This document shows, piece after piece, positions 1 through 64,000 of a stretch of 64,000 nt of DNA. Where the stretch lies: the NCBI GenBank assembly GCA_963758495.1, contig CAVWVI010000002.1, positions 1-64,000 on the forward strand, in the 5' to 3' direction. The notes beneath the pieces were generated by a model. That model worked only from the letters and a program-made list of their open reading frames with translations. It had not been told where the DNA came from and did not search any database. The first letter of the stretch is position 1. Every line of letters starts with the position of its first letter. The translations under genes were made by a program, and so were the position numbers. The DNA is from Oligoflexia bacterium (lineage in GTDB: Bacteria > Bdellovibrionota > UBA1018).

Positions 1-157
1 GTTCAAAGCACTATTCACAACTCTTCTGGTTCGCACCCGCCTCGTATGCAAGCTTTATTGCGAATGCCGGATCTATCATTACAGGACGATAAACCCGGCA
101 TATTTTCGGAATTTACTATTTTTTAGGTAAATGAGTTGATGCTAAAAAGGAGACTCA

Positions 158-1516
158 TCAAACTTGAATGCTTAACCATGTTTTACAAACTTCTGAACGA
201 GCCGCGAGGGTTTCCTGCTGTAACTCAAGTTTGGGCTCATTCTCTTCCATGATGATCTCAATTTTTGGCGTTCCTTCATCGATTGCAGGGCCATCGGGTG
301 CCTGAGTTCCACACATCCAGCTCCAACATGATTTGAATGGTGCCGTTAATAGTTTCTTTGTTCCTCTGACCCACTCTTTCACTTTTGCAGGCATCAAAGG
401 TTTTCCGAGGTAATTATGCCAAATATGGAGACCCGTAATGGTAGCTGCGCTTGTAGTCCACGTTGCCAGTTGTAAGGCAGTCAGATTGTCTGAAATCCCC
501 ATGAACTCAAATGCAGTCAGAGTGTTTCCAGTTTGAGTCCCTCCAAAGTCATAAATCACTGGAGTCCTAGCTCCATCGTGACTAGCTGCATAGACTTCTT
601 CAAAAGATCGAACAGCTCCAGTTACCAGACCTATTGCAAGTAATTCTGCAAGACCTGTTGCTGCAATACCAAATCCTTTCGGACTTACATATTTGGCACC
701 TAGACCCATCCCACCTCCGAGGACAATTGCCGAAGCAGCCCCGACTCCAACAGAAGGGCCTAGGGCGTCCATACTATTTTTAGAAAGGAGAGCCGCGAGC
801 GCCGTCAATGTACCTCCTTCAGTAGCCTCTCTCAGTGTATTCCAGAATAGGCTCATCGCCATGGCAAGGCGGCTGCCAATAACAGCCTGTTGATTTGCCC
901 CTGCTTGATTCTCAAGATCTCCTTCGCGAGCAGGCTCGTGGTAGTTTGAAATTCCAAACCATTTGGGTATTTTTAAGGTCATCTTTGTGACAAAAAAAGC
1001 GCCGATCGTTTTCGAGGCACCTTCTCCTGCTTCGACTCCATTGGCTACAGTATCCAGGTTTCCAACTGCTTGTGCTACACTAAAGCCTACTGCTATAGAA
1101 ATCACACCCCCTGTAAGTACGCCACAGGCAATTGCGGGAACCAATCTTTTCAAATAACTTCTCTTTTCATCTAACGTTAAGCCTGGATTTTTAATCACGG
1201 CACCCAGGTGACTGGCGCCAAACATGGCGGCTTCAGAAAGTTCTCGAGCAATAATACAAGCCACAGTAGAATCAATTACGGGAGCTGCGGAAGACCCTGT
1301 ATCTGAACCGCCACTCGCAGTTTGTGCCGCAACCGCTGGGATCAAAAGCGAGAACATGGCTAATGTTGTACCGCTAGGTATTTTATATTGAGTTACGGGC
1401 GTAGAGGTTTCTGAAGAGAGTTCTGATGGAGCGGGAAATGCGTGGGCTACTTGATTGATAGAAAAGCTAAGTAATAATAGAAGCGCAAATACGCGCTTTA
1501 TTTGTTCTCGGGTCAT
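158..1516 (-). CDS. FTR1/EfeU-family iron permease with an extended N-terminus
   Basis: Two RExxE motifs (ARELSE, LREATE), each at the start of a multi-TM half; N-terminal signal-peptide-like segment; Fur-like box upstream. Confidence 0.75.
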   Translation of the reverse strand: MTREQIKRVFALLLLLSFSINQVAHAFPAPSELSSETSTPVTQYKIPSGTTLAMFSLLIPAVAAQTASGGSDTGSSAAPVIDSTVACIIARELSEAAMFGASHLGAVIKNPGLTLDEKRSYLKRLVPAIACGVLTGGVISIAVGFSVAQAVGNLDTVANGVEAGEGASKTIGAFFVTKMTLKIPKWFGISNYHEPAREGDLENQAGANQQAVIGSRLAMAMSLFWNTLREATEGGTLTALAALLSKNSMDALGPSVGVGAASAIVLGGGMGLGAKYVSPKGFGIAATGLAELLAIGLVTGAVRSFEEVYAASHDGARTPVIYDFGGTQTGNTLTAFEFMGISDNLTALQLATWTTSAATITGLHIWHNYLGKPLMPAKVKEWVRGTKKLLTAPFKSCWSWMCGTQAPDGPAIDEGTPKIEIIMEENEPKLELQQETLAARSEVCKTWLSIQV

Positions 1517-1591
1517 GAATAAAATCTCCTGTGCAATATTTCGATGAATTGTTTTTTGGGGGAATACTAGATTAGAAGTTTTGTGTCAAAG

Positions 1592-1616
1592 AATAATGAG
1601 ACTAAATCTCATTATT
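1592..1616. promoter_or_regulatory. Fur-box-like inverted repeat upstream of the iron permease
   Basis: AATAATGAGA-CTAAA-TCTCATTATT: perfect 10-bp arms; core TGAGACT-A-AATCTCA fits the 7-1-7 Fur consensus. Confidence 0.6.
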
Positions 1617-1914
1617 TTAGAAAAAGTTTTTAAAATGTTTTCTTCCTTTACTCTTCATCTCATTTAGACCACATGTTCTAAGCACATCGAGACAAGTGCG
1701 CTAACTTGCGCAAACCTGGCATCTTTCGGTTGTCGCCCGGCTAGCGTGCTTGAATTAAAAAGGATCTCTCATCTATCGAGCTGGTTTTAGATTTAAAGAT
1801 TGATTTGCTAAGATCAATTTCTTCAAAATTAAACTTTGAGCATTTTTTCAGAGGATTGAGTTATTATTGTAGTTAGTGTAATAATCTAGATAGCGATAAC
1901 GGTCAGGAAATGCT

Positions 1915-2280
1915 ATGAGGATCAACATGGTTGCTCATTTAAATGGTTATGTTGCTTCAGCTGGCAAAAAGGGACGTGGGGTTTTTGCTCGGAAGAGGTT
2001 GGTAGCTGGTGTTATTATTGAAGTTTCTCCTTATATTCAAATTCCACCCCGTGATGATTCGAGATTGAACGAAACAGTTTTGGGGTCTTATTGGTTTGAA
2101 GTCAAAGGTAAGTGGTCTGCGATAGGTTTAGGGCATACATCTCTCTATAACCATAGTGAAAAACCGAATGCCACATTCTCCGTTAATGCGAGAAGACGTA
2201 CTATTATGATTAAGGCTCTTAAATCAATTCGTCGGGATGAAGAAATTACTATTAATTATGGTTATAAATTAGATAAGTAA
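1915..2280 (+). CDS. SET-domain protein (lysine methyltransferase-like)
   Basis: KGRGVFA, YNHSxxPN and EEITINYG SET motifs. Confidence 0.9.
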   Translation: MRINMVAHLNGYVASAGKKGRGVFARKRLVAGVIIEVSPYIQIPPRDDSRLNETVLGSYWFEVKGKWSAIGLGHTSLYNHSEKPNATFSVNARRRTIMIKALKSIRRDEEITINYGYKLDK

Positions 2281-2291
2281 TAGATATTATT

Positions 2292-3452
2292 GTGGTTATT
2301 TATCCTTCCTCTCGAACTCGAGTGGGTGCTGAAATTCAAATTTCAGCTCATATTGAGTTACGTTTAAAACGACGAAACACACCTTCTGAGCTTTGGTTTC
2401 GTTTCCCAGAAAGCGAACATTCTCAAATATCGTCCGATCTGGATCCTTTTGTCGTGGCTGTACTTCTTCTGGCAATGCAAAACAATGAGCCTATTGAAGT
2501 ACGGGGCTCTCTCTCTAGAAAGCTTTTTCTGGGCTTGAAAGAATATCAGCAAATTTATCATTCTTGGTTTCCAGAGCGATTTCACATCATTGAGATTCAG
2601 CCTGAAAAACTCCGTGATGATAGGGACGAGGAAATTAAAGCTGCTGGTTGCGCATTTTCGGGTGGAGTGGATTCGTTTTACACTTTGCTCACCCTTTTAG
2701 ATCAATCGAATGGAGAGAAGAGTGGGAAACTTACACATGCGATATTTATGGCTGGTTTTGATATGCCTCTTCATTTAACGGCATCTATTAGAGACTTAAC
2801 TCAATCTTATGCTGAAATGATGATTTCGCTTGGAATTCATTTTGTCATTGGAAGTACTAATGTCAGGAGGTTTGTGAACTCGGTTGATTGGACCAATGCA
2901 CACGGACAGGCTCTGGTGGCGACGGCGCTCTTTTTTAAAAATACATGGAAGGAATTCTATATTCCCTCCAGTTATACAGGCACTACTTACCCGAAGTGGG
3001 GAAGTCATCCTAGGCTCGATCCCTTGCTTTCAACAGAATCGCTTAAAATGATACACCATGGTTCTCAAGAAAATCGAGTCAGTAAGCTTGAATCCATTTC
3101 TCAAGCACCTGAAAGTTACGAAAGATTAAGAGTTTGTTGGATCCAAGATCTTGGACTCAAAAACTGTGGAAAATGTGAAAAATGCATTCGGACTATGGTG
3201 GCTTTGGATATTCTAGAAGCGCTTCCTTATTATCGTACTTTTACTCAAGAAGGACTCAGTCGAAGCAAAGTAAGAAATCTGACTATGCGAAATTATCAAT
3301 CACGACTTTTTGCGTGGGAGCTCATGGGGGAGGCAATTCTTAGAGGAAAATTTAGAATCGTAGTGGATTTGGGGTATTCGCTTTTAAGGCGAGAGCTGTT
3401 TTATTGGTTAAGGTGTGTCAAAATGTTCATATTTGGAAAAATTAGAAAATAG
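2292..3452 (+). CDS. PP-loop ATPase, QueC-like superfamily; function unknown
   Basis: AFSGGVDS PP-loop; C-terminal RVCW...NCGKCEKC Zn motif; extra ~115-aa N-terminal domain absent from canonical QueC; GTG start. Confidence 0.65.
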   Translation: MVIYPSSRTRVGAEIQISAHIELRLKRRNTPSELWFRFPESEHSQISSDLDPFVVAVLLLAMQNNEPIEVRGSLSRKLFLGLKEYQQIYHSWFPERFHIIEIQPEKLRDDRDEEIKAAGCAFSGGVDSFYTLLTLLDQSNGEKSGKLTHAIFMAGFDMPLHLTASIRDLTQSYAEMMISLGIHFVIGSTNVRRFVNSVDWTNAHGQALVATALFFKNTWKEFYIPSSYTGTTYPKWGSHPRLDPLLSTESLKMIHHGSQENRVSKLESISQAPESYERLRVCWIQDLGLKNCGKCEKCIRTMVALDILEALPYYRTFTQEGLSRSKVRNLTMRNYQSRLFAWELMGEAILRGKFRIVVDLGYSLLRRELFYWLRCVKMFIFGKIRK

Positions 3453-3594
3453 CTTCTAGGTCAAGTCCGTGGCCAAGTAATATATTATATTTTAGTAGTA
3501 TAACTCATTGATATTAATGGCTACTGTATATAAATAAACTCATTGAATTTAATTTATTGATTAATACATTAAAAGGGGATAAAATTAATATGTT

Positions 3595-6500
3595 GTGAAG
3601 TTTATTACGCATTTTGTCTTCATTAGTGCGGTTATTCTGTTTGCCCATCTGCCAGCTCAAGCCGGATGTGGAACCCAAACCTATACTTGGACGGGAGGCG
3701 GTGGAAATACAAATTGGACCAGAACCAGTAATTGGTCTCCTGTTGGATATCCAGGGCAAGTTGCGAATACAAGTGCATTGATTAATTCTGCTTCTAAAGT
3801 TCCTGCATATCCCGCAAATAATTTGAGTCTTGCATGTCTTGAAGTCAGTTCTGGTTCTCTTACTTTAACTCCTGGTTCGGCGGAGACATTAACGATTACT
3901 GGAGATTACTTTATGAATTTGAATGTGGGGTCCATTACCACAAATTCGAATCTCACCATCAATATGAATGGCACCACTCCGCAATCTTTTGAAAATGTAG
4001 ATTCCATTGATAATTTAACCATTTCTAATCCGAGTACCGTGGACTTGACTCAGACTTTTAGTATTACGACAGCACTCACTATTAATTCTACAGCAGGAAC
4101 AATTTATATTGATGGCACTGTATCTGTTCCTAATAATTTTACTATTCCGGCAAATACTACAGTTGAAATTCGGAATGGAGGTACTTTGGTGACTTATGGC
4201 AATGTCACCATTACTGGAGTGTTGAGGGTAGACGGGGGTGGGAAATTCAACCCTGCGGGGAGCAGTACAGTGACTGTGTCGACAGTAGGATCCTTGCTTC
4301 TTGAAGGGTCATCAGGGAATCTAGCGGTTATGGATTCGTTTGGAGGTATTGATTATGGATTAATTGTGAATGGATCATTAACTGCCAATTACTTTACTAT
4401 CGCTCGATGTCGAAATGTAACTCCCGGAGTCGATGTTTTTGGAACGATATTGGGACTTTCGAATGGTGAATTTCACTATTCTGTTAATGAATCGCTTACG
4501 CTTGAGAACGGCGCAACCAGTATAGGAACATGGAATAATGTGGGATTTTTTGATGATAAGAGTACAGGTATTATTGCAGTCAATGCGACTAATTACGATT
4601 TGGAAAGTAATCCCGGCATTATTAATGTGACTAACTATTCTGGAGTGAGTGCAACGAATGATACAAAAAATGTGATTCGATTTGGAGCTGCTGCTCCTAT
4701 TGCCTTACAGGTTGTTAATGCATCTATTAATCCTCCGTCATCTCCTGTGGGCGCAAATGTGAACCAAGTCTTTGGAGCTTTCGGTTTCAGTCTTTCAAAT
4801 AGTGGTACAAGCACTGCTATTAATTCAATTACGGTTACTTTAGATGGAGTGAATTCTGCTTCAGATGTCAGTAATGTAAGCTTGTATTATAATACGACAG
4901 GGGACTGTTACAGTGGGGGTATGGGAGGTCCGAGTTGGTCCGGGACCTTTTCCGGAAACCCTGCTACTGCAATCATTCCAATCACCCCAAATACTGTCGT
5001 GCTATCTAATAATACAAAACAATGTCTCCAAGTTTATTTTACAACGAGTGCAGGTGCTATTAATGGAGACACTATCGGCGCAAAAATTGCTGCGAGTGCA
5101 GATGTGGTGAATAGCCAAGGCTATGCTTACTCGATCTCTTCGTCTCCTCCAGTTTCTTTGGGGTTAGCGACTATTACCGGGTCCTCCTTGAATAAATGGA
5201 CAGGAGCCACTTCCGGTGCTTGGGCCACCACGAGCAATTGGAGTAACGGTGTAGTACCCACTTCGACTACAGATTGCCAAGTAGGAGCAGGAACGAATAT
5301 CCCCTTGTTTAGTGCGACAACGACCATCAATTGTCAGAATGCCCTCCTTGTTTCGGGAGGGTCGATGAACTTTGGAAATAAAGCCGTAACTTTCGATGTG
5401 AGCAGCTCAATATCAGTAGCGTCTGGATATTCGCTCTTGAATTCAGGCTCCTCCACCCTAGTGTTTAATGGATCTTCTCTTGAAAGTTCAGATTTTAATG
5501 GAGGGACGTGGGGAGGAAATGTCACCATCAATAATGCAGCAGGAGTGACTGCTCATAGTAATTGGACGATTGGTGGTAATTTAACCATTAGTGCGGGAAC
5601 ACTTACAGTTGCTTCTGGCCAAACGCTGATCATAGAGGGAAATTCTCTCACGATTAGTGGAACCGGGGCAGGATTGACGTTGATGCCTGGAGCAACCTTG
5701 GAGTTTACTAATGCAAGCTCACCGGTATTGACAGTAGGGAGTGGAGGAACACTCACCCTGGTCGGGACAGCGAATCAACTTGCTTATGTGACATCAGATT
5801 CAACAAGCCATCCTTATACGGTCAATTTCACTGGAACATCTAATATAGCTGCACAATATTATTCTTTTAGTAATCTTGGTGCTGCGGGGGTCACTCTAGG
5901 GGCCTCAACCACCATAAATACAACGAATGCATTGAGTAATGGCACCTTTATTTATCCTGTAGCGAATAACACTACTTTTTTAACCCTCAATCAAAAGGTT
6001 CCAGGGAATGTTTTGACCGGTATGACCTTTGATTCGGGTGGGTCTACGGCAACAGGTGTTCTTGCCGTTAAGGCCACCTCCTCTGTTCCTACACCGGCGG
6101 CTACGCTTCAGCTAAGTGGTTATGTCGGGGACTTAACAGGTTCGAGTCACTCTTCAAATACCGGGTCTAATTATACGATATCCTGGGGCACTTCCTCAAA
6201 TCAGTTGGAAATATCTCAACAAGTTTCGACCACGCCTGCAAGCGTCAGTCGGGGTGCCACCGTCACCATGGGAGAGTGGGGCATTCAAGAATTACAAGCG
6301 AGTTCTACTGCTACCAATATTACTTCTATTACAGTGACTATGACTGGCACTGATACGGGAGCCGATGTCAGCTCTGTACAACTGTATCAGGATACGGCTT
6401 GTAACGGAACAGTAGGAACACAGTTAGGGTCATCACAAACGTTTTCTGGAACTCCAGCGACAGCAGCCTTCTCTGGACTTTCTTACACGGTACCAGCTTC

Positions 6501-9500
6501 TGGGGCGAACGTTTGTATTATTGCTCAGTACACTATTGCGAGCACTGCAGCAGCGGGCACTATAGGAGCGAGTATTAATGCGGCTGGAGACGTAGTGAAC
6601 TCACAAGGGTACACTTTTTATAGTGCGAATGCACCTCCAGTGACTTTAGGTTCACCCGGAGGGGTAACAGGAACTTCTACCACTTGGACAGGTGGCGCGT
6701 TGACTACGAACTGGGCAACCTCAGAGAATTGGAATGCGGGAGTTCCCACTGCCGCTACAGATTGTGTAATCAATGCAACAAGCTTTAGTCCAACAATTGC
6801 CAGTGGTACTAATGCATTATGTAATCATCTCACGATAGCTTCAGGAGCGGCACTCACTTCTGCTTCGGGTAGCACGTTGACAGTTTCCGCAGATATTACT
6901 AATAATGGAACATTTAACCAAAATTCTACAGTTACACTTTATGGAAATTTATTTAATAATGGTACCTTCAATTCGCAAAACACCAATGCCCTGACTTTTG
7001 CCGAATCAGGCACTTCTACTACTCAAGCTATAGGCGGAACCAGTGCATTGACCATTGGGTCACTCGCTTTTAATAAAACCCTTGGGGGTGGTATCGTTCA
7101 AATTTCGAATCCTAGCGTGACTGTGACTACGTTAACCATGAGCGGTTCCATGGAGCTAGATGTTTTAGGAGCTGCGGTACTCATTTTACCTAATGGCGTT
7201 TCTATCCCCGCTAATAATAATTTTCAACTTGAACAAAATTCTATTTTAGAAATGGGGAGTGGAAAGACGATCACAGTTGCGGGTGGAACGTTTACAGTGA
7301 ATGGGGCTCAATCTCTTTATCCAACCCAAACTTATGCGAATTCAGGAGTGGTTACGAATACGGGTGGCACGGGTACTTGGACCCTCTCAGCAACTTCCGG
7401 TACAGTGAATCTGACGGGTTGGATTTTTGATTATGTAGGAACGGGAGGAATTACCCTCGGAAATGGGACCAGCTCAGTTACAATTTCAAATTTGGGGTAC
7501 GGTCAATTTTCTCATCTCCCAAGTACTTTTACTTCAACTGCTCTGACCATTAATACCAGTGGCACTGTACCGACTTCTGTTTCTAATATTGGTTGGAATT
7601 GGACGACGGCGACGCCTGGAATTAATAGTGTGAATAGCACAGCGGTGAATCCTCCTCCGGCTCCTACTTCCCAGGGATCTGGATATATACTGCTGAAAGC
7701 CGAGACTTGTAGTTCGACGATTTCCATTTCAAATTGGTTTGGAGATTGGTATCAGGGTGTCAATCAACCTCCTCCGAACTATGTGACCAGTAGTAGTGGT
7801 TCATGCGTAGTCTCCATGACTACGGCACTTTCACCTGTGAGTTTGACGAGCTTTACGGCAACGCCCTATAATGGCTCAGCTGTATTGAATTGGACGACGG
7901 GTTTGGAGTCTCAGAACCTCGGCTTTAATGTATATCGAAGCTTAAGCCCATCAGATGGGTTTGTTCAAATTAATTCCGAGCTGATTCGTAATCTTGTGGT
8001 TGCGTCTACTATTCATGGAATATATCAATTCTATGATAATGGCATTTCAAATAACATTACGTATTATTACGAAATAGAAGACATAGCGGTAAACGGAACT
8101 CGAACCTTACATGGACCTCTTTCCGTTACGCCAAGTGCAACCTTGTCGTCGGCTCCGCCCCCCAATACTGCCGCCATTGTTCAATCTAATTCAGATAACC
8201 CAGTTCCAGCGCCAAGTCCTACAAATACCTTTTCACCTGGCATTCAACAAGTTTCTAATGGAGTCTCTATTTTAGCAAAATCAGCACATACTTTTCGATT
8301 AGAAATTAATGTGCCTGCTTTTACTACTGCCGCTGCCGAAGTTGCACCTTATCTTAGAATGTCCATTCCAGGTTACTCACTGAGTACTATTACAGGTCAG
8401 CCTGAATTACCTCAGCAGGTTGTGATGGTTGAAATTCCCGCTGCTCAAACTGCGGCATATACTATCATCAGTCAAAATCAATCCTCTCAGAGTGGAATTC
8501 AAATTGCTCCTGTAGACAAGTGGACGGCGTCAGCTGGAGCAATGGTTCCGTCATGGTTTTTAGATTCAGCATTTTATGCAGTAGATGCTCTATTGCCTGC
8601 TAATACTGTTAGCCTAGGTACGATTACGCAGAGTCAAGGTAAGTATTATTTACCCGTGATTGTACAGCCCATCTCATATGACCCAGTTCAACATACAATT
8701 CGAGCTACTTCGCAGATTGTGATGGATATTTCTCTTGATGGCGATGCAAGCTGGCATCCTGTAAACCCCAATCCGGCAGGTGGAGTATGGGGCCAAGAAG
8801 ATGGATTGAAAATAACTGTGAATCAGGCAGGAGTTTACCAACTCTCATTCGGCGATTTTGTTAATGCCGGGGTGGATGGAGCATTTCAGGGTAAGGATCT
8901 GACACGATTTAAACTCTATTCTCAAAACTCAGAGATTCCTCTGAATGTCACCAGCAGCGTAAATGGAGGGGCGTTTGGAGCGGGGGATTCATTTCAATTT
9001 TATGCGCCCTTTTTTGATACAGGAGAGAGCCACTTCAATACCTTGATGTTGATTGCGGATTCTCCATCTTCTGCCCTAGGGTTGCGCATGTCATCTCTTA
9101 ACAGCGGTCCGTCAGGGGCGTCTCTCACATCAGCACCCGGTTATGTAAAAATTTCTCGAGTAGAACAAAATACTTTAGAGAATTTGGGTTCTCCTTATGA
9201 AGAGGGGGTAGATCACATTTTTTGGGCTCAAATATATGCTTCTCCGACTGATCAATCACAGGGTACCTTTGCTACTTCTATTCAACTTCCTGAACTCATG
9301 CAAACAGGTACTGTTACACTTCAAGCATTTATGGCGGGAAGCTATGGCTATTACACTCAAGAGACTTTTCACCATTTGCGCATTTGGGTTAATTCTTCAA
9401 CGGTCCCTCAAGGAGATGTTGTATTCTTTGGAAATTCTTCATACAACGCGGTTGTTAATATTCCCGCCAATGTTTTTGTGCCCGGATCAAATCTGATCAC

Positions 9501-11256
9501 TTTCCAATCTGTTGGCGATATGAATGGCAATGATTATGATATTCAGTTATTGAACTGGTTTTCTGTTGATTATACGCACAACTGGACTGCGGATAATGAT
9601 TTGGCAGATGTCATTTCTAGTCAACCGGGAGTGGCTTATCAAGTTTCAGGATTTTCTAATAACGATGTGGTTGCTTATGATGTAACAGATTATACTGCGA
9701 CTGCAATGCTGAGTAATTTAAATATTTTGCCTGATGGGTCTGGTGGATACTCTGCTGGCTATTCAACTACGGCAAATAACTCACAATATGGACATCATAT
9801 CTATTTAACACGAACAAGTGCGATCCCCTTGCCACAAAGTATAGAATTAAATGCCGGCAGTAATCTTTCCAGTACAGCACAAGGTGCGGATGTCATTTAT
9901 ATTGGAACTTCAGATCTTTTAGATGCTGTTGAGCCTCTTGCGAATTTACGGGCGCAACAAGGATTTCGAGTCCAGCTAGTTGATGTTGAAGATATTTATT
10001 CAGAGTTTGGGCAAGGTTTGAGAGATGCTCAAGTAGTAAAGAATTTTATCCAATATGCAGTTGCAAACTGGACGCCTCCTTCTCCTTCCTATATTGTACT
10101 GGTAGGTGATGGGACAGATGATCCAAGAAATGATTTAAATTATGGAGTATCTGGAACAGTTCCAATTTACATGATGGTTGGATCTGCAGTGGATTTTGCG
10201 AGTGATAATTGGTTTGTTTCTTGGGATCCAAATGACAACCTTCCTAATTTAAGCATTGGACGTATTCCAGGTAATACTCCAGATAAAATTGATGCCTATG
10301 TTACAAAGGTTTTAAATTATGAAAGTAATAGCGCTCGGCCCGCAGGGGCGGCGGCTGGGAATATCACTCTTGTTGCTGATATAGATCAAGATGGTGGGGA
10401 AAATTTTGTTCCTAGAGCCGATGCCTTGGCGTCTCAAATCACTTCTTTGAATAGTTCTCTTGCTCCTACTAAATTATACCGAACTCTACTCACGGATCCT
10501 CAACTGAAACAAGGAATTAATAATGCATTTAATTCAGGCTCAATCATCATTCATTACATCGGGCATGGTGCTGAAAATATGTGGGCTGGCAGTACAGTAT
10601 TTACAAATGCGGATGCAGATTTATTACAAAATACACGCCTTCCTGTTGTCATCGCAATGGATTGTCTCAATGCGGCGTTCTTTTATGCGGATCCTGGCTT
10701 TCAAACCTTATCGGATCGTTTATTATTTAATGCAAACGGGGGTGCGATTGCATTTTGGGGATCTACGTCATTAACTAGTCCTCAAATGCAGGCTCCTTAC
10801 CAAACGGCTCTTTATCAAATCATTGCATCACAGCCTGGAGGGATTCGATTGGGAGATGCGGTTCGGTTAGCAAAAATTCAAGGAGGCTGGGATCCTTACA
10901 AAGGTGAAGCTGTCGAATCATGGACGCTGCTAGGGGACCCGATGCTCAAAATGATTTTACCTGGCGTGGCTACTGCGGCGACTTCAACAGTAGTATTTAC
11001 ACCTCCATCTCAGGGCCCACAATCTGGAACATCTTCTGACAATTCAAATCAAAGCAGTGGCGGAGGAAGTGGCGGAGGTGGTGGTTTCCTGGGCTGTGGC
11101 ACTGTAGATTGGGATAAAAATGATTCGAATGGTCGGGGAGGCGGCGGCGGATTACCCCCTACTGGTGCAACAGCAGAAATGGGTATTCTTATCTTAATGC
11201 TCTATTTCAGTAGACGATTCGTTTCATTGCCTCAAGAAAAGTGGATGCATTTTTAA
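3595..11256 (+). CDS. Giant secreted/surface protein: repetitive T/S/G/N-rich beta-strand passenger, C25 propeptide, C25 (gingipain-family) cysteine peptidase and C-terminal sorting tail
   Basis: Signal peptide; three WTG...W...NW repeats; PVSLTSFTA domain; GQPELP propeptide-like motif; YIVLVGDG, SDNWF, SIGRIP, HYIGHG (His2324), AMDCLN (Cys2357) and WTLLGDP C25 motifs; Gly-rich linker, GCG, hydrophobic helix, RR. Confidence 0.85.
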   Translation: MKFITHFVFISAVILFAHLPAQAGCGTQTYTWTGGGGNTNWTRTSNWSPVGYPGQVANTSALINSASKVPAYPANNLSLACLEVSSGSLTLTPGSAETLTITGDYFMNLNVGSITTNSNLTINMNGTTPQSFENVDSIDNLTISNPSTVDLTQTFSITTALTINSTAGTIYIDGTVSVPNNFTIPANTTVEIRNGGTLVTYGNVTITGVLRVDGGGKFNPAGSSTVTVSTVGSLLLEGSSGNLAVMDSFGGIDYGLIVNGSLTANYFTIARCRNVTPGVDVFGTILGLSNGEFHYSVNESLTLENGATSIGTWNNVGFFDDKSTGIIAVNATNYDLESNPGIINVTNYSGVSATNDTKNVIRFGAAAPIALQVVNASINPPSSPVGANVNQVFGAFGFSLSNSGTSTAINSITVTLDGVNSASDVSNVSLYYNTTGDCYSGGMGGPSWSGTFSGNPATAIIPITPNTVVLSNNTKQCLQVYFTTSAGAINGDTIGAKIAASADVVNSQGYAYSISSSPPVSLGLATITGSSLNKWTGATSGAWATTSNWSNGVVPTSTTDCQVGAGTNIPLFSATTTINCQNALLVSGGSMNFGNKAVTFDVSSSISVASGYSLLNSGSSTLVFNGSSLESSDFNGGTWGGNVTINNAAGVTAHSNWTIGGNLTISAGTLTVASGQTLIIEGNSLTISGTGAGLTLMPGATLEFTNASSPVLTVGSGGTLTLVGTANQLAYVTSDSTSHPYTVNFTGTSNIAAQYYSFSNLGAAGVTLGASTTINTTNALSNGTFIYPVANNTTFLTLNQKVPGNVLTGMTFDSGGSTATGVLAVKATSSVPTPAATLQLSGYVGDLTGSSHSSNTGSNYTISWGTSSNQLEISQQVSTTPASVSRGATVTMGEWGIQELQASSTATNITSITVTMTGTDTGADVSSVQLYQDTACNGTVGTQLGSSQTFSGTPATAAFSGLSYTVPASGANVCIIAQYTIASTAAAGTIGASINAAGDVVNSQGYTFYSANAPPVTLGSPGGVTGTSTTWTGGALTTNWATSENWNAGVPTAATDCVINATSFSPTIASGTNALCNHLTIASGAALTSASGSTLTVSADITNNGTFNQNSTVTLYGNLFNNGTFNSQNTNALTFAESGTSTTQAIGGTSALTIGSLAFNKTLGGGIVQISNPSVTVTTLTMSGSMELDVLGAAVLILPNGVSIPANNNFQLEQNSILEMGSGKTITVAGGTFTVNGAQSLYPTQTYANSGVVTNTGGTGTWTLSATSGTVNLTGWIFDYVGTGGITLGNGTSSVTISNLGYGQFSHLPSTFTSTALTINTSGTVPTSVSNIGWNWTTATPGINSVNSTAVNPPPAPTSQGSGYILLKAETCSSTISISNWFGDWYQGVNQPPPNYVTSSSGSCVVSMTTALSPVSLTSFTATPYNGSAVLNWTTGLESQNLGFNVYRSLSPSDGFVQINSELIRNLVVASTIHGIYQFYDNGISNNITYYYEIEDIAVNGTRTLHGPLSVTPSATLSSAPPPNTAAIVQSNSDNPVPAPSPTNTFSPGIQQVSNGVSILAKSAHTFRLEINVPAFTTAAAEVAPYLRMSIPGYSLSTITGQPELPQQVVMVEIPAAQTAAYTIISQNQSSQSGIQIAPVDKWTASAGAMVPSWFLDSAFYAVDALLPANTVSLGTITQSQGKYYLPVIVQPISYDPVQHTIRATSQIVMDISLDGDASWHPVNPNPAGGVWGQEDGLKITVNQAGVYQLSFGDFVNAGVDGAFQGKDLTRFKLYSQNSEIPLNVTSSVNGGAFGAGDSFQFYAPFFDTGESHFNTLMLIADSPSSALGLRMSSLNSGPSGASLTSAPGYVKISRVEQNTLENLGSPYEEGVDHIFWAQIYASPTDQSQGTFATSIQLPELMQTGTVTLQAFMAGSYGYYTQETFHHLRIWVNSSTVPQGDVVFFGNSSYNAVVNIPANVFVPGSNLITFQSVGDMNGNDYDIQLLNWFSVDYTHNWTADNDLADVISSQPGVAYQVSGFSNNDVVAYDVTDYTATAMLSNLNILPDGSGGYSAGYSTTANNSQYGHHIYLTRTSAIPLPQSIELNAGSNLSSTAQGADVIYIGTSDLLDAVEPLANLRAQQGFRVQLVDVEDIYSEFGQGLRDAQVVKNFIQYAVANWTPPSPSYIVLVGDGTDDPRNDLNYGVSGTVPIYMMVGSAVDFASDNWFVSWDPNDNLPNLSIGRIPGNTPDKIDAYVTKVLNYESNSARPAGAAAGNITLVADIDQDGGENFVPRADALASQITSLNSSLAPTKLYRTLLTDPQLKQGINNAFNSGSIIIHYIGHGAENMWAGSTVFTNADADLLQNTRLPVVIAMDCLNAAFFYADPGFQTLSDRLLFNANGGAIAFWGSTSLTSPQMQAPYQTALYQIIASQPGGIRLGDAVRLAKIQGGWDPYKGEAVESWTLLGDPMLKMILPGVATAATSTVVFTPPSQGPQSGTSSDNSNQSSGGGSGGGGGFLGCGTVDWDKNDSNGRGGGGGLPPTGATAEMGILILMLYFSRRFVSLPQEKWMHF

Positions 11257-11682
11257 ATAAAGTTGTCTGAATTGAAGCAATGATCTCAATATGAGTCGAG
11301 CTATTTTAGATTTTAAGTGTTCAGGTGGTATAGACCAATACGAAAATAACGCGATTGAAGCATCTACAAAGTCCGTTTGAATTTTTAGTCTTTTTTTTGA
11401 AGATGTTTTTTGCAGTGCAATAACTTTCCCCCAGATTTGTTGATCAGATAAGACTTCCCATGCTAGGGATGAATCCCCTTTGATGATCCAAGATCCAGGC
11501 ACTTCTTTGCTTCGCCTGAGCACACGATGAACTGTCCAATCTTTCAAATCAGTCCTTCCCAGTATCAGATCTCCGGACTTGATTTGGGGTAGGTCCTGGA
11601 TATTCAACCATTGGACTGCAACCCGATCGTGCGGCGCGATCAGAGGGTGCATGCTCATGCCTTCTACCTGTATCCATTCCAA
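11224..11682 (-). CDS. S24/S26-family peptidase (signal-peptidase-like, Ser/His type)
   Basis: VEGMSMHP (catalytic Ser), VHRV and IIKGD motifs; TTG start; no N-terminal TM anchor. Confidence 0.8.
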   Translation of the reverse strand: MEWIQVEGMSMHPLIAPHDRVAVQWLNIQDLPQIKSGDLILGRTDLKDWTVHRVLRRSKEVPGSWIIKGDSSLAWEVLSDQQIWGKVIALQKTSSKKRLKIQTDFVDASIALFSYWSIPPEHLKSKIARLILRSLLQFRQLYLKMHPLFLRQ

Positions 11683-11702
11683 AGTCTGACCTCGAGGGTG
11701 AG

Positions 11703-11861
11703 TTAAGATTTCAAGCGACTCGCATTACAAGTGGGGACACTTGCTTTTCTCCCACCCGTAGAGACGCCATTGCAGAGTGCCGCTATTGCAGTCAATTCTT
11801 CGGATTTAAGTGATGGTTTTTCGTATTTTAATTTATTTTTTTTTGATTTATTCCGGTCCAT
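11703..11861 (-). CDS. Putative RiPP precursor peptide, 52 aa: MDRNKSKKNKLKYEKPSLKSEELTAIAALCNGVSTGGRKASVPTCNASRLKS
   Basis: ATG at 11861 preceded by an AAAAAGGA SD; YEKPSL matches the YxxPxL RRE-binding leader motif; lies between the kinase and peptidase genes. Confidence 0.8.
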   Translation of the reverse strand: MDRNKSKKNKLKYEKPSLKSEELTAIAALCNGVSTGGRKASVPTCNASRLKS

Positions 11862-11881
11862 TGAGTGGTTCCTTTTTCTAT

Positions 11882-12775
11882 TTATAGTGTATCGTTCAAT
11901 ACCATTGGCCAAAAGTCTGAGTTTTTTTTGAAATGGAGATTTTTGAAAGAACACGGAGCAGATGCGAACAAAGCTGCAAGATTGAATCGTGCTTCTACTT
12001 CGTTATCCCATTGATCAGTCATAGCGCTTGCTAAAAGACTAAAAACTTTTTGTGATAATGGAACTGATTTAAGGGAGTGCTTTATATCTTGTTTTAATGG
12101 GTAAATTCCCGCTAGAGGGGCACTGATATTAGGAGGAGAAAATCTGGAATACCCACACCCTAATGGAGCAGCATGTACTTCCGCACTTTGAGTGATGGGA
12201 TTGAAATGCACTATAACGGCATCATCTCCCAATAAAAGTGCATTCGAATCAGCCTTAGAAATCATTTCCACTGTTGTCGATTTTCCCGCACCACTCTGGC
12301 CAAAAAAAACATATCCAAAGCCATCCCGAATCACTGCGGCACCGTGAAGTAGAAAAGAAAAATTCTCTAAGAGCATATTTGGGATAAACCAGCGTAGGCA
12401 ATTATGTATAGCGTCGTCAAGGTTGGGTGCTAGCATCGCAATAGCGCGATTGCCCGTCCGTTTTGCGGCAAAGTCTCGTTGAATTACGGTATGATCTCTG
12501 ATTTCAAATTCTGGATCAGGGTCCTCCCAAATAAAAGATAAAGCTCCCGTAGGTGAATAGGGGGTAGCAAAGATTTCTCCATGATTGGATATTTGGGAAT
12601 CAGCAGAGATTAAGTAGTTTTCGAAAAGCCGGTGAATATGATCTGTTAATTCATTAGAATAAGTGACCCAATCGATTCGAATCCCCGCAATCTTTATTGG
12701 AATTCTAGTTCCTTGAGTCTCAAACTCTCTATGGGAAATTGCATTGAGTAGGAATTTACGCCGATCAATAGACAA
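11882..12775 (-). CDS. HprK-related P-loop kinase (RiPP-cluster/ScmC-like type)
   Basis: LLHGAAV...FFGQSGAGKST (HprK His plus Walker A) and LLGDD motifs; TTG start with GGAGGGAG SD. Confidence 0.8.
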   Translation of the reverse strand: MSIDRRKFLLNAISHREFETQGTRIPIKIAGIRIDWVTYSNELTDHIHRLFENYLISADSQISNHGEIFATPYSPTGALSFIWEDPDPEFEIRDHTVIQRDFAAKRTGNRAIAMLAPNLDDAIHNCLRWFIPNMLLENFSFLLHGAAVIRDGFGYVFFGQSGAGKSTTVEMISKADSNALLLGDDAVIVHFNPITQSAEVHAAPLGCGYSRFSPPNISAPLAGIYPLKQDIKHSLKSVPLSQKVFSLLASAMTDQWDNEVEARFNLAALFASAPCSFKNLHFKKNSDFWPMVLNDTL

Positions 12776-12885
12776 AAAAGACTCCCTCCAGTGTTCAAAT
12801 AAACATATGACTCGATTATAACCTTAAACGACCAACAAACAAGTTCCTGTTGCTATATGTTTATAAAGTTGATTTACTTACTAAA

Positions 12886-13161
12886 ATGAATCTAATTCAA
12901 TCGATAAAACCGACTCGAAGAGACAAGCTTCCTTGGCGTGAAATGGATGGCAGGGCAGTGATTATTGACCCTAAAAAAGGCAAAGTTCATGAATTGAATC
13001 CAGCGGCTACTTTGATTTGGAAAACTGCTGATGGAAGTCGATCTTTGCAGGAAATTGCAGAACTTATGGAAAACGAGTTTGAGATATCGTTAGAACAAGC
13101 ATTAGCTGATGCAGTCGAATTCCTTGCAGTGCTTAAGACACATCATTTGATGATTGAGTAG
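12886..13161 (+). CDS. PqqD-family RiPP recognition element (RRE)
   Basis: HELNPAATLIWKTADGSRSLQEIAELM...ALADAVEFLAVLKTHHL PqqD signature; ~91 aa. Confidence 0.9.
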   Translation: MNLIQSIKPTRRDKLPWREMDGRAVIIDPKKGKVHELNPAATLIWKTADGSRSLQEIAELMENEFEISLEQALADAVEFLAVLKTHHLMIE

Positions 13162-13181
13162 GAAAGGGTGACTTTCTCACT

Positions 13182-14210
13182 ATGTCTATTTTATCCCGTT
13201 ATCGAGAATGGTCTTCATCCAGTCTAGTTCCCTTGAATACAACTATTGAGCTAACCTATCGATGTAATGAACGTTGCAGTCATTGTTATTTAGCGACCTA
13301 TGATGATAATGCGGATGGTCGTCCTCCATTGAAATTGGTAGAGTGGAAAAAAATATTGGATCAAATTGCTGATGCCGGTGGTTTAATGCTGACTCTAATT
13401 GGAGGCGAAGCAATGATGCATCCACAGTTTTGGGACATTAGTGAGTATGCAGCGGAAAAAAATTTCGCACTGATTCTTATTACGAATGGTTTATTAATCA
13501 ATCCACCCGTAGCGGAAAAAATGGCTCAATTAGGATTCTATCAAGTAGCGATTAGTATTTACTCCTTCTATCCAGAAATCCACGATAAAATGACCCAGCG
13601 CAAGGGATCTCATGCTAAAACAATCCGGGCTATAGAATTGCTTCATGAGCGTGGAATTGACATAAAACTGAATTGTTTACTGACGCAAGATAATATTGAT
13701 ACTTGTTTTGATTTAGAGAATTGGGCAGTGGAGCGTCAATTGCAAGTCCAATTTGACCCTATGGTCACTCCCAAAACAGACGGGTCTTTGGATTCCACTC
13801 TCAAGCGTGCGACCCCTGAGCAATTATTTCATTATTATTCACAATTGAAAAATAAGGGGAGGGGGCCTGCTCCCATCGATTCAGGCACTCCAGAGGATCC
13901 AGTTTGTAATGCCGGAAGAGGAAAATGCGCAGTGAATGCCTATGGTGATTTACTGACCTGCTTAGAAATTCGTAAATCACTCGGAAACTTAAGAGAATAT
14001 TCATTTAATGATCTTTGGCATTCTGCAAATGCCGAGGCAATTCGTGCGTACCGTAATATGGATCTTAAGTTTGAGAGTCAATGTGGAGATGGATCTTTTT
14101 GTGACCATTGTCCAGGAATGGCCGGAGCGGAAGTAGGAGACCCAATGGCTCCTGTGCCCTATTTGATGGAACTTGCGCAGATTAAACGTCGAGTTTTCGA
14201 AAGAAATTAA
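13182..14210 (+). CDS. Radical SAM/SPASM-domain peptide maturase
   Basis: CNERCSHC (CxxxCxxC), GGEA, ITNG; SPASM-like CNAG...GDLLTC...GNL...CGDGSFCDHCPG. Confidence 0.9.
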   Translation: MSILSRYREWSSSSLVPLNTTIELTYRCNERCSHCYLATYDDNADGRPPLKLVEWKKILDQIADAGGLMLTLIGGEAMMHPQFWDISEYAAEKNFALILITNGLLINPPVAEKMAQLGFYQVAISIYSFYPEIHDKMTQRKGSHAKTIRAIELLHERGIDIKLNCLLTQDNIDTCFDLENWAVERQLQVQFDPMVTPKTDGSLDSTLKRATPEQLFHYYSQLKNKGRGPAPIDSGTPEDPVCNAGRGKCAVNAYGDLLTCLEIRKSLGNLREYSFNDLWHSANAEAIRAYRNMDLKFESQCGDGSFCDHCPGMAGAEVGDPMAPVPYLMELAQIKRRVFERN

Positions 14211-14218
14211 TCCCTAAA

Positions 14219-15253
14219 ATGAGACTTCATTTATTTGTGCTGCAGCTACTCAATGTAGAATCATTTAATTCAGATTTAACCTTCGAGAGCAAGTTAGAGG
14301 TTCAAAGTGGAACAGTGGAGGAGTGGACTGATGCCTATGATTTTGCAGTAGCACTTCATGCTGCTCTGCCTTTTCTTACGACGCTTCGTAAAACCTCCGT
14401 CTGGGAGCAGTTGCCGGATCGAGTGAAAATAAATTTTGAAAAAAATTTAACAAAAGAGCGAATGATTTTATGTTTACTTGCAGAAGAGTTGCAGTTCTCA
14501 GTCCAGTTATTAGCTCAAAATAAAGTTCCCGTAATTGTTTTAAAGGGAATGGATCTTTCGCATAGATTCTATCCCGATAAAATGCTGCGCCCAATGACAG
14601 ATGTAGATCTTTTAGTGAAAGAAGAAAGCTTTAAAAAAGCAGTTCAAGTGCTTTTAAAGGCTGGGTATAAAATTATTGGAAAGCAACGGAATGATCGCTA
14701 CCGGATTGAAATGTCCCGTTTTGAAGATGGCCTGGCAGTTGAACTTCATTCGAGGCTTCTTTTGTCTGACGAAAAATCTGATTTAATTCAATATTGGGAG
14801 CAATCTGTCCCTCACCCTCTTTCTGGATTTCATCAAGATGTCAGAGTTTTATCAAGTCAGGATCTTCTGGTTTATTTAATTCGGCACGCTACAGTGCAGC
14901 ACCGACTGGAATCTCCCATTTGGTTAAATGATATTTATTATCTACTTCAGGCTATAATAAAAAATGAGGTTTATTTTGATTGGGATCTATTTTTAAAGGA
15001 AGTTACAAAAAGGAAGATAGTTTCCGCTAGTTGGTTTACATTATCCTTGCTTCCTTGTGAGTTGGTTCCAGTGTATGTATTAAAATCATTACATAAAAAA
15101 ATGGGATACATTCGTTTTCAATTTCTTCGTGCGCAAGTGAACTGGGTAAATTGGTTTTTAACGCGACGTATTTCAAAATTAGAAATTTTTAAGATTAGGT
15201 TTTTACTGAGAGATAATTCCTTCCAATTCGCACACTACTTGAAAAGTAGATAG
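14219..15253 (+). CDS. Nucleotidyltransferase (NTP_transf_5-like, RiPP/lasso-cluster type)
   Basis: IVLKG...YP...RPMTDVDLLV, VELHSRL and WLNDI motifs. Confidence 0.85.
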   Translation: MRLHLFVLQLLNVESFNSDLTFESKLEVQSGTVEEWTDAYDFAVALHAALPFLTTLRKTSVWEQLPDRVKINFEKNLTKERMILCLLAEELQFSVQLLAQNKVPVIVLKGMDLSHRFYPDKMLRPMTDVDLLVKEESFKKAVQVLLKAGYKIIGKQRNDRYRIEMSRFEDGLAVELHSRLLLSDEKSDLIQYWEQSVPHPLSGFHQDVRVLSSQDLLVYLIRHATVQHRLESPIWLNDIYYLLQAIIKNEVYFDWDLFLKEVTKRKIVSASWFTLSLLPCELVPVYVLKSLHKKMGYIRFQFLRAQVNWVNWFLTRRISKLEIFKIRFLLRDNSFQFAHYLKSR

Positions 15254-15432
15254 CTTTAAAAAAATAAATTAAAAATATATAAATAATTTTTAATTAAAAA
15301 CCGTAAGAATACAATTGATATTTATGTTAGGCCGAAGTAAAGCTCACCACTTCGGTGTATTCAACATAAAAAATGCAGTTGGTATTTTATTAAATATGAA
15401 AAAGTAGACTAAAAACTACTCAAAGGGGGAAT

Positions 15433-17007
15433 ATGTTACTAAAATCGCTGTATAATAATATATTAAATAGATTTAATTATTTTTTAAAAATTACATTATT
15501 TTTGAATTTGGTTAGTTTAGGTGTTTTTGCTTCTTATGGGTACTCTCATGGTAAAGCGCCTGTGAAATTCAAAGATGTTAAGGGTTGGCAAAAGCTGGGA
15601 CCAACGTTTTTAGGTGGCCTCGATGCGGATGGCAATTTAATGGCAGTTTATGACTTAACGTTTCCTTCTTTGCTAGATCGGGTTCGATTGGGTGTATTGG
15701 ATTTAAGAAAAAACAATTTAGATAATGTGACTCGACGCTTACGAGATGTAAAGAACTATGGAAATCTTTCTAGGGTGGATGAAAAGAAAGTAAATGAGTC
15801 ATTGGCAACTTTAGAAAAGTTTATGACGGGACCTGCTCAAAAGAACTTATTAGAAACTGGAACTGTTTTACCCGCAGGATGGTGGAAAAGTATTCCGTGG
15901 AAACACTCTGTGATGGGGCTAAGTAATGAGGCTCCAAAACGATTCTTTCTATCAGATTTAAATGTGCCTGTAATTGCGACCGATTTTAAGCTGTTTCAAT
16001 CTCAATTAAAAAAAATAGGAGAGGGTGACCTTTTAAATCAAATTGAATTTGTGAAGTCTAATATTGGGTATCAAATTTATTTCACTCCTCAAAATACTTT
16101 AGCGATGATGGACTCAGATGTGATTTCTGAGCCTCGGAAAATTGTCGATCTACATTGTCCTAATTGTGGAATTATTACGAGTGTTGGGTACGATGCCTTG
16201 AGAGTTACTCTCAAATCCATGATGTCCTTAATTCCTGTGCCCATTGTAGCTGGGCTTGCAACCGCCGGGATTAATGAATATTTTTCTTTTAAAAGAGAAT
16301 TGATGCAAGCGCACATTGTAATGGCTTTAGAATTAATTCGTGAAGCAGAGAAAAATGAGAATGCAGATTCTCCATTTAGATCTTTAACTGATCAACAGAG
16401 AAAAGATGTCACTCATTATCTATTGTTGGCTCAATCTAGCTTAGAGTCATCAGTAAATTGGATCATTACAACTCCTGAAGCTGATTGGATTAAACAAGGA
16501 AGTAAGGATCTAGCTCAAGCCCATGATTCAGAGAATTATTTATCTCAGCGAGGGACAAAATTAGAGCTCTTGAATCCGAGATTCGCATTCGGAATGGCAC
16601 CTAATGGCCATAATAAAATCTATTCACTAGCTGCGTTTAGATATTGGAATCTGTTGTCACCGTTTGTGGCTATAGATTATTCTCATCCGTATCGGAATTT
16701 TTATGAGCGGATTGCGATAGAAACAGGCTATATTTTGATTAATTTTTTATCGCCCTTTTCCCCCTATCCAGGAGTAGGAAGTGCAGTTGCCGAAGTTTAT
16801 AAGGTTTTACTTGAGGATAGAATGCACGATGTGCAGCGCTGGGAAAGTCGACTTACTGCTCATTTGAGTGTGAGGGCTAGTTTAGGTGAAACTTGGAAAG
16901 ATGAATTAGACATTCTAGCTGTCCAAACTATCAATCCATTTGAGATCAGTCCAGAGCAGGGGCTAGAATTGGCAAATGAAAGAAGAAAGGCTTATAATCT
17001 GCCTTAG
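15433..17007 (+). CDS. Hypothetical exported/membrane protein
   Basis: 524-aa ORF with SD and N-terminal hydrophobic segment; no family recognised. Confidence 0.6.
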   Translation: MLLKSLYNNILNRFNYFLKITLFLNLVSLGVFASYGYSHGKAPVKFKDVKGWQKLGPTFLGGLDADGNLMAVYDLTFPSLLDRVRLGVLDLRKNNLDNVTRRLRDVKNYGNLSRVDEKKVNESLATLEKFMTGPAQKNLLETGTVLPAGWWKSIPWKHSVMGLSNEAPKRFFLSDLNVPVIATDFKLFQSQLKKIGEGDLLNQIEFVKSNIGYQIYFTPQNTLAMMDSDVISEPRKIVDLHCPNCGIITSVGYDALRVTLKSMMSLIPVPIVAGLATAGINEYFSFKRELMQAHIVMALELIREAEKNENADSPFRSLTDQQRKDVTHYLLLAQSSLESSVNWIITTPEADWIKQGSKDLAQAHDSENYLSQRGTKLELLNPRFAFGMAPNGHNKIYSLAAFRYWNLLSPFVAIDYSHPYRNFYERIAIETGYILINFLSPFSPYPGVGSAVAEVYKVLLEDRMHDVQRWESRLTAHLSVRASLGETWKDELDILAVQTINPFEISPEQGLELANERRKAYNLP

Positions 17008-17026
17008 CTACTTAAGAAAAGAGAGC

Positions 17027-17111
17027 CTCTAGGGCGGTTGACAACCACTGGAAGGAGTCCTGTTGCGTCGTAAAGATTTAGATTCCCGGCGCAATAGAAT
17101 TCCTTGCAGTG
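17027..17111 (-). repeat. Dispersed palindromic element, diverged copy
   Basis: Hairpin 17046-17111 plus tail, matching the copies at 31234 and 33230 in reverse orientation; lies between convergent genes. Confidence 0.8.
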
Positions 17112-17118
17112 CTCCCTT

Positions 17119-18132
17119 TCAATGACTTCGTTTAAATAGATTGAGTAAATAAGTAAGAGCAGGGAAGATAATTATGGATCCCACTATCAATGCATAAAAA
17201 AGATAACGGAGCGTTACATCAGGAGCTGCCGAGTTGTAAATAGTAATGGGGACGTTTTGAGTTGTATTTACGATAAGAATTGGAAATTGAACTTTAAACC
17301 ATCCCATAAGTATAAAACCGACTTGAGATGCCGCCAGAATTCTTGATTGTACTACTTGATGGCTCAATAAGCTCTTCCAGAGAGGGAAAAGGAGCAACGT
17401 TGCGATGAGCATACAAATCAAGGCCCATAAATCCTGAGTAAATTTTTGAATTAAACTGAAGTGATCTGTGGCCGAAGCTATAAATACAAATGCTCCTGAA
17501 ATGACGGCGAGTAGATTCGCAATTTGTGCTCTCCGAATGAAGACCTTTTGGAGTTCTTTATCCTGAGTTTCCCCTATTAAATAGACTGAGGCTAGAAAGG
17601 TAAACAGGATGCATACAAAGATCCCTATGGAAAAAGAGAAGTAATTGAACCAGGGGGCCACATAATTTAAAAAATACCCTTCCGGAGGGCCTACTTCAAT
17701 TCTCCTCTCTGACATAACACCACCCATAATAATACCCAAAAAGAGAGGAGTTGTGATGCTCGAAAGAATAAAGATTGTAGAGTAATAGTTTTGTGACCGA
17801 TCTCGTATTGCATCATAGTGCCTGAATGTAAATGCGCTCCCTCGTAAAATCACACCTATCAGCATGATCGTCAAAGGAATATGAAAGGTAATGGAAAGCT
17901 CACTATAGGCCTTAGGAAATCCATTAAAAAGAATCACAATTGCCAGAATCAGCCACATATGATTGGCTTCCCAAACTGGCCCCATGGCATGGGTTATTAA
18001 TTCCTTTTGTTCTTCTTTCTTTTTCTTTCCTAAAAATAATTCAAGGATTCCTGCACCAAAATCTGCACCTGCTAACAAACAATATAAAAGAATTGAAAGT
18101 CCAAGAAAGAATGCAATTAATTCAGCCCACAT
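17119..18132 (-). CDS. cydB: Cytochrome bd ubiquinol oxidase subunit II
   Basis: GADFGAG, PVWEANHMWL and LRGSAF motifs; overlaps the end of cydA. Confidence 0.93.
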   Translation of the reverse strand: MWAELIAFFLGLSILLYCLLAGADFGAGILELFLGKKKKEEQKELITHAMGPVWEANHMWLILAIVILFNGFPKAYSELSITFHIPLTIMLIGVILRGSAFTFRHYDAIRDRSQNYYSTIFILSSITTPLFLGIIMGGVMSERRIEVGPPEGYFLNYVAPWFNYFSFSIGIFVCILFTFLASVYLIGETQDKELQKVFIRRAQIANLLAVISGAFVFIASATDHFSLIQKFTQDLWALICMLIATLLLFPLWKSLLSHQVVQSRILAASQVGFILMGWFKVQFPILIVNTTQNVPITIYNSAAPDVTLRYLFYALIVGSIIIFPALTYLLNLFKRSH

Positions 18133-19414
18133 GACGAAACTGCCTGACCATGAGCCAAATGATAATAAATGATAAAAAAAGATAAACGCCTGTAAAAAGA
18201 CTCATTGGATATATAAGCCCTGGCATGGGTGTTACCGCATCCTTCGTTCGCATAATTCCGTAAATGATCCATGGCTGTCGTCCTACTTCTGTGACGGTCC
18301 AGCCCGCTTCCATCGCAAGAAATCCTATAGGAGTTACCCATGCGATAGTTTTCAAAAATGAAGACCGATAAAGTCGCTCTTTATTTCTCATCAATAGAAA
18401 AAGAGAATAAGCACCTATGCCAGCGAGTAGTGTTCCGAAACCAATCATGAGCTGAAAAGCCATGTGAACGACAGGCACAGAAGGCCAATCTTCTTTTGGA
18501 ATACTATCTAAGCCAATGACTTGAGCATTAAAATCTCCATGAGCTAAAAAACTCAGTAGTTTAGGAATATGAAATCCAAAACTAACAGTTTCTGAATTCT
18601 GTGAAGGTATTCCTCCCACTAAAAAGGGTGCAGGTTGGCTCGTTTTAAAGAGAGCTTCCATTGCCGCAAGTTTAATGGGTTGTCTCACGGCAATATCTTT
18701 AGCTAAACGATCGCCATGAAGTGGTTGTATAATTGCTGCAACCGAGCCAACTGTCAGTGCAATTTTAAATGCTTTCTTATGGAATTCATGGGTTCGATTT
18801 TTAATGATACCGATTGCGTGGATCCCTGCTACCGCAAAACCCGTAGCGGCAAATGCTGCAATCGTCATATGAATGCCTTGATTGAGTGCCGCAGCATTAA
18901 ACATCGCAGCCCAAGGATCTATATTTCGAGCAGATCCATTGACCCAGTCAAAACCAGATGGACTATTCATCCAGCCATTAGCACAAACAACAAATAAGCC
19001 TGATAAAACTCCACTGATTCCAACTACGAGCCCACTTGCCCAATGAATCCAAGGAGAGACTTTTTCCCAGCCATAAAGAAATATTCCAAGTGCTATGGCT
19101 TCTAAAAAGAACGCTGCCCCTTCCCAGGAAAACGGCATACCAATGATTGCACCCGCATGTTGCATAAATCTTGGCCAAAGAAGTCCTAGCTCAAACGAAA
19201 GTGCAGTTCCAGAGACAGCCCCTACGGCAAAAAAAATAGCAACACCCTTAGACCAGGTTTTTGTTAAATTTTGATAAACGATTTGGCCTGTCCTTAACCA
19301 ACGCCAATGCGCAATTGCCATGAGAAATGGCATAGCAATGCCAACTGAGGCAAAAATAATATGAAATCCCAAGGATATGGCCATTTGTGTGCGCGCAGCC
19401 AATAAATTTGTCAT
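18122..19414 (-). CDS. cydA: Cytochrome bd ubiquinol oxidase subunit I (short Q-loop)
   Basis: FHIIF, FELGLLWP, QPIKLAAME and GWTVTEVGRQPW motifs. Confidence 0.95.
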   Translation of the reverse strand: MTNLLAARTQMAISLGFHIIFASVGIAMPFLMAIAHWRWLRTGQIVYQNLTKTWSKGVAIFFAVGAVSGTALSFELGLLWPRFMQHAGAIIGMPFSWEGAAFFLEAIALGIFLYGWEKVSPWIHWASGLVVGISGVLSGLFVVCANGWMNSPSGFDWVNGSARNIDPWAAMFNAAALNQGIHMTIAAFAATGFAVAGIHAIGIIKNRTHEFHKKAFKIALTVGSVAAIIQPLHGDRLAKDIAVRQPIKLAAMEALFKTSQPAPFLVGGIPSQNSETVSFGFHIPKLLSFLAHGDFNAQVIGLDSIPKEDWPSVPVVHMAFQLMIGFGTLLAGIGAYSLFLLMRNKERLYRSSFLKTIAWVTPIGFLAMEAGWTVTEVGRQPWIIYGIMRTKDAVTPMPGLIYPMSLFTGVYLFLSFIIIWLMVRQFRHVG

Positions 19415-19448
19415 ACTGAATCAGACTCCAAGAAGCATATCGATATCA

Positions 19449-20381
19449 CTAGATTGATTGGAAGAAAATGGCATTGATAAAGCTCCAGGCTCCAATAAAA
19501 ATGCAGATTAAAAAGACTAGAAGCCAAGCTTTGAAGAAGCTCTTATTTGAAGGGAGTACAGAGTACCAAGTTTTAAAAAGCAAATTTGGATTTGCACCTT
19601 CCCATACTGCGCGCATTTTTGGTAAAAGCTTGTTTAAAAAATCTATGATTTCTTCTTCTCCGTAAGCTACGTCTGCATCTGCTGGTGTTCCCCAGTAGTT
19701 AGAAAGGCGACCTCGACGGCGGTTTATATTTCTTTTCCATCTTGACGGTTCTCGATGGATGGTTGGCATGGTTTTATAATGTGGATGAACTAGATGATTT
19801 GCAATGGCTAGTGCAATGGAGGTGTCTCGTTTTCCTCCATGCTCCAAGGGATCAGGCCAAAAGGGAGAATCTAAGACACGTTGAAAGTCTACTGATCCCG
19901 AGGATGCTGAAATCAAAGAGGGCGTAATCTTCTCACCTCCCATGATACGGTAGCTCCATCGATGCCATTTACCTGATTTGCGTATGATTGTGCCCGCGTC
20001 TTCGATTGCGGTCAGTTGTCGTGGCCCTAAATGTCCAGAAAAACAAGTGAAGTGAAAAAATCCATTTCTAATTAAGGAGTGGCAGGCGTCTACGAGCCAA
20101 TCTCGCAAAACATGAGGTCGTACTGTAATGGATAGATGAGTTGTATTGCTGTCAATTCCCAAGGGTGCTGGAGGCATCAGTACGGCTACCCATCCAGGCA
20201 TATCATTTTCCAAGTGGCAGGCTGCAAGATAACAAAGTCGATTCGCTTCTTCTAAGTCAAGTCCTATCGGAAGGTGAGGGCCGTGGTCTTCCAAAGGACC
20301 AACAGAAAAGAAAAAAACGGTCTTTTTTTTGGGGAGTGTAGAAAACTGGAGGGAGGAGATTTTTGCAAACTCAATGGGCAT
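19449..20381 (-). CDS. Creatininase-family amidohydrolase with C-terminal TM helix
   Basis: GPLEDHGPHLPIGLD, SGHLG and EHGG motifs. Confidence 0.8.
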   Translation of the reverse strand: MPIEFAKISSLQFSTLPKKKTVFFFSVGPLEDHGPHLPIGLDLEEANRLCYLAACHLENDMPGWVAVLMPPAPLGIDSNTTHLSITVRPHVLRDWLVDACHSLIRNGFFHFTCFSGHLGPRQLTAIEDAGTIIRKSGKWHRWSYRIMGGEKITPSLISASSGSVDFQRVLDSPFWPDPLEHGGKRDTSIALAIANHLVHPHYKTMPTIHREPSRWKRNINRRRGRLSNYWGTPADADVAYGEEEIIDFLNKLLPKMRAVWEGANPNLLFKTWYSVLPSNKSFFKAWLLVFLICIFIGAWSFINAIFFQSI

Positions 20382-21297
20382 GAACTTGAATTCCTAGGAG
20401 TTTAACTGCATTTTCTCCTAGGATAAGCTTTGCTTGTTCTTCATTCAATAGCCCTGTTTCAATGCAATCTTGAATGCGGTTTCGGCCAATGATTTGATTA
20501 TTGCCAACGAGTGGCCAGTCAGTTCCAAAAAGAACCCGGTTTGCTCCAATTCGACGAGCAGCTTCTCCAATAACTTCAGCGGGTTGCCATGACGTATCAA
20601 CCCATAAATTTGGATATTTTTCACAAAGATCAAGGGCAGTATCTGGATTATGAAAATTCATGTGTGCTAAAATAAATTTTGTTTTGGGAAAAGCTTTGAA
20701 CCATTTTTCGAAGCGATCAGCATGCGCTTGCTGCGAGTATTTGTAGAGGAAATGAGCATGGATACAGCCTGTATGAATAATGACCGGCAGCCCCAATTCA
20801 GTCGCTGTTTTTATGAGAGCCCGATACCTCGGGGAGCTTGGACTTTCTCCATCCAAAGCAGTATGTATTTTGAGCACTTTTGCCCCTGCATCAGCAAATC
20901 TTTGAAGAGTGAGGCCCGGCTTGTTTACACTTTTAGGAATATTTACAGCGGGAATCAGTCGTGAGTTCTGGCTGCAAAGTTCCATGATAAAATCATTGGA
21001 TATAAACGGTGGATGAGCGATGATTAATGATTGATTGATTCCCGCCTCATCCATGGAGTCCATCAAATCAGATGACGTGCACTCCACTAAGAGGTGGGGA
21101 AGAGGCAGGAGACTACTGAATTCATCTAGATTTTTTCTTACGATTTCTGGAAGGTATCGCAGCTGAGTTTGCAGTCCATGTATAGAGTTCGCGAGAGGCC
21201 TTATCCAATTGCGGGCGTGCTTACGCAAATTACCTAATCGTGCGTTAGAAATAATCTCTTCAAAAACATGTGCGTGAAAATCAATAACTAGAGTCAT
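20371..21297 (-). CDS. Amidohydrolase_2-family metal-dependent hydrolase
   Basis: IDFHAH, KIH, IIHTG, ILAHM, VDTS and LFGTDWP motifs. Confidence 0.85.
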   Translation of the reverse strand: MTLVIDFHAHVFEEIISNARLGNLRKHARNWIRPLANSIHGLQTQLRYLPEIVRKNLDEFSSLLPLPHLLVECTSSDLMDSMDEAGINQSLIIAHPPFISNDFIMELCSQNSRLIPAVNIPKSVNKPGLTLQRFADAGAKVLKIHTALDGESPSSPRYRALIKTATELGLPVIIHTGCIHAHFLYKYSQQAHADRFEKWFKAFPKTKFILAHMNFHNPDTALDLCEKYPNLWVDTSWQPAEVIGEAARRIGANRVLFGTDWPLVGNNQIIGRNRIQDCIETGLLNEEQAKLILGENAVKLLGIQVHAH

Positions 21298-21477
21298 TTT
21301 TTGCGTGTCTTATAGTGCCCATTCAGCGAATAAACTGAGTGTTATAAGGAGTATTCCAAATTTTAATGTCTTTTTTTTCACTTTAACCCCTTGGTTCGAC
21401 TAAGCTTTGCGGGATTTACCCTAGTGATTATGAAGAGTCAATAGATCTATATTCAATATAGTTGTATATAGGCTGAT

Positions 21478-21906
21478 ATGAAAGCAGCATTACTCAATGG
21501 AACTGTGGGTTTGGTATTAAGTTTGGTGCTAGGAGTAGGGTATTTAAATCTTTCTACCCGAGATATTCTTTTATCTATTTTAGTCTCTAATTTAGCTGCT
21601 CTCGTTTCACTTGTCTTGACACTACAGGCTGAGGGGATTGCTTGGATTCTCAAGCATGTACTGAATCGATCATTGAAAACGTGGACTTTATTAGTCAGTC
21701 TTTATATGGGGATACTGATTGCTTTATCGCCTTGCTTGAGAGCAATTGAGCCATTTAAGTATTTAATTTTTCCGCTTATTTTGAGTTCCGGATATGCAAT
21801 TATTCTATTTGGTCCTATTCAAGATTATTTAGTAAGGCGTAAGCAGCGATTGGCGAACGCAAAGAACGATTTTCCTTGTTTCCCGACAGATAGTGCAGTG
21901 TTATAA
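21478..21906 (+). CDS. Hypothetical membrane protein (about 4 TM)
   Basis: Hydrophobic ORF. Confidence 0.55.
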   Translation: MKAALLNGTVGLVLSLVLGVGYLNLSTRDILLSILVSNLAALVSLVLTLQAEGIAWILKHVLNRSLKTWTLLVSLYMGILIALSPCLRAIEPFKYLIFPLILSSGYAIILFGPIQDYLVRRKQRLANAKNDFPCFPTDSAVL

Positions 21907-21913
21907 GCCTGTT

Positions 21914-22399
21914 ATGGAATACAATTTAGTAGAAGTTTGGCTACGTAAAGACCCTATTCGTTGGATCTCTGGAGGCTTGGCAGGTCTTTTTGCCGGAATT
22001 GTGGCAATGGGATTGGCGATGTTTATTGCATCTAGCGTGGGGATGGAGTCATGGTTCCCTGTTAAGCTCATAAGTACTGTAGCTTTAGGGCCGTCAGCGA
22101 CTGAAATCGGCAACATGAAGGCAGTTTTAGTCGGGGGCTTTATTTTTGAAGCTCTTTGCTTGTTTTTAGGAATAATCTACGCTCATTTTACAGGGACGAA
22201 TTTCTTAGGTGCGTTGATTCCAATGGGTTTAGTCTGGGGTACTTTTAGTTGGATTTTTATTTGGAATCTTTTTATGCAGTCCTTCAAGCCTATCTTTGCA
22301 GCCCAAATTTCCTCGGCTGTTGCTTTTCCTGTTTGCATCACATTTGGTCTAGCTCTTTCCTCAGTTGCTTTTTTTGATCAAAAATTACGCGGTAAATGA
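21914..22399 (+). CDS. Hypothetical membrane protein (about 4 TM)
   Basis: Hydrophobic ORF; start moved to ATG 21914. Confidence 0.65.
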   Translation: MEYNLVEVWLRKDPIRWISGGLAGLFAGIVAMGLAMFIASSVGMESWFPVKLISTVALGPSATEIGNMKAVLVGGFIFEALCLFLGIIYAHFTGTNFLGALIPMGLVWGTFSWIFIWNLFMQSFKPIFAAQISSAVAFPVCITFGLALSSVAFFDQKLRGK

Positions 22400-22429
22400 A
22401 GATTTAACGGCTCTTCAGATAGGTATTGC

Positions 22430-22921
22430 CTAAGCTTTCTTGCTACGAGCTTTCGCAATAATTTCAGATGTGCTTTGGCCAGGAATGTAGTCGAGAGAAT
22501 AAACTTTTCCACCCCAGGAAACGACATCTTTTGATCCTACAATTTGGTCGATCTTCCAATCGCCTCCTTTGACTAGAATCTGAGGTTTGAGTAAACGGAT
22601 GACTTCCAAGGGAGTGTCTTCTTCAAACCATGTGACAAAATCCACAGATTCCAAAGCAGCAATGACTTCCAATCGATCGGCAAGTGTATTAATAGGGCGC
22701 TCTGGACCCTTCATTCTTTGGACTGATTGATCGCTATTCAGTGCAACGATAAGGCTGTCCCCAAGGCTTCTTGCTTTTTCCAGATAAGTTACGTGGCCCT
22801 TATGGAGGATGTCAAAACATCCATTTGTAAATACGGCTTTATGCTTTTTATGAATAAGAGTTTGCTCTAAGGCAGTGGGAGGGTTAATTTTTGAAAGGAA
22901 AAGTCTTCTTCGTGGATTCAT
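22430..22921 (-). CDS. rfaE2: D-glycero-beta-D-manno-heptose 1-phosphate adenylyltransferase
   Basis: [27 protein letters not shown] and LVKGGDW motifs. Confidence 0.9.
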
Positions 22922-22942
22922 AAGCAGTGATAACTTAACAGA

Positions 22943-23635
22943 TTATTTGGGTTGAATACCTACAAATCGGTCATGCCAACAGCATTTTCTACGATCGATC
23001 AAGCTCCAGAGGATTCCTGCCCCTCCAAATCCAAGACTCACCCAGAAAAAGATGGCCCTGAGGAATAATAATCCACTTTGCCCATAGAGCATGAGTCCAA
23101 AAATTCGTTTACCAATACTCGTTTTAAAGCAGACCTCTTGGATCGTTGTGAGTATCCAATTAAAGGCAATTAAAAAGCCAATGATCACAGTAAGGACACT
23201 AAAATTTAAGAGTAAGTCTGGATTTGAATTTTGTTGCCAAACGTAAGCTCCTATCAACATGAATCCAAGAACTGTCGAGATCAAACTATCAGTTAAATAA
23301 GCCATAACGCGTCTAATTAAATATCCAATCCCGACGCTGTGATAGGAAGTTGAACCGAGTAGAGTAGTTTGATGCTTGATTTCGGAGAGAGGTCCCCGAT
23401 TTTCAATTTCGGTTTGTTTTTTAACTACTGGTACAGAAATTTGAGGCACTGATCTTTTATTATAAAGAGGCGTATTGAGCATATCCCCCCTGTGGGTAAC
23501 GGGGGTTTGTATTCGTGGACCTTTGGCAATAGGCGCATAGGGAAGGCCATCTGAAAATGGATGAAATCCCAATCCTTCGGTTAACGGGCGAAATAGGAGT
23601 TCTGTGTTTTGATTCAATTTTGATTGTTGTTCCAT
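22943..23635 (-). CDS. RDD-family membrane protein
   Basis: RRVMAYLTD, SIGKRIFGL and WHDRF motifs. Confidence 0.8.
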   Translation of the reverse strand: MEQQSKLNQNTELLFRPLTEGLGFHPFSDGLPYAPIAKGPRIQTPVTHRGDMLNTPLYNKRSVPQISVPVVKKQTEIENRGPLSEIKHQTTLLGSTSYHSVGIGYLIRRVMAYLTDSLISTVLGFMLIGAYVWQQNSNPDLLLNFSVLTVIIGFLIAFNWILTTIQEVCFKTSIGKRIFGLMLYGQSGLLFLRAIFFWVSLGFGGAGILWSLIDRRKCCWHDRFVGIQPK

Positions 23636-23915
23636 CGTTCTTATTTATAAGAATCTCTTTTTCAAGTTAGACTTGTCAAGTTTATATAAATACACTTTCA
23701 AAACACATGAAAGCTCATTTGAGAGTACCTACGGACGCACTGTGAGGTGATGGAGTTGGAGCTTTGTTTGCAAAGATTTCCTAACATTCCTTTTAAAGAG
23801 ATTTTTATGCGAACGGGTTACTTTAACAGGAGTATTAACGCTGAACGCCAATGAGCAAGCTTGGCTGGCAAGCAGATTAAGAAAGTTGTGATGGAATTGA
23901 ATAGGAATAACAAAC

Positions 23916-24827
23916 ATGGCAATTATTGACCCCTATTCTACTTTGGGTGTTTCAAAATCAGCTACTCAAGAAGAAATTAAGACTGCTTACCGAGAATTAG
24001 CAAAAAAATATCATCCTGACTTAAATCCAGGAAATCAGCAGGCTGAGGCCAAATTTAAAGATATTGCTAGTGCATACGATCAAATTGGTACCCAGGAGCA
24101 AAGAGCCAAATATGATCGAGGAGAGGCGCCAATTGACACTGACGAGCGGTTTAATCGTAGACGTCCATTCTATTATGAAACTCAGAACGCTCCGGGCGGC
24201 GGTAGGTATACATCCGGATTTAGTTCATTTAGCAATGAAGGTGAAGATGACATTTTTAAATATTTCTTTCAGGATGCAAGGGGACAAGATCTCCATTACT
24301 CTTTAGAAATTGATTTAAAAGACGCTGTGATGGGCACACAAAAGGAAATTGATTTACCTCATGGAAACAGGCTCTCTATTAAAATTCCTCCTGGAGTAAT
24401 ATCCGGATCTAAGTTGAGATTCTCGGGTCAAGGTGGGCAAGGTAAGGATGGGGGAAGACCGGGTGACGCGTTTGTCGAAATTAAAATTCGTCCATCAAAG
24501 GTATTTCACCAACAAGGAGACGATCTCATTTTAGACTTACCCATCTCGTTATCGGAAGCAATTTTTGGAGGAGAAATTGCGGTACCGACTATTGATGGTT
24601 CAGTAAAGTTAAAAGTCCCTCCAAAAGTTAATACGGATACAAAACTGAGATTATCGGGTCAAGGGGTTTATAACAGAAAGACAAAGCAAAGAGGCGATCA
24701 AATTATTAGATTAAAAGTGCGTCTTCCTACTGAAATTGATTCGGACCTCGAAAATGCAATTAAAAATTGGAGTAAAAGTCGTCCTTATAATCCACGAGAT
24801 CAGCCATATGAAAAACAGACGGCATAA
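23916..24827 (+). CDS. cbpA: DnaJ-class chaperone (CbpA-like)
   Basis: J-domain with HPD, DnaJ_C domain, no Zn finger; followed by a cbpM-like gene. Confidence 0.85.
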   Translation: MAIIDPYSTLGVSKSATQEEIKTAYRELAKKYHPDLNPGNQQAEAKFKDIASAYDQIGTQEQRAKYDRGEAPIDTDERFNRRRPFYYETQNAPGGGRYTSGFSSFSNEGEDDIFKYFFQDARGQDLHYSLEIDLKDAVMGTQKEIDLPHGNRLSIKIPPGVISGSKLRFSGQGGQGKDGGRPGDAFVEIKIRPSKVFHQQGDDLILDLPISLSEAIFGGEIAVPTIDGSVKLKVPPKVNTDTKLRLSGQGVYNRKTKQRGDQIIRLKVRLPTEIDSDLENAIKNWSKSRPYNPRDQPYEKQTA

Positions 24828-24842
24828 AAGGAGAAGTCATAC

Positions 24843-25109
24843 ATGACTATTCAGAAGAAATATCCAATTAAGGAGGCGTCTGAGAAACTTGGATTTCAAA
24901 GAGCGTTCATAATGAAATGTATTTATTGTCATTGGGTTAAACCATTTGAAATTTATTCAATGAACCTTGATGATGAAGATTTGGCTCGAATAAGATTTAT
25001 TCGAGAATTAAAAGATGATCTCGGTGCAAATGATGAGTCAATCTCTATTATTTTACATCTTTTAGATCAGCTTTATTTTATTAAAAATAGGTTAAAAAAA
25101 CATTCGTAA
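24843..25109 (+). CDS. cbpM: Chaperone modulator CbpM (MerR-like)
   Basis: DLARIRFIRELKDDLGANDESISIILHLLDQL; directly follows cbpA. Confidence 0.75.
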   Translation: MTIQKKYPIKEASEKLGFQRAFIMKCIYCHWVKPFEIYSMNLDDEDLARIRFIRELKDDLGANDESISIILHLLDQLYFIKNRLKKHS

Positions 25110-25125
25110 CTTTTTTGGATAATAG

Positions 25126-25569
25126 TTAGTTTTTTCTTTTAGCTCCATCATAAATCTGATGGATTTTCTTATCTACTCTCTCAATTTCATTTTCTATGGT
25201 ATGTCGAGTATGAGGTAAGGTTAGATCTTGTTGTTTAATTTTCATATAAGACCGAACTGCTAGGATTCCTCCAATTGTCATACAAAATAAAGCTACGATT
25301 AGGCTGCTTATTAAGTAATTATTATTTAGTAGTTGTCCTAATCCAATCACAAAAAATGCAAGTAGGGGGAAAATACCTAGGATTGTAAGAATGAAGAAGA
25401 AAGCCGCTTGGACTGCCTGTCGTCCGAGATGAGTAGTTGTGTCTCTAAGTTCTATTTTTGCTAAACGAATTTCACTACGTATTAAGTCCCTTAAGCTGGA
25501 CATTAGATCGCGAAATATAGAATTAGAAGAGTTCTTTTCTTTGTCCCTAATGAATGAAGTATCTTCCAT
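25126..25569 (-). CDS. YqjE/phage-holin_3_6-like membrane protein
   Basis: LIRSEIRLAKIEL, two TM segments and LPHT motif; start chosen from GGAGGG SD spacing. Confidence 0.75.
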   Translation of the reverse strand: MEDTSFIRDKEKNSSNSIFRDLMSSLRDLIRSEIRLAKIELRDTTTHLGRQAVQAAFFFILTILGIFPLLAFFVIGLGQLLNNNYLISSLIVALFCMTIGGILAVRSYMKIKQQDLTLPHTRHTIENEIERVDKKIHQIYDGAKRKN

Positions 25570-25787
25570 ATAGAGCATCCCTCCGGATGGGCATACGTGA
25601 GCATCTCTTGCGTTGCCATAATTTTATTGCAAGCATTACACCTAAGTTAATAAAATCCAGATCAAAAAATATTTTTCAGTAGTTAAAATATATATCGCCA
25701 TTTTATGGTCGCCCAAAAATTGCAATAAATCTTAAAATAGAAAAAAGAAGGATTCGATGAGGCAGCATAGATGGGAGAAATATTTAT

Positions 25788-26603
25788 ATGGCTATAGAGA
25801 ATCGAATTGAGACTATTGAAAGTTCATCAGTGAGTTGGCGGGCTATTTTCGCCGGAGCTTTTATTTCAATGCTTTGCTATTCTATTCTTATGAGTCTTGG
25901 CATTGCAATTGGCAGTGCAAGTTTAAGAGGTCTTATTCAAGGAAGTAATAGCGGTGAAGCTCTAGGTGTCACTTCTGCACTTTGGCTTGTATTTTCAATC
26001 CTCATTTCTCTTTTCTTAGGAAGTTATTCGGCTGGGAGAGTGTCTGGTTTAATTTCTATGGGAGTTGGAAGAGTTCAAGGGGTAGTGATTGCTGCATTAT
26101 TTTTTGCAGTTATGCTTTTTCAAGTGGGTGCAACAATTGGATCCATTGGGAGAGGAATTGGATCTACGGTAGGTACGTTGGGAGGGGCTGCAGGTGATGT
26201 CAGTAAAAATCCCAAAGTACAGGAAACTATTCGGAATGCGTTAGGAGGTCTTAATTTGAAATCCTCTCCTGAGACTGTAGCACAAGTACTCGCAACGCGC
26301 CTTTTAAATGGAGATCAAGCAGGAGCTAGAGATTACCTTGCAAGTCAGACTGGTCTGAGTAGAGTTCAAGCGGATCAAAAAATACAAACTTTCAAAACAG
26401 ATCTACAGAATACTCTTAAGAATATAGGAGGCACGACGGCACAGGTGGTTTCAATTGCGAGTTGGACACTTTTTGGATCGCTTATTTTAGGTTCGATTGC
26501 AAGTATGCTTGGAGGAGCTAGTGGGGCTTCTGTAAATATATCTCGAACTCTAGGAAGTGCGCGACCTGATCAAAGGTCAATTAGAGGGTCTAAGGTGGCT
26601 TAA
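25788..26603 (+). CDS. Conserved hypothetical membrane protein
   Basis: SWRAIFAG N-terminus, several TM segments and a helical soluble loop. Confidence 0.7.
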   Translation: MAIENRIETIESSSVSWRAIFAGAFISMLCYSILMSLGIAIGSASLRGLIQGSNSGEALGVTSALWLVFSILISLFLGSYSAGRVSGLISMGVGRVQGVVIAALFFAVMLFQVGATIGSIGRGIGSTVGTLGGAAGDVSKNPKVQETIRNALGGLNLKSSPETVAQVLATRLLNGDQAGARDYLASQTGLSRVQADQKIQTFKTDLQNTLKNIGGTTAQVVSIASWTLFGSLILGSIASMLGGASGASVNISRTLGSARPDQRSIRGSKVA

Positions 26604-26678
26604 AATATATGTAAGTTGCTGGTAATGTTATCAAATTCTTATTAATAATAGATATTATCTCTTTCAGGTTGAAAGTAC

Positions 26679-26706
26679 TAAATAGTTATTAGTTTTCAGC
26701 CGATAA
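26679..26706 (+). promoter_or_regulatory. Sigma28 (FliA)-like promoter
   Basis: TAAA-N16-GCCGATAA upstream of the cheY-like gene. Confidence 0.55.
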
Positions 26707-26793
26707 AAGTTTAGTTATACTGATGGTGTATTTATTATATTATTTATAAATTGATTACAATATTTGCCCAACTTAGGCGCAAAGGGGATGTTG

Positions 26794-27162
26794 ATGCCGA
26801 AAATCCTAATTGTGGATGATTCTGAAACTTTAAGAACACAGGTGCGTCAAATACTACAAGAGGCTGGTTATCAGGTTATTGAAGGTGTGGATGGACTAAG
26901 TGGACTCGAGGTTTTGCAAGAAAATCCGGACACGCATCTGATCATCTGCGATGTCAACATGCCGAAAATGGATGGCTTGACGATGTGTCAAAGAATTCAC
27001 GAAAATCAAAATCTGAATAAAATACCGATCTTTATGATGACGACAGAGGCAAATCCGGACATAAAGCAGAGGGGAAAAGCTGCGGGCGTTGTTGCTTGGG
27101 TTACTAAGCCCTTCGTAGAAGTTAAACTTATGAGTGCTATCAAAAAAGTATTGGGAGTATGA
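26794..27162 (+). CDS. cheY: Single-domain response regulator (CheY-like)
   Basis: IVDDS, CDVNMP, MTTE and TKPF motifs. Confidence 0.85.
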   Translation: MPKILIVDDSETLRTQVRQILQEAGYQVIEGVDGLSGLEVLQENPDTHLIICDVNMPKMDGLTMCQRIHENQNLNKIPIFMMTTEANPDIKQRGKAAGVVAWVTKPFVEVKLMSAIKKVLGV

Positions 27163-27992
27163 GCGTGGATAAAACTACTCTTTCAGCAACTACTAATTCA
27201 GTGCCTACTTATTTGATATGCTATGGGATTAATATTCAATTATTTGAAATACTTGCTCAAATTGGAGAACGAGTAGGATTTAGCTGTTTGTTATGCAGTA
27301 CGCAAGAGGCAGTTCTCGATACATTAAGTAGAAATGACGCTCTTGCGGGTGTAGTTATTGGTGATCACGAAATATTTGCAACATTTTTAGAGTCCCAATT
27401 AAAGAGCCCATTGAATGTCAGATCAGTGGAAGATATTCCACAAGTATTGAAAAAATTTGATGAATATTTAACCAAAGGTTTACCTAAAAAACTTATTACG
27501 CTATCTGAAAATACTATTTTGCATAGTTCTAAACAGATTTTTAAAAATTATATGGGCTCTTGGGAACGTAGTTTAGATTTTAATTTGAGATTTTCGCATT
27601 GTTCTATGTGCGATAGTGTAGCTGCCGAAGTTTTTGCTAAAGCTTCATGCGAAATTAATGTGAAACGTATAAAATTGAATTTCCCTGAGTTCGCCGAGAA
27701 ACAAGATAAACAACTTATGGATATGTCTGGAGAATTATGTAACCAGATGCTTGGAATATTTAATGCTGCACTTAGAAAAATTGGAGTTCAATCTTTAATT
27801 TCTTTGCCGGTTGGGGTCCAAATGTCTGAGTCTAATAAGATATTTCAGAATGACTTTATGCGTCAGGTTAGATTAATAGACGCTACGCAATCTGTAGCAC
27901 TAGGGCTTCTTATTAAATTAGACCCGAGAGTCGAAATTAAGTGGGATCAGCTTTCGGATGATTTAGTTTTTGATGAGATTGATTTTCTTTAA
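27159..27992 (+). CDS. Protein with C-terminal CheX-like phosphatase domain
   Basis: GELCNQMLG...ISLP CheX-like motif; paralog of 28938-29750. Confidence 0.6.
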   Translation: MSVDKTTLSATTNSVPTYLICYGINIQLFEILAQIGERVGFSCLLCSTQEAVLDTLSRNDALAGVVIGDHEIFATFLESQLKSPLNVRSVEDIPQVLKKFDEYLTKGLPKKLITLSENTILHSSKQIFKNYMGSWERSLDFNLRFSHCSMCDSVAAEVFAKASCEINVKRIKLNFPEFAEKQDKQLMDMSGELCNQMLGIFNAALRKIGVQSLISLPVGVQMSESNKIFQNDFMRQVRLIDATQSVALGLLIKLDPRVEIKWDQLSDDLVFDEIDFL

Positions 27993-28028
27993 CGTTTATA
28001 AGGTGATGGTTGGTATAAAAATAGTACC

Positions 28029-28877
28029 ATGGGAAATATTTTAATAATTGAAGATGATCCGGACGTATTAAATGAGTATGCGAGAGCTCTCTCGTCTAAT
28101 GGGCATGGAATTTTAAAATCATTAGACGGTAGTGATGCATTATTTAAAATAAATAAGCAAAAATTTGATTTAATTATTACTGATTTGAAAATGCCAAGAG
28201 TCAATGGGAACAATTTGGTAGATCAGATTTTAGAAGTACAGTTGAATAAGGAATGTCCTATAATAATTTCCAGTGGCTATATCTCAGATATCTTGATTCA
28301 AAAATTTTCGAATAATAAAAGAATTAACTTTTTACCAAAGCCGGTAACACCAATTACTTTGATTGATACTGTCAAGCTCATTTTAGAAAAGGTAAATAAT
28401 AAGACAATTATTGATGTAAGATTTGTCAATCCCATTTTAGAGGCAGCAATTCAAATTTTTGATGAGCAAGCCTTAAAGGTAAAAAAAAAGGGAGCACCTT
28501 ACATAAAAAAGGTTTTAGAGCCAAGTGGAGATCTCTCTGCTTTGGTTGGGATGGTTGGTGCAGGCTTTAAAGGAAGCATTTCACTTTCCTTTGATGAGCC
28601 CAGTTATCTAAAAATTTTGTATAAAGCTTTTAAGGTGCATGCAAGTGTGATCGAATTTGAAAATTCAGATGGAATTGTCGAACTTTTGAAAACTATATTT
28701 GAGCGAGCAAAAATTATTTTAGATCGAAAGAACCTACATGTAGAATTAACCTCGCCATCGATTGTAAATGGAAAAATGCACAAAATTAATCATAGTTCTG
28801 AATTACCCGTGGTCGTTTTAATTTTTGAATTTGATAGATTATATAACTTTAGAATAGAAATATGCTCTCATGGTTAA
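28029..28877 (+). CDS. Receiver domain fused to a CheX-like domain
   Basis: IIEDD/ITDLKMP/LPKP receiver; DVRFVNPIL...SGDLSALVG...KGSISLSF CheX fold. Confidence 0.8.
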   Translation: MGNILIIEDDPDVLNEYARALSSNGHGILKSLDGSDALFKINKQKFDLIITDLKMPRVNGNNLVDQILEVQLNKECPIIISSGYISDILIQKFSNNKRINFLPKPVTPITLIDTVKLILEKVNNKTIIDVRFVNPILEAAIQIFDEQALKVKKKGAPYIKKVLEPSGDLSALVGMVGAGFKGSISLSFDEPSYLKILYKAFKVHASVIEFENSDGIVELLKTIFERAKIILDRKNLHVELTSPSIVNGKMHKINHSSELPVVVLIFEFDRLYNFRIEICSHG

Positions 28878-28937
28878 AGTATTTCGACGAGTACAAATGA
28901 AGTTACTTTTATGTATTGAAATAGTTTGGAGAATGAT

Positions 28938-29750
28938 ATGGCAAGTTTGACATTACCTATTAAAGCACGCCTTTTATTACTAGGGAGTCATATCGCGTTA
29001 GAAACGCAGTTAGAAAAAATGAGCCGTCGAATGGGGTTCGCTTATACTATAACGAATTCGCTCGAGGAGCTTACGATGGCTCTGAGTAAGGTAAAAATGC
29101 TTGTTGGTGTTGTGATTTGTTCACAAAAGACTTTAGCTCTTACGTTGCCAAACGGAGCAAAGAGGGCAATCTATATAAAACCTTCCGATTCGATTGATAT
29201 TGTCCTGGAGAAATTTGATGCATTTTTTTCCAGCGATTATCCAAAGAACTTAATTAATTTGTTCGAAAATACAGCAAATAGAATTACCTCAATTATGTTT
29301 GGAAAGGAGTTTGGAGTTTTAAAACGAAATTTAGATTTTACTATGAAAGCTACAAATCTAATTACTTGTGATAGCAGTGCTGATGGTTTATCTGTTAAGA
29401 TTTCGTGCGAAATTGATCTTTTGAGGTTTAGGCAAGTTTATCCTAAGTTTGCAAAGAATTCAGACAATCGCCTCGTAGATACCTGTTCTGAAATATGTAA
29501 TCAATTATTAGGGGTAATTAACGCGGGAATACGTCCAACTGGTTTAAACCCACTCATTTCATTACCCATTGGAGTAGAGCTGAATAAGGATAGTCAAGTG
29601 GTCCAGGTGGATTTTATGCCATTAACGCAATTTATCGACTCATATAAGACAATTGTGATCAGTATGGGGACCAAAATAGATGTAGCATGTCCTGCTCAAT
29701 GGGCTAATTTATTGATAGACCCTGAAACAGGATCGACCGAATTTCTTTAA
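28938..29750 (+). CDS. Protein with C-terminal CheX-like domain (paralog of 27159-27992)
   Basis: SEICNQLLG...LISLP; similar to its paralog along the whole length. Confidence 0.6.
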   Translation: MASLTLPIKARLLLLGSHIALETQLEKMSRRMGFAYTITNSLEELTMALSKVKMLVGVVICSQKTLALTLPNGAKRAIYIKPSDSIDIVLEKFDAFFSSDYPKNLINLFENTANRITSIMFGKEFGVLKRNLDFTMKATNLITCDSSADGLSVKISCEIDLLRFRQVYPKFAKNSDNRLVDTCSEICNQLLGVINAGIRPTGLNPLISLPIGVELNKDSQVVQVDFMPLTQFIDSYKTIVISMGTKIDVACPAQWANLLIDPETGSTEFL

Positions 29751-29834
29751 ATAATAGATCTAATTATTGTCCGATTCTTGCAAGAATTCCTTAGAATTTA
29801 GTTTGAATAATTTAAGGAAGCGGCGAAGTGAGTT

Positions 29835-30716
29835 ATGATTGTCATTTCTAATGCATATGAATCACTTGGTTGGGCTCTCAGTCAGAATTGGACTCAGTAT
29901 CAGTCCTATTTGTTATCCTGTTGCAAAAAAACTAAAACTAGTGCTGTTCATCAACTCAGAATTACTCTTAGGAGATTTTTAGCAATATTAGATATTGCAG
30001 AGGAACTTCATTTTACTAAGCAGTTATTTAAATTAAGAAAGTGCTTAAAAAGCGAACTCGACACATTACGTAATTTAAGGGACTATCAAGGGCAGGAAAA
30101 GTCCTTATTAAATGATGCAGTCAATCTGGGTAAAATTCATGATTTTCTCTGTGAACTTAAAAGAAAGCGAAAGCATGAGGAGAAGCGAGTTAAAAAATAC
30201 TTAAACAGTGAAGGTATAATAAAACAGGGATTGATAATACAGGGTTTAGGTGAAATGTTATTAGAGCAATCTACGAACCCCATCTTAGGAAAGCAAGCTC
30301 AACACACTTTTGAGCGGTTATTGGTTAGACATTTTAAACAACTTGAGAGCCGTGCGCATCTCGCTGATGCCTCGGATCCGATAAGTTTTCATCAAATTCG
30401 TATTGAGTTTAAAAAATTTAGGTATACTTGGGATGCTATGGCCACCCTTTATCCTATTCCTAACGATACATTAGCCAAACTTAAAGAATTTCAGAAGCTT
30501 TTAGGGGGTATTCAGGACTCTGCAGTATTGCTTCAGCTACTTTACGAATATCTTGTTGATTGTAAAAAAGTACACCTTGATCTTGAATTTTTTCAATTTC
30601 TTCGTGTAACTGAAAGGAAACAAGATGAGCTAATTTCACAGTTTTTTTCCAGGCGGGACGAATTTCTTAATGAAATTCGTCCGGGGTTCTTAATGACTGA
30701 TTTAAAAGTGGCATAG
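29835..30716 (+). CDS. CHAD-domain protein (polyphosphate-binding)
   Basis: VHQLRITLRR, LRD, HQIRIEFKKFRY and LLGGIQD motifs. Confidence 0.85.
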   Translation: MIVISNAYESLGWALSQNWTQYQSYLLSCCKKTKTSAVHQLRITLRRFLAILDIAEELHFTKQLFKLRKCLKSELDTLRNLRDYQGQEKSLLNDAVNLGKIHDFLCELKRKRKHEEKRVKKYLNSEGIIKQGLIIQGLGEMLLEQSTNPILGKQAQHTFERLLVRHFKQLESRAHLADASDPISFHQIRIEFKKFRYTWDAMATLYPIPNDTLAKLKEFQKLLGGIQDSAVLLQLLYEYLVDCKKVHLDLEFFQFLRVTERKQDELISQFFSRRDEFLNEIRPGFLMTDLKVA

Positions 30717-30793
30717 GTTACTAATAGATTTCTAGTCGGTAAAATAGTTTAAATGACAATGCAATTGCTCAATGTTATTCCTAGTTATTCCTA

Positions 30794-31153
30794 TTAAATT
30801 ATTTTTACATTTCCATGATGATCACAGTGATCTCCATGGAAATGATGAAGATGACCTTCTACAAGATAATCTACGTGGTCACTATGAGGGATGGCTTCAT
30901 GGCCGCACTGGTTACCGTGTTTGTGGTTATTTTGATGCCCTTCGCAAGTATGTTGAGGTGTGCAATGGGTTGGGTTATTTGAGGTTACTTCAATCCTATG
31001 TTCATCTACCTGGCCATTATTCATATTGTGAAGATGTCCGTCATGCAGATAATCTGTATGACCGTTGTGTTGAATTTTCTGATGTCCACAACTGGAGGAG
31101 TGGATGTGAGAGTGTACATTATGAGTGCTATTGTTTTGTTTTGCTGTGGTCAT
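30794..31153 (-). CDS. His-rich small metal-binding protein with an internal duplication
   Basis: 26 His and 5 Cys in 119 aa; two CGH..I.H..H.DYL..GHLH units; AAGGAG SD. Confidence 0.8.
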   Translation of the reverse strand: MTTAKQNNSTHNVHSHIHSSSCGHQKIQHNGHTDYLHDGHLHNMNNGQVDEHRIEVTSNNPTHCTPQHTCEGHQNNHKHGNQCGHEAIPHSDHVDYLVEGHLHHFHGDHCDHHGNVKII

Positions 31154-31233
31154 AATAAATCTCCTTATATTAGAAAATAACTCCTAAAATATTTGTAAAA
31201 ATATCAGTATTAATGGGGAAATACAACTGAATT

Positions 31234-31334
31234 GTAAGTACTGCAAGGAGTCCTGTTGCATCGGGAATCTAAATCTTTACGACGCAACAGGACTCCTTGC
31301 AGTACATGTCAATAGCCCTAAAGGAACTACTTAC
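31234..31334 (+). repeat. 101-bp palindromic dispersed element (REP/MITE-like), full copy
   Basis: Perfect 22-bp stem 31238-31305; terminal GTAAGTA/TACTTAC inverted ends. Confidence 0.85.
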
Positions 31335-31575
31335 AGTTGTAAGAGGATTATTTTGTGATTAATAGTAAGTGACACAGCACATAAAGATAAAGTAACCTAG
31401 CATTACTTAAATGCTAATTGTTATTGCTAAATGAATTTGAAGATAGCAATTCCAATAAATTTGTTTCATTTTAGAAAAGTCTGAAAAATTACATTAAATA
31501 AGCTAGACGGATTAAGAAATCGACACCTTATGAGCTTATCTACAGATATTTTAAGAAAGACCTTAAGAACTGGAG

Positions 31576-32715
31576 ATGAAAATGAAAAGTCTTAGAGAAA
31601 TAAATAAAATGACGGTTTTTGAGCCAGAAATATGTAGTTTACTTGTAAAAGACATGACTGAGGGTGTTTGTTTAATTAGGTGCTCAGATTTAAAGATTAT
31701 AAGTGCAAATTCTGCATTTGAACAAATGTTTGGATATTTGTCTGGGGAGTTCAACGAAAAGCATATCTCTATTTTAAATGGTTCTCATTCAAAATTGGCA
31801 GAAGAAATTATCGCTCAGTTAAAAAGTCAGGTAAATTCTAGTTTTGAAATTAAAATTATCAAAAATGATCAATCTACATTTTTCTGTTTGATGAGGTCAT
31901 ATATTTATAAACATTCTAAATTAGGAAATATATGGGTTGCACTCTTTGATAATATTACAGCAAGAAAGAAATCTGAGGCCGTTGCTTCTGAAGAAGAAAA
32001 AAAGATGTTATCTATGGCTCAAATGTCGGCATTAGGTAAGATGGTGTCTGGGCTTTGTCATGAGGTGAACACACCACTAGGTGTGATTCAATTAAACATA
32101 GATGAAATGAAAGATAAAGTCATAAAGACGGGTTCTATAGGGCCCGCTGACATGTGGGCTTATTCTGATTTAATTGAATCTATGTTGAATAGAGTAGTTG
32201 ATATTATTAACAATCTCAGATTGTTTTCTAGAGATGCTAAAGATTTAACGACAAAGCCGATAAGAGTTAAAAATGTCATTGAAAATACCTTAAAATTTTG
32301 TAGTGAGAAATTCAAAAATCATGACGTCGATCTTCAAATTATTAAAATATCAGAAGATATTGTCGCAAATTGTAATTCGGTTGAACTTTCTGAAGTTATT
32401 TTGAATCTTCTGCAAAATGCTTATGAAGCGATTGAAGATCTACCTCAAAAATGGATTAATATTGAAGTAAAAGAGAAACATAAATATTTTGAATTTTTAA
32501 TCACAGATAGTGGAACTGGAGTAGATTCCAGAGTGAAAGAGAAGCTGTTTGAGCCGTTTATAAGTACAAAGTCATCTCAAAAGAATCCAGGTCTCGGGTT
32601 GAGCATTTCTAAGAAAATAGTGGAGAACTATCAAGGGAGATTATGGGTTGATTTAGATTGTCCCAATACAAGATTTATTTTTAGTCTGCCAAAGTGTGAG
32701 AATCCTAAAATATGA
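31576..32715 (+). CDS. PAS-domain sensor histidine kinase
   Basis: PAS (ANSAFEQMFGY); H-box LCHEVNTPL; N-box NLLQNA; DSGTG, FEPF and GLGLSI motifs. Confidence 0.9.
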   Translation: MKMKSLREINKMTVFEPEICSLLVKDMTEGVCLIRCSDLKIISANSAFEQMFGYLSGEFNEKHISILNGSHSKLAEEIIAQLKSQVNSSFEIKIIKNDQSTFFCLMRSYIYKHSKLGNIWVALFDNITARKKSEAVASEEEKKMLSMAQMSALGKMVSGLCHEVNTPLGVIQLNIDEMKDKVIKTGSIGPADMWAYSDLIESMLNRVVDIINNLRLFSRDAKDLTTKPIRVKNVIENTLKFCSEKFKNHDVDLQIIKISEDIVANCNSVELSEVILNLLQNAYEAIEDLPQKWINIEVKEKHKYFEFLITDSGTGVDSRVKEKLFEPFISTKSSQKNPGLGLSISKKIVENYQGRLWVDLDCPNTRFIFSLPKCENPKI

Positions 32716-33212
32716 TAAACGACAAAATGTACAGAGATACTGAGAATAAGTTAATTATTATCATAAGGCACGCTCATCGTAGTAAAAAAGTCGGACCAGA
32801 TGAAGACAATGGTTTGAGTAAAAAAGGATTCGTACAGGCAAAGCAAATTCAAAATCATTTTAATAGAGTATTCGGAAAAGAGGTTCCCGTCATTATTTCT
32901 AGTCCTAAAAGACGCTGTATTGAGACTGTTGAGAGAATTGCAATTGAGAGAGGTAGCGAAGTTATTTGCTCTTCGCAACTAGATGAAGGTGGAGATCTTA
33001 AAAAGAAAACAAATTTATTTATAAAACAATTGAGTAATATGAAAGCACCCCTGGTCGTAGCTTGTTCTCACGGTGACATTATTCCAATATTGATCAAAGG
33101 GCTTATTGGTGTGGAACTTATTTTAGACAAGGGTGCATGGGCTCAATTCGAATATGAAGAAGATGATTTTAATTTAAGATGGATTTTTCAGAATTTTAAT
33201 TTTTATAAATAA
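32712..33212 (+). CDS. SixA-like histidine phosphatase
   Basis: IIRHA, SSPKRRCIET and CSHG motifs. Confidence 0.8.
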   Translation: MINDKMYRDTENKLIIIIRHAHRSKKVGPDEDNGLSKKGFVQAKQIQNHFNRVFGKEVPVIISSPKRRCIETVERIAIERGSEVICSSQLDEGGDLKKKTNLFIKQLSNMKAPLVVACSHGDIIPILIKGLIGVELILDKGAWAQFEYEEDDFNLRWIFQNFNFYK

Positions 33213-33229
33213 TAAATCCTGCGTGCATA

Positions 33230-33330
33230 GTAGGCACCGTAAGGAGTTCTGCTGCGCCGGGAGTTTAAATATTTACGACGCAACAGGGCTCCTTACAGTG
33301 CTTGTCGACAGCCCTAAAGGAACTGCTTAC
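33230..33330 (+). repeat. 101-bp palindromic dispersed element, full copy
   Basis: Colinear with the 31234 copy; ends GTAGGCA/TGCTTAC. Confidence 0.85.
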
Positions 33331-33391
33331 CTTCGATTGAAAGTATGTACCCTTATTTGAAATTAATTTATTACTATAATATTATATGTAA

Positions 33392-33826
33392 TTAAAGTTT
33401 GTGAACATAACAAAGTCCAGAGAGCCTTCCCATTGAGATGTCAAGTTCTGAAGTATAGGCACCTGGCGTCGTAAGTTGTCCTTGTGGAAATATCTCAAGC
33501 CCCGGTGTTGCATCGTCTAATGGAGAAAGACGATCAAGAGTTGTTTCTGTTTGAATCCTAGCTTTACGATCAAAGAAAGTATCTCGGTCGCACCCGACAC
33601 TTAAGTGCACGTTATCCAGTTGATGGTTATTGTTCCGATAAAATGCAGTTGCATAGCAAAACTTGAGGCTTGAATGATGTTCAATATTATGAAATCGGCA
33701 GTCTAATTCATAAAAATTTTTATACTTTGAATTACTCCATCCATCATTTGTAGTGTTGTCATTTGCAAATACCATTCCATTCATGAGCATGAGTGATGTT
33801 AGTCCGGTAAAAAGTATCTTAAACAT
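33392..33826 (-). CDS. Secreted Cys-containing hypothetical protein (paralog 1 of 3)
   Basis: Signal peptide; DCRF...C...VGC...G.Y...GLC pattern. Confidence 0.7.
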   Translation of the reverse strand: MFKILFTGLTSLMLMNGMVFANDNTTNDGWSNSKYKNFYELDCRFHNIEHHSSLKFCYATAFYRNNNHQLDNVHLSVGCDRDTFFDRKARIQTETTLDRLSPLDDATPGLEIFPQGQLTTPGAYTSELDISMGRLSGLCYVHKL

Positions 33827-33877
33827 ATTTAATATTCCCCCGTTATAATCTATATTGTTGTTCTACTGGATAAAGAT

Positions 33878-34360
33878 CTAAAGGAAACCGTAAGGTTCTT
33901 CTTCAGTAATTTCGCTGACACTACAAAGGCCATTATTCAGTGTTTGGGATGCGAGTTGTAATTGCGCTGGATAAGTGCCAGGAGTTTGCAAAGTGCCCTG
34001 CGGGGATAGTCTAATTGCCGGGGACATGGCAGTTTTTGGTCGAATGGTGTCCGACGCCAAATCTTGAGGTTCGGAAGTACCAGTGCAGCTATCATAGAGA
34101 GTCTCATTGTCGCATCCAACGCCATAGGAAATATTAGTAATGTATTTCCCGTGTAATTCGTATTTTGCACTAGCATAACAAAAAAATGGCATTTTTTCCT
34201 GTTCATGATGAGCTTCTTCGTGACGACCTTCTTCACGCTTTTCCTCTCCGTAGAAACGGCAGTCCACTCTCAAGCGAGAAATTTTATTTTCTTCAGAGTG
34301 AGCTGCTTTTACGCTGAAAAAGGATAATGCAATCATACTTGTTATTAAAAAGTTATACAT
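33878..34360 (-). CDS. Secreted Cys-containing hypothetical protein (paralog 2 of 3)
   Basis: Signal peptide; same Cys pattern; Glu/His-rich loop. Confidence 0.7.
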   Translation of the reverse strand: MYNFLITSMIALSFFSVKAAHSEENKISRLRVDCRFYGEEKREEGRHEEAHHEQEKMPFFCYASAKYELHGKYITNISYGVGCDNETLYDSCTGTSEPQDLASDTIRPKTAMSPAIRLSPQGTLQTPGTYPAQLQLASQTLNNGLCSVSEITEEEPYGFL

Positions 34361-34479
34361 ACACTATAATCTCCTTGTGTAAAAAAATTATTGCTCTCCC
34401 AGCGTTAAACTGGAGCAGCAAGGGCCAGAAGGTATGCAAAACCTATGCAGATTAAAATAGTGATAAATACTTATAAATA

Positions 34480-34517
34480 AAAAGAGGACAATCCAATGTG
34501 ATGGATTATCCTCTTTT
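34480..34517. terminator. Intrinsic terminator-like hairpin
   Basis: AAAAGAGGA-C-AATCCA...TGGATT-A-TCCTCTTTT. Confidence 0.5.
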
Positions 34518-34589
34518 GTTTTGTAAATAGGATAGTCTTGTTTTGATCAGGACTTATTGATTCAATAATGAATAGAGTGAAATCTTAAA

Positions 34590-35078
34590 TTAATGGCGAC
34601 ATTCTACTTCTGTTACATCACAGGTGCCTGATATTTGTCCTTTATCTAAATCAAGGTAGGATTTTCCATAAGTTCCTTCTTTAAGTAATGCGCCTTCTAC
34701 AAGAATGCGAGTTTCTGGTACATTGGCAGTTACAGGGCGGACATGATCTTCCCCTAAAATAGTGGGATCATTGGTAGAAAAACCAACTGCAGCATTAGCG
34801 TATTTTACATCGTTATTGCAGATAACAGTATACTTGATGTCTTTCAATTGTACTTCTCGGCAATGGTCACCACAACCTAGCGTATCATTAGTGTTTTCTT
34901 CTTGGTGATGACGAGGAGCCTCGTACTGAGCATGGCTGCGGCAGTGGACCTCTTCATGTTCGATTGTTCCGTTAAATCTGCAATCTAAACGGAATGCTTT
35001 TTCATGGTCCGCATTAGCTGAGGCAGATAGAGATATAAATAATGAGAGAGAAAGGGTAATTAATGCGAGTTTTTTCAT
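34590..35078 (-). CDS. Secreted Cys-containing hypothetical protein (paralog 3 of 3)
   Basis: Signal peptide; same Cys pattern plus an extra His/Cys loop. Confidence 0.7.
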   Translation of the reverse strand: MKKLALITLSLSLFISLSASANADHEKAFRLDCRFNGTIEHEEVHCRSHAQYEAPRHHQEENTNDTLGCGDHCREVQLKDIKYTVICNNDVKYANAAVGFSTNDPTILGEDHVRPVTANVPETRILVEGALLKEGTYGKSYLDLDKGQISGTCDVTEVECRH

Positions 35079-35218
35079 TTAAAGCTCCTTATGTGGTTCT
35101 TAATAGAATAGTTTGAATATCTAGCGTACGACTAAATACTTTTGCAAAAGATGTGCGAATGCCTTATAGGGCATTCAATATTGAGAGAGTCTAATGTTTC
35201 AGTCATGACTCGAATTAA

Positions 35219-36145
35219 TTAAAAAAGTTCTGGAACTGATGGGGGGTGACATACACCAGCCTGACAAATAGGAGAAGGCTGGGTAGGTTGTAAATGCGAG
35301 AATCCTCCGCAGTTGAGCGTGGTATTTATGTGTTTACATGCAGTGAGTGCATTTTTTTGATGCTCGAATAACTCAATTTGATTTGCTGCAGTTAGGTTTT
35401 CGTTTGCAACTATGAGTGGTTTTACCATTGAGCAATCATTGGCTGTAATAAATGTTGCAGCGTCTCTAGGTACCGATTCAAACGCTTTTTCCACGTAAAT
35501 GCAATCAGGATCTACTTTGCATTCTCGAACTCTCTGATATAGTTTTTCCAGTATGATTAGCGCGTCTGTGCACGAGTCTTGCGGAAAGGGTAGGGGATAA
35601 TGTTGGGTTGCAAGTTCCTTTAAGTGGGAATAAAGGGGTTTTGCTTTATCAATTAAAGAATCATTGTAGCAAAATTTTGAATCCATTGCTTGAATGATCT
35701 CAAGATCCCTATCTTTTTGGTGGAGAGTGACACTATCTGTAGTTTGGGTTGGGATAGGAGAGGTGCAAATAAGGGATGCGTTGTCATAGGCTAAGGCATT
35801 GTGATCAAATAATTGGAGTTGTTCAATGGTCTTAAATTCTTCAACAGTGAGACTTCCCGACAAGGTTTGTTTTTGAGGGCCAGGACCTATGAGATACCTA
35901 CCATTTGCATTCACGGAAAAGTCATAAGCAGCAACGCACTCTTCAACTGCTCCAGTTGAGCAAGTTGAATGAAGTGTTATAGACCAATTGGATTCTTGCT
36001 GAGATTGAGGTTGAGATTGGGGTTGGGGTTGAGATTCAACTGGAAGAGGCGAATTGATACTCATAGGGCCAGGTGATTGAGAAATACAATTGCTTAAAAG
36101 AAGAGTCATGCAGATAATAATCAATCTAATTTTAACTGGCATCAT
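35219..36145 (-). CDS. Cys-rich putative lipoprotein
   Basis: LLLSNC lipobox-like site, Q/P/S linker and many Cys; AGGAG SD. Confidence 0.65.
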   Translation of the reverse strand: MMPVKIRLIIICMTLLLSNCISQSPGPMSINSPLPVESQPQPQSQPQSQQESNWSITLHSTCSTGAVEECVAAYDFSVNANGRYLIGPGPQKQTLSGSLTVEEFKTIEQLQLFDHNALAYDNASLICTSPIPTQTTDSVTLHQKDRDLEIIQAMDSKFCYNDSLIDKAKPLYSHLKELATQHYPLPFPQDSCTDALIILEKLYQRVRECKVDPDCIYVEKAFESVPRDAATFITANDCSMVKPLIVANENLTAANQIELFEHQKNALTACKHINTTLNCGGFSHLQPTQPSPICQAGVCHPPSVPELF

Positions 36146-36284
36146 AGGATTGCTCCTTGAACAAGGGGACATCGGTTGCTAATGCTCTGCCTCTAGTGCT
36201 TTATGTCGTATCAGCAGGGGTCATGTTAGGTGCAAAGTTCGTGCAATCGCGGAGTGGCAAAAGTTTAAATATGAATAAATAAAA

Positions 36285-36355
36285 ATAAGCACTGTAAGGA
36301 GTCCTGTTGCGCCTGGAATCTCAATCGTTACGGCGCAACAGGACTTCTTACATGC
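36285..36355 (+). repeat. Dispersed palindromic element, hairpin-only copy
   Basis: GCACTGTAAGGAGTCCTGTTGCGCC...GGCGCAACAGGACTTCTTACA. Confidence 0.8.
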
Positions 36356-36360
36356 AAATG

Positions 36361-39300
36361 TTATTTTAATAGATAATCAAAATCAGATTGGCTCAAATGA
36401 CCGTTTCCTGCTACGGTTTCTGCTCCATCTTCAGTTGTCGAAAATAGCGAATTGAATTTAGCGGATTTTCTTTCTTTTAAAATTTCAATTTTTTCCTCGA
36501 CAGATTCTCTCATGAGATAGCGATAGACTTGTACAGGTTTTCGTTGGCCAATTCGATGAGCTCTATCTGATGCTTGATTTTCAACGGCGGGATTCCACCA
36601 AGGTTCAAGATGAAATACATAGCTAGCTTTCACTAGATTCAGTCCAACACCGCCTGTTTTTAATGTCATCAGTAAGACGGATCCTTGAGTCGTTTGCTGA
36701 AAACCTTGAAGGGTTCTTTCACGTTCGGCTCGGGATGTTCCACCATGTAATGAAAAAGATGAAATTTTTTGTAATTGAAGCTCTTTTTTAATCCGATTGA
36801 ACGTATGCAGGAATTGAGTAAATACAAGCGCGCTTTCGCCGCTCTCTGTAATTTCCTGTAATGCTTCCATTAAAACTGTTAATTTAGGAGGGGCTTCAGT
36901 GTATTTGACGTTAGGAATCGAAGCTGGATCTGAACAAGCTTGTCTGAGTCTTAGAAGTGCGGTGAGCATTAAAAGCTGACTCTTAGATTCGCCTTGGGAC
37001 ATGATTGAATCTTTGACCTTCTCGTTCCAGGAAAGAGCTATATCTCTGTAGATCTTTTCCTGCTTCTGTTCAAAGGGAAGTTTGATTGTACTTTCAATTT
37101 TCGGAGGAAGTTCTGAAAGAATTTCGGTTTTTGTCCGACGTAAAACGAGCGGTTTAGATTTTAGTTTTAAATACTTCACGTCATCTTGGAGTAGGGTGTC
37201 TGGTGTAATGTATTTTTCTCGAAAAGTGCCGATTTCTCCGAGGCTGCCGGATACCACCAGATCCATGAGAGAATAGAATTCTCCAAGATGGTTTTCAAGT
37301 GGTGTACCTGTAAGGCATAATTTGAATTTTGCTGAAACTGATCTTGAAGCAGTTGTCCGTTTTGCAGTAATATTTTTCAAATTTTGTGCTTCATCAAAAA
37401 CTAGAATATTCCAGCGCTGATTTTCAAAAAATTCCTGGTGTTCTGTAAATAAGCCATAAGTAGAAATAAGGACGGCTTGTCGATTCTCAGTCAAAAAAGT
37501 AGCTATTTGCTGTTTGGATTTACTTTGAAAAATCTGGGTGGGCAACTCAGGAGTAAATCGTGTTGCCTCACTCATCCAATTGTAAGTTAAGGACGTAGGC
37601 ACAACAATGAGTACAAGCCCCATTTCATCGCGGTTACGAAGAGTTTCCAGAAAGGCAAGGGTTTGAATTGTTTTTCCTAATCCCATATCATCTGCAAGAA
37701 TGCCTCCCAGTCCAAGATCATAGAGATCTAGGAGCCATTGGACGCCTATTTTTTGGTAAGCTTTTAGCTGTGCAATCACAGATATAGGTAAATTGAGCAG
37801 TTCTCGCTTTTTACTCAAAGAATCATAAAATTGACAAATTTTTTGCCAACGTCCACTTCCCTCCACCAAAACACCGGAAGCTCTGAGTGCAAGCATTTCT
37901 AGAGTTTGGCTTCGAGGGAGGCGTAAAAATTTTTCTTCCTTTTTTTGTTTAACTTCGGAGCTTGAGCCACTTTGGATTTTGGCCCAAAAGGCTTCGAGCC
38001 TTTTAACAGAAGGAAGATGCTTATCTTGAATTAAATAAATTTTTCCTTGAAATTCTAATACGCCTTCTTTGGATAAACGTTCAAGTCGTGTTGGATCAAC
38101 CTCAATTCCTTTAAAGAAGAATTTTGGGTGGAGTTCAAACCAATCAATTGAGGTTTTTGATTTTTTATGAATTTCTTCTGGTTCAACAAGATTAAATACA
38201 GGCTTGAAGTCGAGAGTATTCATCTGATCGAGGGGGAGTCCTCCGTAGAAAAGACAAACTCCACTATTTTGAAGAGGGATCAATGTTTGAAGTAAATCTG
38301 AAGAAGAGAGCCAGTTATTGCTTAAATGATAGCGTTGGGCAGCTTCAGGTGGTGCAGGTGTCGGTACTTTAGGTCGAATCAATAATTTATGAAGTGAAGT
38401 TTCGTCATTTTTTCCAAAAAAATGAGAAAAAGCGTTCATGCGTGGTTTTAGGAAACATTGTCCACGACTTTCGATGGCCATTTTAGAAAGAAGCAATTCA
38501 AATATTTCCACCACTATTTTTACGCCACCGTGTAAGCGAAGTTCTTCTTTATTTGTAAAGATGCTTTCAGTTTTAGATTCTACTAGGTGTGAGATTTTTG
38601 AAGCGAACTCTTCAATGAGTTCGATGATCTTTTTTGAGCAAATTTTATCGAGAGAGGGTGCAGGTGATAAGTCTATAAAGCCAGCTTTTTTTTCTATTTC
38701 GAAAAGTAATGCACCCAGTCGAATCAATAAAGTTTTAAAAAAGTCAGCAAAACTCAATTGAGATGGATCATCAAGCTTTTGCTTTTGGATACTGTATTGA
38801 GAGGTTTCGAGTAAAATTACGGCAAAGAGCCCTGCATGTCGAAGTACCTTGAGGTCTCTGTCTCTTTTAATTCCCCGGCGATCTTGAGCAATTAATTTAT
38901 TGTCTTGCTGAGTAGTGGCACCTAATCCTCCCACTAATCCTTTGAGCATCAGATTAATGATTTCAGGAAAATTCCAAACCTCAATGCTGCCTGATTCAGT
39001 TTCAATCTCCCGACAAAATTGGATTTCACCCTGAGTAGTAATCCAAATTTGAGAATTAATTTGAGAAGGAAGAATATTTTGAAGTCCAATTCGTTGGATC
39101 AAATTGAAATTTTGTATTTGAAGTTTGTGATCCAGTTCTTGGGTGAGCTTTTGGATAAAGTAATGATCCTGAGTGGGAAGTTTGAATGAGGATAGTTGAT
39201 TGACTTGTTCTACTAATAATTCATTATAAGAGGTTTCTCCCAACTCAGAGTAGATAGAGTGATAAATGAGTTCACTCATTGCATGATAGGGGTGAAAATA

Positions 39301-40065
39301 GAGTGATCCAGCATGTGAGTCCAGCTCAAATCCTTGAAAAATCTGCCCATGAGAGTCAAATGGGACTTCAACGAAGGAAAGTGAAGCATATCCATTTTCA
39401 GGGGTGAGTTGCCAAAAGGATCGGGGTCGAGGAAGAATTTGTACTGAATTTAAGCGTGAGGCATTTCTTTCAGTTTCTCTTTCAAGCGAATGAGTGATCC
39501 ATACTTCTACTCGGTCATCAGGATTGCCTTGCGAAGCATAGGACGAGGCATTCATTAAAATAGAAATCAGGGTGAGTTCAGCTTTTCTCAAGTTACCCCA
39601 AAGCGGCAGTTTTTCTTGAGGTAATAGACGTAACCAGGGCTGATGTGAAGTCTCTGGTCTGATTTGAGTCATGAGTGGCAATAAACTGACTGGTACTCGA
39701 CTACAATATTTATGGTAAAGAATCTCTCGAGCCGTAATAACCAGATTGTCAGTGAACTGATATTGAATGGTATCCCCCAGAGTCATTGACCCGGGATGAG
39801 AGTGCCACGGCAAAAAATTTTGCTGGGGAGGACTTCCGAAGTAGGTCGGAACCTCAGATAGTTGAATGGCAGGGTTGGCTAGAGAAGAAGTAAAATCATT
39901 GGAATGTGGCTTGATTCCTATTTTCATCTGATAGGGAAAAAGGGAAGTGGGGTCACTGGTTTTTGTGCCATTTAAAGCGAGCAGCCCAGGAGAGCTAAAT
40001 ATAATCGCTTTCAGGCGAGCTTCTTTAGAAGTTTGTATTTGATGATTACTCATTCTAAAATCCAT
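36361..40065 (-). CDS. SNF2-family DEAD/H-box helicase
   Basis: LADDMGLGKT, DEAQ, LTGTP, GGVGLNL and WWNPAVENQASDRAHRIGQ motifs. Confidence 0.93.
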   Translation of the reverse strand: MDFRMSNHQIQTSKEARLKAIIFSSPGLLALNGTKTSDPTSLFPYQMKIGIKPHSNDFTSSLANPAIQLSEVPTYFGSPPQQNFLPWHSHPGSMTLGDTIQYQFTDNLVITAREILYHKYCSRVPVSLLPLMTQIRPETSHQPWLRLLPQEKLPLWGNLRKAELTLISILMNASSYASQGNPDDRVEVWITHSLERETERNASRLNSVQILPRPRSFWQLTPENGYASLSFVEVPFDSHGQIFQGFELDSHAGSLYFHPYHAMSELIYHSIYSELGETSYNELLVEQVNQLSSFKLPTQDHYFIQKLTQELDHKLQIQNFNLIQRIGLQNILPSQINSQIWITTQGEIQFCREIETESGSIEVWNFPEIINLMLKGLVGGLGATTQQDNKLIAQDRRGIKRDRDLKVLRHAGLFAVILLETSQYSIQKQKLDDPSQLSFADFFKTLLIRLGALLFEIEKKAGFIDLSPAPSLDKICSKKIIELIEEFASKISHLVESKTESIFTNKEELRLHGGVKIVVEIFELLLSKMAIESRGQCFLKPRMNAFSHFFGKNDETSLHKLLIRPKVPTPAPPEAAQRYHLSNNWLSSSDLLQTLIPLQNSGVCLFYGGLPLDQMNTLDFKPVFNLVEPEEIHKKSKTSIDWFELHPKFFFKGIEVDPTRLERLSKEGVLEFQGKIYLIQDKHLPSVKRLEAFWAKIQSGSSSEVKQKKEEKFLRLPRSQTLEMLALRASGVLVEGSGRWQKICQFYDSLSKKRELLNLPISVIAQLKAYQKIGVQWLLDLYDLGLGGILADDMGLGKTIQTLAFLETLRNRDEMGLVLIVVPTSLTYNWMSEATRFTPELPTQIFQSKSKQQIATFLTENRQAVLISTYGLFTEHQEFFENQRWNILVFDEAQNLKNITAKRTTASRSVSAKFKLCLTGTPLENHLGEFYSLMDLVVSGSLGEIGTFREKYITPDTLLQDDVKYLKLKSKPLVLRRTKTEILSELPPKIESTIKLPFEQKQEKIYRDIALSWNEKVKDSIMSQGESKSQLLMLTALLRLRQACSDPASIPNVKYTEAPPKLTVLMEALQEITESGESALVFTQFLHTFNRIKKELQLQKISSFSLHGGTSRAERERTLQGFQQTTQGSVLLMTLKTGGVGLNLVKASYVFHLEPWWNPAVENQASDRAHRIGQRKPVQVYRYLMRESVEEKIEILKERKSAKFNSLFSTTEDGAETVAGNGHLSQSDFDYLLK

Positions 40066-40132
40066 TTCCTATCCTCAAGTCTTAATATGAGGGGAGTATT
40101 GTATACGGAAGGAGAAGAAATGACCAGTACTC

Positions 40133-40963
40133 CTAATTCTTAGGGAAGTCTTCAGTCCGTGCGTGTGCTGAAATTACACTTATTGAGAAGAGAGCTGCCG
40201 TTTCAGCCCTTAAAATGAGTGGCCCCAGATGGATCCGATGCTGAGGGGAGACTTGGCTTTGCAGGTTGAGGAGAGTTCTTTCAGAAGAGCTCCAACCTCC
40301 CTCTGGGCCAATAAGAACTTTGAGTAGAGAGCCCTTCTGAGGGGGGTGAGCAAAAAGCCAATTCAATAAATAAGGAGATTCTGCTTGGCTTGCTTCATCG
40401 CACCAAAGTCGACTCCATGAGGGGGACTGATTCTGATTTGTTGGTAAATTTTCTAATGATAGCAAATTTTCTAATGAAATCGGAAGGCTAATATCCATTC
40501 GATCTAGGCGACCACATTGTTTTAATGCCTGATCGGCGATTTTTTGCCAACGTTCTCGAAATAATTCAGGACCTTTGGTTTTCATTTGAACGACGGTGTG
40601 AGCAGTTAAAACAGGCACTAGCTTTAAAACACCTAATTCGACCGCTTTTTCGACCACCCATTCCATGGCTTCACCTTTAAGTACAGCCATTTCTAAAATG
40701 AATGGGAAGGGCATATTCGCTTTATGTAAATTTGGCTCTGGGTCTACTGAGTTAAAAAATTCGAGCTCGGTAAATTCTCCTCGAAGTCGCAGTGTTGCTT
40801 GGATTTTATTGCCATTTCCATCAAGGACTTCAACAATATCTCCATTACGAAGACGTAATACACGGGTGGCATGGTGAGCTTCATCTGCTGAAAGGGTTAC
40901 TATCACTCCTTTTTGAGGTAGTTTTGGACAGAGAAGCCGTTTAAGTCGAGTATGATCAGACAT
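40133..40963 (-). CDS. rsmE: 16S rRNA m3U1498 methyltransferase
   Basis: HHATRVLRL, EKAVELGV, QCGR, IGPEGGWS and LGPLILRAETA motifs. Confidence 0.92.
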   Translation of the reverse strand: MSDHTRLKRLLCPKLPQKGVIVTLSADEAHHATRVLRLRNGDIVEVLDGNGNKIQATLRLRGEFTELEFFNSVDPEPNLHKANMPFPFILEMAVLKGEAMEWVVEKAVELGVLKLVPVLTAHTVVQMKTKGPELFRERWQKIADQALKQCGRLDRMDISLPISLENLLSLENLPTNQNQSPSWSRLWCDEASQAESPYLLNWLFAHPPQKGSLLKVLIGPEGGWSSSERTLLNLQSQVSPQHRIHLGPLILRAETAALFSISVISAHARTEDFPKN

Positions 40964-41005
40964 GAGTTTACAGATATCAGTTTTAACGTAAGATTACAGG
41001 TGAAT

Positions 41006-42403
41006 ATGATGACTCACAAAGCCCTAATTTTGCCTTGTTTTTTAGTCCTTCTTTCAAATATTTCATTCGCATTGCCGATGGAAAGGAGTGAACTCTGCAA
41101 GGAGTCCTATTGCGCCGAAAATCCAAATTACGAAAGGGATCATTCTTCGATATGGGGTCCTGAAGGGACTTTTCTCTCCTTACTGCCACGGTATCGGTTT
41201 TCCGTAGATGATCGTTTACACAAAAACGTAGCCTTTTGGGTTCAAATTTACACTCAATATTATACTTATCAAGGGGTGGTTCATGATGCAAAATATATTG
41301 ATCATGTCTATGAAATCATTGATTTGAAGAATTCAGCCATAAAAAGTTCAAAAATATCAAAAAATGCAAAAAAAAAGTGGAAGGCTATTCTCCTGTCTCT
41401 CCATCGAAAACAGTTTACTCATCAGAAAATGACAGATGAGGAAAAACGGGTTTTTGAAATGTACAAGGATGTAAGTGAGCCAAATAAGTTTTTGAATGCG
41501 GCACATCGCAAGCGACTTCATTTTCAGCTTGGACAAAGAGACCGCTTTTTAGATGGTCTTTATCAATCAGGAAGGTTTCTCCCTGTGATGGAAGCTCTTT
41601 TTAAAAAAGAAGGTTTACCTTTAGAATTAACTCGTCTTCCTTTTGTAGAAAGCAGCTTTAATATACGGGCAAAGTCAAAAGTTGGGGCGAGTGGTATTTG
41701 GCAATTTATGCGATCCACGGGGCGGCTCTTTTTACATATTAATTCAGCCGTTGATGAGCGAAATGATCCTGTGCTGGCGACGGCGGCTGCAGCTAAGTTG
41801 CTTAAAATGAATTATGAATCGCTGAACAATTGGCCACTGGCTGTAACTGCTTATAATCATGGGCGTAAAGGCATAATGCGAGCTGTTCAGAAGGTGGGAT
41901 CGGAAGATCTTGAAGAGTTAGTAGCAGACTATCATGGGCGTTCATTTGGTTTTGCAAGTAGTAATTTTTTTACGGAGCTCTTAGCTGCGATAGAAGTAGA
42001 GAAAAATGCAGAAAAATATTTTGGGAACATAGAGCGAGCTAAGTCAATCGATCATATTGAAGTCAAAATTCCTGACTTTATAGATATTCGAGAATTAATT
42101 CGGCGACTTAAGGCAAATACTCAAGAAATAATGGAACTGAATCCTAGCCTTACGCGTCTTGTTTTTTCGGGAGAGCTTCTGTTGCCTGCAGGCTATTATT
42201 TGCGAATTCCTTCTTCTCCTGGACAGAACACCGAGATTGCTTTAAAAACTTTTTGGCACACATATGACCAAATTCCTCAAACCTTTAAGCTGAGAGGTCA
42301 AAGGGCTTTAAAGTATGGTACAAAAGATAGGTCATTAAAAAAGCGAATTAAACATCACACAAGTGATCTCCGAGTAGGAATGAGTTTGTGTTTATTGGAG
42401 TGA
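41006..42403 (+). CDS. Lytic transglycosylase (MltD-like SLT)
   Basis: LPFVESSF, GASGIWQFM, AYNHG motifs; signal peptide. Confidence 0.88.
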   Translation: MMTHKALILPCFLVLLSNISFALPMERSELCKESYCAENPNYERDHSSIWGPEGTFLSLLPRYRFSVDDRLHKNVAFWVQIYTQYYTYQGVVHDAKYIDHVYEIIDLKNSAIKSSKISKNAKKKWKAILLSLHRKQFTHQKMTDEEKRVFEMYKDVSEPNKFLNAAHRKRLHFQLGQRDRFLDGLYQSGRFLPVMEALFKKEGLPLELTRLPFVESSFNIRAKSKVGASGIWQFMRSTGRLFLHINSAVDERNDPVLATAAAAKLLKMNYESLNNWPLAVTAYNHGRKGIMRAVQKVGSEDLEELVADYHGRSFGFASSNFFTELLAAIEVEKNAEKYFGNIERAKSIDHIEVKIPDFIDIRELIRRLKANTQEIMELNPSLTRLVFSGELLLPAGYYLRIPSSPGQNTEIALKTFWHTYDQIPQTFKLRGQRALKYGTKDRSLKKRIKHHTSDLRVGMSLCLLE

Positions 42404-42415
42404 GGTAGTGACTTC

Positions 42416-43054
42416 ATGTATTTGGTAGGGATTGCTGGGGGATCAGGTTCAGGAAAAACAACCTTTGCAAAGAAGATTCTTCAGAGAATCCCTCATGCAA
42501 GTGGAGGTACAGTTGCTTTGCTCCATCAGGATTCTTATTATTTACCTTCACCTCAAGCACACCTTCGTGTACATGGGGAGCCTAACTTTGATCACCCCGA
42601 TGCATTTGATTGGAAGTTATTGAAAGAACATCTTACTAAGTTGAAAAATGGAGAACAGATCCAGTCTCCTATTTATGATTACCTGACGAATCGACGGACT
42701 TCTAAAGTTGAAGTCGTGGGTCCTTGTAAGTCATTGTTAATGGAGGGTATTTTTACACTTTGGGATCCAGATATTAGAAATCTTTTTGATCTGAAAATTT
42801 ACCTGAATGTTGAAGCTGATATCCGATTTATAAGGCGCCTTCATCGAGATGTGCGTGAACGAGGAAGGTCTTTAGATGGCATTATTCGCCAGTATTACGA
42901 TACAGTAAGACCTATGCATCATGAATTTTTGGAACCTACACGGCAATATGCAGATATCGTTGTGGGTGAAGAAACGGATATTGCAGCTGATGTTTTAGCA
43001 GCGCGAGTGAATGAAAAAGTGAGACAAAAAATGGAAGAGGAGTCACTTCTTTGA
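42416..43054 (+). CDS. udk: Uridine kinase
   Basis: GIAGGSGSGKT, QDSYY, NFDHPDA and RDVRERGR motifs. Confidence 0.93.
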   Translation: MYLVGIAGGSGSGKTTFAKKILQRIPHASGGTVALLHQDSYYLPSPQAHLRVHGEPNFDHPDAFDWKLLKEHLTKLKNGEQIQSPIYDYLTNRRTSKVEVVGPCKSLLMEGIFTLWDPDIRNLFDLKIYLNVEADIRFIRRLHRDVRERGRSLDGIIRQYYDTVRPMHHEFLEPTRQYADIVVGEETDIAADVLAARVNEKVRQKMEEESLL

Positions 43055-44715
43055 GCGAATTAAAAATAATTCCTTTAGGGGGGTTGGGAGAAATCGGCAT
43101 GAACTGCATGGTCCTCGAGTACAAGGATGAAATCCTTGTGGTGGACTGTGGTCTCCTTTTCTCGGATTTAGATCATTTTGGTGTTGAGTTTGTCATTCCT
43201 GATTTTAGTTATTTAAAAGAGCGAAAGGACAAGGTTAAAGGCTTCCTGATTACTCATGGTCATGAAGATCATATTGGAGCCCTTCCTTTTGCACTCAAAG
43301 CGGGTATTCATGCCCCTGTGTTTGCGTCTAGTTTTTCGTCTCTCTTGATTCGAGAGCGTTTGAAAGAGCATGGGCTTGAAGATCGAGTGGATCTCAGAAC
43401 TTTCAAGATGGGAGATGAGATTGAATTTAATCATTTCAAGGTGAAAACCATTTCAGTAAATCATAGCATCGTTGATTCAGCTGCACTGATTATTGATACT
43501 CCTCTGGGCAAAGTGGTGCATACAGGAGACTTTAAGATTGATGGGACTCCTTTTTACGGCCAAATGATTGATTTAAAAGCTTTTTCTCGTGCAGGCGACG
43601 AGGGCGTTTTATTGTTGATGTCAGATTCTACTAATGTGGAACGGCATGAACACAGTTTGAGTGAAAGTATCATTTATCAAAAATTTGAGCAGCTTTTTGC
43701 CGCAGCTGAAGGGCTTACAATTGTTTCGATGTTTGCATCGAACGTAGGCCGAATGGGGCAAATTTTTGAATTGGCAGCAAAGCTTGATAAAAAGATTGCA
43801 CTCACCGGTCGAACTATGGATCAGAATGTTCGGCTGGGCTTGGAAGCCGGTTATTTAAAAGGTGCGAGCTCAAGACTGATTAGTTTGGATGATTTGGACA
43901 AGTATCCTAGGAATCAAGTCATTGTACTCTCCACTGGGAGTCAAGGAGAGCATCGCTCTGCTCTGATTCGGGTGGCCAACGGAGAGCATTCTCAAATTCA
44001 TCTACAACAAGGTGATTTAGTTTTAATGAGTTCAAAATTTATCCCAGGCAATGAAAAGGCTATCGGTCGAATGATCAATAATCTTTTTAAACAAGGTGCT
44101 GAAGTTCTGTACGAGGCAGTGCATGATATTCACGTCTCAGGACATGCGACCCGCCCTGAATTGAAGGAGATGTTGAACCGGGTTCGTCCGAAATATTTTA
44201 TACCTATTCACGGTGAATACCGCCATTTGGTTCATCATGCAGCTGTGGCCGAAGAGACAGGAATTCCAGCTAAAAATGTTCTCATTGCGGTGAATGGTGA
44301 TGTGGTTCAACTCACTCCTGATTCTTGTCGAGTGATCGAACACATGGAAGAGTCTCGAGTTTTAGTTGAAGGTCGAGAAGGAAATGATGTTTCAAAACTG
44401 CTCTTGCGCGAACGCAGACAAATGGGTGAAAAAGGAGTGGTTTTCTCGTTAGTCGTGAGAAATGCCGAGAGTCGTCGAATCATTTCGGGCCCTGAGATTA
44501 TTTCCAAAGGTCTTGCTCATGAAGATAGAGAGGGTTGGCTGATTGAAGAAGCGAAGAAACTCGTAAAGAAAATTATTGCTGACTATGATCTAGCCGTTGG
44601 GGGACGCGGACCTGAAATGGATCTTCAGGAAACAATTCGAGTAGAGCTTCGCCGATTTTTTAATCACAATATAGGCAAAAAACCAACTGTGTTACCCATT
44701 GTTTTGGATTTATAA
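43051..44715 (+). CDS. rnj: Ribonuclease J
   Basis: PLGGLGEIGMN, THGHEDHIG, HTGDFK and HVSGH motifs. Confidence 0.95.
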   Translation: MSELKIIPLGGLGEIGMNCMVLEYKDEILVVDCGLLFSDLDHFGVEFVIPDFSYLKERKDKVKGFLITHGHEDHIGALPFALKAGIHAPVFASSFSSLLIRERLKEHGLEDRVDLRTFKMGDEIEFNHFKVKTISVNHSIVDSAALIIDTPLGKVVHTGDFKIDGTPFYGQMIDLKAFSRAGDEGVLLLMSDSTNVERHEHSLSESIIYQKFEQLFAAAEGLTIVSMFASNVGRMGQIFELAAKLDKKIALTGRTMDQNVRLGLEAGYLKGASSRLISLDDLDKYPRNQVIVLSTGSQGEHRSALIRVANGEHSQIHLQQGDLVLMSSKFIPGNEKAIGRMINNLFKQGAEVLYEAVHDIHVSGHATRPELKEMLNRVRPKYFIPIHGEYRHLVHHAAVAEETGIPAKNVLIAVNGDVVQLTPDSCRVIEHMEESRVLVEGREGNDVSKLLLRERRQMGEKGVVFSLVVRNAESRRIISGPEIISKGLAHEDREGWLIEEAKKLVKKIIADYDLAVGGRGPEMDLQETIRVELRRFFNHNIGKKPTVLPIVLDL

Positions 44716-44757
44716 GCTATAGATTTTATTAAATATTTTAATACCTGATTTAATAGC

Positions 44758-44784
44758 TAAAGTTTATGCATCTCCTGCCGATAG
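44758..44784 (+). promoter_or_regulatory. Sigma28 (FliA) promoter
   Basis: TAAAGTTT-N11-GCCGATAG (TAAA-N15-GCCGATAG). Confidence 0.7.
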
Positions 44785-44811
44785 GAATTATGAAGGTTGG
44801 AGGAAATCAGG

Positions 44812-45201
44812 ATGTCGAAAGCTCATGCAAGTAATGAAAAGGCAAAAGAAACTCATCCAGGTGTAAGCCCTGAAAAGACTAAGGGATCACATGCGCCGCA
44901 TCAGGCGACCCATGATACTGAACATCCACCGCATACGGGCGAAGCAAAGAAGTCCGATCATAAAAAAGCTGAGGCTCCTCCCCTTACCCCTCGAAGTAAA
45001 ATTCACAATGTTCTGCCAGGAGGATGTCATGCTTGGAGTTGTAAAACTCAGGCGACACGATTTAATTTCTGTGATGAACATTATGATCATTTCAAGTTTG
45101 GCTTAATTAAGAAAACCGGAGAACCGGTTTCTGATTATGAGAAAAAGATCGAACACTACATGGCTCATAAAGCCAAAAAAGTTGTTCAAAAAGTTGCGTA
45201 G
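44812..45201 (+). CDS. Small protein with disordered N-terminus and a C-x4-C-x9-C-x2-H putative zinc finger
   Basis: CHAWSCKTQATRFNFCDEH; GGAGG SD. Confidence 0.65.
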   Translation: MSKAHASNEKAKETHPGVSPEKTKGSHAPHQATHDTEHPPHTGEAKKSDHKKAEAPPLTPRSKIHNVLPGGCHAWSCKTQATRFNFCDEHYDHFKFGLIKKTGEPVSDYEKKIEHYMAHKAKKVVQKVA

Positions 45202-45236
45202 CGATACGCAAAAGCGCTGTACCCACCACCTCCTCG

Positions 45237-45282
45237 CGAAGCCCTGGGATCTGTTCAGATTTTGGGGCTTTGCTTCTTTTTT
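45237..45282 (+). terminator. Intrinsic terminator
   Basis: GCGAAGCCCTGGGATCTG...GATTTTGGGGCTTTGC followed by a T-tract; lies between convergent genes. Confidence 0.55.
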
Positions 45283-45305
45283 AGTAAGCAGCTCCTTTAG
45301 GGTTC

Positions 45306-46043
45306 TTACTCTAAATGAATACCTGAATGTTTAAATGTTTGAAGCTGTATTTCACGAATCTGTTTGATGGCAATCATTGCGGAATCTGTCATATGGTCTA
45401 GATCTGCTTTAGAAAACGTTTTTTGCTCTCCTGTTCCTTGGACTTCGACAAAGCCACCTTTTCCTGTCATGACAAAGTTCATATCTACATCAGTTGAAGA
45501 ATCTTCATTGTAGTCCAAATCGACTAGGACTTCTCCGTTTTTAATTCCTACGCTGACTGCTGCAATCGTATCTACAAAAGTTTGAGCAGGTATTTTTCCT
45601 TCTTGAATGAGTTTTCCTAAAGCAATCCCTAAAGCCACACAGCCGCCAGTGATCGATGCAGTGCGTGTTCCACCGTCAGCTTGGAGAACGTCACAATCAA
45701 TCATAACGGAGCGTTCACCCAATTTTTCCAAATCAATCATTGAACGTAATGCACGACCAATGAGACGTTGAATCTCTTGGGTTCGGCCGGATACTTTTTC
45801 ACGATCGCGTTTTGATCGGGTGTGAGTAGCACGAGGCAACATAGAGTATTCTGCAGTGACCCAGCCTTTTCCTTTGCCTTTTAGCCAGCCTGGAACAGAT
45901 TCTTCAATAGAGGCTGTGCAGAGTACATGGGTATGTCCTGCGCGTATGAGTACGGACCCTTCTGCATATCGAGTTACTCCAGTTTCTAGAGTCAATGGTC
46001 TAATTTGATCCGGTTTTCTGCCTTCAGGAATTCGTTGAATCAT
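45306..46043 (-). CDS. rph: Ribonuclease PH
   Basis: [26 protein letters not shown] and [13 protein letters not shown] motifs. Confidence 0.95.
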
Positions 46044-46079
46044 TTTATTTATCCAAAATTTTGATGTAGTTTTGCAAGA

Positions 46080-46943
46080 ATGTATCATGAATTACCTGGA
46101 ATATGGAAAGATCTATTGAGAAATGGCCTCAAAGAAGATGGTTGGCCATGGGATTGGACGACGTTGGGTACAAGAAAAAGTAAAAATCGAAAGCTTCATG
46201 CGCGAGTGATTGGAAAGTCAGAGGGGATTTGGGCTGCAGAAAGCTTGGTGACGGCACTTGAGAGTTTAGCGGAAAATATTCAAGCTAAATCCAGGCTTTC
46301 GGACGGAAAAAAATTTAAAATCGGTCAAGTGATTGTAACTATCCAAGGGGCCACGGATGAAATTTTAGCATTGGAAAGGCCTTTTCTTAACTTAGCGGCT
46401 TATTCAAGTGGAATTGCCACCACAACCGCACGTTTAGTTGAAAAAGTGCAGCAGGCGTGTCCAAATTTTACTCCACGGATTACTTTGACTCGAAAAACCC
46501 TCCCGCACTACCGAGATATTTCAATTCATAGTGTTCGAGTGGGGGGAGGATATCCTCATAGAGTGAGCCTCGCGGGTGGAGTTTTAATTAAGGAAAATCA
46601 TATTGCTGCAGCAGGAAGTATCCTGAAAGCCGTTGAGGGAGTTCGTGCTCTAGCACCCCACGGTTTAAAAATTGAAGTAGAAGTTCGGAATCAGTCTGAG
46701 CTTCAGCAGGCAGTAGATGCCCATGCAGAAGGAATACTCTTAGATAATTTTTCACCTGAACAAGTTCTTTCTTCGGTTAAATTTTTAAAAAAAGTAAAAA
46801 ATCGTCCCTTCATTGAAGTTTCGGGGGGGCTTACAGAATCAAATATTTCTTCTTATGCCATTCCAGGTGTAGATGTGCTTTCCGTAGGGGGACTCACTCA
46901 TTCGGTACAGGCTGTTGATCTTTCATTATTAATTTATGAATAA
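46080..46943 (+). CDS. nadC: Nicotinate-nucleotide pyrophosphorylase (carboxylating)
   Basis: ERPFLN, TRKT, LIKENH, EVEV, LLDNF and EVSGG motifs. Confidence 0.92.
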
Positions 46944-47694
46944 CTTCCATGCATTTGCAAATCAAGTTTTAGATCGTTGTGGCTCTACAAATGACATTGC
47001 TAAGAAGCTTGCGGAAGAAGGGTTCCCTCATGGCACTTGGGTTTCTACAAGAATTCAAGAATCTGGAAGGGGGCGACTCGGGAGAAAATGGGAGTCGGTA
47101 GAAGGTAATTTATTTTTGTCTATCATTGCGAGGATTCATAATAAGGCCCTTTGGAGCTGGGTGCCCTTAACTACTGCGGTAGCCGTAGCAGAATGTCTAG
47201 GTACTCAATTTCCTGAATTTGAAGTTCAGATCAAATGGCCTAATGATCTTTGGGTGAATGGATCAAAATTGGGTGGAATATTATGTGAAGGAGCGAGCAT
47301 GAATTCTAATTCGTATATTATTATTGGATTAGGATTGAATTGCGCCTATTCTCCGCAATGGTTAGATCAAAAGACAACGGATTTGTCCCGAGCTCGTGAA
47401 GGAAAGTTGACCACAGCTGATCAAGTTCGCATTCCAATCATTACAACTCTACTTCAAAAGTTAAATTTTATGATTGAGGTAGGTCCACAAAAAATAGTGG
47501 AAATTTATCAACGCAGGGCTGTTTTTCAGGTTGGTGAAAGAGTTCGGTGGGGAGTTTTTCCTGCCGTGCAATCAGGAGTTGTACAAGGGCTGGGTAGTTC
47601 AGGACAGCTGAGGGTTCAATTATTTTCAGGTAAAATGATAGATCTCTTCGCTGAAGATGTTACTCGGTTAGCATCCGATGAATCTCTTGCTTAA
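46936..47694 (+). CDS. birA: Biotin--protein ligase (no HTH domain)
   Basis: STN, QESGRGRLGRKW, KWPNDL and KLGGIL motifs. Confidence 0.92.
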   Translation: MNNFHAFANQVLDRCGSTNDIAKKLAEEGFPHGTWVSTRIQESGRGRLGRKWESVEGNLFLSIIARIHNKALWSWVPLTTAVAVAECLGTQFPEFEVQIKWPNDLWVNGSKLGGILCEGASMNSNSYIIIGLGLNCAYSPQWLDQKTTDLSRAREGKLTTADQVRIPIITTLLQKLNFMIEVGPQKIVEIYQRRAVFQVGERVRWGVFPAVQSGVVQGLGSSGQLRVQLFSGKMIDLFAEDVTRLASDESLA

Positions 47695-48691
47695 TGATTC
47701 GCTCAGCCACTTCTGGCAAAATCTTTTGCGCCATTCGCTCGAGTGTAATCTGAATTTGTTTCTGAACCATAGTTTCAATCTGCTCTTGAGAAAGTGGAGA
47801 CGTTTTAAAATTTGAAGTTTCCATTTCGGTCATTTCGGTCATTTCGGAAGGATGAGCGATCTGAGAAAGAGGCTCCTCAATTTCAGGTAAAGCCTCAGGT
47901 AAAGAAAGCCGAATGGATTCTGGTGGTCCAGACAGTGGCGGTTCAAAGCGAGAAAGGTTCTCTTGGAATGCCGCTTCAGTTTCAGTTGTTGCTTTAGGAT
48001 CTAGCTCGAACGTGGATCCTCCCTGATCGAGCATATCCGGAAAGGGTTTGATGGAAGGTTCGTTCACACTCCATTGAAAGTCTTCCTCATTAGACATCTG
48101 TAAAGTTGAATCTAAAAGATGTTTAATATCATTAGAATTGTCAAAAGAGCCCTCCGCTTTGGACTCAGTAATATCTTGTCCAGGCTCCCAGAGAGTATTT
48201 GAAGCCTCTGGAGAGGAGAATTGTTCTAGAGATGCCGCAGGAGGTGGCTGCATTTGCAAAGGAGGGTATGAGTCATGAGATGGACTATTGGATTGAATAG
48301 AGGATTGAATCGGTTCTGACCCTTCGCCTAAAGCATCTGTAAGTACTTTTCTTAAATGTGCAGGATCAAATGGCTTGGTCAAACGGCCGTGAAAATGTGT
48401 TGCTTCAGCTTGAGTCTCATCTACTTGTTCAAACGCACTCGACATGAGAATAAATCGGGTATTCTGAAATTCTGAGTGCAAATTGATTTCATTTTTCACT
48501 TCAAATGCCGATTTTCCGGGAAGTGACACATCAATTAAAATAATATCAGGTCTAAAAATAGAAATTTGCTCAATAGTATCATGACCATCTGAAACAGTCT
48601 GAATGACATAGCCCTCATTAGAAAGGGCAAGCCTAATGACTTTTTGGATGGTTAAGCTGTCGTCTGCCACCAATAGTTTTTTACCGAACAT
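47660..48691 (-). CDS. romR: RomR-like polarity response regulator
   Basis: Receiver (LLVADDSLTIQKVI), acidic Pro-rich linker and C-terminal LPEVAERIIKQEI helix; start moved to ATG 48691. Confidence 0.75.
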   Translation of the reverse strand: MFGKKLLVADDSLTIQKVIRLALSNEGYVIQTVSDGHDTIEQISIFRPDIILIDVSLPGKSAFEVKNEINLHSEFQNTRFILMSSAFEQVDETQAEATHFHGRLTKPFDPAHLRKVLTDALGEGSEPIQSSIQSNSPSHDSYPPLQMQPPPAASLEQFSSPEASNTLWEPGQDITESKAEGSFDNSNDIKHLLDSTLQMSNEEDFQWSVNEPSIKPFPDMLDQGGSTFELDPKATTETEAAFQENLSRFEPPLSGPPESIRLSLPEALPEIEEPLSQIAHPSEMTEMTEMETSNFKTSPLSQEQIETMVQKQIQITLERMAQKILPEVAERIIKQEIHRMLTE

Positions 48692-48759
48692 GTTAATTAA
48701 AATTGTGACATCTCCTGAGAGGACTGTAAAGTTTGTAGAATTTTCGGTATAGTAAGAAT

Positions 48760-48922
48760 GCTTCAGGGGCCGATGATTAAACATTTGGACCCTACAGTCA
48801 ATAACCCAGGGGGCTGTCCCTGTGCAGTGGTGTGCATGCCTGGTTTACTAGGAAGCCTAAAGCTGCCAAACGGCGCCCACTTTACTTTCTGGGTTCCAAT
48901 TGACTTCATCGGACTCTGAAGC
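48760..48922 (+). ncRNA. ssrS: 6S RNA
   Basis: Closing stem GCTTCAG..CCGATGA / TCATCGG..CTGAAGC; GGGGGCTGT pairs with ACGGCGCCC; conserved-looking CGGCGCCCAC...GGGTTC; followed by a T-run. Confidence 0.7.
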
Positions 48923-49025
48923 TTTTTTTATCATTTCTTCATTCTTAAATGTGTCAATTGAGTGACAGAGGATCAACTGAGCCCCTTTTTTGACAATCCT
49001 ACTAGACCACTCTATCCTTAATAGT

Positions 49026-49649
49026 ATGAGTCGATCTCAAGAGTTACTCCCGTCTCAGCATGGCTGGCTCCATGAATTGGCAAGAGCCGAAATTCATCCG
49101 GATGCCGAAAAGCTTCTTCAGTTAGGACGTAGTTTTGATCCTCAACAACTTGTAGAAGAAAGCGCGATAGATTTTCTCACGGAACTTCGCGAGGAGTTCA
49201 ATGAACACATACGTGTTTTTAATGCCTATTCTGAAAATGGTCTGAGGTTTCAAGATATCAAAGTATATACAGTGGCGCAGACTGCTGCGGACTTTATGTT
49301 ATTTCGAAACCAAGTTAAACTTATTTTTTCGAATTCAGCGCATGGAGTGCTGCAAATTTCTTTTGCACAACATGTGAGAGGCACGTTGGCTGTAAATGGG
49401 CAAGATCAAACTATTGTTGGAAGTGCGCCCTTAGGTGGCCAGTCTCAAGAGTTACTTGCACAGGTAGGACCATTTAGGGACGTATCTTGGACTTTTCAAG
49501 GTGAGAAAGTGGAGGCTGAGCAGGTTGCTAGGTTTTACTTTGCCGAATTTGCAAAAATCACCCGTGACAACAAACGTTCAAGAGTGGGAAACCAATTGCT
49601 TCTCGATCAAATCAAAGCTCTCCTCCAAGAGAAGGGGCTTGATCTTTAA
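49026..49649 (+). CDS. Hypothetical protein
   Basis: Globular-looking ORF; family not recognised. Confidence 0.65.
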   Translation: MSRSQELLPSQHGWLHELARAEIHPDAEKLLQLGRSFDPQQLVEESAIDFLTELREEFNEHIRVFNAYSENGLRFQDIKVYTVAQTAADFMLFRNQVKLIFSNSAHGVLQISFAQHVRGTLAVNGQDQTIVGSAPLGGQSQELLAQVGPFRDVSWTFQGEKVEAEQVARFYFAEFAKITRDNKRSRVGNQLLLDQIKALLQEKGLDL

Positions 49650-50489
49650 GCTTTCAATGACCTGCGTGGAATTGAGTGAGAAATCAAAAGTAAAATTTTC
49701 AGAGCCGGTTTTTTTCTTTAGAGACGATCCTTTTGGTAAAATAAGACTTGGATCGTAATTGAAGCGTTTGGCAAAATTTTTAGCAAATTCAAAATAAGTG
49801 ATTTTTGTGAGTCCTCCGTAATGAAGTATTCGATTACGAAGTCCAGATTCAATCAATCTGTAAGTGAGTTCGCAGAGACTCTCAATGGGAGCAAAAGAAT
49901 GGAACTCATTAGAACTGATTTCCATGCGAGTTTTGCGTTCCAATCCCATTCTCAGTCGATCAAAAAAAGAAAAATTTTTTCCACAGCTTCTGCCAAAAAT
50001 TGGACTTGATCGCAAGATAATATAATTAAAAGCTTTCGCTCTCACGACGTTTTCTCCACTCAAACTGACTTTACCTAAAGTGCTTCCAGGGAGCGCAGTA
50101 TCTGTTTCGTGATAATTTCCTCGAAATCCATCAAAAATATAAGAGCTAGAAAAATAGATCACTCGAGGTTGTATAATTTCGGCAGTATTAATGAGTGTTG
50201 CAGTTCCGTTCGCATGGAGGCGTTCGGCATCGCGGGGGTTGGCTTCTGCCCATTCTCGACTATGATGCCCTGCGGCATAGATCAGAATGTCAGGTTGTGC
50301 GACCGAAACAACTCTTTTAACCCAATCGCGACTATCTACATTAAAGGGTAGAAAGGTGACCCCTGGTATTTTAAGTGGATGAGTATGATAGGTTGCAAAT
50401 ATTTTATAGCTATCCCGTAATTTAAGAGCTAAGCGAGATCCCAAAAAACCACTTCCACCGATGATGAGTACCGTTTTTGTATTTGCCAC
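49578..50489 (-). CDS. RmlD-like NAD(P)-dependent sugar-nucleotide reductase (SDR)
   Basis: GGSGFLG, SSSYIFDG...YHETD motifs; canonical YxxxK appears altered (LGKVS); GTG start. Confidence 0.75.
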   Translation of the reverse strand: MANTKTVLIIGGSGFLGSRLALKLRDSYKIFATYHTHPLKIPGVTFLPFNVDSRDWVKRVVSVAQPDILIYAAGHHSREWAEANPRDAERLHANGTATLINTAEIIQPRVIYFSSSYIFDGFRGNYHETDTALPGSTLGKVSLSGENVVRAKAFNYIILRSSPIFGRSCGKNFSFFDRLRMGLERKTRMEISSNEFHSFAPIESLCELTYRLIESGLRNRILHYGGLTKITYFEFAKNFAKRFNYDPSLILPKGSSLKKKTGSENFTFDFSLNSTQVIESLKIKPLLLEESFDLIEKQLVSHS

Positions 50490-50523
50490 ATATTGAGTTT
50501 AACCTAGATTTTTAATCCTGGGA

Positions 50524-50555
50524 GGGACTTCCCTGAGTTTTTATAGGGAAGTCCC
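50524..50555 (-). terminator. Hairpin downstream of the flagellin array
   Basis: GGGACTTCCCT-N10-AGGGAAGTCCC perfect 11-bp stem. Confidence 0.55.
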
Positions 50556-50597
50556 AGAGGATAATGTCTTGAGTCAAACTGTTTTCAGTCGCAGGTC

Positions 50598-51431
50598 TTA
50601 ACCAAGCAATTTCAATGCGGTAGACGATGTGTTATTCGAATGGCCTAAAACTGCAATTCCTGATTGCATGAGGATATTGTTTTTAGTCATTTCAGAGACT
50701 TCTTCTGCCATATCTGTGTCTCTAATTCGGCTATTGGCGGCGGCTAAGTTTTCTTCATTAATTGCCTGACTATTAATAGTCGATTGAAGACGATTTTGCA
50801 TTGCGCCAAGATCTGCACGAATACTATTTATTCGAATCAGGGAGTCGTCAATAACCCCCAAGCTAAGCTGCGCTCCCTGTTTGGTTGCGACAGACTCTCC
50901 TCCTAATTTTAAAGTATCCAGAGATGCATCTGATCGCTCTCCATCGAATACGATACGATCAAGAATTGGATTATTTTTAATTCCAACTTGAATTTCAAGA
51001 ATTCCTGCTCGGCCATTGAGGAGGGGGGTCCCATTGAACTCTGTTACATTTGCAAGACGATCAATTTCTTGTTTAAGTGATTGAAATTCTCGATCCGTGA
51101 ATCCACGTTCAGTATCACCTATAGTGTCTGAAGCAGCCTGGATCGCCAATTCACGTAAACGAATTAAAATATTAGATGTTTCGTTTAAGCCCCCTTCTGC
51201 CACTTGTATGAGTGAAATCCCGTCTTGGGCATTTCTTCTCGCCTGCTTGAGACCTCGTAATTGAGAACGTAAATTCTCAGATATCGCAAGTCCTGCGGCA
51301 TCATCCCCGGCATGATTAATTCGACTTCCACTGGCGAGTCTCTCTAAAGATTTATCCAAATTGAGCTTTGTCATTGAAAGTAACCTCTGCCCATTCAGTG
51401 CAGAAGTATTAGTCGCTATTCTCAAACCCAT
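50598..51431 (-). CDS. fliC: Flagellin
   Basis: MGLRIATN, LASGSRIN..GDDAAGLAI, RADLGAMQNRL and SRIRDTDMAEE motifs. Confidence 0.95.
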   Translation of the reverse strand: MGLRIATNTSALNGQRLLSMTKLNLDKSLERLASGSRINHAGDDAAGLAISENLRSQLRGLKQARRNAQDGISLIQVAEGGLNETSNILIRLRELAIQAASDTIGDTERGFTDREFQSLKQEIDRLANVTEFNGTPLLNGRAGILEIQVGIKNNPILDRIVFDGERSDASLDTLKLGGESVATKQGAQLSLGVIDDSLIRINSIRADLGAMQNRLQSTINSQAINEENLAAANSRIRDTDMAEEVSEMTKNNILMQSGIAVLGHSNNTSSTALKLLG

Positions 51432-51597
51432 ATTAGTCTCCGTTCATAAGTCTATCCTCCGTGATAGTTCGCCGTTTTCCTTAAGGGCGATCGGCATCCT
51501 TGCCTAGTTTGACTTCCTCTAAGTGGAATTGATCGTTTGGAACCATCCATACGACTGACTCCACATCCCCATTTAAAAATTTCTCTTACTCATTTCG

Positions 51598-52434
51598 TTA
51601 CCCATTTAATAGTTTAAGCGCGTGGCTATTGGCATTGTTCGCTTGTGACAGAACAGATATTCCAGCTTGCATAAGAATATTTTGTTTTGTCATCTCAGAA
51701 ACTTCTTCTGCCATGTCAGTATCTCGGATTCGACTATTCGCAGTTGAAAGATTTTCATCCGTGATTGAAAGTGTATTAATCGTCGATTGAAGACGATTTT
51801 GCATTGCACCCAAATCTGCACGAATGCTATTAATCCTTACTAATGCGTCATCGATAACGGACAATGAGAGTTGTGAGCCCTGCTTGGTCGCAACAGATTC
51901 TCCGCCTAGCTTTAGAGAGTCCAGTGATGCGTCAGCCCGATCTCCATTGTACACCACTCGATCCAATATAGGATTATTGTGTGTACCGACTTGAATTTCG
52001 AATATGCCCGCTTTGCCGTTCAATAAAGGTGATCCATTGAACGAAGTCACATTCGCAATTCTATCAATTTCCTGTTTAAGAGATTGAAATTCCCGATCTG
52101 CAAATTGCCGTTCAGTATCACCCACGGTATCTGAAGCAGATTGGATCGATAGTTCTCTTAATCTAATGATAATATTTGAAATTTCATTTAACCCCCCTTC
52201 TGAGACTTGAATGAGGGAGACACCGTCCTGAGCATTTCGCTTAGATTGTCTTATCCCTCGTATTTGCGCTCGCAAATTTTCTGATATTGCGAGTCCTGCG
52301 GCATCATCCCCGGCATGATTAATTCGACTCCCGCTCGCAAGTCTCTCCAAAGATTTATCTAAATTAAATTTTGTCGCTGAAAGTAATCTCTGCCCATTGA
52401 GTGCCGAAATATTAGTTGCTATTCTTAATCCCAT
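51598..52434 (-). CDS. fliC: Flagellin
   Basis: Same flagellin N/C motifs; close paralog of 50598-51431. Confidence 0.95.
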   Translation of the reverse strand: MGLRIATNISALNGQRLLSATKFNLDKSLERLASGSRINHAGDDAAGLAISENLRAQIRGIRQSKRNAQDGVSLIQVSEGGLNEISNIIIRLRELSIQSASDTVGDTERQFADREFQSLKQEIDRIANVTSFNGSPLLNGKAGIFEIQVGTHNNPILDRVVYNGDRADASLDSLKLGGESVATKQGSQLSLSVIDDALVRINSIRADLGAMQNRLQSTINTLSITDENLSTANSRIRDTDMAEEVSEMTKQNILMQAGISVLSQANNANSHALKLLNG

Positions 52435-52795
52435 TTTAGCCTCCTGTCATATCTGCTACCCTCCATGAAAGCTCGCCACATCCCTTGTGGCGACGAGCAT
52501 CCGTGCTCAATTAGTTTTGTAGGTTCTGGTTTTCTTAAGGTCATCCACCATAGATGTCTTCAGAAAGACTAGATACCTTACGGTTATTAACTTTTCCTAC
52601 CACTCATCTCAATTTTTCTATTTGTAGAGATGAGCCCTAAAACGCTCTTTGCCTTTCTCACTTATTTTCCTGAGGTTTAGCCCATCCTGCTCGAACCATC
52701 ATGGCCTCACAGGATGAGCCGTAGCCTCTTCCAGGAAACAAGCTCAGGCAACGTGCCTTGGCTTTAGGTTAAACTTTTTTCATACAGTCCTTTCA

Positions 52796-53644
52796 TCAAG
52801 ATCCTCCTTGGCCTAAAAGCCCTAGTGCGGCTTTTGTACTGTTGTTGGCCTGCGTTAAGACAGAAATCCCGGCCTGCATTAAAATTTGATTTTTGGTGAG
52901 TTCAGTTGTTTCTTCTGCCATGTCCATATCACGAATTCGACTCATGGCTGATGACAGGTTCTCACGACTGATCATTAAATTATTCACAATGGATTGAAGA
53001 CGGTTCTGCATCGCTCCAAATTGAGCGCGAATTGCTGTTACGGATTGCAGAGCTTTATCTATAGTTTCTAAGCTATTTTGAGAACTCATTTTGTCGGCTA
53101 CGGTGGTCAGATTAATACCGAGAGCAACCGTGTTCACATCAGCTGCATTGGTATCAAAAAGCCTAAGGCGATCGGTATTGGGATCATTTCGGGTGCCTAC
53201 TTGTATGTCAAAGGAATTAGCTGATCCATTTAAAAGAGGTACATGATTAAATTCTGTAGTGTTGGCGATCCTATCAATTTCTTGTATGAGTTGTTGAAAC
53301 TCAATGTTCATGAAGTTTCGTTCGGTCTGCCCCACGGTGTCAGATGCCGCTTGAACTCCTAGTTCACGCATTCGAACAAGAATATTTGATATTTCCGATA
53401 ATCCCCCTTCAGCAATCTGAACAACCGAAATGCCGTCTTGAGAATTACGTTCTGCTTGACCTAAGCCTTTGATCTGGGCTCGGAGTATTTCAGAGGTTGC
53501 AAGCCCTGCGGCGTCGTCACCTGCATGGTTGATTCGGGAACCTGAACTGAGTCGTTCTAGATTACGATCGAGAGAGCTGCGAGTTGTGCGCAAGTTTCGC
53601 TGAGCTACCAGCGCTGGCACATTTGTATTGATTCGCAGTCCCAT
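52796..53644 (-). CDS. fliC: Flagellin (more divergent paralog)
   Basis: MGLRINTN start at 53644; flagellin N/C motifs. Confidence 0.95.
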   Translation of the reverse strand: MGLRINTNVPALVAQRNLRTTRSSLDRNLERLSSGSRINHAGDDAAGLATSEILRAQIKGLGQAERNSQDGISVVQIAEGGLSEISNILVRMRELGVQAASDTVGQTERNFMNIEFQQLIQEIDRIANTTEFNHVPLLNGSANSFDIQVGTRNDPNTDRLRLFDTNAADVNTVALGINLTTVADKMSSQNSLETIDKALQSVTAIRAQFGAMQNRLQSIVNNLMISRENLSSAMSRIRDMDMAEETTELTKNQILMQAGISVLTQANNSTKAALGLLGQGGS

Positions 53645-53756
53645 ATCCTTCCTCCATGAAGGTCCATCAGCCAATCCTAGGCTGTGGGTTAGCAGGAACG
53701 CTAAATCAAGCCGTCATAGCTTGACTGTGTCTCATTTGATCCTGCTTCCAAGTTAC

Positions 53757-53783
53757 AGATCGGCGTTTCCCGGAAAGTCTTTA
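53757..53783 (-). promoter_or_regulatory. Sigma28 (FliA) promoter of the flagellin array
   Basis: TAAA-N15-GCCGATCT on the minus strand. Confidence 0.75.
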
Positions 53784-53920
53784 GGAAAATGACGTGAATG
53801 TTTTAAAAAAAGCTGCACTTTGTTGCGCGGCGTCAATGACTTTGTTGCCTCGTTGTAATAATTCTATTCTGATCGTAACCACCAGGGACTCCTTAGCTTG
53901 TGCTAAGGTGAGAGGTTTTT

Positions 53921-55846
53921 TTAGTGGGTTGTAACTGGTTTATTTCGCGATACATCAAAAATCTCTACCACTTTCATACGGTTTTTTCGTTTCGCTTCTT
54001 CTAAAGGAGTTAAACCCTTATCGGACTTCTTATTTATATCTGCTCCAGCATTAATCAATTTCTGTACGATCTCTACATCCCCCAAATACGCTGCTATATG
54101 CAGAGGAGTAAAGCCATCATTATTAGATTTGTTTAAATCTGCTTTAGCATCAATCAATTTCTGTACGACTTCGGCATGTCCATTATACGTCGCCACATAC
54201 AGAGGAGTATCACCATCATTGTCAGATTTGTTCAAATCTGCTTTAGCATCAATCAATTTCTGTACGACTTCGGCATGTCCATTATACGCCGCCACACACA
54301 GAGGGGTATCGCCATCATTGTCAGATTTGTTCAAATCTGCTTTAGCATCAATCAATTTCTGTGCAACCTCGGCCTGTCCATTTTTCACCGCATGTGCAAG
54401 AGGTGTAGATCCATCTATATAGTTACCTTTATTTATATCAGCCCCTGCTTTGATTAAACTTTGTAACAATTTAATATTTCCATGAGATGCTGCGAAACAG
54501 AGGGGAGTATATCCATCAGTATTGGGCTTATTTAAATCAACTCGATCGTTGATCAATCTGTTGGCGGCTTCAAAATCTCCCCTATTAATAGCTTTAAACA
54601 GACGGCCTTTTTCCGATCTATTCAAAATCTCTACTACTTGCAAATGGCTATTCTTTTTCGCAATATCTAAAGGAGTAGAACCATTTCTAGACACCCTATT
54701 TAGATCTGCCCCAGCATCAATCAATTTCTGCACAATATCGGTATATCCCATACTTGCCGCATGATACAGAGGAGTAGAGCCATCATCTTCGAATTTGTTA
54801 AAATAGGCTCCAGCATCAATCAATTTCTGTACAATTTCAGCATTCCCCTTAGCGATTGCGAAATAAAGAGGTGTTTCGCCATACGATTCTGGCGTATTTA
54901 TGAGGGTGCCTGCCGCAATCATGGCATCTACGTCGCTTACATCTCCTCTGTCTATTGCGAATCTAAAAAGTGCATAATTTTTTCTCATCAAAAACCGCGC
55001 AAATTCAAGGTCATTGAGCAGGCTTAACTCTGACCTGAGTACTTCATTGGAAAGACCTTTTAGATTTTGTAAAATTTTCCGTGGTATTTCCTGATCCATT
55101 CTAGCTAATAAGGTCACGACCTGAGGCCGTTCTTTATACCTAATGGAACAAACCGTTGAAGCGAATGCGCTGCCATTGTCAATCGCTACTTCCTTACCGT
55201 CATGGATAAGATAATTTTTACCATGACGGTCACAATTTCCAATTAAAAAATCAAAAAATTTAAGTGGTGGACTTTTTATAGACCACCCTCCCCTCCCGTA
55301 CTTGTCATAGGCGCTGATTCCTTCGCTATGAACTTGTAGAGAGCCTCTCACTATTTTGTTTTTATTCGGCAAAAAAAGCTCAACGCCAATGGTTTCTGGA
55401 ACTAAACTAAAACCTAGAAGTTGATCTAACTTATATGCAGCAATTTCGTGCTTGTAGTCATTTCTATACAATCCGTCGTCTGCGTGTTTGAAATAACCAA
55501 TCGGGCCATTCTTGAGCTTTACTTTATATGTATCAGAATTTCCTCGTTGATCCCCAGAGAGAGGATCAATAGATATTATGGAGGAACTCTCTATTTTTCT
55601 AAAATGGTATGGCTCTGTTTTAATTTCATTAAGCGATGAAACAAGTTGCAGAATTTCCGAAGGAACGCCTGTCTCATAGGTACTTACATGAGAGAGATTA
55701 TTGGGTTTTACTTCTGAAGCCTTAACAGTCTCGGTTCGACCTATGCTCTTCGCGGCAGCATAGCTAGTCGATATAAAAATAGTGTTTAAAGCTAGGACAG
55801 AAACTAGTTCCAAAGCAAATAGGGTAGACTTTTTTAAACGGGTCAT
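53921..55846 (-). CDS. Secreted PI3/4-kinase/HipA-like kinase fused to ankyrin repeats
   Basis: Signal peptide; GYFK, HEIAAYKLD, DRHGKNYL and IDNG kinase motifs; many G.TPL..A...G..EIVQKLI..GAD.N repeats. Confidence 0.8.
   Translation of the reverse strand: MTRLKKSTLFALELVSVLALNTIFISTSYAAAKSIGRTETVKASEVKPNNLSHVSTYETGVPSEILQLVSSLNEIKTEPYHFRKIESSSIISIDPLSGDQRGNSDTYKVKLKNGPIGYFKHADDGLYRNDYKHEIAAYKLDQLLGFSLVPETIGVELFLPNKNKIVRGSLQVHSEGISAYDKYGRGGWSIKSPPLKFFDFLIGNCDRHGKNYLIHDGKEVAIDNGSAFASTVCSIRYKERPQVVTLLARMDQEIPRKILQNLKGLSNEVLRSELSLLNDLEFARFLMRKNYALFRFAIDRGDVSDVDAMIAAGTLINTPESYGETPLYFAIAKGNAEIVQKLIDAGAYFNKFEDDGSTPLYHAASMGYTDIVQKLIDAGADLNRVSRNGSTPLDIAKKNSHLQVVEILNRSEKGRLFKAINRGDFEAANRLINDRVDLNKPNTDGYTPLCFAASHGNIKLLQSLIKAGADINKGNYIDGSTPLAHAVKNGQAEVAQKLIDAKADLNKSDNDGDTPLCVAAYNGHAEVVQKLIDAKADLNKSDNDGDTPLYVATYNGHAEVVQKLIDAKADLNKSNNDGFTPLHIAAYLGDVEIVQKLINAGADINKKSDKGLTPLEEAKRKNRMKVVEIFDVSRNKPVTTH
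54047..54385. repeat. Near-identical 99-bp tandem repeats encoding ankyrin units
   Basis: ATCAATTTCTGTACGACTTCGGCATGTCCATTATACG recurs at a 99-bp interval. Confidence 0.85.
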
Positions 55847-55932
55847 AACCGTATATATATTTCGTCAAAAAAACAAAAATCCTTTAGGAAATTCTTAGAA
55901 ATGGCATCAGCGAATACTGGCTGAATTCATAT

Positions 55933-56225
55933 TTAATTCAATATTAAATTTAGATTATTAATATGCGTTATTTCTTTTTGACTTACACCCGCAGTTTTTG
56001 CAAATAAGTGCCAGTCTTTAATGGCGCTATGAACTTGTTTTATGATGGAAGAGGCTTCTCTGATGCCAAAACGTTCCGACACATTCAGCAGGTCGTCCAT
56101 GGTAAAGTCTTTGTATTTCCCATTTACTGACATGAGATGCTGACTCGTCCATTCGCCTTTCGGATTATGAGCAAAAGTGATGTCATAAGCGGGTGCAAGT
56201 TCCCAATGGCTATTTTTTTCAATAG
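55933..56225 (-). pseudogene. hipA: 3' remnant of a HipA-family toxin gene
   Basis: Frame reads ...HWELAPAYDITFAHNPKGEWTSQHLMSVNGK...DWHLFAKTAGV; N-terminal part is missing. Confidence 0.75.
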
Positions 56226-56253
56226 AAATGTGTAATTAGCAATTTAAAATAAA

Positions 56254-56309
56254 TGTCCTATTTAGGACTTTTATCGCTAATATTGGAGTTAAAAGTCCTA
56301 AATAGGACA
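56254..56309. promoter_or_regulatory. 20-bp perfect inverted repeat of two palindromic operator-like sites
   Basis: TGTCCTATTTAGGACTTTTA-N16-TAAAAGTCCTAAATAGGACA. Confidence 0.55.
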
Positions 56310-56398
56310 CTTATTTAAGTGTCTTTAGTATAGCATTGTGCGTAAGTCTAGGAATTAAGGCGTCGGTCTTCGAGGGAGCCCAAGGAGTTAAAGTGATC

Positions 56399-57964
56399 AT
56401 GAATCCAAAAAGATTTGGAATAGTAGGTGTTATTTTAGTTCTCATTCTGGGATTATTTGCCAGTTATTATCCGGTTTTTTTGTCTGGATTCAAAAATATT
56501 CCTGGCGATGCAGGAGATGCAAGGTTTTGTCATTTTATATTTGAATATGGATATCGATGGATATCAGGTCAAACCCATGGACTGAGTTTTTGGAATCCCC
56601 CCATCTTCTATCCAGTAACTAATACGATGGCCTATTCGGACGTACTTTTAGGAGCGGCCCCCCTTTACTGGGCTTTGAGATGGGTTGGAGCTACAGAAAA
56701 TAGTGCTTATTTGCTGTGGATGATAGGAGTGTCATCACTCAATTTTCTATTTTTCTACGTTTGGCTGAGACGAACTTTAAAGTTTAACTGGGATAGCTCA
56801 GTATCAGGAGCTTTCCTGTTTGCCTTTGCGAGTTCAAGATTGAATTTTCTGGGTCATCCTCAACTTCTTCCTGTATTTTATGCTCCACTTGCAGCCATTG
56901 CTATTACTGAATTGTTTAGAACCTCACTGAAAGCAAAACGGCGTATTTGGGAAGCCGTTCTTTTCTTTTCGGTTGTTGCTCAGCTTTATGCTGGATTTTA
57001 CATGGGTTGGTTTTTGGGATTAAGTCTGTTGATAGGGTTTTTACTAGGTCTTATCTGGAAAAAAACGAGATTCCATCTTCTGAAAGTCTTAAAAGAGGAT
57101 GGGATGACTATTATTCTTCTGAGTTTGATGAGTGGAGTGGTTCTCTATCCCATGGCTTCGCACTATCTGGCCGCTGCCAGGCAATTGGGGTTGCGCACTT
57201 TAGAAAATATTCGGGAGCCAAAAATTCAATCCTGGTTTTATATGGGAGAGGGAAGCTTCCTTTATAGCTGGCAAGAAAAAATTCGAGGGTTTCAAGTCAT
57301 TGCTGATCATGAGCAGCGATTAGGAATAGGACTTCTTACACTCATTTTTTCCATTGTAGGATTAATCAAAACGCGGGATAAAATCTCATCCAAAATTCTT
57401 GCTGGGATATTATTCATTTTTTTCTTATGTACTACCTCTTTTTTTAGAAATGGAACCCTTTGGAGGTTTTTGTTTCCATTCGTGCCTGGAGCGGGTGCAA
57501 TTCGAGCGCTTTCGAGAGTGGGACTTGCAATGCTTTTTATTTTTTCATATGGAGTCTCAAGTTTTCTAGAAAGCAATAAAAAGAAGTCATCGTTATTGAT
57601 CCTTCTCCTTATGCTTTTTTTTATGGAGCAAATGAGGTTAATTCCAGTATTTGACTCCTCGATTTCAGATCAGCGAGTTCAAGAAATTGCCTCTAGGGTG
57701 GCTAGTGATTGTCAGAGCTTTTATATTGCACCCGTTCAGGGTTATTTTAAAAATGTAGAATTAACCATGGATGCGATGTGGGCTACCCTCAAACATCCTT
57801 CTGGGAAAATAATTCCTACTATTAACGGCTATTCTGGTAATAATCCCCCAGGCTGGCGGGGTGGTGAGATGACTGCTGAAACCTCATCAATGAAGGCGAA
57901 CTGGATTCAGTTTTGGATTGATTCTCATAGTCTTGAACTCAGTAAAACTTGTATTCTGCATTAA
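56399..57964 (+). CDS. Polytopic membrane protein, GT-C/YfhO-like glycosyltransferase
   Basis: Many TM segments; GDAGD, IFYP..NT.AYSD, HPQL and INGYSG motifs. Confidence 0.6.
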   Translation: MNPKRFGIVGVILVLILGLFASYYPVFLSGFKNIPGDAGDARFCHFIFEYGYRWISGQTHGLSFWNPPIFYPVTNTMAYSDVLLGAAPLYWALRWVGATENSAYLLWMIGVSSLNFLFFYVWLRRTLKFNWDSSVSGAFLFAFASSRLNFLGHPQLLPVFYAPLAAIAITELFRTSLKAKRRIWEAVLFFSVVAQLYAGFYMGWFLGLSLLIGFLLGLIWKKTRFHLLKVLKEDGMTIILLSLMSGVVLYPMASHYLAAARQLGLRTLENIREPKIQSWFYMGEGSFLYSWQEKIRGFQVIADHEQRLGIGLLTLIFSIVGLIKTRDKISSKILAGILFIFFLCTTSFFRNGTLWRFLFPFVPGAGAIRALSRVGLAMLFIFSYGVSSFLESNKKKSSLLILLLMLFFMEQMRLIPVFDSSISDQRVQEIASRVASDCQSFYIAPVQGYFKNVELTMDAMWATLKHPSGKIIPTINGYSGNNPPGWRGGEMTAETSSMKANWIQFWIDSHSLELSKTCILH

Positions 57965-58042
57965 CAAAGAAAGAGCCCCATCAAAGTCTTCTCTTTTTTA
58001 TCAAGTGATTAGCAGAGAAGGCTCATCAGGGGCTTTGATTCG

Positions 58043-58336
58043 TTAAGCCGCTTCTTCGTATTCTGAAGCATGCCAGAGATCGAACAAAATTTTTCCTTTT
58101 TCATTTCGTAGCCATTTAGATGCGTGATCAGGGGGGTCTTGACCTAAGCATTTTTGAGCAAAGGCATGAATGGTCAAAGTTTCCTTGCCTGCAATGACTT
58201 TAAATTCTCCATTAGGTTGTTTTGCGACCTTACAGCTTTTACTCGGATCGCTTACATAGAAAAGGGTTTGCCCCTCAGATACTAATCCTTCATGAACAAG
58301 ATGGGTTAAGTCAAATTTATTTTTCTTTTTGGACAC
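58043..58336 (-). CDS. Small basic protein, possibly RAMA-domain-like
   Basis: GTG start with AGGAGG SD; LVHEGLVSEGQTL...W...GKILFDL pattern. Confidence 0.55.
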   Translation of the reverse strand: MSKKKNKFDLTHLVHEGLVSEGQTLFYVSDPSKSCKVAKQPNGEFKVIAGKETLTIHAFAQKCLGQDPPDHASKWLRNEKGKILFDLWHASEYEEAA

Positions 58337-58429
58337 GTGGTAAATCCTCCTGTTTTCCTTATCGGCAACTTTTGCTAGGTGTTTAATGCCCATCGTGAAA
58401 TTTGTATGGATTGAGATAAGATATTCAAG

Positions 58430-59398
58430 ATGACCTTAATCGAATCCTTTGAGCCGACTCTACATTCGTCTTTCAAGTTCGATACGATTACTGCCCGCAA
58501 TGCCTTAAATGAATACACTATCCTTTTGGATCTTTGCTTTTCGGTACCGAGAGGGCAACGGTTCTTTGATGACTTTCCAGTTTGGGATCCAAAGCTGAAA
58601 GTAGGGTCTGTATTTAGGGCGGGGATTTTTGAAAAGGAAAAATTGATTTCTTCCGCGGCTGTGCGTCTCGCTGAGCTAAAGACTGGATGGGGAAACATTC
58701 CTTTAAATGTGGCGATCATTGGCGCTGTGGTTACTCACCCCGACTGGAGAGGAAAGGGGCTCGCTTCTCGAGCCGTCTCCTTAGTGCTGCAATGGGCAAG
58801 GGAGCATCATGCAAGCCTCGCTCTTCTTTGGAGCTCAGAACACAGCTTTTATCAAAAATTTGGATTTGAACTTTGTGGTCGTCAAGTTCAGCTACCCTTG
58901 GTTGAAATCTCTTCAGCGACTCAGACCGAAATAAAAATTCATCAAGGATGGAATCATAGGTTATTTGAGTTGTTTCAGAAGCGACCGGAGGGGCTGGTTT
59001 TAAAGAATGAAGATCGAATTTGGTTCGAGTCGCATAAAAATGTCTCATGGTTTTATACTGGAAGTCCGAACTATCCAGAAGCATATGTGGCTTTGGGTCG
59101 AGGAATCGATCTTTCGGGAGTGATTCATGAGTGGGGCGGGAATCCGATACAGGTGATGGCGATCTTCCATTATATAAAGAATAATAATAAAGATATCTCC
59201 ATACTGGGTTCTCCAGAGCACTTTCGTAAATGGGGTATTTGTTTCAAGCCCCAACAGATTGAACCTCTCTGTATGTTAAAAATTTTGGATGAGAGGGTAT
59301 TGACAAAACTGATATGGGGTTCCGAGCAGCTGAAGCAAGAGATGAAATCAGGACTATTTCCTTTGCCGTTGTGGATTTGGGGGTTAGATGCTGCGTAA
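58430..59398 (+). CDS. GNAT-family acetyltransferase
   Basis: IGAVVTHPDWRGKGLAS and FYQKFGF motifs. Confidence 0.85.
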   Translation: MTLIESFEPTLHSSFKFDTITARNALNEYTILLDLCFSVPRGQRFFDDFPVWDPKLKVGSVFRAGIFEKEKLISSAAVRLAELKTGWGNIPLNVAIIGAVVTHPDWRGKGLASRAVSLVLQWAREHHASLALLWSSEHSFYQKFGFELCGRQVQLPLVEISSATQTEIKIHQGWNHRLFELFQKRPEGLVLKNEDRIWFESHKNVSWFYTGSPNYPEAYVALGRGIDLSGVIHEWGGNPIQVMAIFHYIKNNNKDISILGSPEHFRKWGICFKPQQIEPLCMLKILDERVLTKLIWGSEQLKQEMKSGLFPLPLWIWGLDAA

Positions 59399-59462
59399 TA
59401 AGTCGACAGAGAGATTAGTCTTCTGCTGGTTTAATGATCAATTTCATGGCAGGTAACATAGG

Positions 59463-60272
59463 GTGAAGCAATATATAACGAGAGTACTTAAGTCGGTCGC
59501 TGGATTCTTCCTGATGTTTCCTGTTCTTTATATTTTGTTAGTCGCTACACTCTTCGATATTCCATTAAGCGCTTGTGTAGGGATTCTTTTATCACCTTTT
59601 TATTATGTGGTCTCACTTTTTGTTGTAATCGCAGGCTATGGACTTTGGGAAATGCGACGTTGGTCTTGGTATATTGTGGTTATTTCACAGATTTTGGTGT
59701 GCTATGAAAATGCACTTCTAGTTCATGAGTATGCAGAGAGTCATCATAAGATTCTTGCATTTTTAATCTCAACTTTCCTTCAATTTGTATTGGTTTTACG
59801 AGTATCTCAAGAAATTCGTGTCCCTTATCTTTTTCCACGAATTCGTTGGTGGGAGAGTAATCCACGGTTTAAGCTCTCATTACCGGTCGTATTAATTAGA
59901 AAAAATGGAGAAAAGCAAGAAGGAGAAATTTTAGATCTTTCAATGGCAGGGTGCTTTATCAAATTACGTTCTGAGCTTAATTTAGACGAAAAATTAACAC
60001 TTAATTTCAGTGCTTTTGGTCATGAAGTTCGATGTGACGGCACTGTAGTGTGGTGTGCACACAGTGCTGTCACTCATCCTAAAGGAGTGGGAATTAAATT
60101 AAGTCTACTTTCAAAAGAACAAAAGCGGGCCTTGCGAATCATTTGTCGCAGATTACGAAAGATTGGCGCCCTTTATCGGAGCTCGCGATATTTAATCAGT
60201 CAGGATGAGTTTTTAAAAAAGCTTGAGGAGCTCGAAACCAAAGAACGAGGAAGCATTCCTTTAAAATCATGA
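59463..60272 (+). CDS. Membrane protein with a PilZ domain
   Basis: About 4 TM segments, then PRF...ILDLSMAGCFI and GVGIKL; GTG start. Confidence 0.8.
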   Translation: MKQYITRVLKSVAGFFLMFPVLYILLVATLFDIPLSACVGILLSPFYYVVSLFVVIAGYGLWEMRRWSWYIVVISQILVCYENALLVHEYAESHHKILAFLISTFLQFVLVLRVSQEIRVPYLFPRIRWWESNPRFKLSLPVVLIRKNGEKQEGEILDLSMAGCFIKLRSELNLDEKLTLNFSAFGHEVRCDGTVVWCAHSAVTHPKGVGIKLSLLSKEQKRALRIICRRLRKIGALYRSSRYLISQDEFLKKLEELETKERGSIPLKS

Positions 60273-60733
60273 GCAACATAGACTTTGATCCATCGTGGAT
60301 GAGTGATGCGTTGAGGTTGGCTGAAAAAGCCGCACAAGAAGACGAAGTGCCAGTCGGCGCGATTGTGATTCACGAGGGAAAAGTCATTGGGCAAGGTTAT
60401 AATAGACGTGAACAACAAAATAATCCGATTGCTCATGCTGAAATGATTGCAATTGAAGAAGCTTCTCGTTGCCTCGGAAGCTGGAGACTCATCCAATGTT
60501 TACTTGTAGTCACATTAGAACCCTGTCCGATGTGCCTTGCGGCTTCCCAACAAGCGCGAATGGGTGGAATTGTCTATGGTGCCACTGATCCCAAAGGCGG
60601 TGCTTTGAGTATGGGTTATAAGCTCAATGAAGATTTGCGGACAAATCATCGTTTTCCTGTTACCTACCGAGAAACTCCTGAGTGCAGTCAAATCCTTTCA
60701 TCGTTTTTTGCTAAAAGACGGCTTTTAAAATGA
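60269..60733 (+). CDS. tadA: tRNA-specific adenosine deaminase
   Basis: EVPVGA, HAE, TLEPCPMC and FFAKRR motifs. Confidence 0.9.
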   Translation: MSNIDFDPSWMSDALRLAEKAAQEDEVPVGAIVIHEGKVIGQGYNRREQQNNPIAHAEMIAIEEASRCLGSWRLIQCLLVVTLEPCPMCLAASQQARMGGIVYGATDPKGGALSMGYKLNEDLRTNHRFPVTYRETPECSQILSSFFAKRRLLK

Positions 60734-60762
60734 GCGGACTAGAGGTAAGCACTGCTAAGGAA

Positions 60763-62355
60763 TTATTTACGCTGTTTCGACGAAATCCTGCTCATTGCTC
60801 GCTCGGTCATTGCGGTAATCGTGAGGCTTGGGTTTACACCTAAATTGGCTGGGATCACAGATCCATCACAAATATATAAGCCGGGATAACCGAAGACTTG
60901 ATGATTTTGATCGATAACACCTGTCTCGCTATTCATTCCAATTCCACAGCCACCTAAGATATGGGCAGTGGTCGGTATATTGAGTAACACTTCATTCACA
61001 GCACTTTGAGGGATTCCGCGGACCTTTTTAGCAAAAGCTCGTGCTATCTGGTTGGCGATGGGAATATAGGTGGGCACTTTAATACTTCCATTTTGTTCAG
61101 TCGTGATCATTCTTCTTCTAAAAAATGTGAATAAGCTTCTACCCAGTTTAAATCTAATCTTATTATCTACCGTTTGCATAATGAGTAAAATGATGCTTGA
61201 TTTTGCCCAATTTAAATTAAAAATGAGCCTGAGTGTGATGAGTGGGAAACGAAAAAGAGTGTAGATGAGTTTTAAGGGTCTTGGAAAGTGGGTTCCCCCA
61301 TCCACCATAGGAGCAGCTAGAAGTCTCATAAAGCTTGAACCTTGTGGATAGTGCACGGGCTCAACGTGAGTGTGGTCATCAGGGTGAAAAATGGAAGTAA
61401 TGGCAACTCCTTCCGAATAGTCATTTTTTTTGTGAGTACCGACTTCACTCACTCCAACTAGGGCTTCACTATTGGTACGAACGTCAAAGCCGAGCCGATC
61501 AGATAAGTCAGGTAGGGTCCCAGAAATTTGCTTACATTTTAAAAGGAGATTTAAGGTGCCTAACACTCCAGCAGCTACAATGACGTTTTTCGCGTGTAGT
61601 ACTTTGGGAGATCGATTGAACCAAGCGGTGGATTGAACCGTATGAACTTCGAAGCCGGAGGGTAAAGGTTTGATGGTTTCTACCTGAGTTTCTGCAACAA
61701 TTTTGACTCCCAGTTTTTCTGCAAAATAGAGGTAGTTTTTTACTAAAGTGTTTTTTGCATTGTGTCGACACCCGACCATGCAGCCACCACAGTAGGTACA
61801 TCCGGCTCGATCTGGACCTTTACCATTAAAGTAAGGATCGGCGACTGTTTTTCCAGGCTCTCCAAAAAAGACTCCCACTTCCGCAGGTTTGAATGTTTTT
61901 TCTCTACCCAAATCCTTTGCACAATCCTGAAGAATTCTGTCTGCCGCTGTTAACTTGGGGTTGGTGACGACTCCCAGCATGCTTTTAGCGGTGGCATAGT
62001 GGGGTTTTAGTTCTTTTTTCCAATCTGCAATGTTTTTCCAGATGGGAGATTGATAGAAATCATCTTGAGGTTCAAGCAATGTATTGGCGTATACGAGGCT
62101 TCCTCCGCCCACACCCGTGCCAGATAGAATCAAAATATTTTTGAATAGACTCAGGTTTTGAATGCCAAAACACTTGAGTATAGGCATCCACAGGTAACGA
62201 CGGAGGTTCCAGTTGGATTTGGCAAAGTCGGAATCATTAAAACGCTTGCCTCTTTCTAGTATGCAAACAGAATAACCCTTTTCAGCCAATCGAAGGGCTG
62301 ACACACTGCCCCCAAATCCTGATCCAATTATTATAAAATCAAAGTCGAATGCCAT
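60763..62355 (-). CDS. GMC oxidoreductase (cholesterol oxidase ChoD-like)
   Basis: IGSGFGGSV, GGGSLVYAN, CTYCGGCMVGC, TAHILGG and GVNPSLTI motifs. Confidence 0.88.
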   Translation of the reverse strand: MAFDFDFIIIGSGFGGSVSALRLAEKGYSVCILERGKRFNDSDFAKSNWNLRRYLWMPILKCFGIQNLSLFKNILILSGTGVGGGSLVYANTLLEPQDDFYQSPIWKNIADWKKELKPHYATAKSMLGVVTNPKLTAADRILQDCAKDLGREKTFKPAEVGVFFGEPGKTVADPYFNGKGPDRAGCTYCGGCMVGCRHNAKNTLVKNYLYFAEKLGVKIVAETQVETIKPLPSGFEVHTVQSTAWFNRSPKVLHAKNVIVAAGVLGTLNLLLKCKQISGTLPDLSDRLGFDVRTNSEALVGVSEVGTHKKNDYSEGVAITSIFHPDDHTHVEPVHYPQGSSFMRLLAAPMVDGGTHFPRPLKLIYTLFRFPLITLRLIFNLNWAKSSIILLIMQTVDNKIRFKLGRSLFTFFRRRMITTEQNGSIKVPTYIPIANQIARAFAKKVRGIPQSAVNEVLLNIPTTAHILGGCGIGMNSETGVIDQNHQVFGYPGLYICDGSVIPANLGVNPSLTITAMTERAMSRISSKQRK

Positions 62356-62373
62356 TCATCTTGTGATTAACTC

Positions 62374-62847
62374 ATGGTAGATCCAACTGCAATTATGATG
62401 TTAAAAATCCATTTTGCCAGTCTTTCCATTGGGGCCTCAGTAGATCAACAAACAGGAAATCTATCGGTATTTGATGTCGTAGAAGAAGTGCGCACACCTC
62501 AAGTGCCGATTCATCTTCAATCATTGGTCATCTCGCTAGCTTTAGAAAAGCTAGAAGCAATTGATTACTCTGGAAAAATGGTCATTCATCTGATTACCCC
62601 CGATGGCCAGCAGCAAATTGTAGGTACGGGGGATATGAGAATTCCTCTCGAACAAAAGAGAATGAAGGCAGTATTTCGATTTGGGGGGTTTCCTCTTTCT
62701 CATTTTGGTTCACATCGTTTTGTTCTTTCCTGTTTGAACAATTCAGGAGTTAAAATAGCAGAATGGATTCTCGATTTTGATGTCATACAGGTGACTCAAG
62801 TGGCGCAGGGTGTCGCGCCGTATGAAAAACCGCCTATAGCACATTAA
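62374..62847 (+). CDS. Hypothetical beta-rich protein
   Basis: Intact 157-aa ORF; DQQTGNLSVFDV motif. Confidence 0.6.
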   Translation: MVDPTAIMMLKIHFASLSIGASVDQQTGNLSVFDVVEEVRTPQVPIHLQSLVISLALEKLEAIDYSGKMVIHLITPDGQQQIVGTGDMRIPLEQKRMKAVFRFGGFPLSHFGSHRFVLSCLNNSGVKIAEWILDFDVIQVTQVAQGVAPYEKPPIAH

Positions 62848-62893
62848 AACCTAATCGAGAGAACGAATCGAATTCAAAAGGAGACCTGTCATA

Positions 62894-63538
62894 ATGAAGA
62901 AACAGAATATTGATTTGAAGTCTTTTATTGGAATAAGCGTCTTTTCAGCTTTATCTGTCTGTCAAGTGAGTTTTGCCTCGGAATATAAAATTGATTCTTC
63001 ACATTCCAACGTGGGATTCATAGCTCGCCACCTTGTGAGTAAAGTGAATGGTGAATTCAAGGAGTTTGATGGCACATTTTCATTTGATGCAAATAAGCCA
63101 GAAGATTCTAAAGTCACAGCAAAAGTTACAGTTGCGAGCATAAATACGAATGAAAAAAAGCGAGATCAACATTTGCTCTCTGATGACTTTTTCTCACAAA
63201 AAAAATTCCCAACCGTGACTTTCGTAAGCACGCAGGTGATTCCTAACGGCGACAAGAAATATAAGATGAATGGAAATCTTACCATGCATGGAAACACCAA
63301 GCCTGTGACCTTTGATGTAGAGTTTTTAGGTGAGACGGATGACCCATGGGGTGGACATCGTGCAGGATTTTCCGCAACAACTCAAATTAATCGGAAAGAC
63401 TTCGGAATTAATTGGAATAAAGCTCTAGATAAAGGCGGTTTTGTTCTAGGTGATGAGGTTGTGATTAACTTGAATGTTGAAGCTCTTCAGCAGACGGCAG
63501 AAATGCTGAAGTCAGATCAAAAGAAAAAAATCAATTAG
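62894..63538 (+). CDS. YceI-family periplasmic lipid-binding protein
   Basis: Signal peptide; HSNVGF, RDQHL..DDFF, GNLTMHG and INRKDFGI motifs. Confidence 0.92.
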   Translation: MKKQNIDLKSFIGISVFSALSVCQVSFASEYKIDSSHSNVGFIARHLVSKVNGEFKEFDGTFSFDANKPEDSKVTAKVTVASINTNEKKRDQHLLSDDFFSQKKFPTVTFVSTQVIPNGDKKYKMNGNLTMHGNTKPVTFDVEFLGETDDPWGGHRAGFSATTQINRKDFGINWNKALDKGGFVLGDEVVINLNVEALQQTAEMLKSDQKKKIN

Positions 63539-63772
63539 AGCTCGACGACTGCGCCGCCCGATAAGATGGGCGTGACTTTAAGATGAGTTGTATTTGGAAA
63601 ATAATGAATTCCTAAGTGAAGTCCTCTCTAGTGGTGACTGACTCCAATTCCAAAAAAGCCAAACGTGGAATTGTAAGTAATCCCACCGGAGAGGACATTT
63701 CCAGTCGTTTGTTTATGGGGATTGTAAACCCAAGAGAGGTCTGATTCCAGCTGCGCGTCTTTAATAAATAGA

Positions 63773-64000
63773 TTAGCCTACAATGGAGACATTGCCAAGT
63801 AGAGCGTATTCCGGTCCGTAATATCCTTGCCCATAGGCACTTTCGCTTGAAAAATAAGCCCAATTGACCTTAGATTTCGAAAGGCGAATTTCCCGGAAAT
63901 TTTCCGCAATGGATCCGGAGAGAGAGCCCCCTTTAATATGACGAATAGTTCCATTTTTGTTGTCATAGAGTTTAGCAAGGCGAATCTCACTACTGAATGT
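63773..64000 (-). CDS. C-terminal end of a TldD/PmbA-family protein (runs off the window; not in the ORF track)
   Basis: Frame reads TFSSEIRLAKLYD...IKGGSLSGSI...IRLS...GPEYALLGNVSIVG*. Confidence 0.65.
   Translation of the reverse strand, partial: TFSSEIRLAKLYDNKNGTIRHIKGGSLSGSIAENFREIRLSKSKVNWAYFSSESAYGQGYYGPEYALLGNVSIVG

Follow-up and report, generated by a model that had tools for sequence, protein, structure and literature searches.

What does a cassette of six small peptide-maturation genes do beside the gene of a giant C25 peptidase-like protein, and do the two belong to one system? This question is raised by the window (the whole stretch of 64,000 nt analysed here, from a genome that is 92% complete). 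The initial annotation had described seven open reading frames, six of them in two divergent arms, and all seven are present. The giant C25 gene (3595-11256, plus strand) encodes 2553 aa and is met on the minus strand by the genes of an archaeal signal-peptidase-like S26 protein (11224-11682; a predicted leader peptidase with Ser10/His52/Asp70), a 52-aa precursor peptide (11703-11861) and an HprK-like kinase (11882-12775; His144, Walker A at 159-167, Asp184/Asp185). Beyond a short spacer between the arms (12776-12885, no strand assigned), the plus strand carries a stand-alone PqqD/RRE protein (12886-13161 from a probable ATG, the frame being open from a TTG at 12850), a radical SAM/SPASM enzyme (13182-14210; CxxxCxxC at 28/32/35, SPASM cysteines 242, 249, 260, 307 and 310) and an NTP_transf_5 nucleotidyltransferase-like protein (14219-15253; Asp128/Asp130). 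We regard the six small genes as a conserved peptide-maturation cassette of predatory Bdellovibrio-type bacteria, predicted to carry out phosphorylation, cross-linking and trimming. The flanking SET domain (1915-2280), 386-aa frame (2292-3452) and 524-aa frame (15433-17007) have no match in related loci and were dropped as members. The convergent overlap of the S26 and C25 genes is 33 nt long, as had been reported (11224-11256). It is not conserved in relatives, where the neighbour of the C25 gene may be the nucleotidyltransferase, radical SAM, peptide or S26 gene or an ABC pair, in varying orientation, so we consider the overlap incidental and dropped it as a functional feature. A scan for promoters and terminators gave 24 and 10 sites as compared to 30 and 10 in shuffled sequences, and the spacer showed no promoter excess over shuffled sequence.

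The reading frame for the 52-aa peptide is a genuine gene and not there by chance. Its ATG follows a purine-rich, Shine-Dalgarno-like run, codon position 3 is the most variable (0.35/0.27/0.67 at the three positions, n=31 genes), the gene is present in 53 of the 401 phylum genomes sampled, and 307 database proteins match the peptide. The lasso-like YxxPxL leader motif of the initial annotation, i.e. a lasso-type RRE-binding motif, was borne out (Tyr13, Pro16, Leu18). The predicted leader comprises residues 1-28 (11778-11861, minus strand), with a putative cut site after Ala28, and the predicted core residues 29-52 (11706-11777, minus strand; 24 aa with Cys30, Cys45 and a C-terminal Ser52). Among 33 aligned precursors, all have two cysteines and the last residue is Ser in 31 and Thr in 2; the tenth residue after the leader proline is Phe in 14, Val in 10, Ile in 3 (as in the window) and another residue in 6, and the twelfth is Ala in 28, the window included. 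Core position 3 is Asn or Asp in 33/33, a position that belonged to the pattern by which the sequences were cut. Twenty precursors compared with Pfam and NCBIfam matched no family model.

The modifying enzymes are recognizable to different degrees. Pfam matches above cut-off in the window are Peptidase_C25, Propeptide_C25, PqqD (E 9e-17), Radical_SAM, SPASM and NTP_transf_5 (E 5e-39). The S24/S26 and HprK family matches are weak and fall below cut-off; nevertheless the S26 triad is invariant in 32 aligned sequences and the catalytic motifs of the kinase are conserved across 34. The DxD motif of the nucleotidyltransferase is likewise invariant in 32 sequences. The radical SAM protein scores below every curated NCBIfam cut-off shown, and a plasmid search with it returned 10 records, all under 30% identity, the best being an unrelated YcaO/TfuA cluster.

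The closest known system is the pathway of the linear polyphosphorylated peptides (LPPs) of Bacillota, LppA/K/B/S/D/N (Popov 2026, PMC13381572). Both have an S26 peptidase with a Ser/His/Asp triad, a separate RRE, a kinase resembling HprK and an NTP transferase, and neither has a cyclase. The leaders share the YxxP motif, a hydrophobic residue at -3 and a small one at -1 in the same register, Tyr13, Pro16, Ile26 and Ala28 corresponding to Y-16, P-13, F-3 and T-1 of LppA, and the spacing P-x9-F-x-[T/A] is kept, whereas the fuller LPP consensus (HQ, FET) is unmatched in the precursors here. Leu49, Asn50, Asp87 and Phe91 of the RRE correspond to L32, N33, D70 and F74 of LppB, the numbering being shifted by 17 throughout. 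The differences are also clear. The radical SAM/SPASM enzyme and the giant C25 protein are additions that are not among the LPP core genes; C25, DUF11 and Radical_SAM occur only as columns of a supplementary domain matrix and are absent from the main text (PMC13381572), and we found no literature description of a variant with radical SAM and C25. The LPP core is long, variable and phosphorylated at Ser3, whereas the core here is short, with two cysteines, a C-terminal Ser and Asn at position 3. The LPP hosts are Bacillota while the hosts here are Gram-negative, and the LPP exporter is MsbA-like, whereas none is found in the window and the relatives carry an ABC-2 pair instead. The locus had been proposed as an uncharacterised RiPP class; it is indeed cyclase-less and uncharacterised, but since four of the five enzymes match the LPP pathway we see it as a variant of a described kind.

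It is also worth comparing the cassette to the phosphorylated lasso peptides. Paeninodin (PadeK) and pseudomycoidin (PsmK/PsmN; PMC6993621) share the YxxPxL leader, the RRE, a kinase for the C-terminal Ser with an Asp-Asp pair and a nucleotidyltransferase with DxD, the Asp-Asp pair of PsmK and the DxD of PsmN having been tested experimentally (PMC6993621). In contrast to them, the locus has no macrolactam cyclase, no B2 protease and no Thr at -2, and contains S26, radical SAM and C25 proteins instead. The lasso cyclase is missing, as had been noted: there is none in the cassette, and the only strong asparagine-synthetase match in the genome is one gene on another contig. No match to the B2 family (PF13471) was found anywhere in the genome, with a positive control that responded in 2 of 14 genomes, and we thus rejected membership among the lasso peptides. 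The B2 function itself is probably not missing, because the leader peptidase established by tests in the LPP pathway is an S26 protein, LppS, whose Ser/His/Asp triad was tested as well (PMC13381572); by analogy S26 probably replaces B2 here, cutting after Ala28. SynChlorMet cassettes (ScmC-F; NCBIfam also has HPr-rel-A/B models) likewise combine a PqqD-like protein, the kinase-like ScmC and radical SAM/SPASM enzymes. Among the NCBIfam models the RRE matches ScmD best, but ScmC, ScmD, ScmE and ScmF score 15.5/125, 37.9/100, 74.6/400 and 76.2/400 bits, all far below cut-off, and SynChlorMet names two radical SAM proteins as opposed to one here.

The absence of a transporter holds for the window and, at the threshold tested, for its 92%-complete genome, in neither of which a cognate ABC-2 permease was found. 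It does not hold for the system, as 38 of the 53 peptide-bearing genomes carry an ABC-2 permease, so the absence is no argument against secretion. On the other hand, neither permease nor nucleotidyltransferase was seen across 78 loci of a second lineage in which S26 and C25 are fused (see below), so that export and sugar capping would not be general.

How firmly is the cassette tied to the giant C25 protein? Counting as giant every frame of at least 1400 aa among the C25 matches listed, the peptide is also present in 42 of the 44 genomes that contain one, and a listed giant occurs in only 2 of 348 peptide-negative genomes. The giant lies within 15 kb of the peptide in 31 of the 42 genomes, and in unlinked cases (G003, G115, G163) it is still found elsewhere in the genome. 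The pair occurs in 11 families, patchily within them, and related genomes are not independent. The second lineage points the same way: 58 of 84 distant C25 giants start with an S26 domain recognized by a profile of the cassette's own peptidases, 49 of the 58 with all three motifs. RRE, radical SAM and kinase genes are present in 30/30 such loci with at least 4 kb upstream, and in 29 of the 30 S26 and C25 form one frame directly behind RRE, radical SAM, peptide and kinase. The 29 distinct peptides of this lineage all end in Ser, and a hydrophobicity test finds a signal-peptide-like segment after S26 in 40/58. Among the close relatives of the window 0/36 giants are fused to S26. In a quick tree the C25 domains of the giant and fused proteins form a group separate from the phylum's short C25 proteins (SH-aLRT 97). 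The non-random tie suspected earlier is therefore upheld by the 42/44 count and by the fusions; however, the co-occurrence, although strong, is one-sided. At least seven genomes that are 93-99% complete (G176, G218, G221, G237, G297, G371 and G404), and likewise G317, contain the cassette but no giant C25, which shows that the peptide has a use apart from the giant, while G302 (100% complete) has a giant without the peptide or a close kinase match. The initial annotation had named cassettes lacking the C25 gene as a refutation of its reading, and these genomes bear that out in part. A search of cassette-only genomes for the N-terminal and C25 regions of the giant (5 each), run with no positive control, found neither.

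The giant itself is predicted to be exported and is likely to be surface-exposed. A signal-peptide-like N-terminus is followed by a low-complexity, beta-rich passenger of about 1400 aa, an FN3-like domain, a gingipain-type prodomain (Propeptide_C25, residues 1581-1719, 8335-8751, plus strand), a PorU-like module whose catalytic domain (Peptidase_C25, residues 2101-2453, 9895-10953, plus strand; E 9e-77) contains His2324/Cys2357, and a tail (11065-11256, plus strand) with a Gly-rich linker, Cys2501, a spacer, a short hydrophobic segment and basic residues. The dyad aligns with those of RgpB and PorU and is invariant in 51 homologues. In the structure model of the module (pLDDT 85) the best fold match is PorU (845 columns, TM 0.40, rmsd 9.7), while the prodomain matches those of RgpB and Kgp and is present in 36/36 close relatives but in 1/84 fusion-lineage proteins. 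The dyad and the PorU-like domain series are thus common to both, but the giant scores far below the cut-offs of the PorU models (NF033707, 208.9 of 420 bits; NF052324, 160.6 of 450 bits), is by sequence equally near the plain proteases RgpB and Kgp, and differs from PorU in its 1400-aa passenger in cis, its Cys-hydrophobic-basic tail and the lack of a T9SS C-terminal domain. Phe2271 occupies the position of RgpB Asp163, which we take to set Arg specificity. SprA_N and Por_Secre_tail of the type IX system were not found in the genome, where the controls did not respond either. The tail shows the Cys motif, hydrophobic segment and basic cluster of MYXO-CTERM and JDVT-CTERM (10.1101/2023.06.07.544157), but with a longer Cys spacer and a shorter hydrophobic segment, and 0/9 giant tails match the NCBIfam CTERM models. 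A test for Cys, hydrophobic and basic elements was passed by 27/36 close relatives, the tail of the window narrowly missing the cut-off; one Rce1-like gene is present in the genome. Giants of 2300 to 3500 aa, three of them in G115, have different N-terminal parts and the C25 module in common.

As to how the parts might work together, we tentatively favour, at a probability of about 0.3, the view that the cassette makes a modified peptide which the giant PorU-like protein, acting on the cell surface, ligates either to its own chain or to a cargo. The peptide and its enzymes are conserved together. The RRE very probably binds the YxxP leader, and the kinase would probably phosphorylate Ser52, as PadeK and PsmK do on a C-terminal Ser. 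With roughly even chances, the nucleotidyltransferase would add or supply a hexose on this phosphate. The nucleotidylated (+NMP) product proposed earlier has to be corrected, as PsmN, the only tested homologue that gave a product, adds a +162 Da hexose to phospho-Ser (PMC6993621), LppN having been inactive in tests (PMC13381572). The radical SAM enzyme, present in all complete cassettes, which argues against a linear product, is slightly favoured to make a Cys-based thioether in the core, epimerisation or another link being possible; a radical SAM/SPASM enzyme together with conserved Cys donors is what characterizes sacti- and ranthipeptides, but a disulfide explains the two cysteines equally well. 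S26 seems likely to cut after Ala28 with the help of the RRE, exposing a new X-Cys N-terminus, and export, by the ABC-2 pair where present, would be somewhat favoured. The product would be a 24-residue peptide, likely cysteine-cross-linked, with its last Ser likely phosphorylated and sugar-capped. The dependence of the giant on the cassette, seen in co-occurrence and fusion, quite likely reflects a functional tie. The last step is the most tentative: the C25 cysteine might form an acyl intermediate on passenger or cargo, which the free N-terminus of the peptide would resolve; a surface protein would thereby acquire a phospho-sugar handle, and the peptide could function as a tag or an anchor attached by the giant. 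A narrower version is doubtful: in a sorting system that stands alone the RiPP would act as linker, with S26 freeing its N-terminus, the kinase and the nucleotidyltransferase placing a phospho-sugar on the last Ser as a handle, and the PorU-like domain, which giant adhesins carry in cis, ligating the adhesin to it.

Ligation is favoured by the co-occurrence and the fusions, by the common C25 module behind variable N-terminal parts, by the LPP register and the matching catalytic residues and by the fold match to PorU, a proposed sortase-like transpeptidase (PMC4560394). Against it, the contact between peptide and C25 is putative, cassettes without a giant exist, as does the reverse in G302, the scores and the fold superposition are well short of PorU, the prodomain and sequence are as close to the gingipains, and the tail of the giant is itself anchor-like; the missing permease here, the fusion loci without permease and nucleotidyltransferase and the inactive LppN also weigh against it. 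The giant-less cassettes would fit a possible, if rather improbable, arrangement without contact, in which an LPP-like phospho(glyco)peptide has a role in the surface or exopolysaccharide while the giant, as an adhesin-protease, contributes to that trait as well (attachment, biofilm or prey contact), co-inherited and co-expressed. Two such cassettes (L070, L078) are at most 3 kb from a Wzz/Wzc gene, LPP and paeninodin clusters sit in capsule loci (PMC13381572), and the ABC-2 clade of the relatives also serves lasso-like clusters among glycosyltransferases. Yet the leader peptidase fused to the N-terminus of the giant and the 42/44 dependence argue for more than loose co-inheritance.

The same one-sided dependence could reflect a non-covalent activator or inhibitor controlling C25 latency during export or at the surface. 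A conserved core of two or three cysteines suits a folded inhibitor, and the fusion lineage, almost devoid of the prodomain, might need another brake; we consider this unlikely, as the lineage of the window retains its prodomain throughout, simple inhibition would need no elaborate C-terminal phospho-sugar, and cassettes persist without the giant. Distinctly unlikely is a secreted signal or antagonist with the C25 domain as its late extracellular maturation or release protease. The permease of most relatives, the intact dyad and the predicted export agree with it, but leader removal is already supplied by S26, the 2500-aa passenger protein is left unexplained, and the core is conserved across families far above what is usual for antagonistic peptides, which tend to be less conserved. 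Pseudomycoidin and paeninodin, moreover, showed no antibacterial activity (PMC6993621). Lastly, the modified, RRE-bound precursor could act in the cytoplasm, turning on S26 and so gating export of the giant; the signal-peptide-like segment behind S26 in the fusions and the lack of a transporter in the fusion loci and the window genome speak for it, but it is very improbable given that the giant here has its own N-terminal signal and a separate S26 gene, and that most relatives have the ABC-2 pair.

What LPPs and phosphopeptides of the paeninodin type do in biology is an open question (PMC13381572), which gains a concrete partner in a giant C25 clade hardly found without the cassette and S26-fused in a second lineage. 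The system also offers an uncharacterised radical SAM/SPASM enzyme whose substrate is short and well defined, as well as a PorU-like enzyme that occurs away from the type IX context usual for it. Should the peptide be ligated, RiPP chemistry would be joined to surface-protein anchoring, and if it were the linker, a RiPP, instead of being a diffusible metabolite, would covalently anchor or tag surface proteins in bacteria outside Bacteroidota. Should it not be ligated, an undescribed LPP-like pathway would still be common, at 13% of the phylum genomes sampled. The short C25 proteins (about 490-1040 aa) were set aside as partners, as they lie on other branches of the quick tree, and 10 regions around them contained no cassette gene except an unrelated ABC ATPase. 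In G371 a short C25 gene is located 6 kb from the cassette.

The radical SAM (rSAM) and C25 system encoded in the window has its closest known counterpart in the pathway for linear polyphosphorylated peptides (LPP) of Bacillota, of which it would be a variant. All open reading frames proposed in the initial annotation are present, and Pfam supports the C25 domain with its propeptide, PqqD, radical SAM, SPASM and NTP_transf_5; the S26 peptidase and the HprK-like kinase score under the Pfam/NCBIfam cut-off, although their catalytic motifs are invariant in alignments (32 and 34 sequences). A literature search, with most subscription papers outside its reach, found no paper on the variant, and a term search of the accessible main text of two RRE surveys (PMC7470986, PMC12710340) found no mention of it. 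C25, DUF11 and Radical_SAM are present as matrix columns in the accessible part of the LPP supplements (PMC13381572).

The cassette genes (11224-15253) vary freely in order and strand between loci. The precursor frame is considered coding because codon position 3 is the most variable (31 genes). Among the precursors at hand, 33 of 35 fit the search pattern and were aligned (2 were dropped); these have exactly two Cys (33/33) and end in Ser (31) or Thr (2). The two invariant Cys suggest that the rSAM product may be a thioether, with a disulfide as the alternative. Two rSAM subtypes accompany this one peptide family, and the window's subtype retains five SPASM cysteines. A profile from 20 precursors matched 53 of 401 phylum genomes and 307 database proteins, none bearing a family name (Pfam/NCBIfam check of the 20 precursors). 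The window's genome (3.66 Mb, 92% complete) has relatives that, where named, are mostly Bdellovibrionota/Oligoflexia MAGs. A search with the rSAM retrieved 19 loci, with the peptide in 14 and the C25 giant (whole or part) in 10; 1 locus was unrelated, and 4 were either short or truncated where their contig stops.

According to the accessible text, LPP clusters contain an S26 peptidase, an RRE, an HprK-like kinase, a nucleotidyltransferase (NTase) and an MsbA-like exporter; LppS cleaves the leader with RRE assistance, LppK polyphosphorylates core Ser3, and no effect was seen for LppN (PMC13381572). As far as that text allows comparison, LppA Y-16, P-13, F-3 and T-1 correspond to Tyr13, Pro16, Ile26 and Ala28 of the window peptide, and Leu49, Asn50, Asp87 and Phe91 of the window RRE lie at a single constant offset from the leader-binding residues of LppB. 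In the precursor alignment, Pro+10 is F, V or I in 27/33 and Pro+12 is Ala in 28/33. We infer that S26 would cut after Ala28, leaving a 24-residue core. Unlike in the LPP described there, the phospho-acceptor Ser3 is absent from this family; its conserved C-terminal Ser fits the pattern of the lasso-peptide kinases PadeK and PsmK, as far as described. PsmN, in the accessible text, is required for a +162 Da hexose on the phosphate and shares a DxD motif with the window-type NTase (PMC6993621).

The proposed tie between giant and peptide is supported by their co-occurrence across the 401 genomes, where kin are not independent. C25 was matched in 131 genomes (233 matches), and a frame of >=1400 aa occurs in 44 of them among the matches listed (150 of 233; giant counts rest on these, the remaining 83 being weak). 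The peptide is found in 42 of these 44: in 31 genomes the two share a contig at a distance of at most 15 kb, and in 11 they are farther apart or on different contigs; in one of these 11 (G135) a truncated giant also adjoins the cassette. The two giants without a peptide are in G198 (540 contigs) and G302 (100% complete). Eleven genomes have the peptide and no listed giant: G360 has giant fragments at contig ends, in G258 and G381 the contig stops at the cassette, and G368 is in 360 contigs. In the other seven, G176, G218, G221, G237, G297, G371 and G404 (93-99% complete), the giant is apparently missing. An eighth such cassette is in G317, whose peptide the precursor profile had missed, and two of the giant-less cassettes adjoin a Wzz/Wzc gene. 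Giants are nearly always accompanied by the peptide, yet giant-less cassettes exist; the dependence is therefore one-sided.

Independent evidence for the link comes from a second lineage, in which S26 and C25 are fused. A search with residues 1400-2480 of the giant gave 213 proteins, the best 120 of which divide into close relatives (36) and a more distant set (84), the latter mostly DUF11-containing giants that, where named, are mostly from Acidobacteriota (among the matches listed). The cassette S26 profile matches the N-terminus of 58/84 distant proteins versus 0/36 close relatives, with all three catalytic motifs kept in 49 of the 58 (again among the matches listed). Among 78 metagenome loci, RRE, rSAM and kinase are present in 30 out of 30 with at least 4 kb upstream, and S26 and C25 share one frame in 29 of these; since the loci were fetched with S26-C25 proteins, the presence of S26 reflects the query, while that of the other three does not. 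The 29 different peptides encoded there combine a YxxP leader with three Cys, a Val placed four residues ahead of the first of these, and a Ser at the C-terminus (a small residue two before Cys was a search condition). Neither an NTase nor a permease gave a match in the 78 loci.

The giant itself (3595-11256, plus strand) has a variable N-terminal part, an FN3-like domain ahead of the module in 120/120 relatives, and a propeptide confined to close relatives bar 1/84 distant proteins (both among the matches listed). All 51 sequences compared keep His2324 and Cys2357. The predicted model of residues 1400-2480 (pLDDT 85, pTM 0.79) best matches PorU (E 6e-28, 845 columns, TM 0.40, rmsd 9.7), followed by RgpB and its prodomain, and the giant falls under both PorU model cut-offs. 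It carries Phe2271 where RgpB has Asp163, a residue with a role in Arg specificity. A quick tree built from 85 catalytic domains (20 fusion-lineage rows) places giants and fusions together and separates them from short C25 proteins. The tail resembles Cys-containing sorting signals of the kind presented in the accessible part of 10.1101/2023.06.07.544157, and the curated sorting-signal models gave no match to it. One other protein of the genome (contig C4, 882428-884269, plus strand) ends in a similar Cys-hydrophobic tail, and the sole Rce1-like match (contig C3, 1087996-1088301, plus strand), inside a 1142-aa frame, is a candidate sorting protease. Genome G115 has three giant paralogues (L105, L106, L107; 2516, 2814 and 3302 aa) with differing N-terminal regions, two in tandem and none adjoining a cassette.

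Conservation, motifs, co-occurrence, fusion and fold likeness are observed directly. What joins giant and peptide we infer, as we do each chemical step, and we tentatively prefer ligation (probability roughly 0.3), because the closest fold is that of a proposed transpeptidase (PorU, as described in the accessible text of PMC4560394), because the C25 module bears exchangeable passengers, and because the pathway would give the peptide a free N-terminus and, at its opposite end, a phospho-sugar handle. Nearly as likely, the two might have parallel surface roles without contact. It is less probable that the peptide regulates the giant, and rather unlikely that the giant acts in late maturation of the peptide; cytoplasmic gating by the peptide seems improbable indeed.

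With regard to export, the earlier view that no transporter is visible applies to the window's genome, which at the threshold used has no member of the ABC-2 permease clade and whose best permeases are part of other operons, but relatives often have one. The clade occurs in 48/401 genomes and in 38 of the 53 peptide-bearing ones (seeds came from at least 9 of the 38, and scoring covered no more than 6 candidates in each genome). Many cassettes contain it, and so do lasso-like clusters set among glycosyltransferase genes.

The other genes of the window include, just upstream of the giant (1915-3452, plus strand), a 121-aa protein with a SET domain and one of 386 aa that matches no family; neither was seen in related loci. 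A 452-aa membrane protein (158-1516, minus strand) weakly matches the FTR1/EfeU iron permease, under cut-off. The ordinary neighbours at 17119-21297 (minus strand) are two subunit genes that by eye look cytochrome bd-like, a gene of the creatininase family and an amidohydrolase gene.

Several loci show further features. In L098 (9814-10917, minus strand) and L100 (8744-9889, plus strand), from two genomes, a lasso-type leader and short core are in frame with a domain of about 300 aa, methyltransferase-like by eye; these frames adjoin an asparagine-synthetase-like gene, kinase, RRE, NTase and an ABC-2 pair in glycosyltransferase-rich surroundings. A class I methyltransferase domain is fused to the cassette S26 peptidase in L086 (6197-7399, minus strand), and a single 491-aa frame holds rSAM and S26 in L113 (11959-13434, plus strand), either a fusion or a frameshift. 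L102 (7340-7817, minus strand), a cassette without giant, has two tandem precursors, each with Thr as its last residue and with Gly-rich inserts ahead of the first Cys. Finally, G012 has a second cassette (L065, 5135-12819) with three rSAM genes, RRE, an ABC-2 pair and NTase, in a layout like that of SynChlorMet; its 68-aa peptide has two or three Cys and a C-terminal Ser.

Follow-up and report, generated by a model that had tools for sequence, protein, structure and literature searches.

A conserved 52-codon gene of Bdellovibrionota as the probable precursor of a phosphorylated, radical-SAM-modified RiPP

Among described systems, the LPPs (linear polyphosphorylated peptides; LppA/B/K/S/D/N; Popov et al. 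2026, PMC13381572) are among the closest to the locus considered here, and the kinase-RRE-peptidase logic is already published for them. According to the available text of that study, the RRE binds YxxP in a leader with the consensus YxxPxVLxHQxIxFETxxS, the HprK-like kinase puts up to four phosphates on one Ser, the phospho-Ser being at core position 3, and LppS, a SipW-type Ser-His-Asp peptidase, cuts 16 residues past the leader Tyr with Phe at -3; deletion of LppN changed nothing detectable, and the clusters sit in capsule loci. For paeninodin and pseudomycoidin (PadeK, PsmK, PsmN), the available part of PMC6993621 reports that PsmK phosphorylates the C-terminal Ser of pseudomycoidin, that PsmN is required for adding one or two hexoses onto the phosphate, and that both enzymes depend on their Asp pairs.

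The cassette studied here lies in a window of 64,000 nucleotides (the whole stretch of DNA that was analysed, from one contig of an Oligoflexia bacterium). It shares with the LPP systems, as these are set out in the available text of PMC13381572, a discrete RRE, a kinase of the HprK-like type, an NTP transferase and a SipW-type peptidase, so that the LPP gene set is present, together with a YxxP leader, the same apparent cleavage register, the lack of a lasso cyclase and a frequent polysaccharide-locus context. Unlike the LPP clusters, which are described there without a cyclising enzyme, it adds a radical-SAM/SPASM enzyme (51 of 53 loci) and a two-Cys/Lys core; the conserved hydroxyl residue is C-terminal here and core Ser3 in the LPPs; the MsbA-type exporter of the LPPs is absent here, where an ABC-2 permease is found in 24 of the 53 loci; there is a giant C25 partner; and the hosts are Bdellovibrionota, whereas those of the LPPs are Bacillota. 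The agreement with the LPP leader consensus is limited to YxxP and a hydrophobic residue at -3, and core position +3 is Asn. The main text of PMC13381572 makes no mention of radical SAM or C25, while its supplement holds one Bdellovibrionales peptidase with two RREs, for which the precursor is not given, and shows C25 and Radical_SAM as column heads of a domain matrix.

The likeness to paeninodin and pseudomycoidin, as far as described in PMC6993621, includes a YxxPxL-type leader, a discrete RRE, a C-terminal Ser (Thr in 19/65 homologues here), an HprK-like kinase with DD and a nucleotidyltransferase with DxD; the kinase His, P-loop and DD are intact. In contrast to those pathways, a radical-SAM enzyme and a SipW-type peptidase stand here in place of the macrolactam synthetase, the B2 peptidase and the acidic core acceptor. 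Two lasso features, a [Y/W]xxPx[hydrophobic] leader and a discrete RRE, are thus found. There is no macrolactam synthetase among the cluster neighbours (the PF00733 matches of the genome are on another contig), the 92% complete genome has no PF13471 match for a B2 transglutaminase-like leader peptidase, and the Asp/Glu acceptor at core positions 7-9 is absent, since the predicted core, Leu29 to Ser52, has neither residue. On these grounds a lasso peptide was rejected, in agreement with an earlier note on this DNA, which had stated that no lasso macrolactam can form. That note had reasoned that no Asp or Glu follows the leader; this is true of the predicted core only, because the YEKPSL motif is in fact followed by Glu21 and Glu22, both of which lie within the predicted leader.

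Sactipeptides and ranthipeptides (SkfB, AlbA, StsB) offer the third comparison, with a radical-SAM/SPASM enzyme, an RRE and a Cys-containing core, although the RRE here is a separate gene. CxxxCxxC, SPASM/twitch Cys residues and conserved core Cys residues are all present, the thioether itself being a prediction, and the enzyme passes none of the model cut-offs (AlbA 85 against 850 bits, SkfB 65 against 300, StsB 89 against 625). To our knowledge, a kinase and a nucleotidyltransferase are not part of sactipeptide or ranthipeptide pathways. The SynChlorMet (ScmC/D/E/F) and HprK-related kinase A/B systems, which we know through the NCBIfam models TIGR04248-04251, TIGR04352 and TIGR04355 and their weak cross-matches, do combine an HprK-like protein, a PqqD-like RRE and a radical-SAM/SPASM enzyme in one cassette. 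Membership in SynChlorMet was rejected, as all scores were well below the cut-offs (ScmC 15.5 of 125 bits, ScmD 38 of 100, ScmE 75 of 400, ScmF 76 of 400) and the host genome has one such radical-SAM enzyme where SynChlorMet has two. We know of no precursor identified for the SynChlorMet or HprK-related kinase A/B cassettes, and our search found no papers that name them. A different cassette was seen in genome G002 (L105:3686-10160). It combines three genes for radical-SAM enzymes with those for an RRE, an HprK-like protein and an ABC ATPase, and its candidate precursor has a leader of the form YxxPxV, contains three Cys and ends in Ser; its scores all fall below the SynChlorMet cut-offs, and G002 has no C25 match.

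By analogy, the pathway would work like LPP/pseudomycoidin-type tailoring joined to sactipeptide/ranthipeptide-type chemistry, while falling outside the lasso, LPP and SynChlorMet groups proper. No description of this cassette was found in the literature that we could search, which leaves most subscription journals outside its coverage; the main texts of PMC7470986 and PMC12710340 mention no kinase, C25 or signal peptidase.

The precursor gene and its conserved residues

The gene occupies positions 11703 to 11861 on the minus strand and encodes, from ATG to TAA, a peptide of 52 residues ending in Ser; its translation is identical to that of the earlier note. A Shine-Dalgarno-like AAGGA (11870 to 11874, minus strand) is placed 8 nt ahead of the ATG, and the stop codon of the kinase gene is 20 nt upstream of it. 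The ORF caller had extended the frame to 83 residues from a GTG at 11954, but that codon lies within the kinase gene, and in the homologous locus L004 the open frame starts at the ATG equivalent to the proposed one. Since the homologues agree, the ATG was taken as the start and the longer version was rejected, as the earlier note had already preferred.

Among the 16,938 short ORFs of the host genome, a loose form of the leader motif was counted in 25; the motif alone therefore says little, and conservation was taken as the test. When a family profile was run against the whole host genome, the 52-codon ORF was the sole match (E 5e-20), the gene being single-copy, and a homologous ORF was present in every radical-SAM-anchored locus spanning the region, except one distant outlier locus. 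Across 401 genomes of the phylum Bdellovibrionota, a profile built from 18 homologues matched 52 at E 0.01, and the 47 with E 4e-5 or better were retained as carrying the peptide; the five dropped were four with internal stops and G002 with its different precursor. A search of 1.84 billion representatives (at 50% identity) returned 68 matches, 65 of them short peptides. In equal-length pairs of at least 65% identity, drawn from 58 distinct gene sequences, pN was below pS in 128 of 128 cases (medians 0.24 and 0.82), the invariant residues are encoded by many synonymous codons, and all three stop codons are in use.

The 52-codon ORF is therefore a real, conserved gene under selection. A chance frame or a spacer that is not translated carries practically no weight as an explanation: the peptide has no match in Pfam or NCBIfam and loose leader motifs are frequent by chance, as such an origin would have it, but conservation across many families, a fixed stop position and the synonymous-codon variation with pN below pS refute it. 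We regard the ORF as almost certainly a genuine RiPP precursor, as the earlier note had claimed; its proposal that homologous loci be searched for a conserved peptide ORF ended with that ORF being present, and the claim was therefore not refuted. The 62 diverse homologues that were compared with Pfam and NCBIfam also gave no meaningful match. Among ten representatives that were looked up, two belonged to named clusters, both called "hypothetical protein", and the ESM Atlas returned unnamed clusters only (0.89-0.91), with Acidobacteriota as the commonest taxon, which is a mere lead. Three long proteins, P0043, P0053 and P0070 (573, 1877 and 1442 aa), each gave between 7 and 11 matches to one short part of the precursor profile, which may possibly be due to repeats or to noise.

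In the close homologues, Y13, P16, E21, C30, N31, G32, R38, K39, C45, L50 and S52 are invariant, while in the 62 diverse homologues only Pro16, Cys30, Lys39 and Cys45 are. The leader motif Y13-x-K-P16-x-L18 (11808 to 11825, minus strand), for which the role of YxxP in the available text of PMC13381572 suggests RRE binding, is conserved as a YxxPx-type leader; the family form, however, is YxKPx[I/V], Leu being the sixth residue in only 3 of 65 representatives. Exactly two Cys are present in 59/65 representatives, and the chain ends in Ser (43) or Thr (19) in 62 of the 65, which bears out the Cys pair and the terminal Ser proposed before. The "two Cys-Asn units" were rejected as a family motif: Asn follows the first Cys directly in 52 of 64 representatives and the second in 17 of 64. 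Lys39, which was absent from that description, lies nine residues past the first Cys in 47/64; the Arg38 position holds Lys, Gly, Ala or Phe in 16/64. The distance between the two Cys is mostly 13-23, the distance from Lys to the second Cys is also widely variable, and no aromatic residue is conserved in the family alignment. From this pattern follows the signature of the family, a leader YxKPx[I/V] and a core C-[N]-G...[R]K...C...L-x-[S/T]-stop.

The maturation cassette and the proposed route

By their sequences, five predicted maturation genes with intact active-site residues are linked to the precursor. On the minus strand, a SipW/archaeal-type signal-peptidase-like protein (S24/S26; 11224 to 11682), the predicted leader peptidase, has weak Pfam/NCBIfam matches, Ser10, His52 and Asp70 and no evident membrane anchor, and its triad is kept in 23/23 aligned homologues; the HprK-like kinase (11882 to 12775), predicted to phosphorylate the terminal Ser, has weak matches below cut-offs, a precomputed PF27840 label, His144, a P-loop and Asp184-Asp185, with His144 and Asp185 in 51/51 homologues and Asp184 in 47. 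On the plus strand are the PqqD-family RRE (12886 to 13161; PF05402, E 9e-17), with a start at ATG 12886 where the ORF caller used TTG 12850 and with the lasso RRE TfuB1 as its best PDB match (E 0.005); the radical SAM/SPASM enzyme (13182 to 14210), with an intact CxxxCxxC and a reduced SPASM Cys set (242, 249, 260, 307, 310); and an NTP_transf_5 nucleotidyltransferase (14219 to 15253; PF14907, E 5e-39), PsmN/LppN-like by family, with Asp128-x-Asp130 and a DxD in 41/41 homologues.

The cassette genes were counted over 53 non-redundant loci, none longer than 20 kb, that were left once duplicates (four), short metagenome loci (four) and L105 had been set aside. Of these loci, 52 have the kinase, 51 the radical-SAM enzyme, 49 the peptidase, 49 the nucleotidyltransferase and 47 the RRE, and 45 have all five. 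Some of the missing genes are locus-edge effects, as in G396, where the kinase, the RRE and the nucleotidyltransferase lie just past the fetched stretch. The cassettes L018, L019, L063 and L066 have no RRE gene within the fetched locus, and two of the genomes with such cassettes, G327 and G405, have two PqqD-family genes each elsewhere. A plasmid search with the kinase as query gave one weak match. Of the other genes in the window, one that precedes the giant gene upstream (2292 to 3452, plus strand) is an ORF of 386 aa containing an SGGxDS motif together with a CxxCxxC cluster; it has no Pfam/NCBIfam match and was not found in related loci. The genes at 17119 to 21297 (minus strand; cytochrome bd oxidase subunits, a creatininase-family gene and an amidohydrolase gene) are not recurrent neighbours there.

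We favour, with somewhat better than even confidence, the reading that this ORF encodes the precursor of a RiPP which depends on the RRE, is phosphorylated and is cross-linked by the radical-SAM enzyme. The RRE would bind the YxKPx[I/V/L] leader; the kinase would phosphorylate the C-terminal Ser52, perhaps repeatedly; the radical-SAM enzyme would install one or more Cys-derived thioethers, the likeliest acceptor being either Lys39 or the Asn31-Gly32 region; the nucleotidyltransferase would be needed to cap the phosphate, by analogy with a hexose as the cap; and the SipW-type peptidase would cut Ala28|Leu29, freeing a core of 24 residues. The terminal Ser/Thr points to the phosphorylation and hexose chemistry of pseudomycoidin, and equivalents of the Asp-pair motifs of PsmK and PsmN are conserved in the kinase and the nucleotidyltransferase of the cassette; by this analogy, Ser52 is probably phosphorylated and possibly glycosylated as well.

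The cut after Ala28, which would define the core Leu29-Ser52 (11706 to 11777, minus strand), follows from the LPP cleavage register and appears likely by that analogy; unmodified, this core would have a monoisotopic mass of 2405.23 Da. The spacing of the register is matched by 52 of 58 precursors: the residue at -3 is F, V, Y or I in all 52 of these, and the one at -1 is Ala in 50. In the other 6, the stretch from leader to Cys is longer, which means that the register does not hold for the whole family. At L100, L101 and L102 (G310, G412 and G253), a precursor subtype was noticed that ends in Thr and has a lengthened spacer between leader and Cys; these three genomes, a small sample, have no giant C25 match, and L100 and L101 are located in polysaccharide loci. 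Against the route count the null result for LppN, the lack of a close characterised relative for the radical-SAM enzyme and the lack of an ABC-2 type exporter in the 92% complete host genome.

The radical-SAM enzyme keeps CxxxCxxC in 49/49 homologues and has no close characterised relative, every family score being far below its cut-off; its best PDB matches include SkfB (E 7e-13), and these matches span the SAM core only. In a quick tree search, supported by SH-aLRT alone, the homologues fall into two clades, one with 28 sequences and one with 21 (SH-aLRT 99 each), which are about 27% identical and differ in their SPASM Cys sets. Each locus has one clade, yet the cores are near-identical, and the idea that a second enzyme of the other clade is encoded elsewhere was rejected, since none was found in the host genome or in five other genomes. 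Two distant clades on the same core weaken any inference of the chemistry from the enzyme. Because the Cys residues are invariant and no aromatic residue is conserved, we lean slightly towards at least one Cys-derived thioether in the product.

The same precursor, kinase and peptidase would also suit a Cys30-Cys45 disulfide formed after export, the radical-SAM enzyme then performing non-thioether chemistry such as a C-C/C-N crosslink, an epimerisation or a backbone change at Lys39, Arg38 or Asn31-Gly32. We judge this rather unlikely, yet with an appreciable share of the probability. The predominance of exactly two Cys and the invariant Lys39 with its usual spacing speak for it, and the variable distances of the second Cys from the first and from Lys would fit a tolerant disulfide loop. 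On the other side, about three Cys are kept in the first auxiliary-cluster region of both clades, a layout discussed for thioether formers in the available text of PMC13692751 (the mapping onto these clades is ours), and the family lacks a conserved aromatic residue for the usual C-C crosslinks. The thioether thus remains the preferred chemistry; the earlier note had named both it and a disulfide as options.

The giant C25 protease

Next to the cassette, a gene on the plus strand (3595 to 11256) encodes a giant C25 cysteine protease of 2553 aa, which was assigned as a linked partner from domain matches, its catalytic dyad and co-occurrence. The protein consists of an N-terminal signal-like segment, a long repeat region, a propeptide and a C25 domain (His2324, Cys2357), and ends in Gly-Cys plus a hydrophobic anchor. 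Its end (window positions 11000-11256, plus strand), which recurs in homologues, runs from a stretch rich in Gly through a Cys and a hydrophobic segment to a basic tail; this end resembles Cys-containing C-terminal sorting signals, but no NCBIfam model matched it above chance. The gene converges on the cassette and has a 33-nt 3' overlap with the peptidase gene at 11224-11256.

With the catalytic region as query against the same 401 genomes, the giant was found in 41, of which 38 are peptide-positive and 3 peptide-negative, while 351 genomes have neither; that is, 38 of 47 peptide-positive genomes carry it against 3 of 354 others, in counts where related genomes are not independent. The other 9 of the 47 have no giant match, several of them being nearly complete. 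C25 domains of any kind occur in 126/401 genomes, so only the giant subfamily tracks the peptide; any C25 domain as partner was therefore rejected, and four short C25 proteins in peptide-positive, giant-negative genomes were not counted as support. The phylum has many C25 proteins of smaller size (about 500-1000 aa), which occur independently of the cassette; in family f18, a C25 domain is found in 33 of 34 genomes.

A functional tie of the RiPP cassette to the C25 protein seems to us on balance probable. The site of action of the product is probably the cell envelope, where it would be connected in some way with the giant protease. A reading with less support in our estimate, though one to be taken seriously, holds that the two merely share a mobile envelope island and that the role of the RiPP is connected with polysaccharide of the cell surface, which has been suggested for LPPs and paeninodins too; this reading touches function alone and does not conflict with the chemistry preferred above. 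Many loci adjoin glycosyltransferase, SLBB and Wzz-type genes, which recalls the capsule loci reported in the available text of PMC13381572, C25 domains in general are widespread, and G361, a 100% complete genome, has the giant with no peptide or kinase match. However, the giant gene stays linked although its position varies: it may precede the cassette, follow it or lie within it, and both orientations occur. The co-occurrence also persists in G100, G240 and G184, whose giant gene is carried by a different contig and has no cassette gene in the surrounding 10 kb or so, while the peptide is still present. In family f22, moreover, 19 of 19 giant-positive genomes carry the peptide and none of the 74 peptide-negative ones has the giant, kin again not being independent. 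In L076 (G396) and L084 (G106) the giant gene is inside the cassette and co-oriented with its neighbours.

As to the form of such a tie, the giant resembles the PorU sortase and the gingipains RgpB and Kgp in belonging to the C25 fold family, in having a propeptide and in its His/Cys dyad, which is intact in 40/40 giant domains. At the position of RgpB Asp163, the S1 residue that binds Arg and sets the Arg specificity, the giant domains have Phe in 39 of 40 and Tyr in one. PorU has a conserved Arg 32 residues past the catalytic Cys, according to the available text of PMC4560394, and at this position Thr (35) or Ser (5) is found in the 40 domains; the PorU model NF033707 scores 209 against a cut-off of 420 bits. 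Compared with the proteins described there, the giant thus lacks both the PorU Arg and the RgpB Asp163, and has a C-terminal membrane anchor and a long repeat region. The active-site residues, as judged from the alignment, support neither an inhibitor loop specific for Arg/Lys nor a PorU-like sortase, and both candidates were weakened accordingly.

The modified peptide could in principle be a substrate-like inhibitor or a substrate of the protease through its Gly-Arg-Lys loop, in the manner of gingipains; the tight co-occurrence, the giant gene within the cassette of G396 and G106 and the location of Arg-Lys in a Cys-bounded loop would suit this proposal, which we nevertheless hold to be improbable given the residue at the Asp163 position and the replacement of Arg38 in a quarter of the homologues noted above. 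Equally small is the chance we give to an envelope adaptor, in which the phospho-glycosylated C-terminal Ser would be linked to polysaccharide or lipid of the surface, the radical-SAM crosslink would present the invariant Lys, and the membrane-anchored C25 protein would use this amine as the acyl acceptor that anchors proteins or itself, that is, a sortase-like system with a ribosomally made cross-bridge whose product is not a released metabolite. Against it stand the missing PorU Arg, the lack of a dedicated exporter in the host genome and the several near-complete genomes with the cassette and no giant match.

Significance of the precursor

To the account of the earlier note, the analysis added the invariant Lys, the cleavage register, the two radical-SAM clades and the giant-protease link. 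We found no experimental report on an enzyme set that joins radical SAM with an HprK-like kinase, a nucleotidyltransferase and a SipW-type peptidase; for this set the precursor offers the substrate, with its cleavage site predicted and its few invariant residues listed. The two radical-SAM clades, so far apart in sequence and acting on nearly the same core, form a natural comparison for SPASM chemistry. With one small construct, the chemistry of this radical-SAM family, the additions made by NTP_transf_5 proteins to phosphopeptides and the link between a RiPP and a giant surface protease would all become testable.
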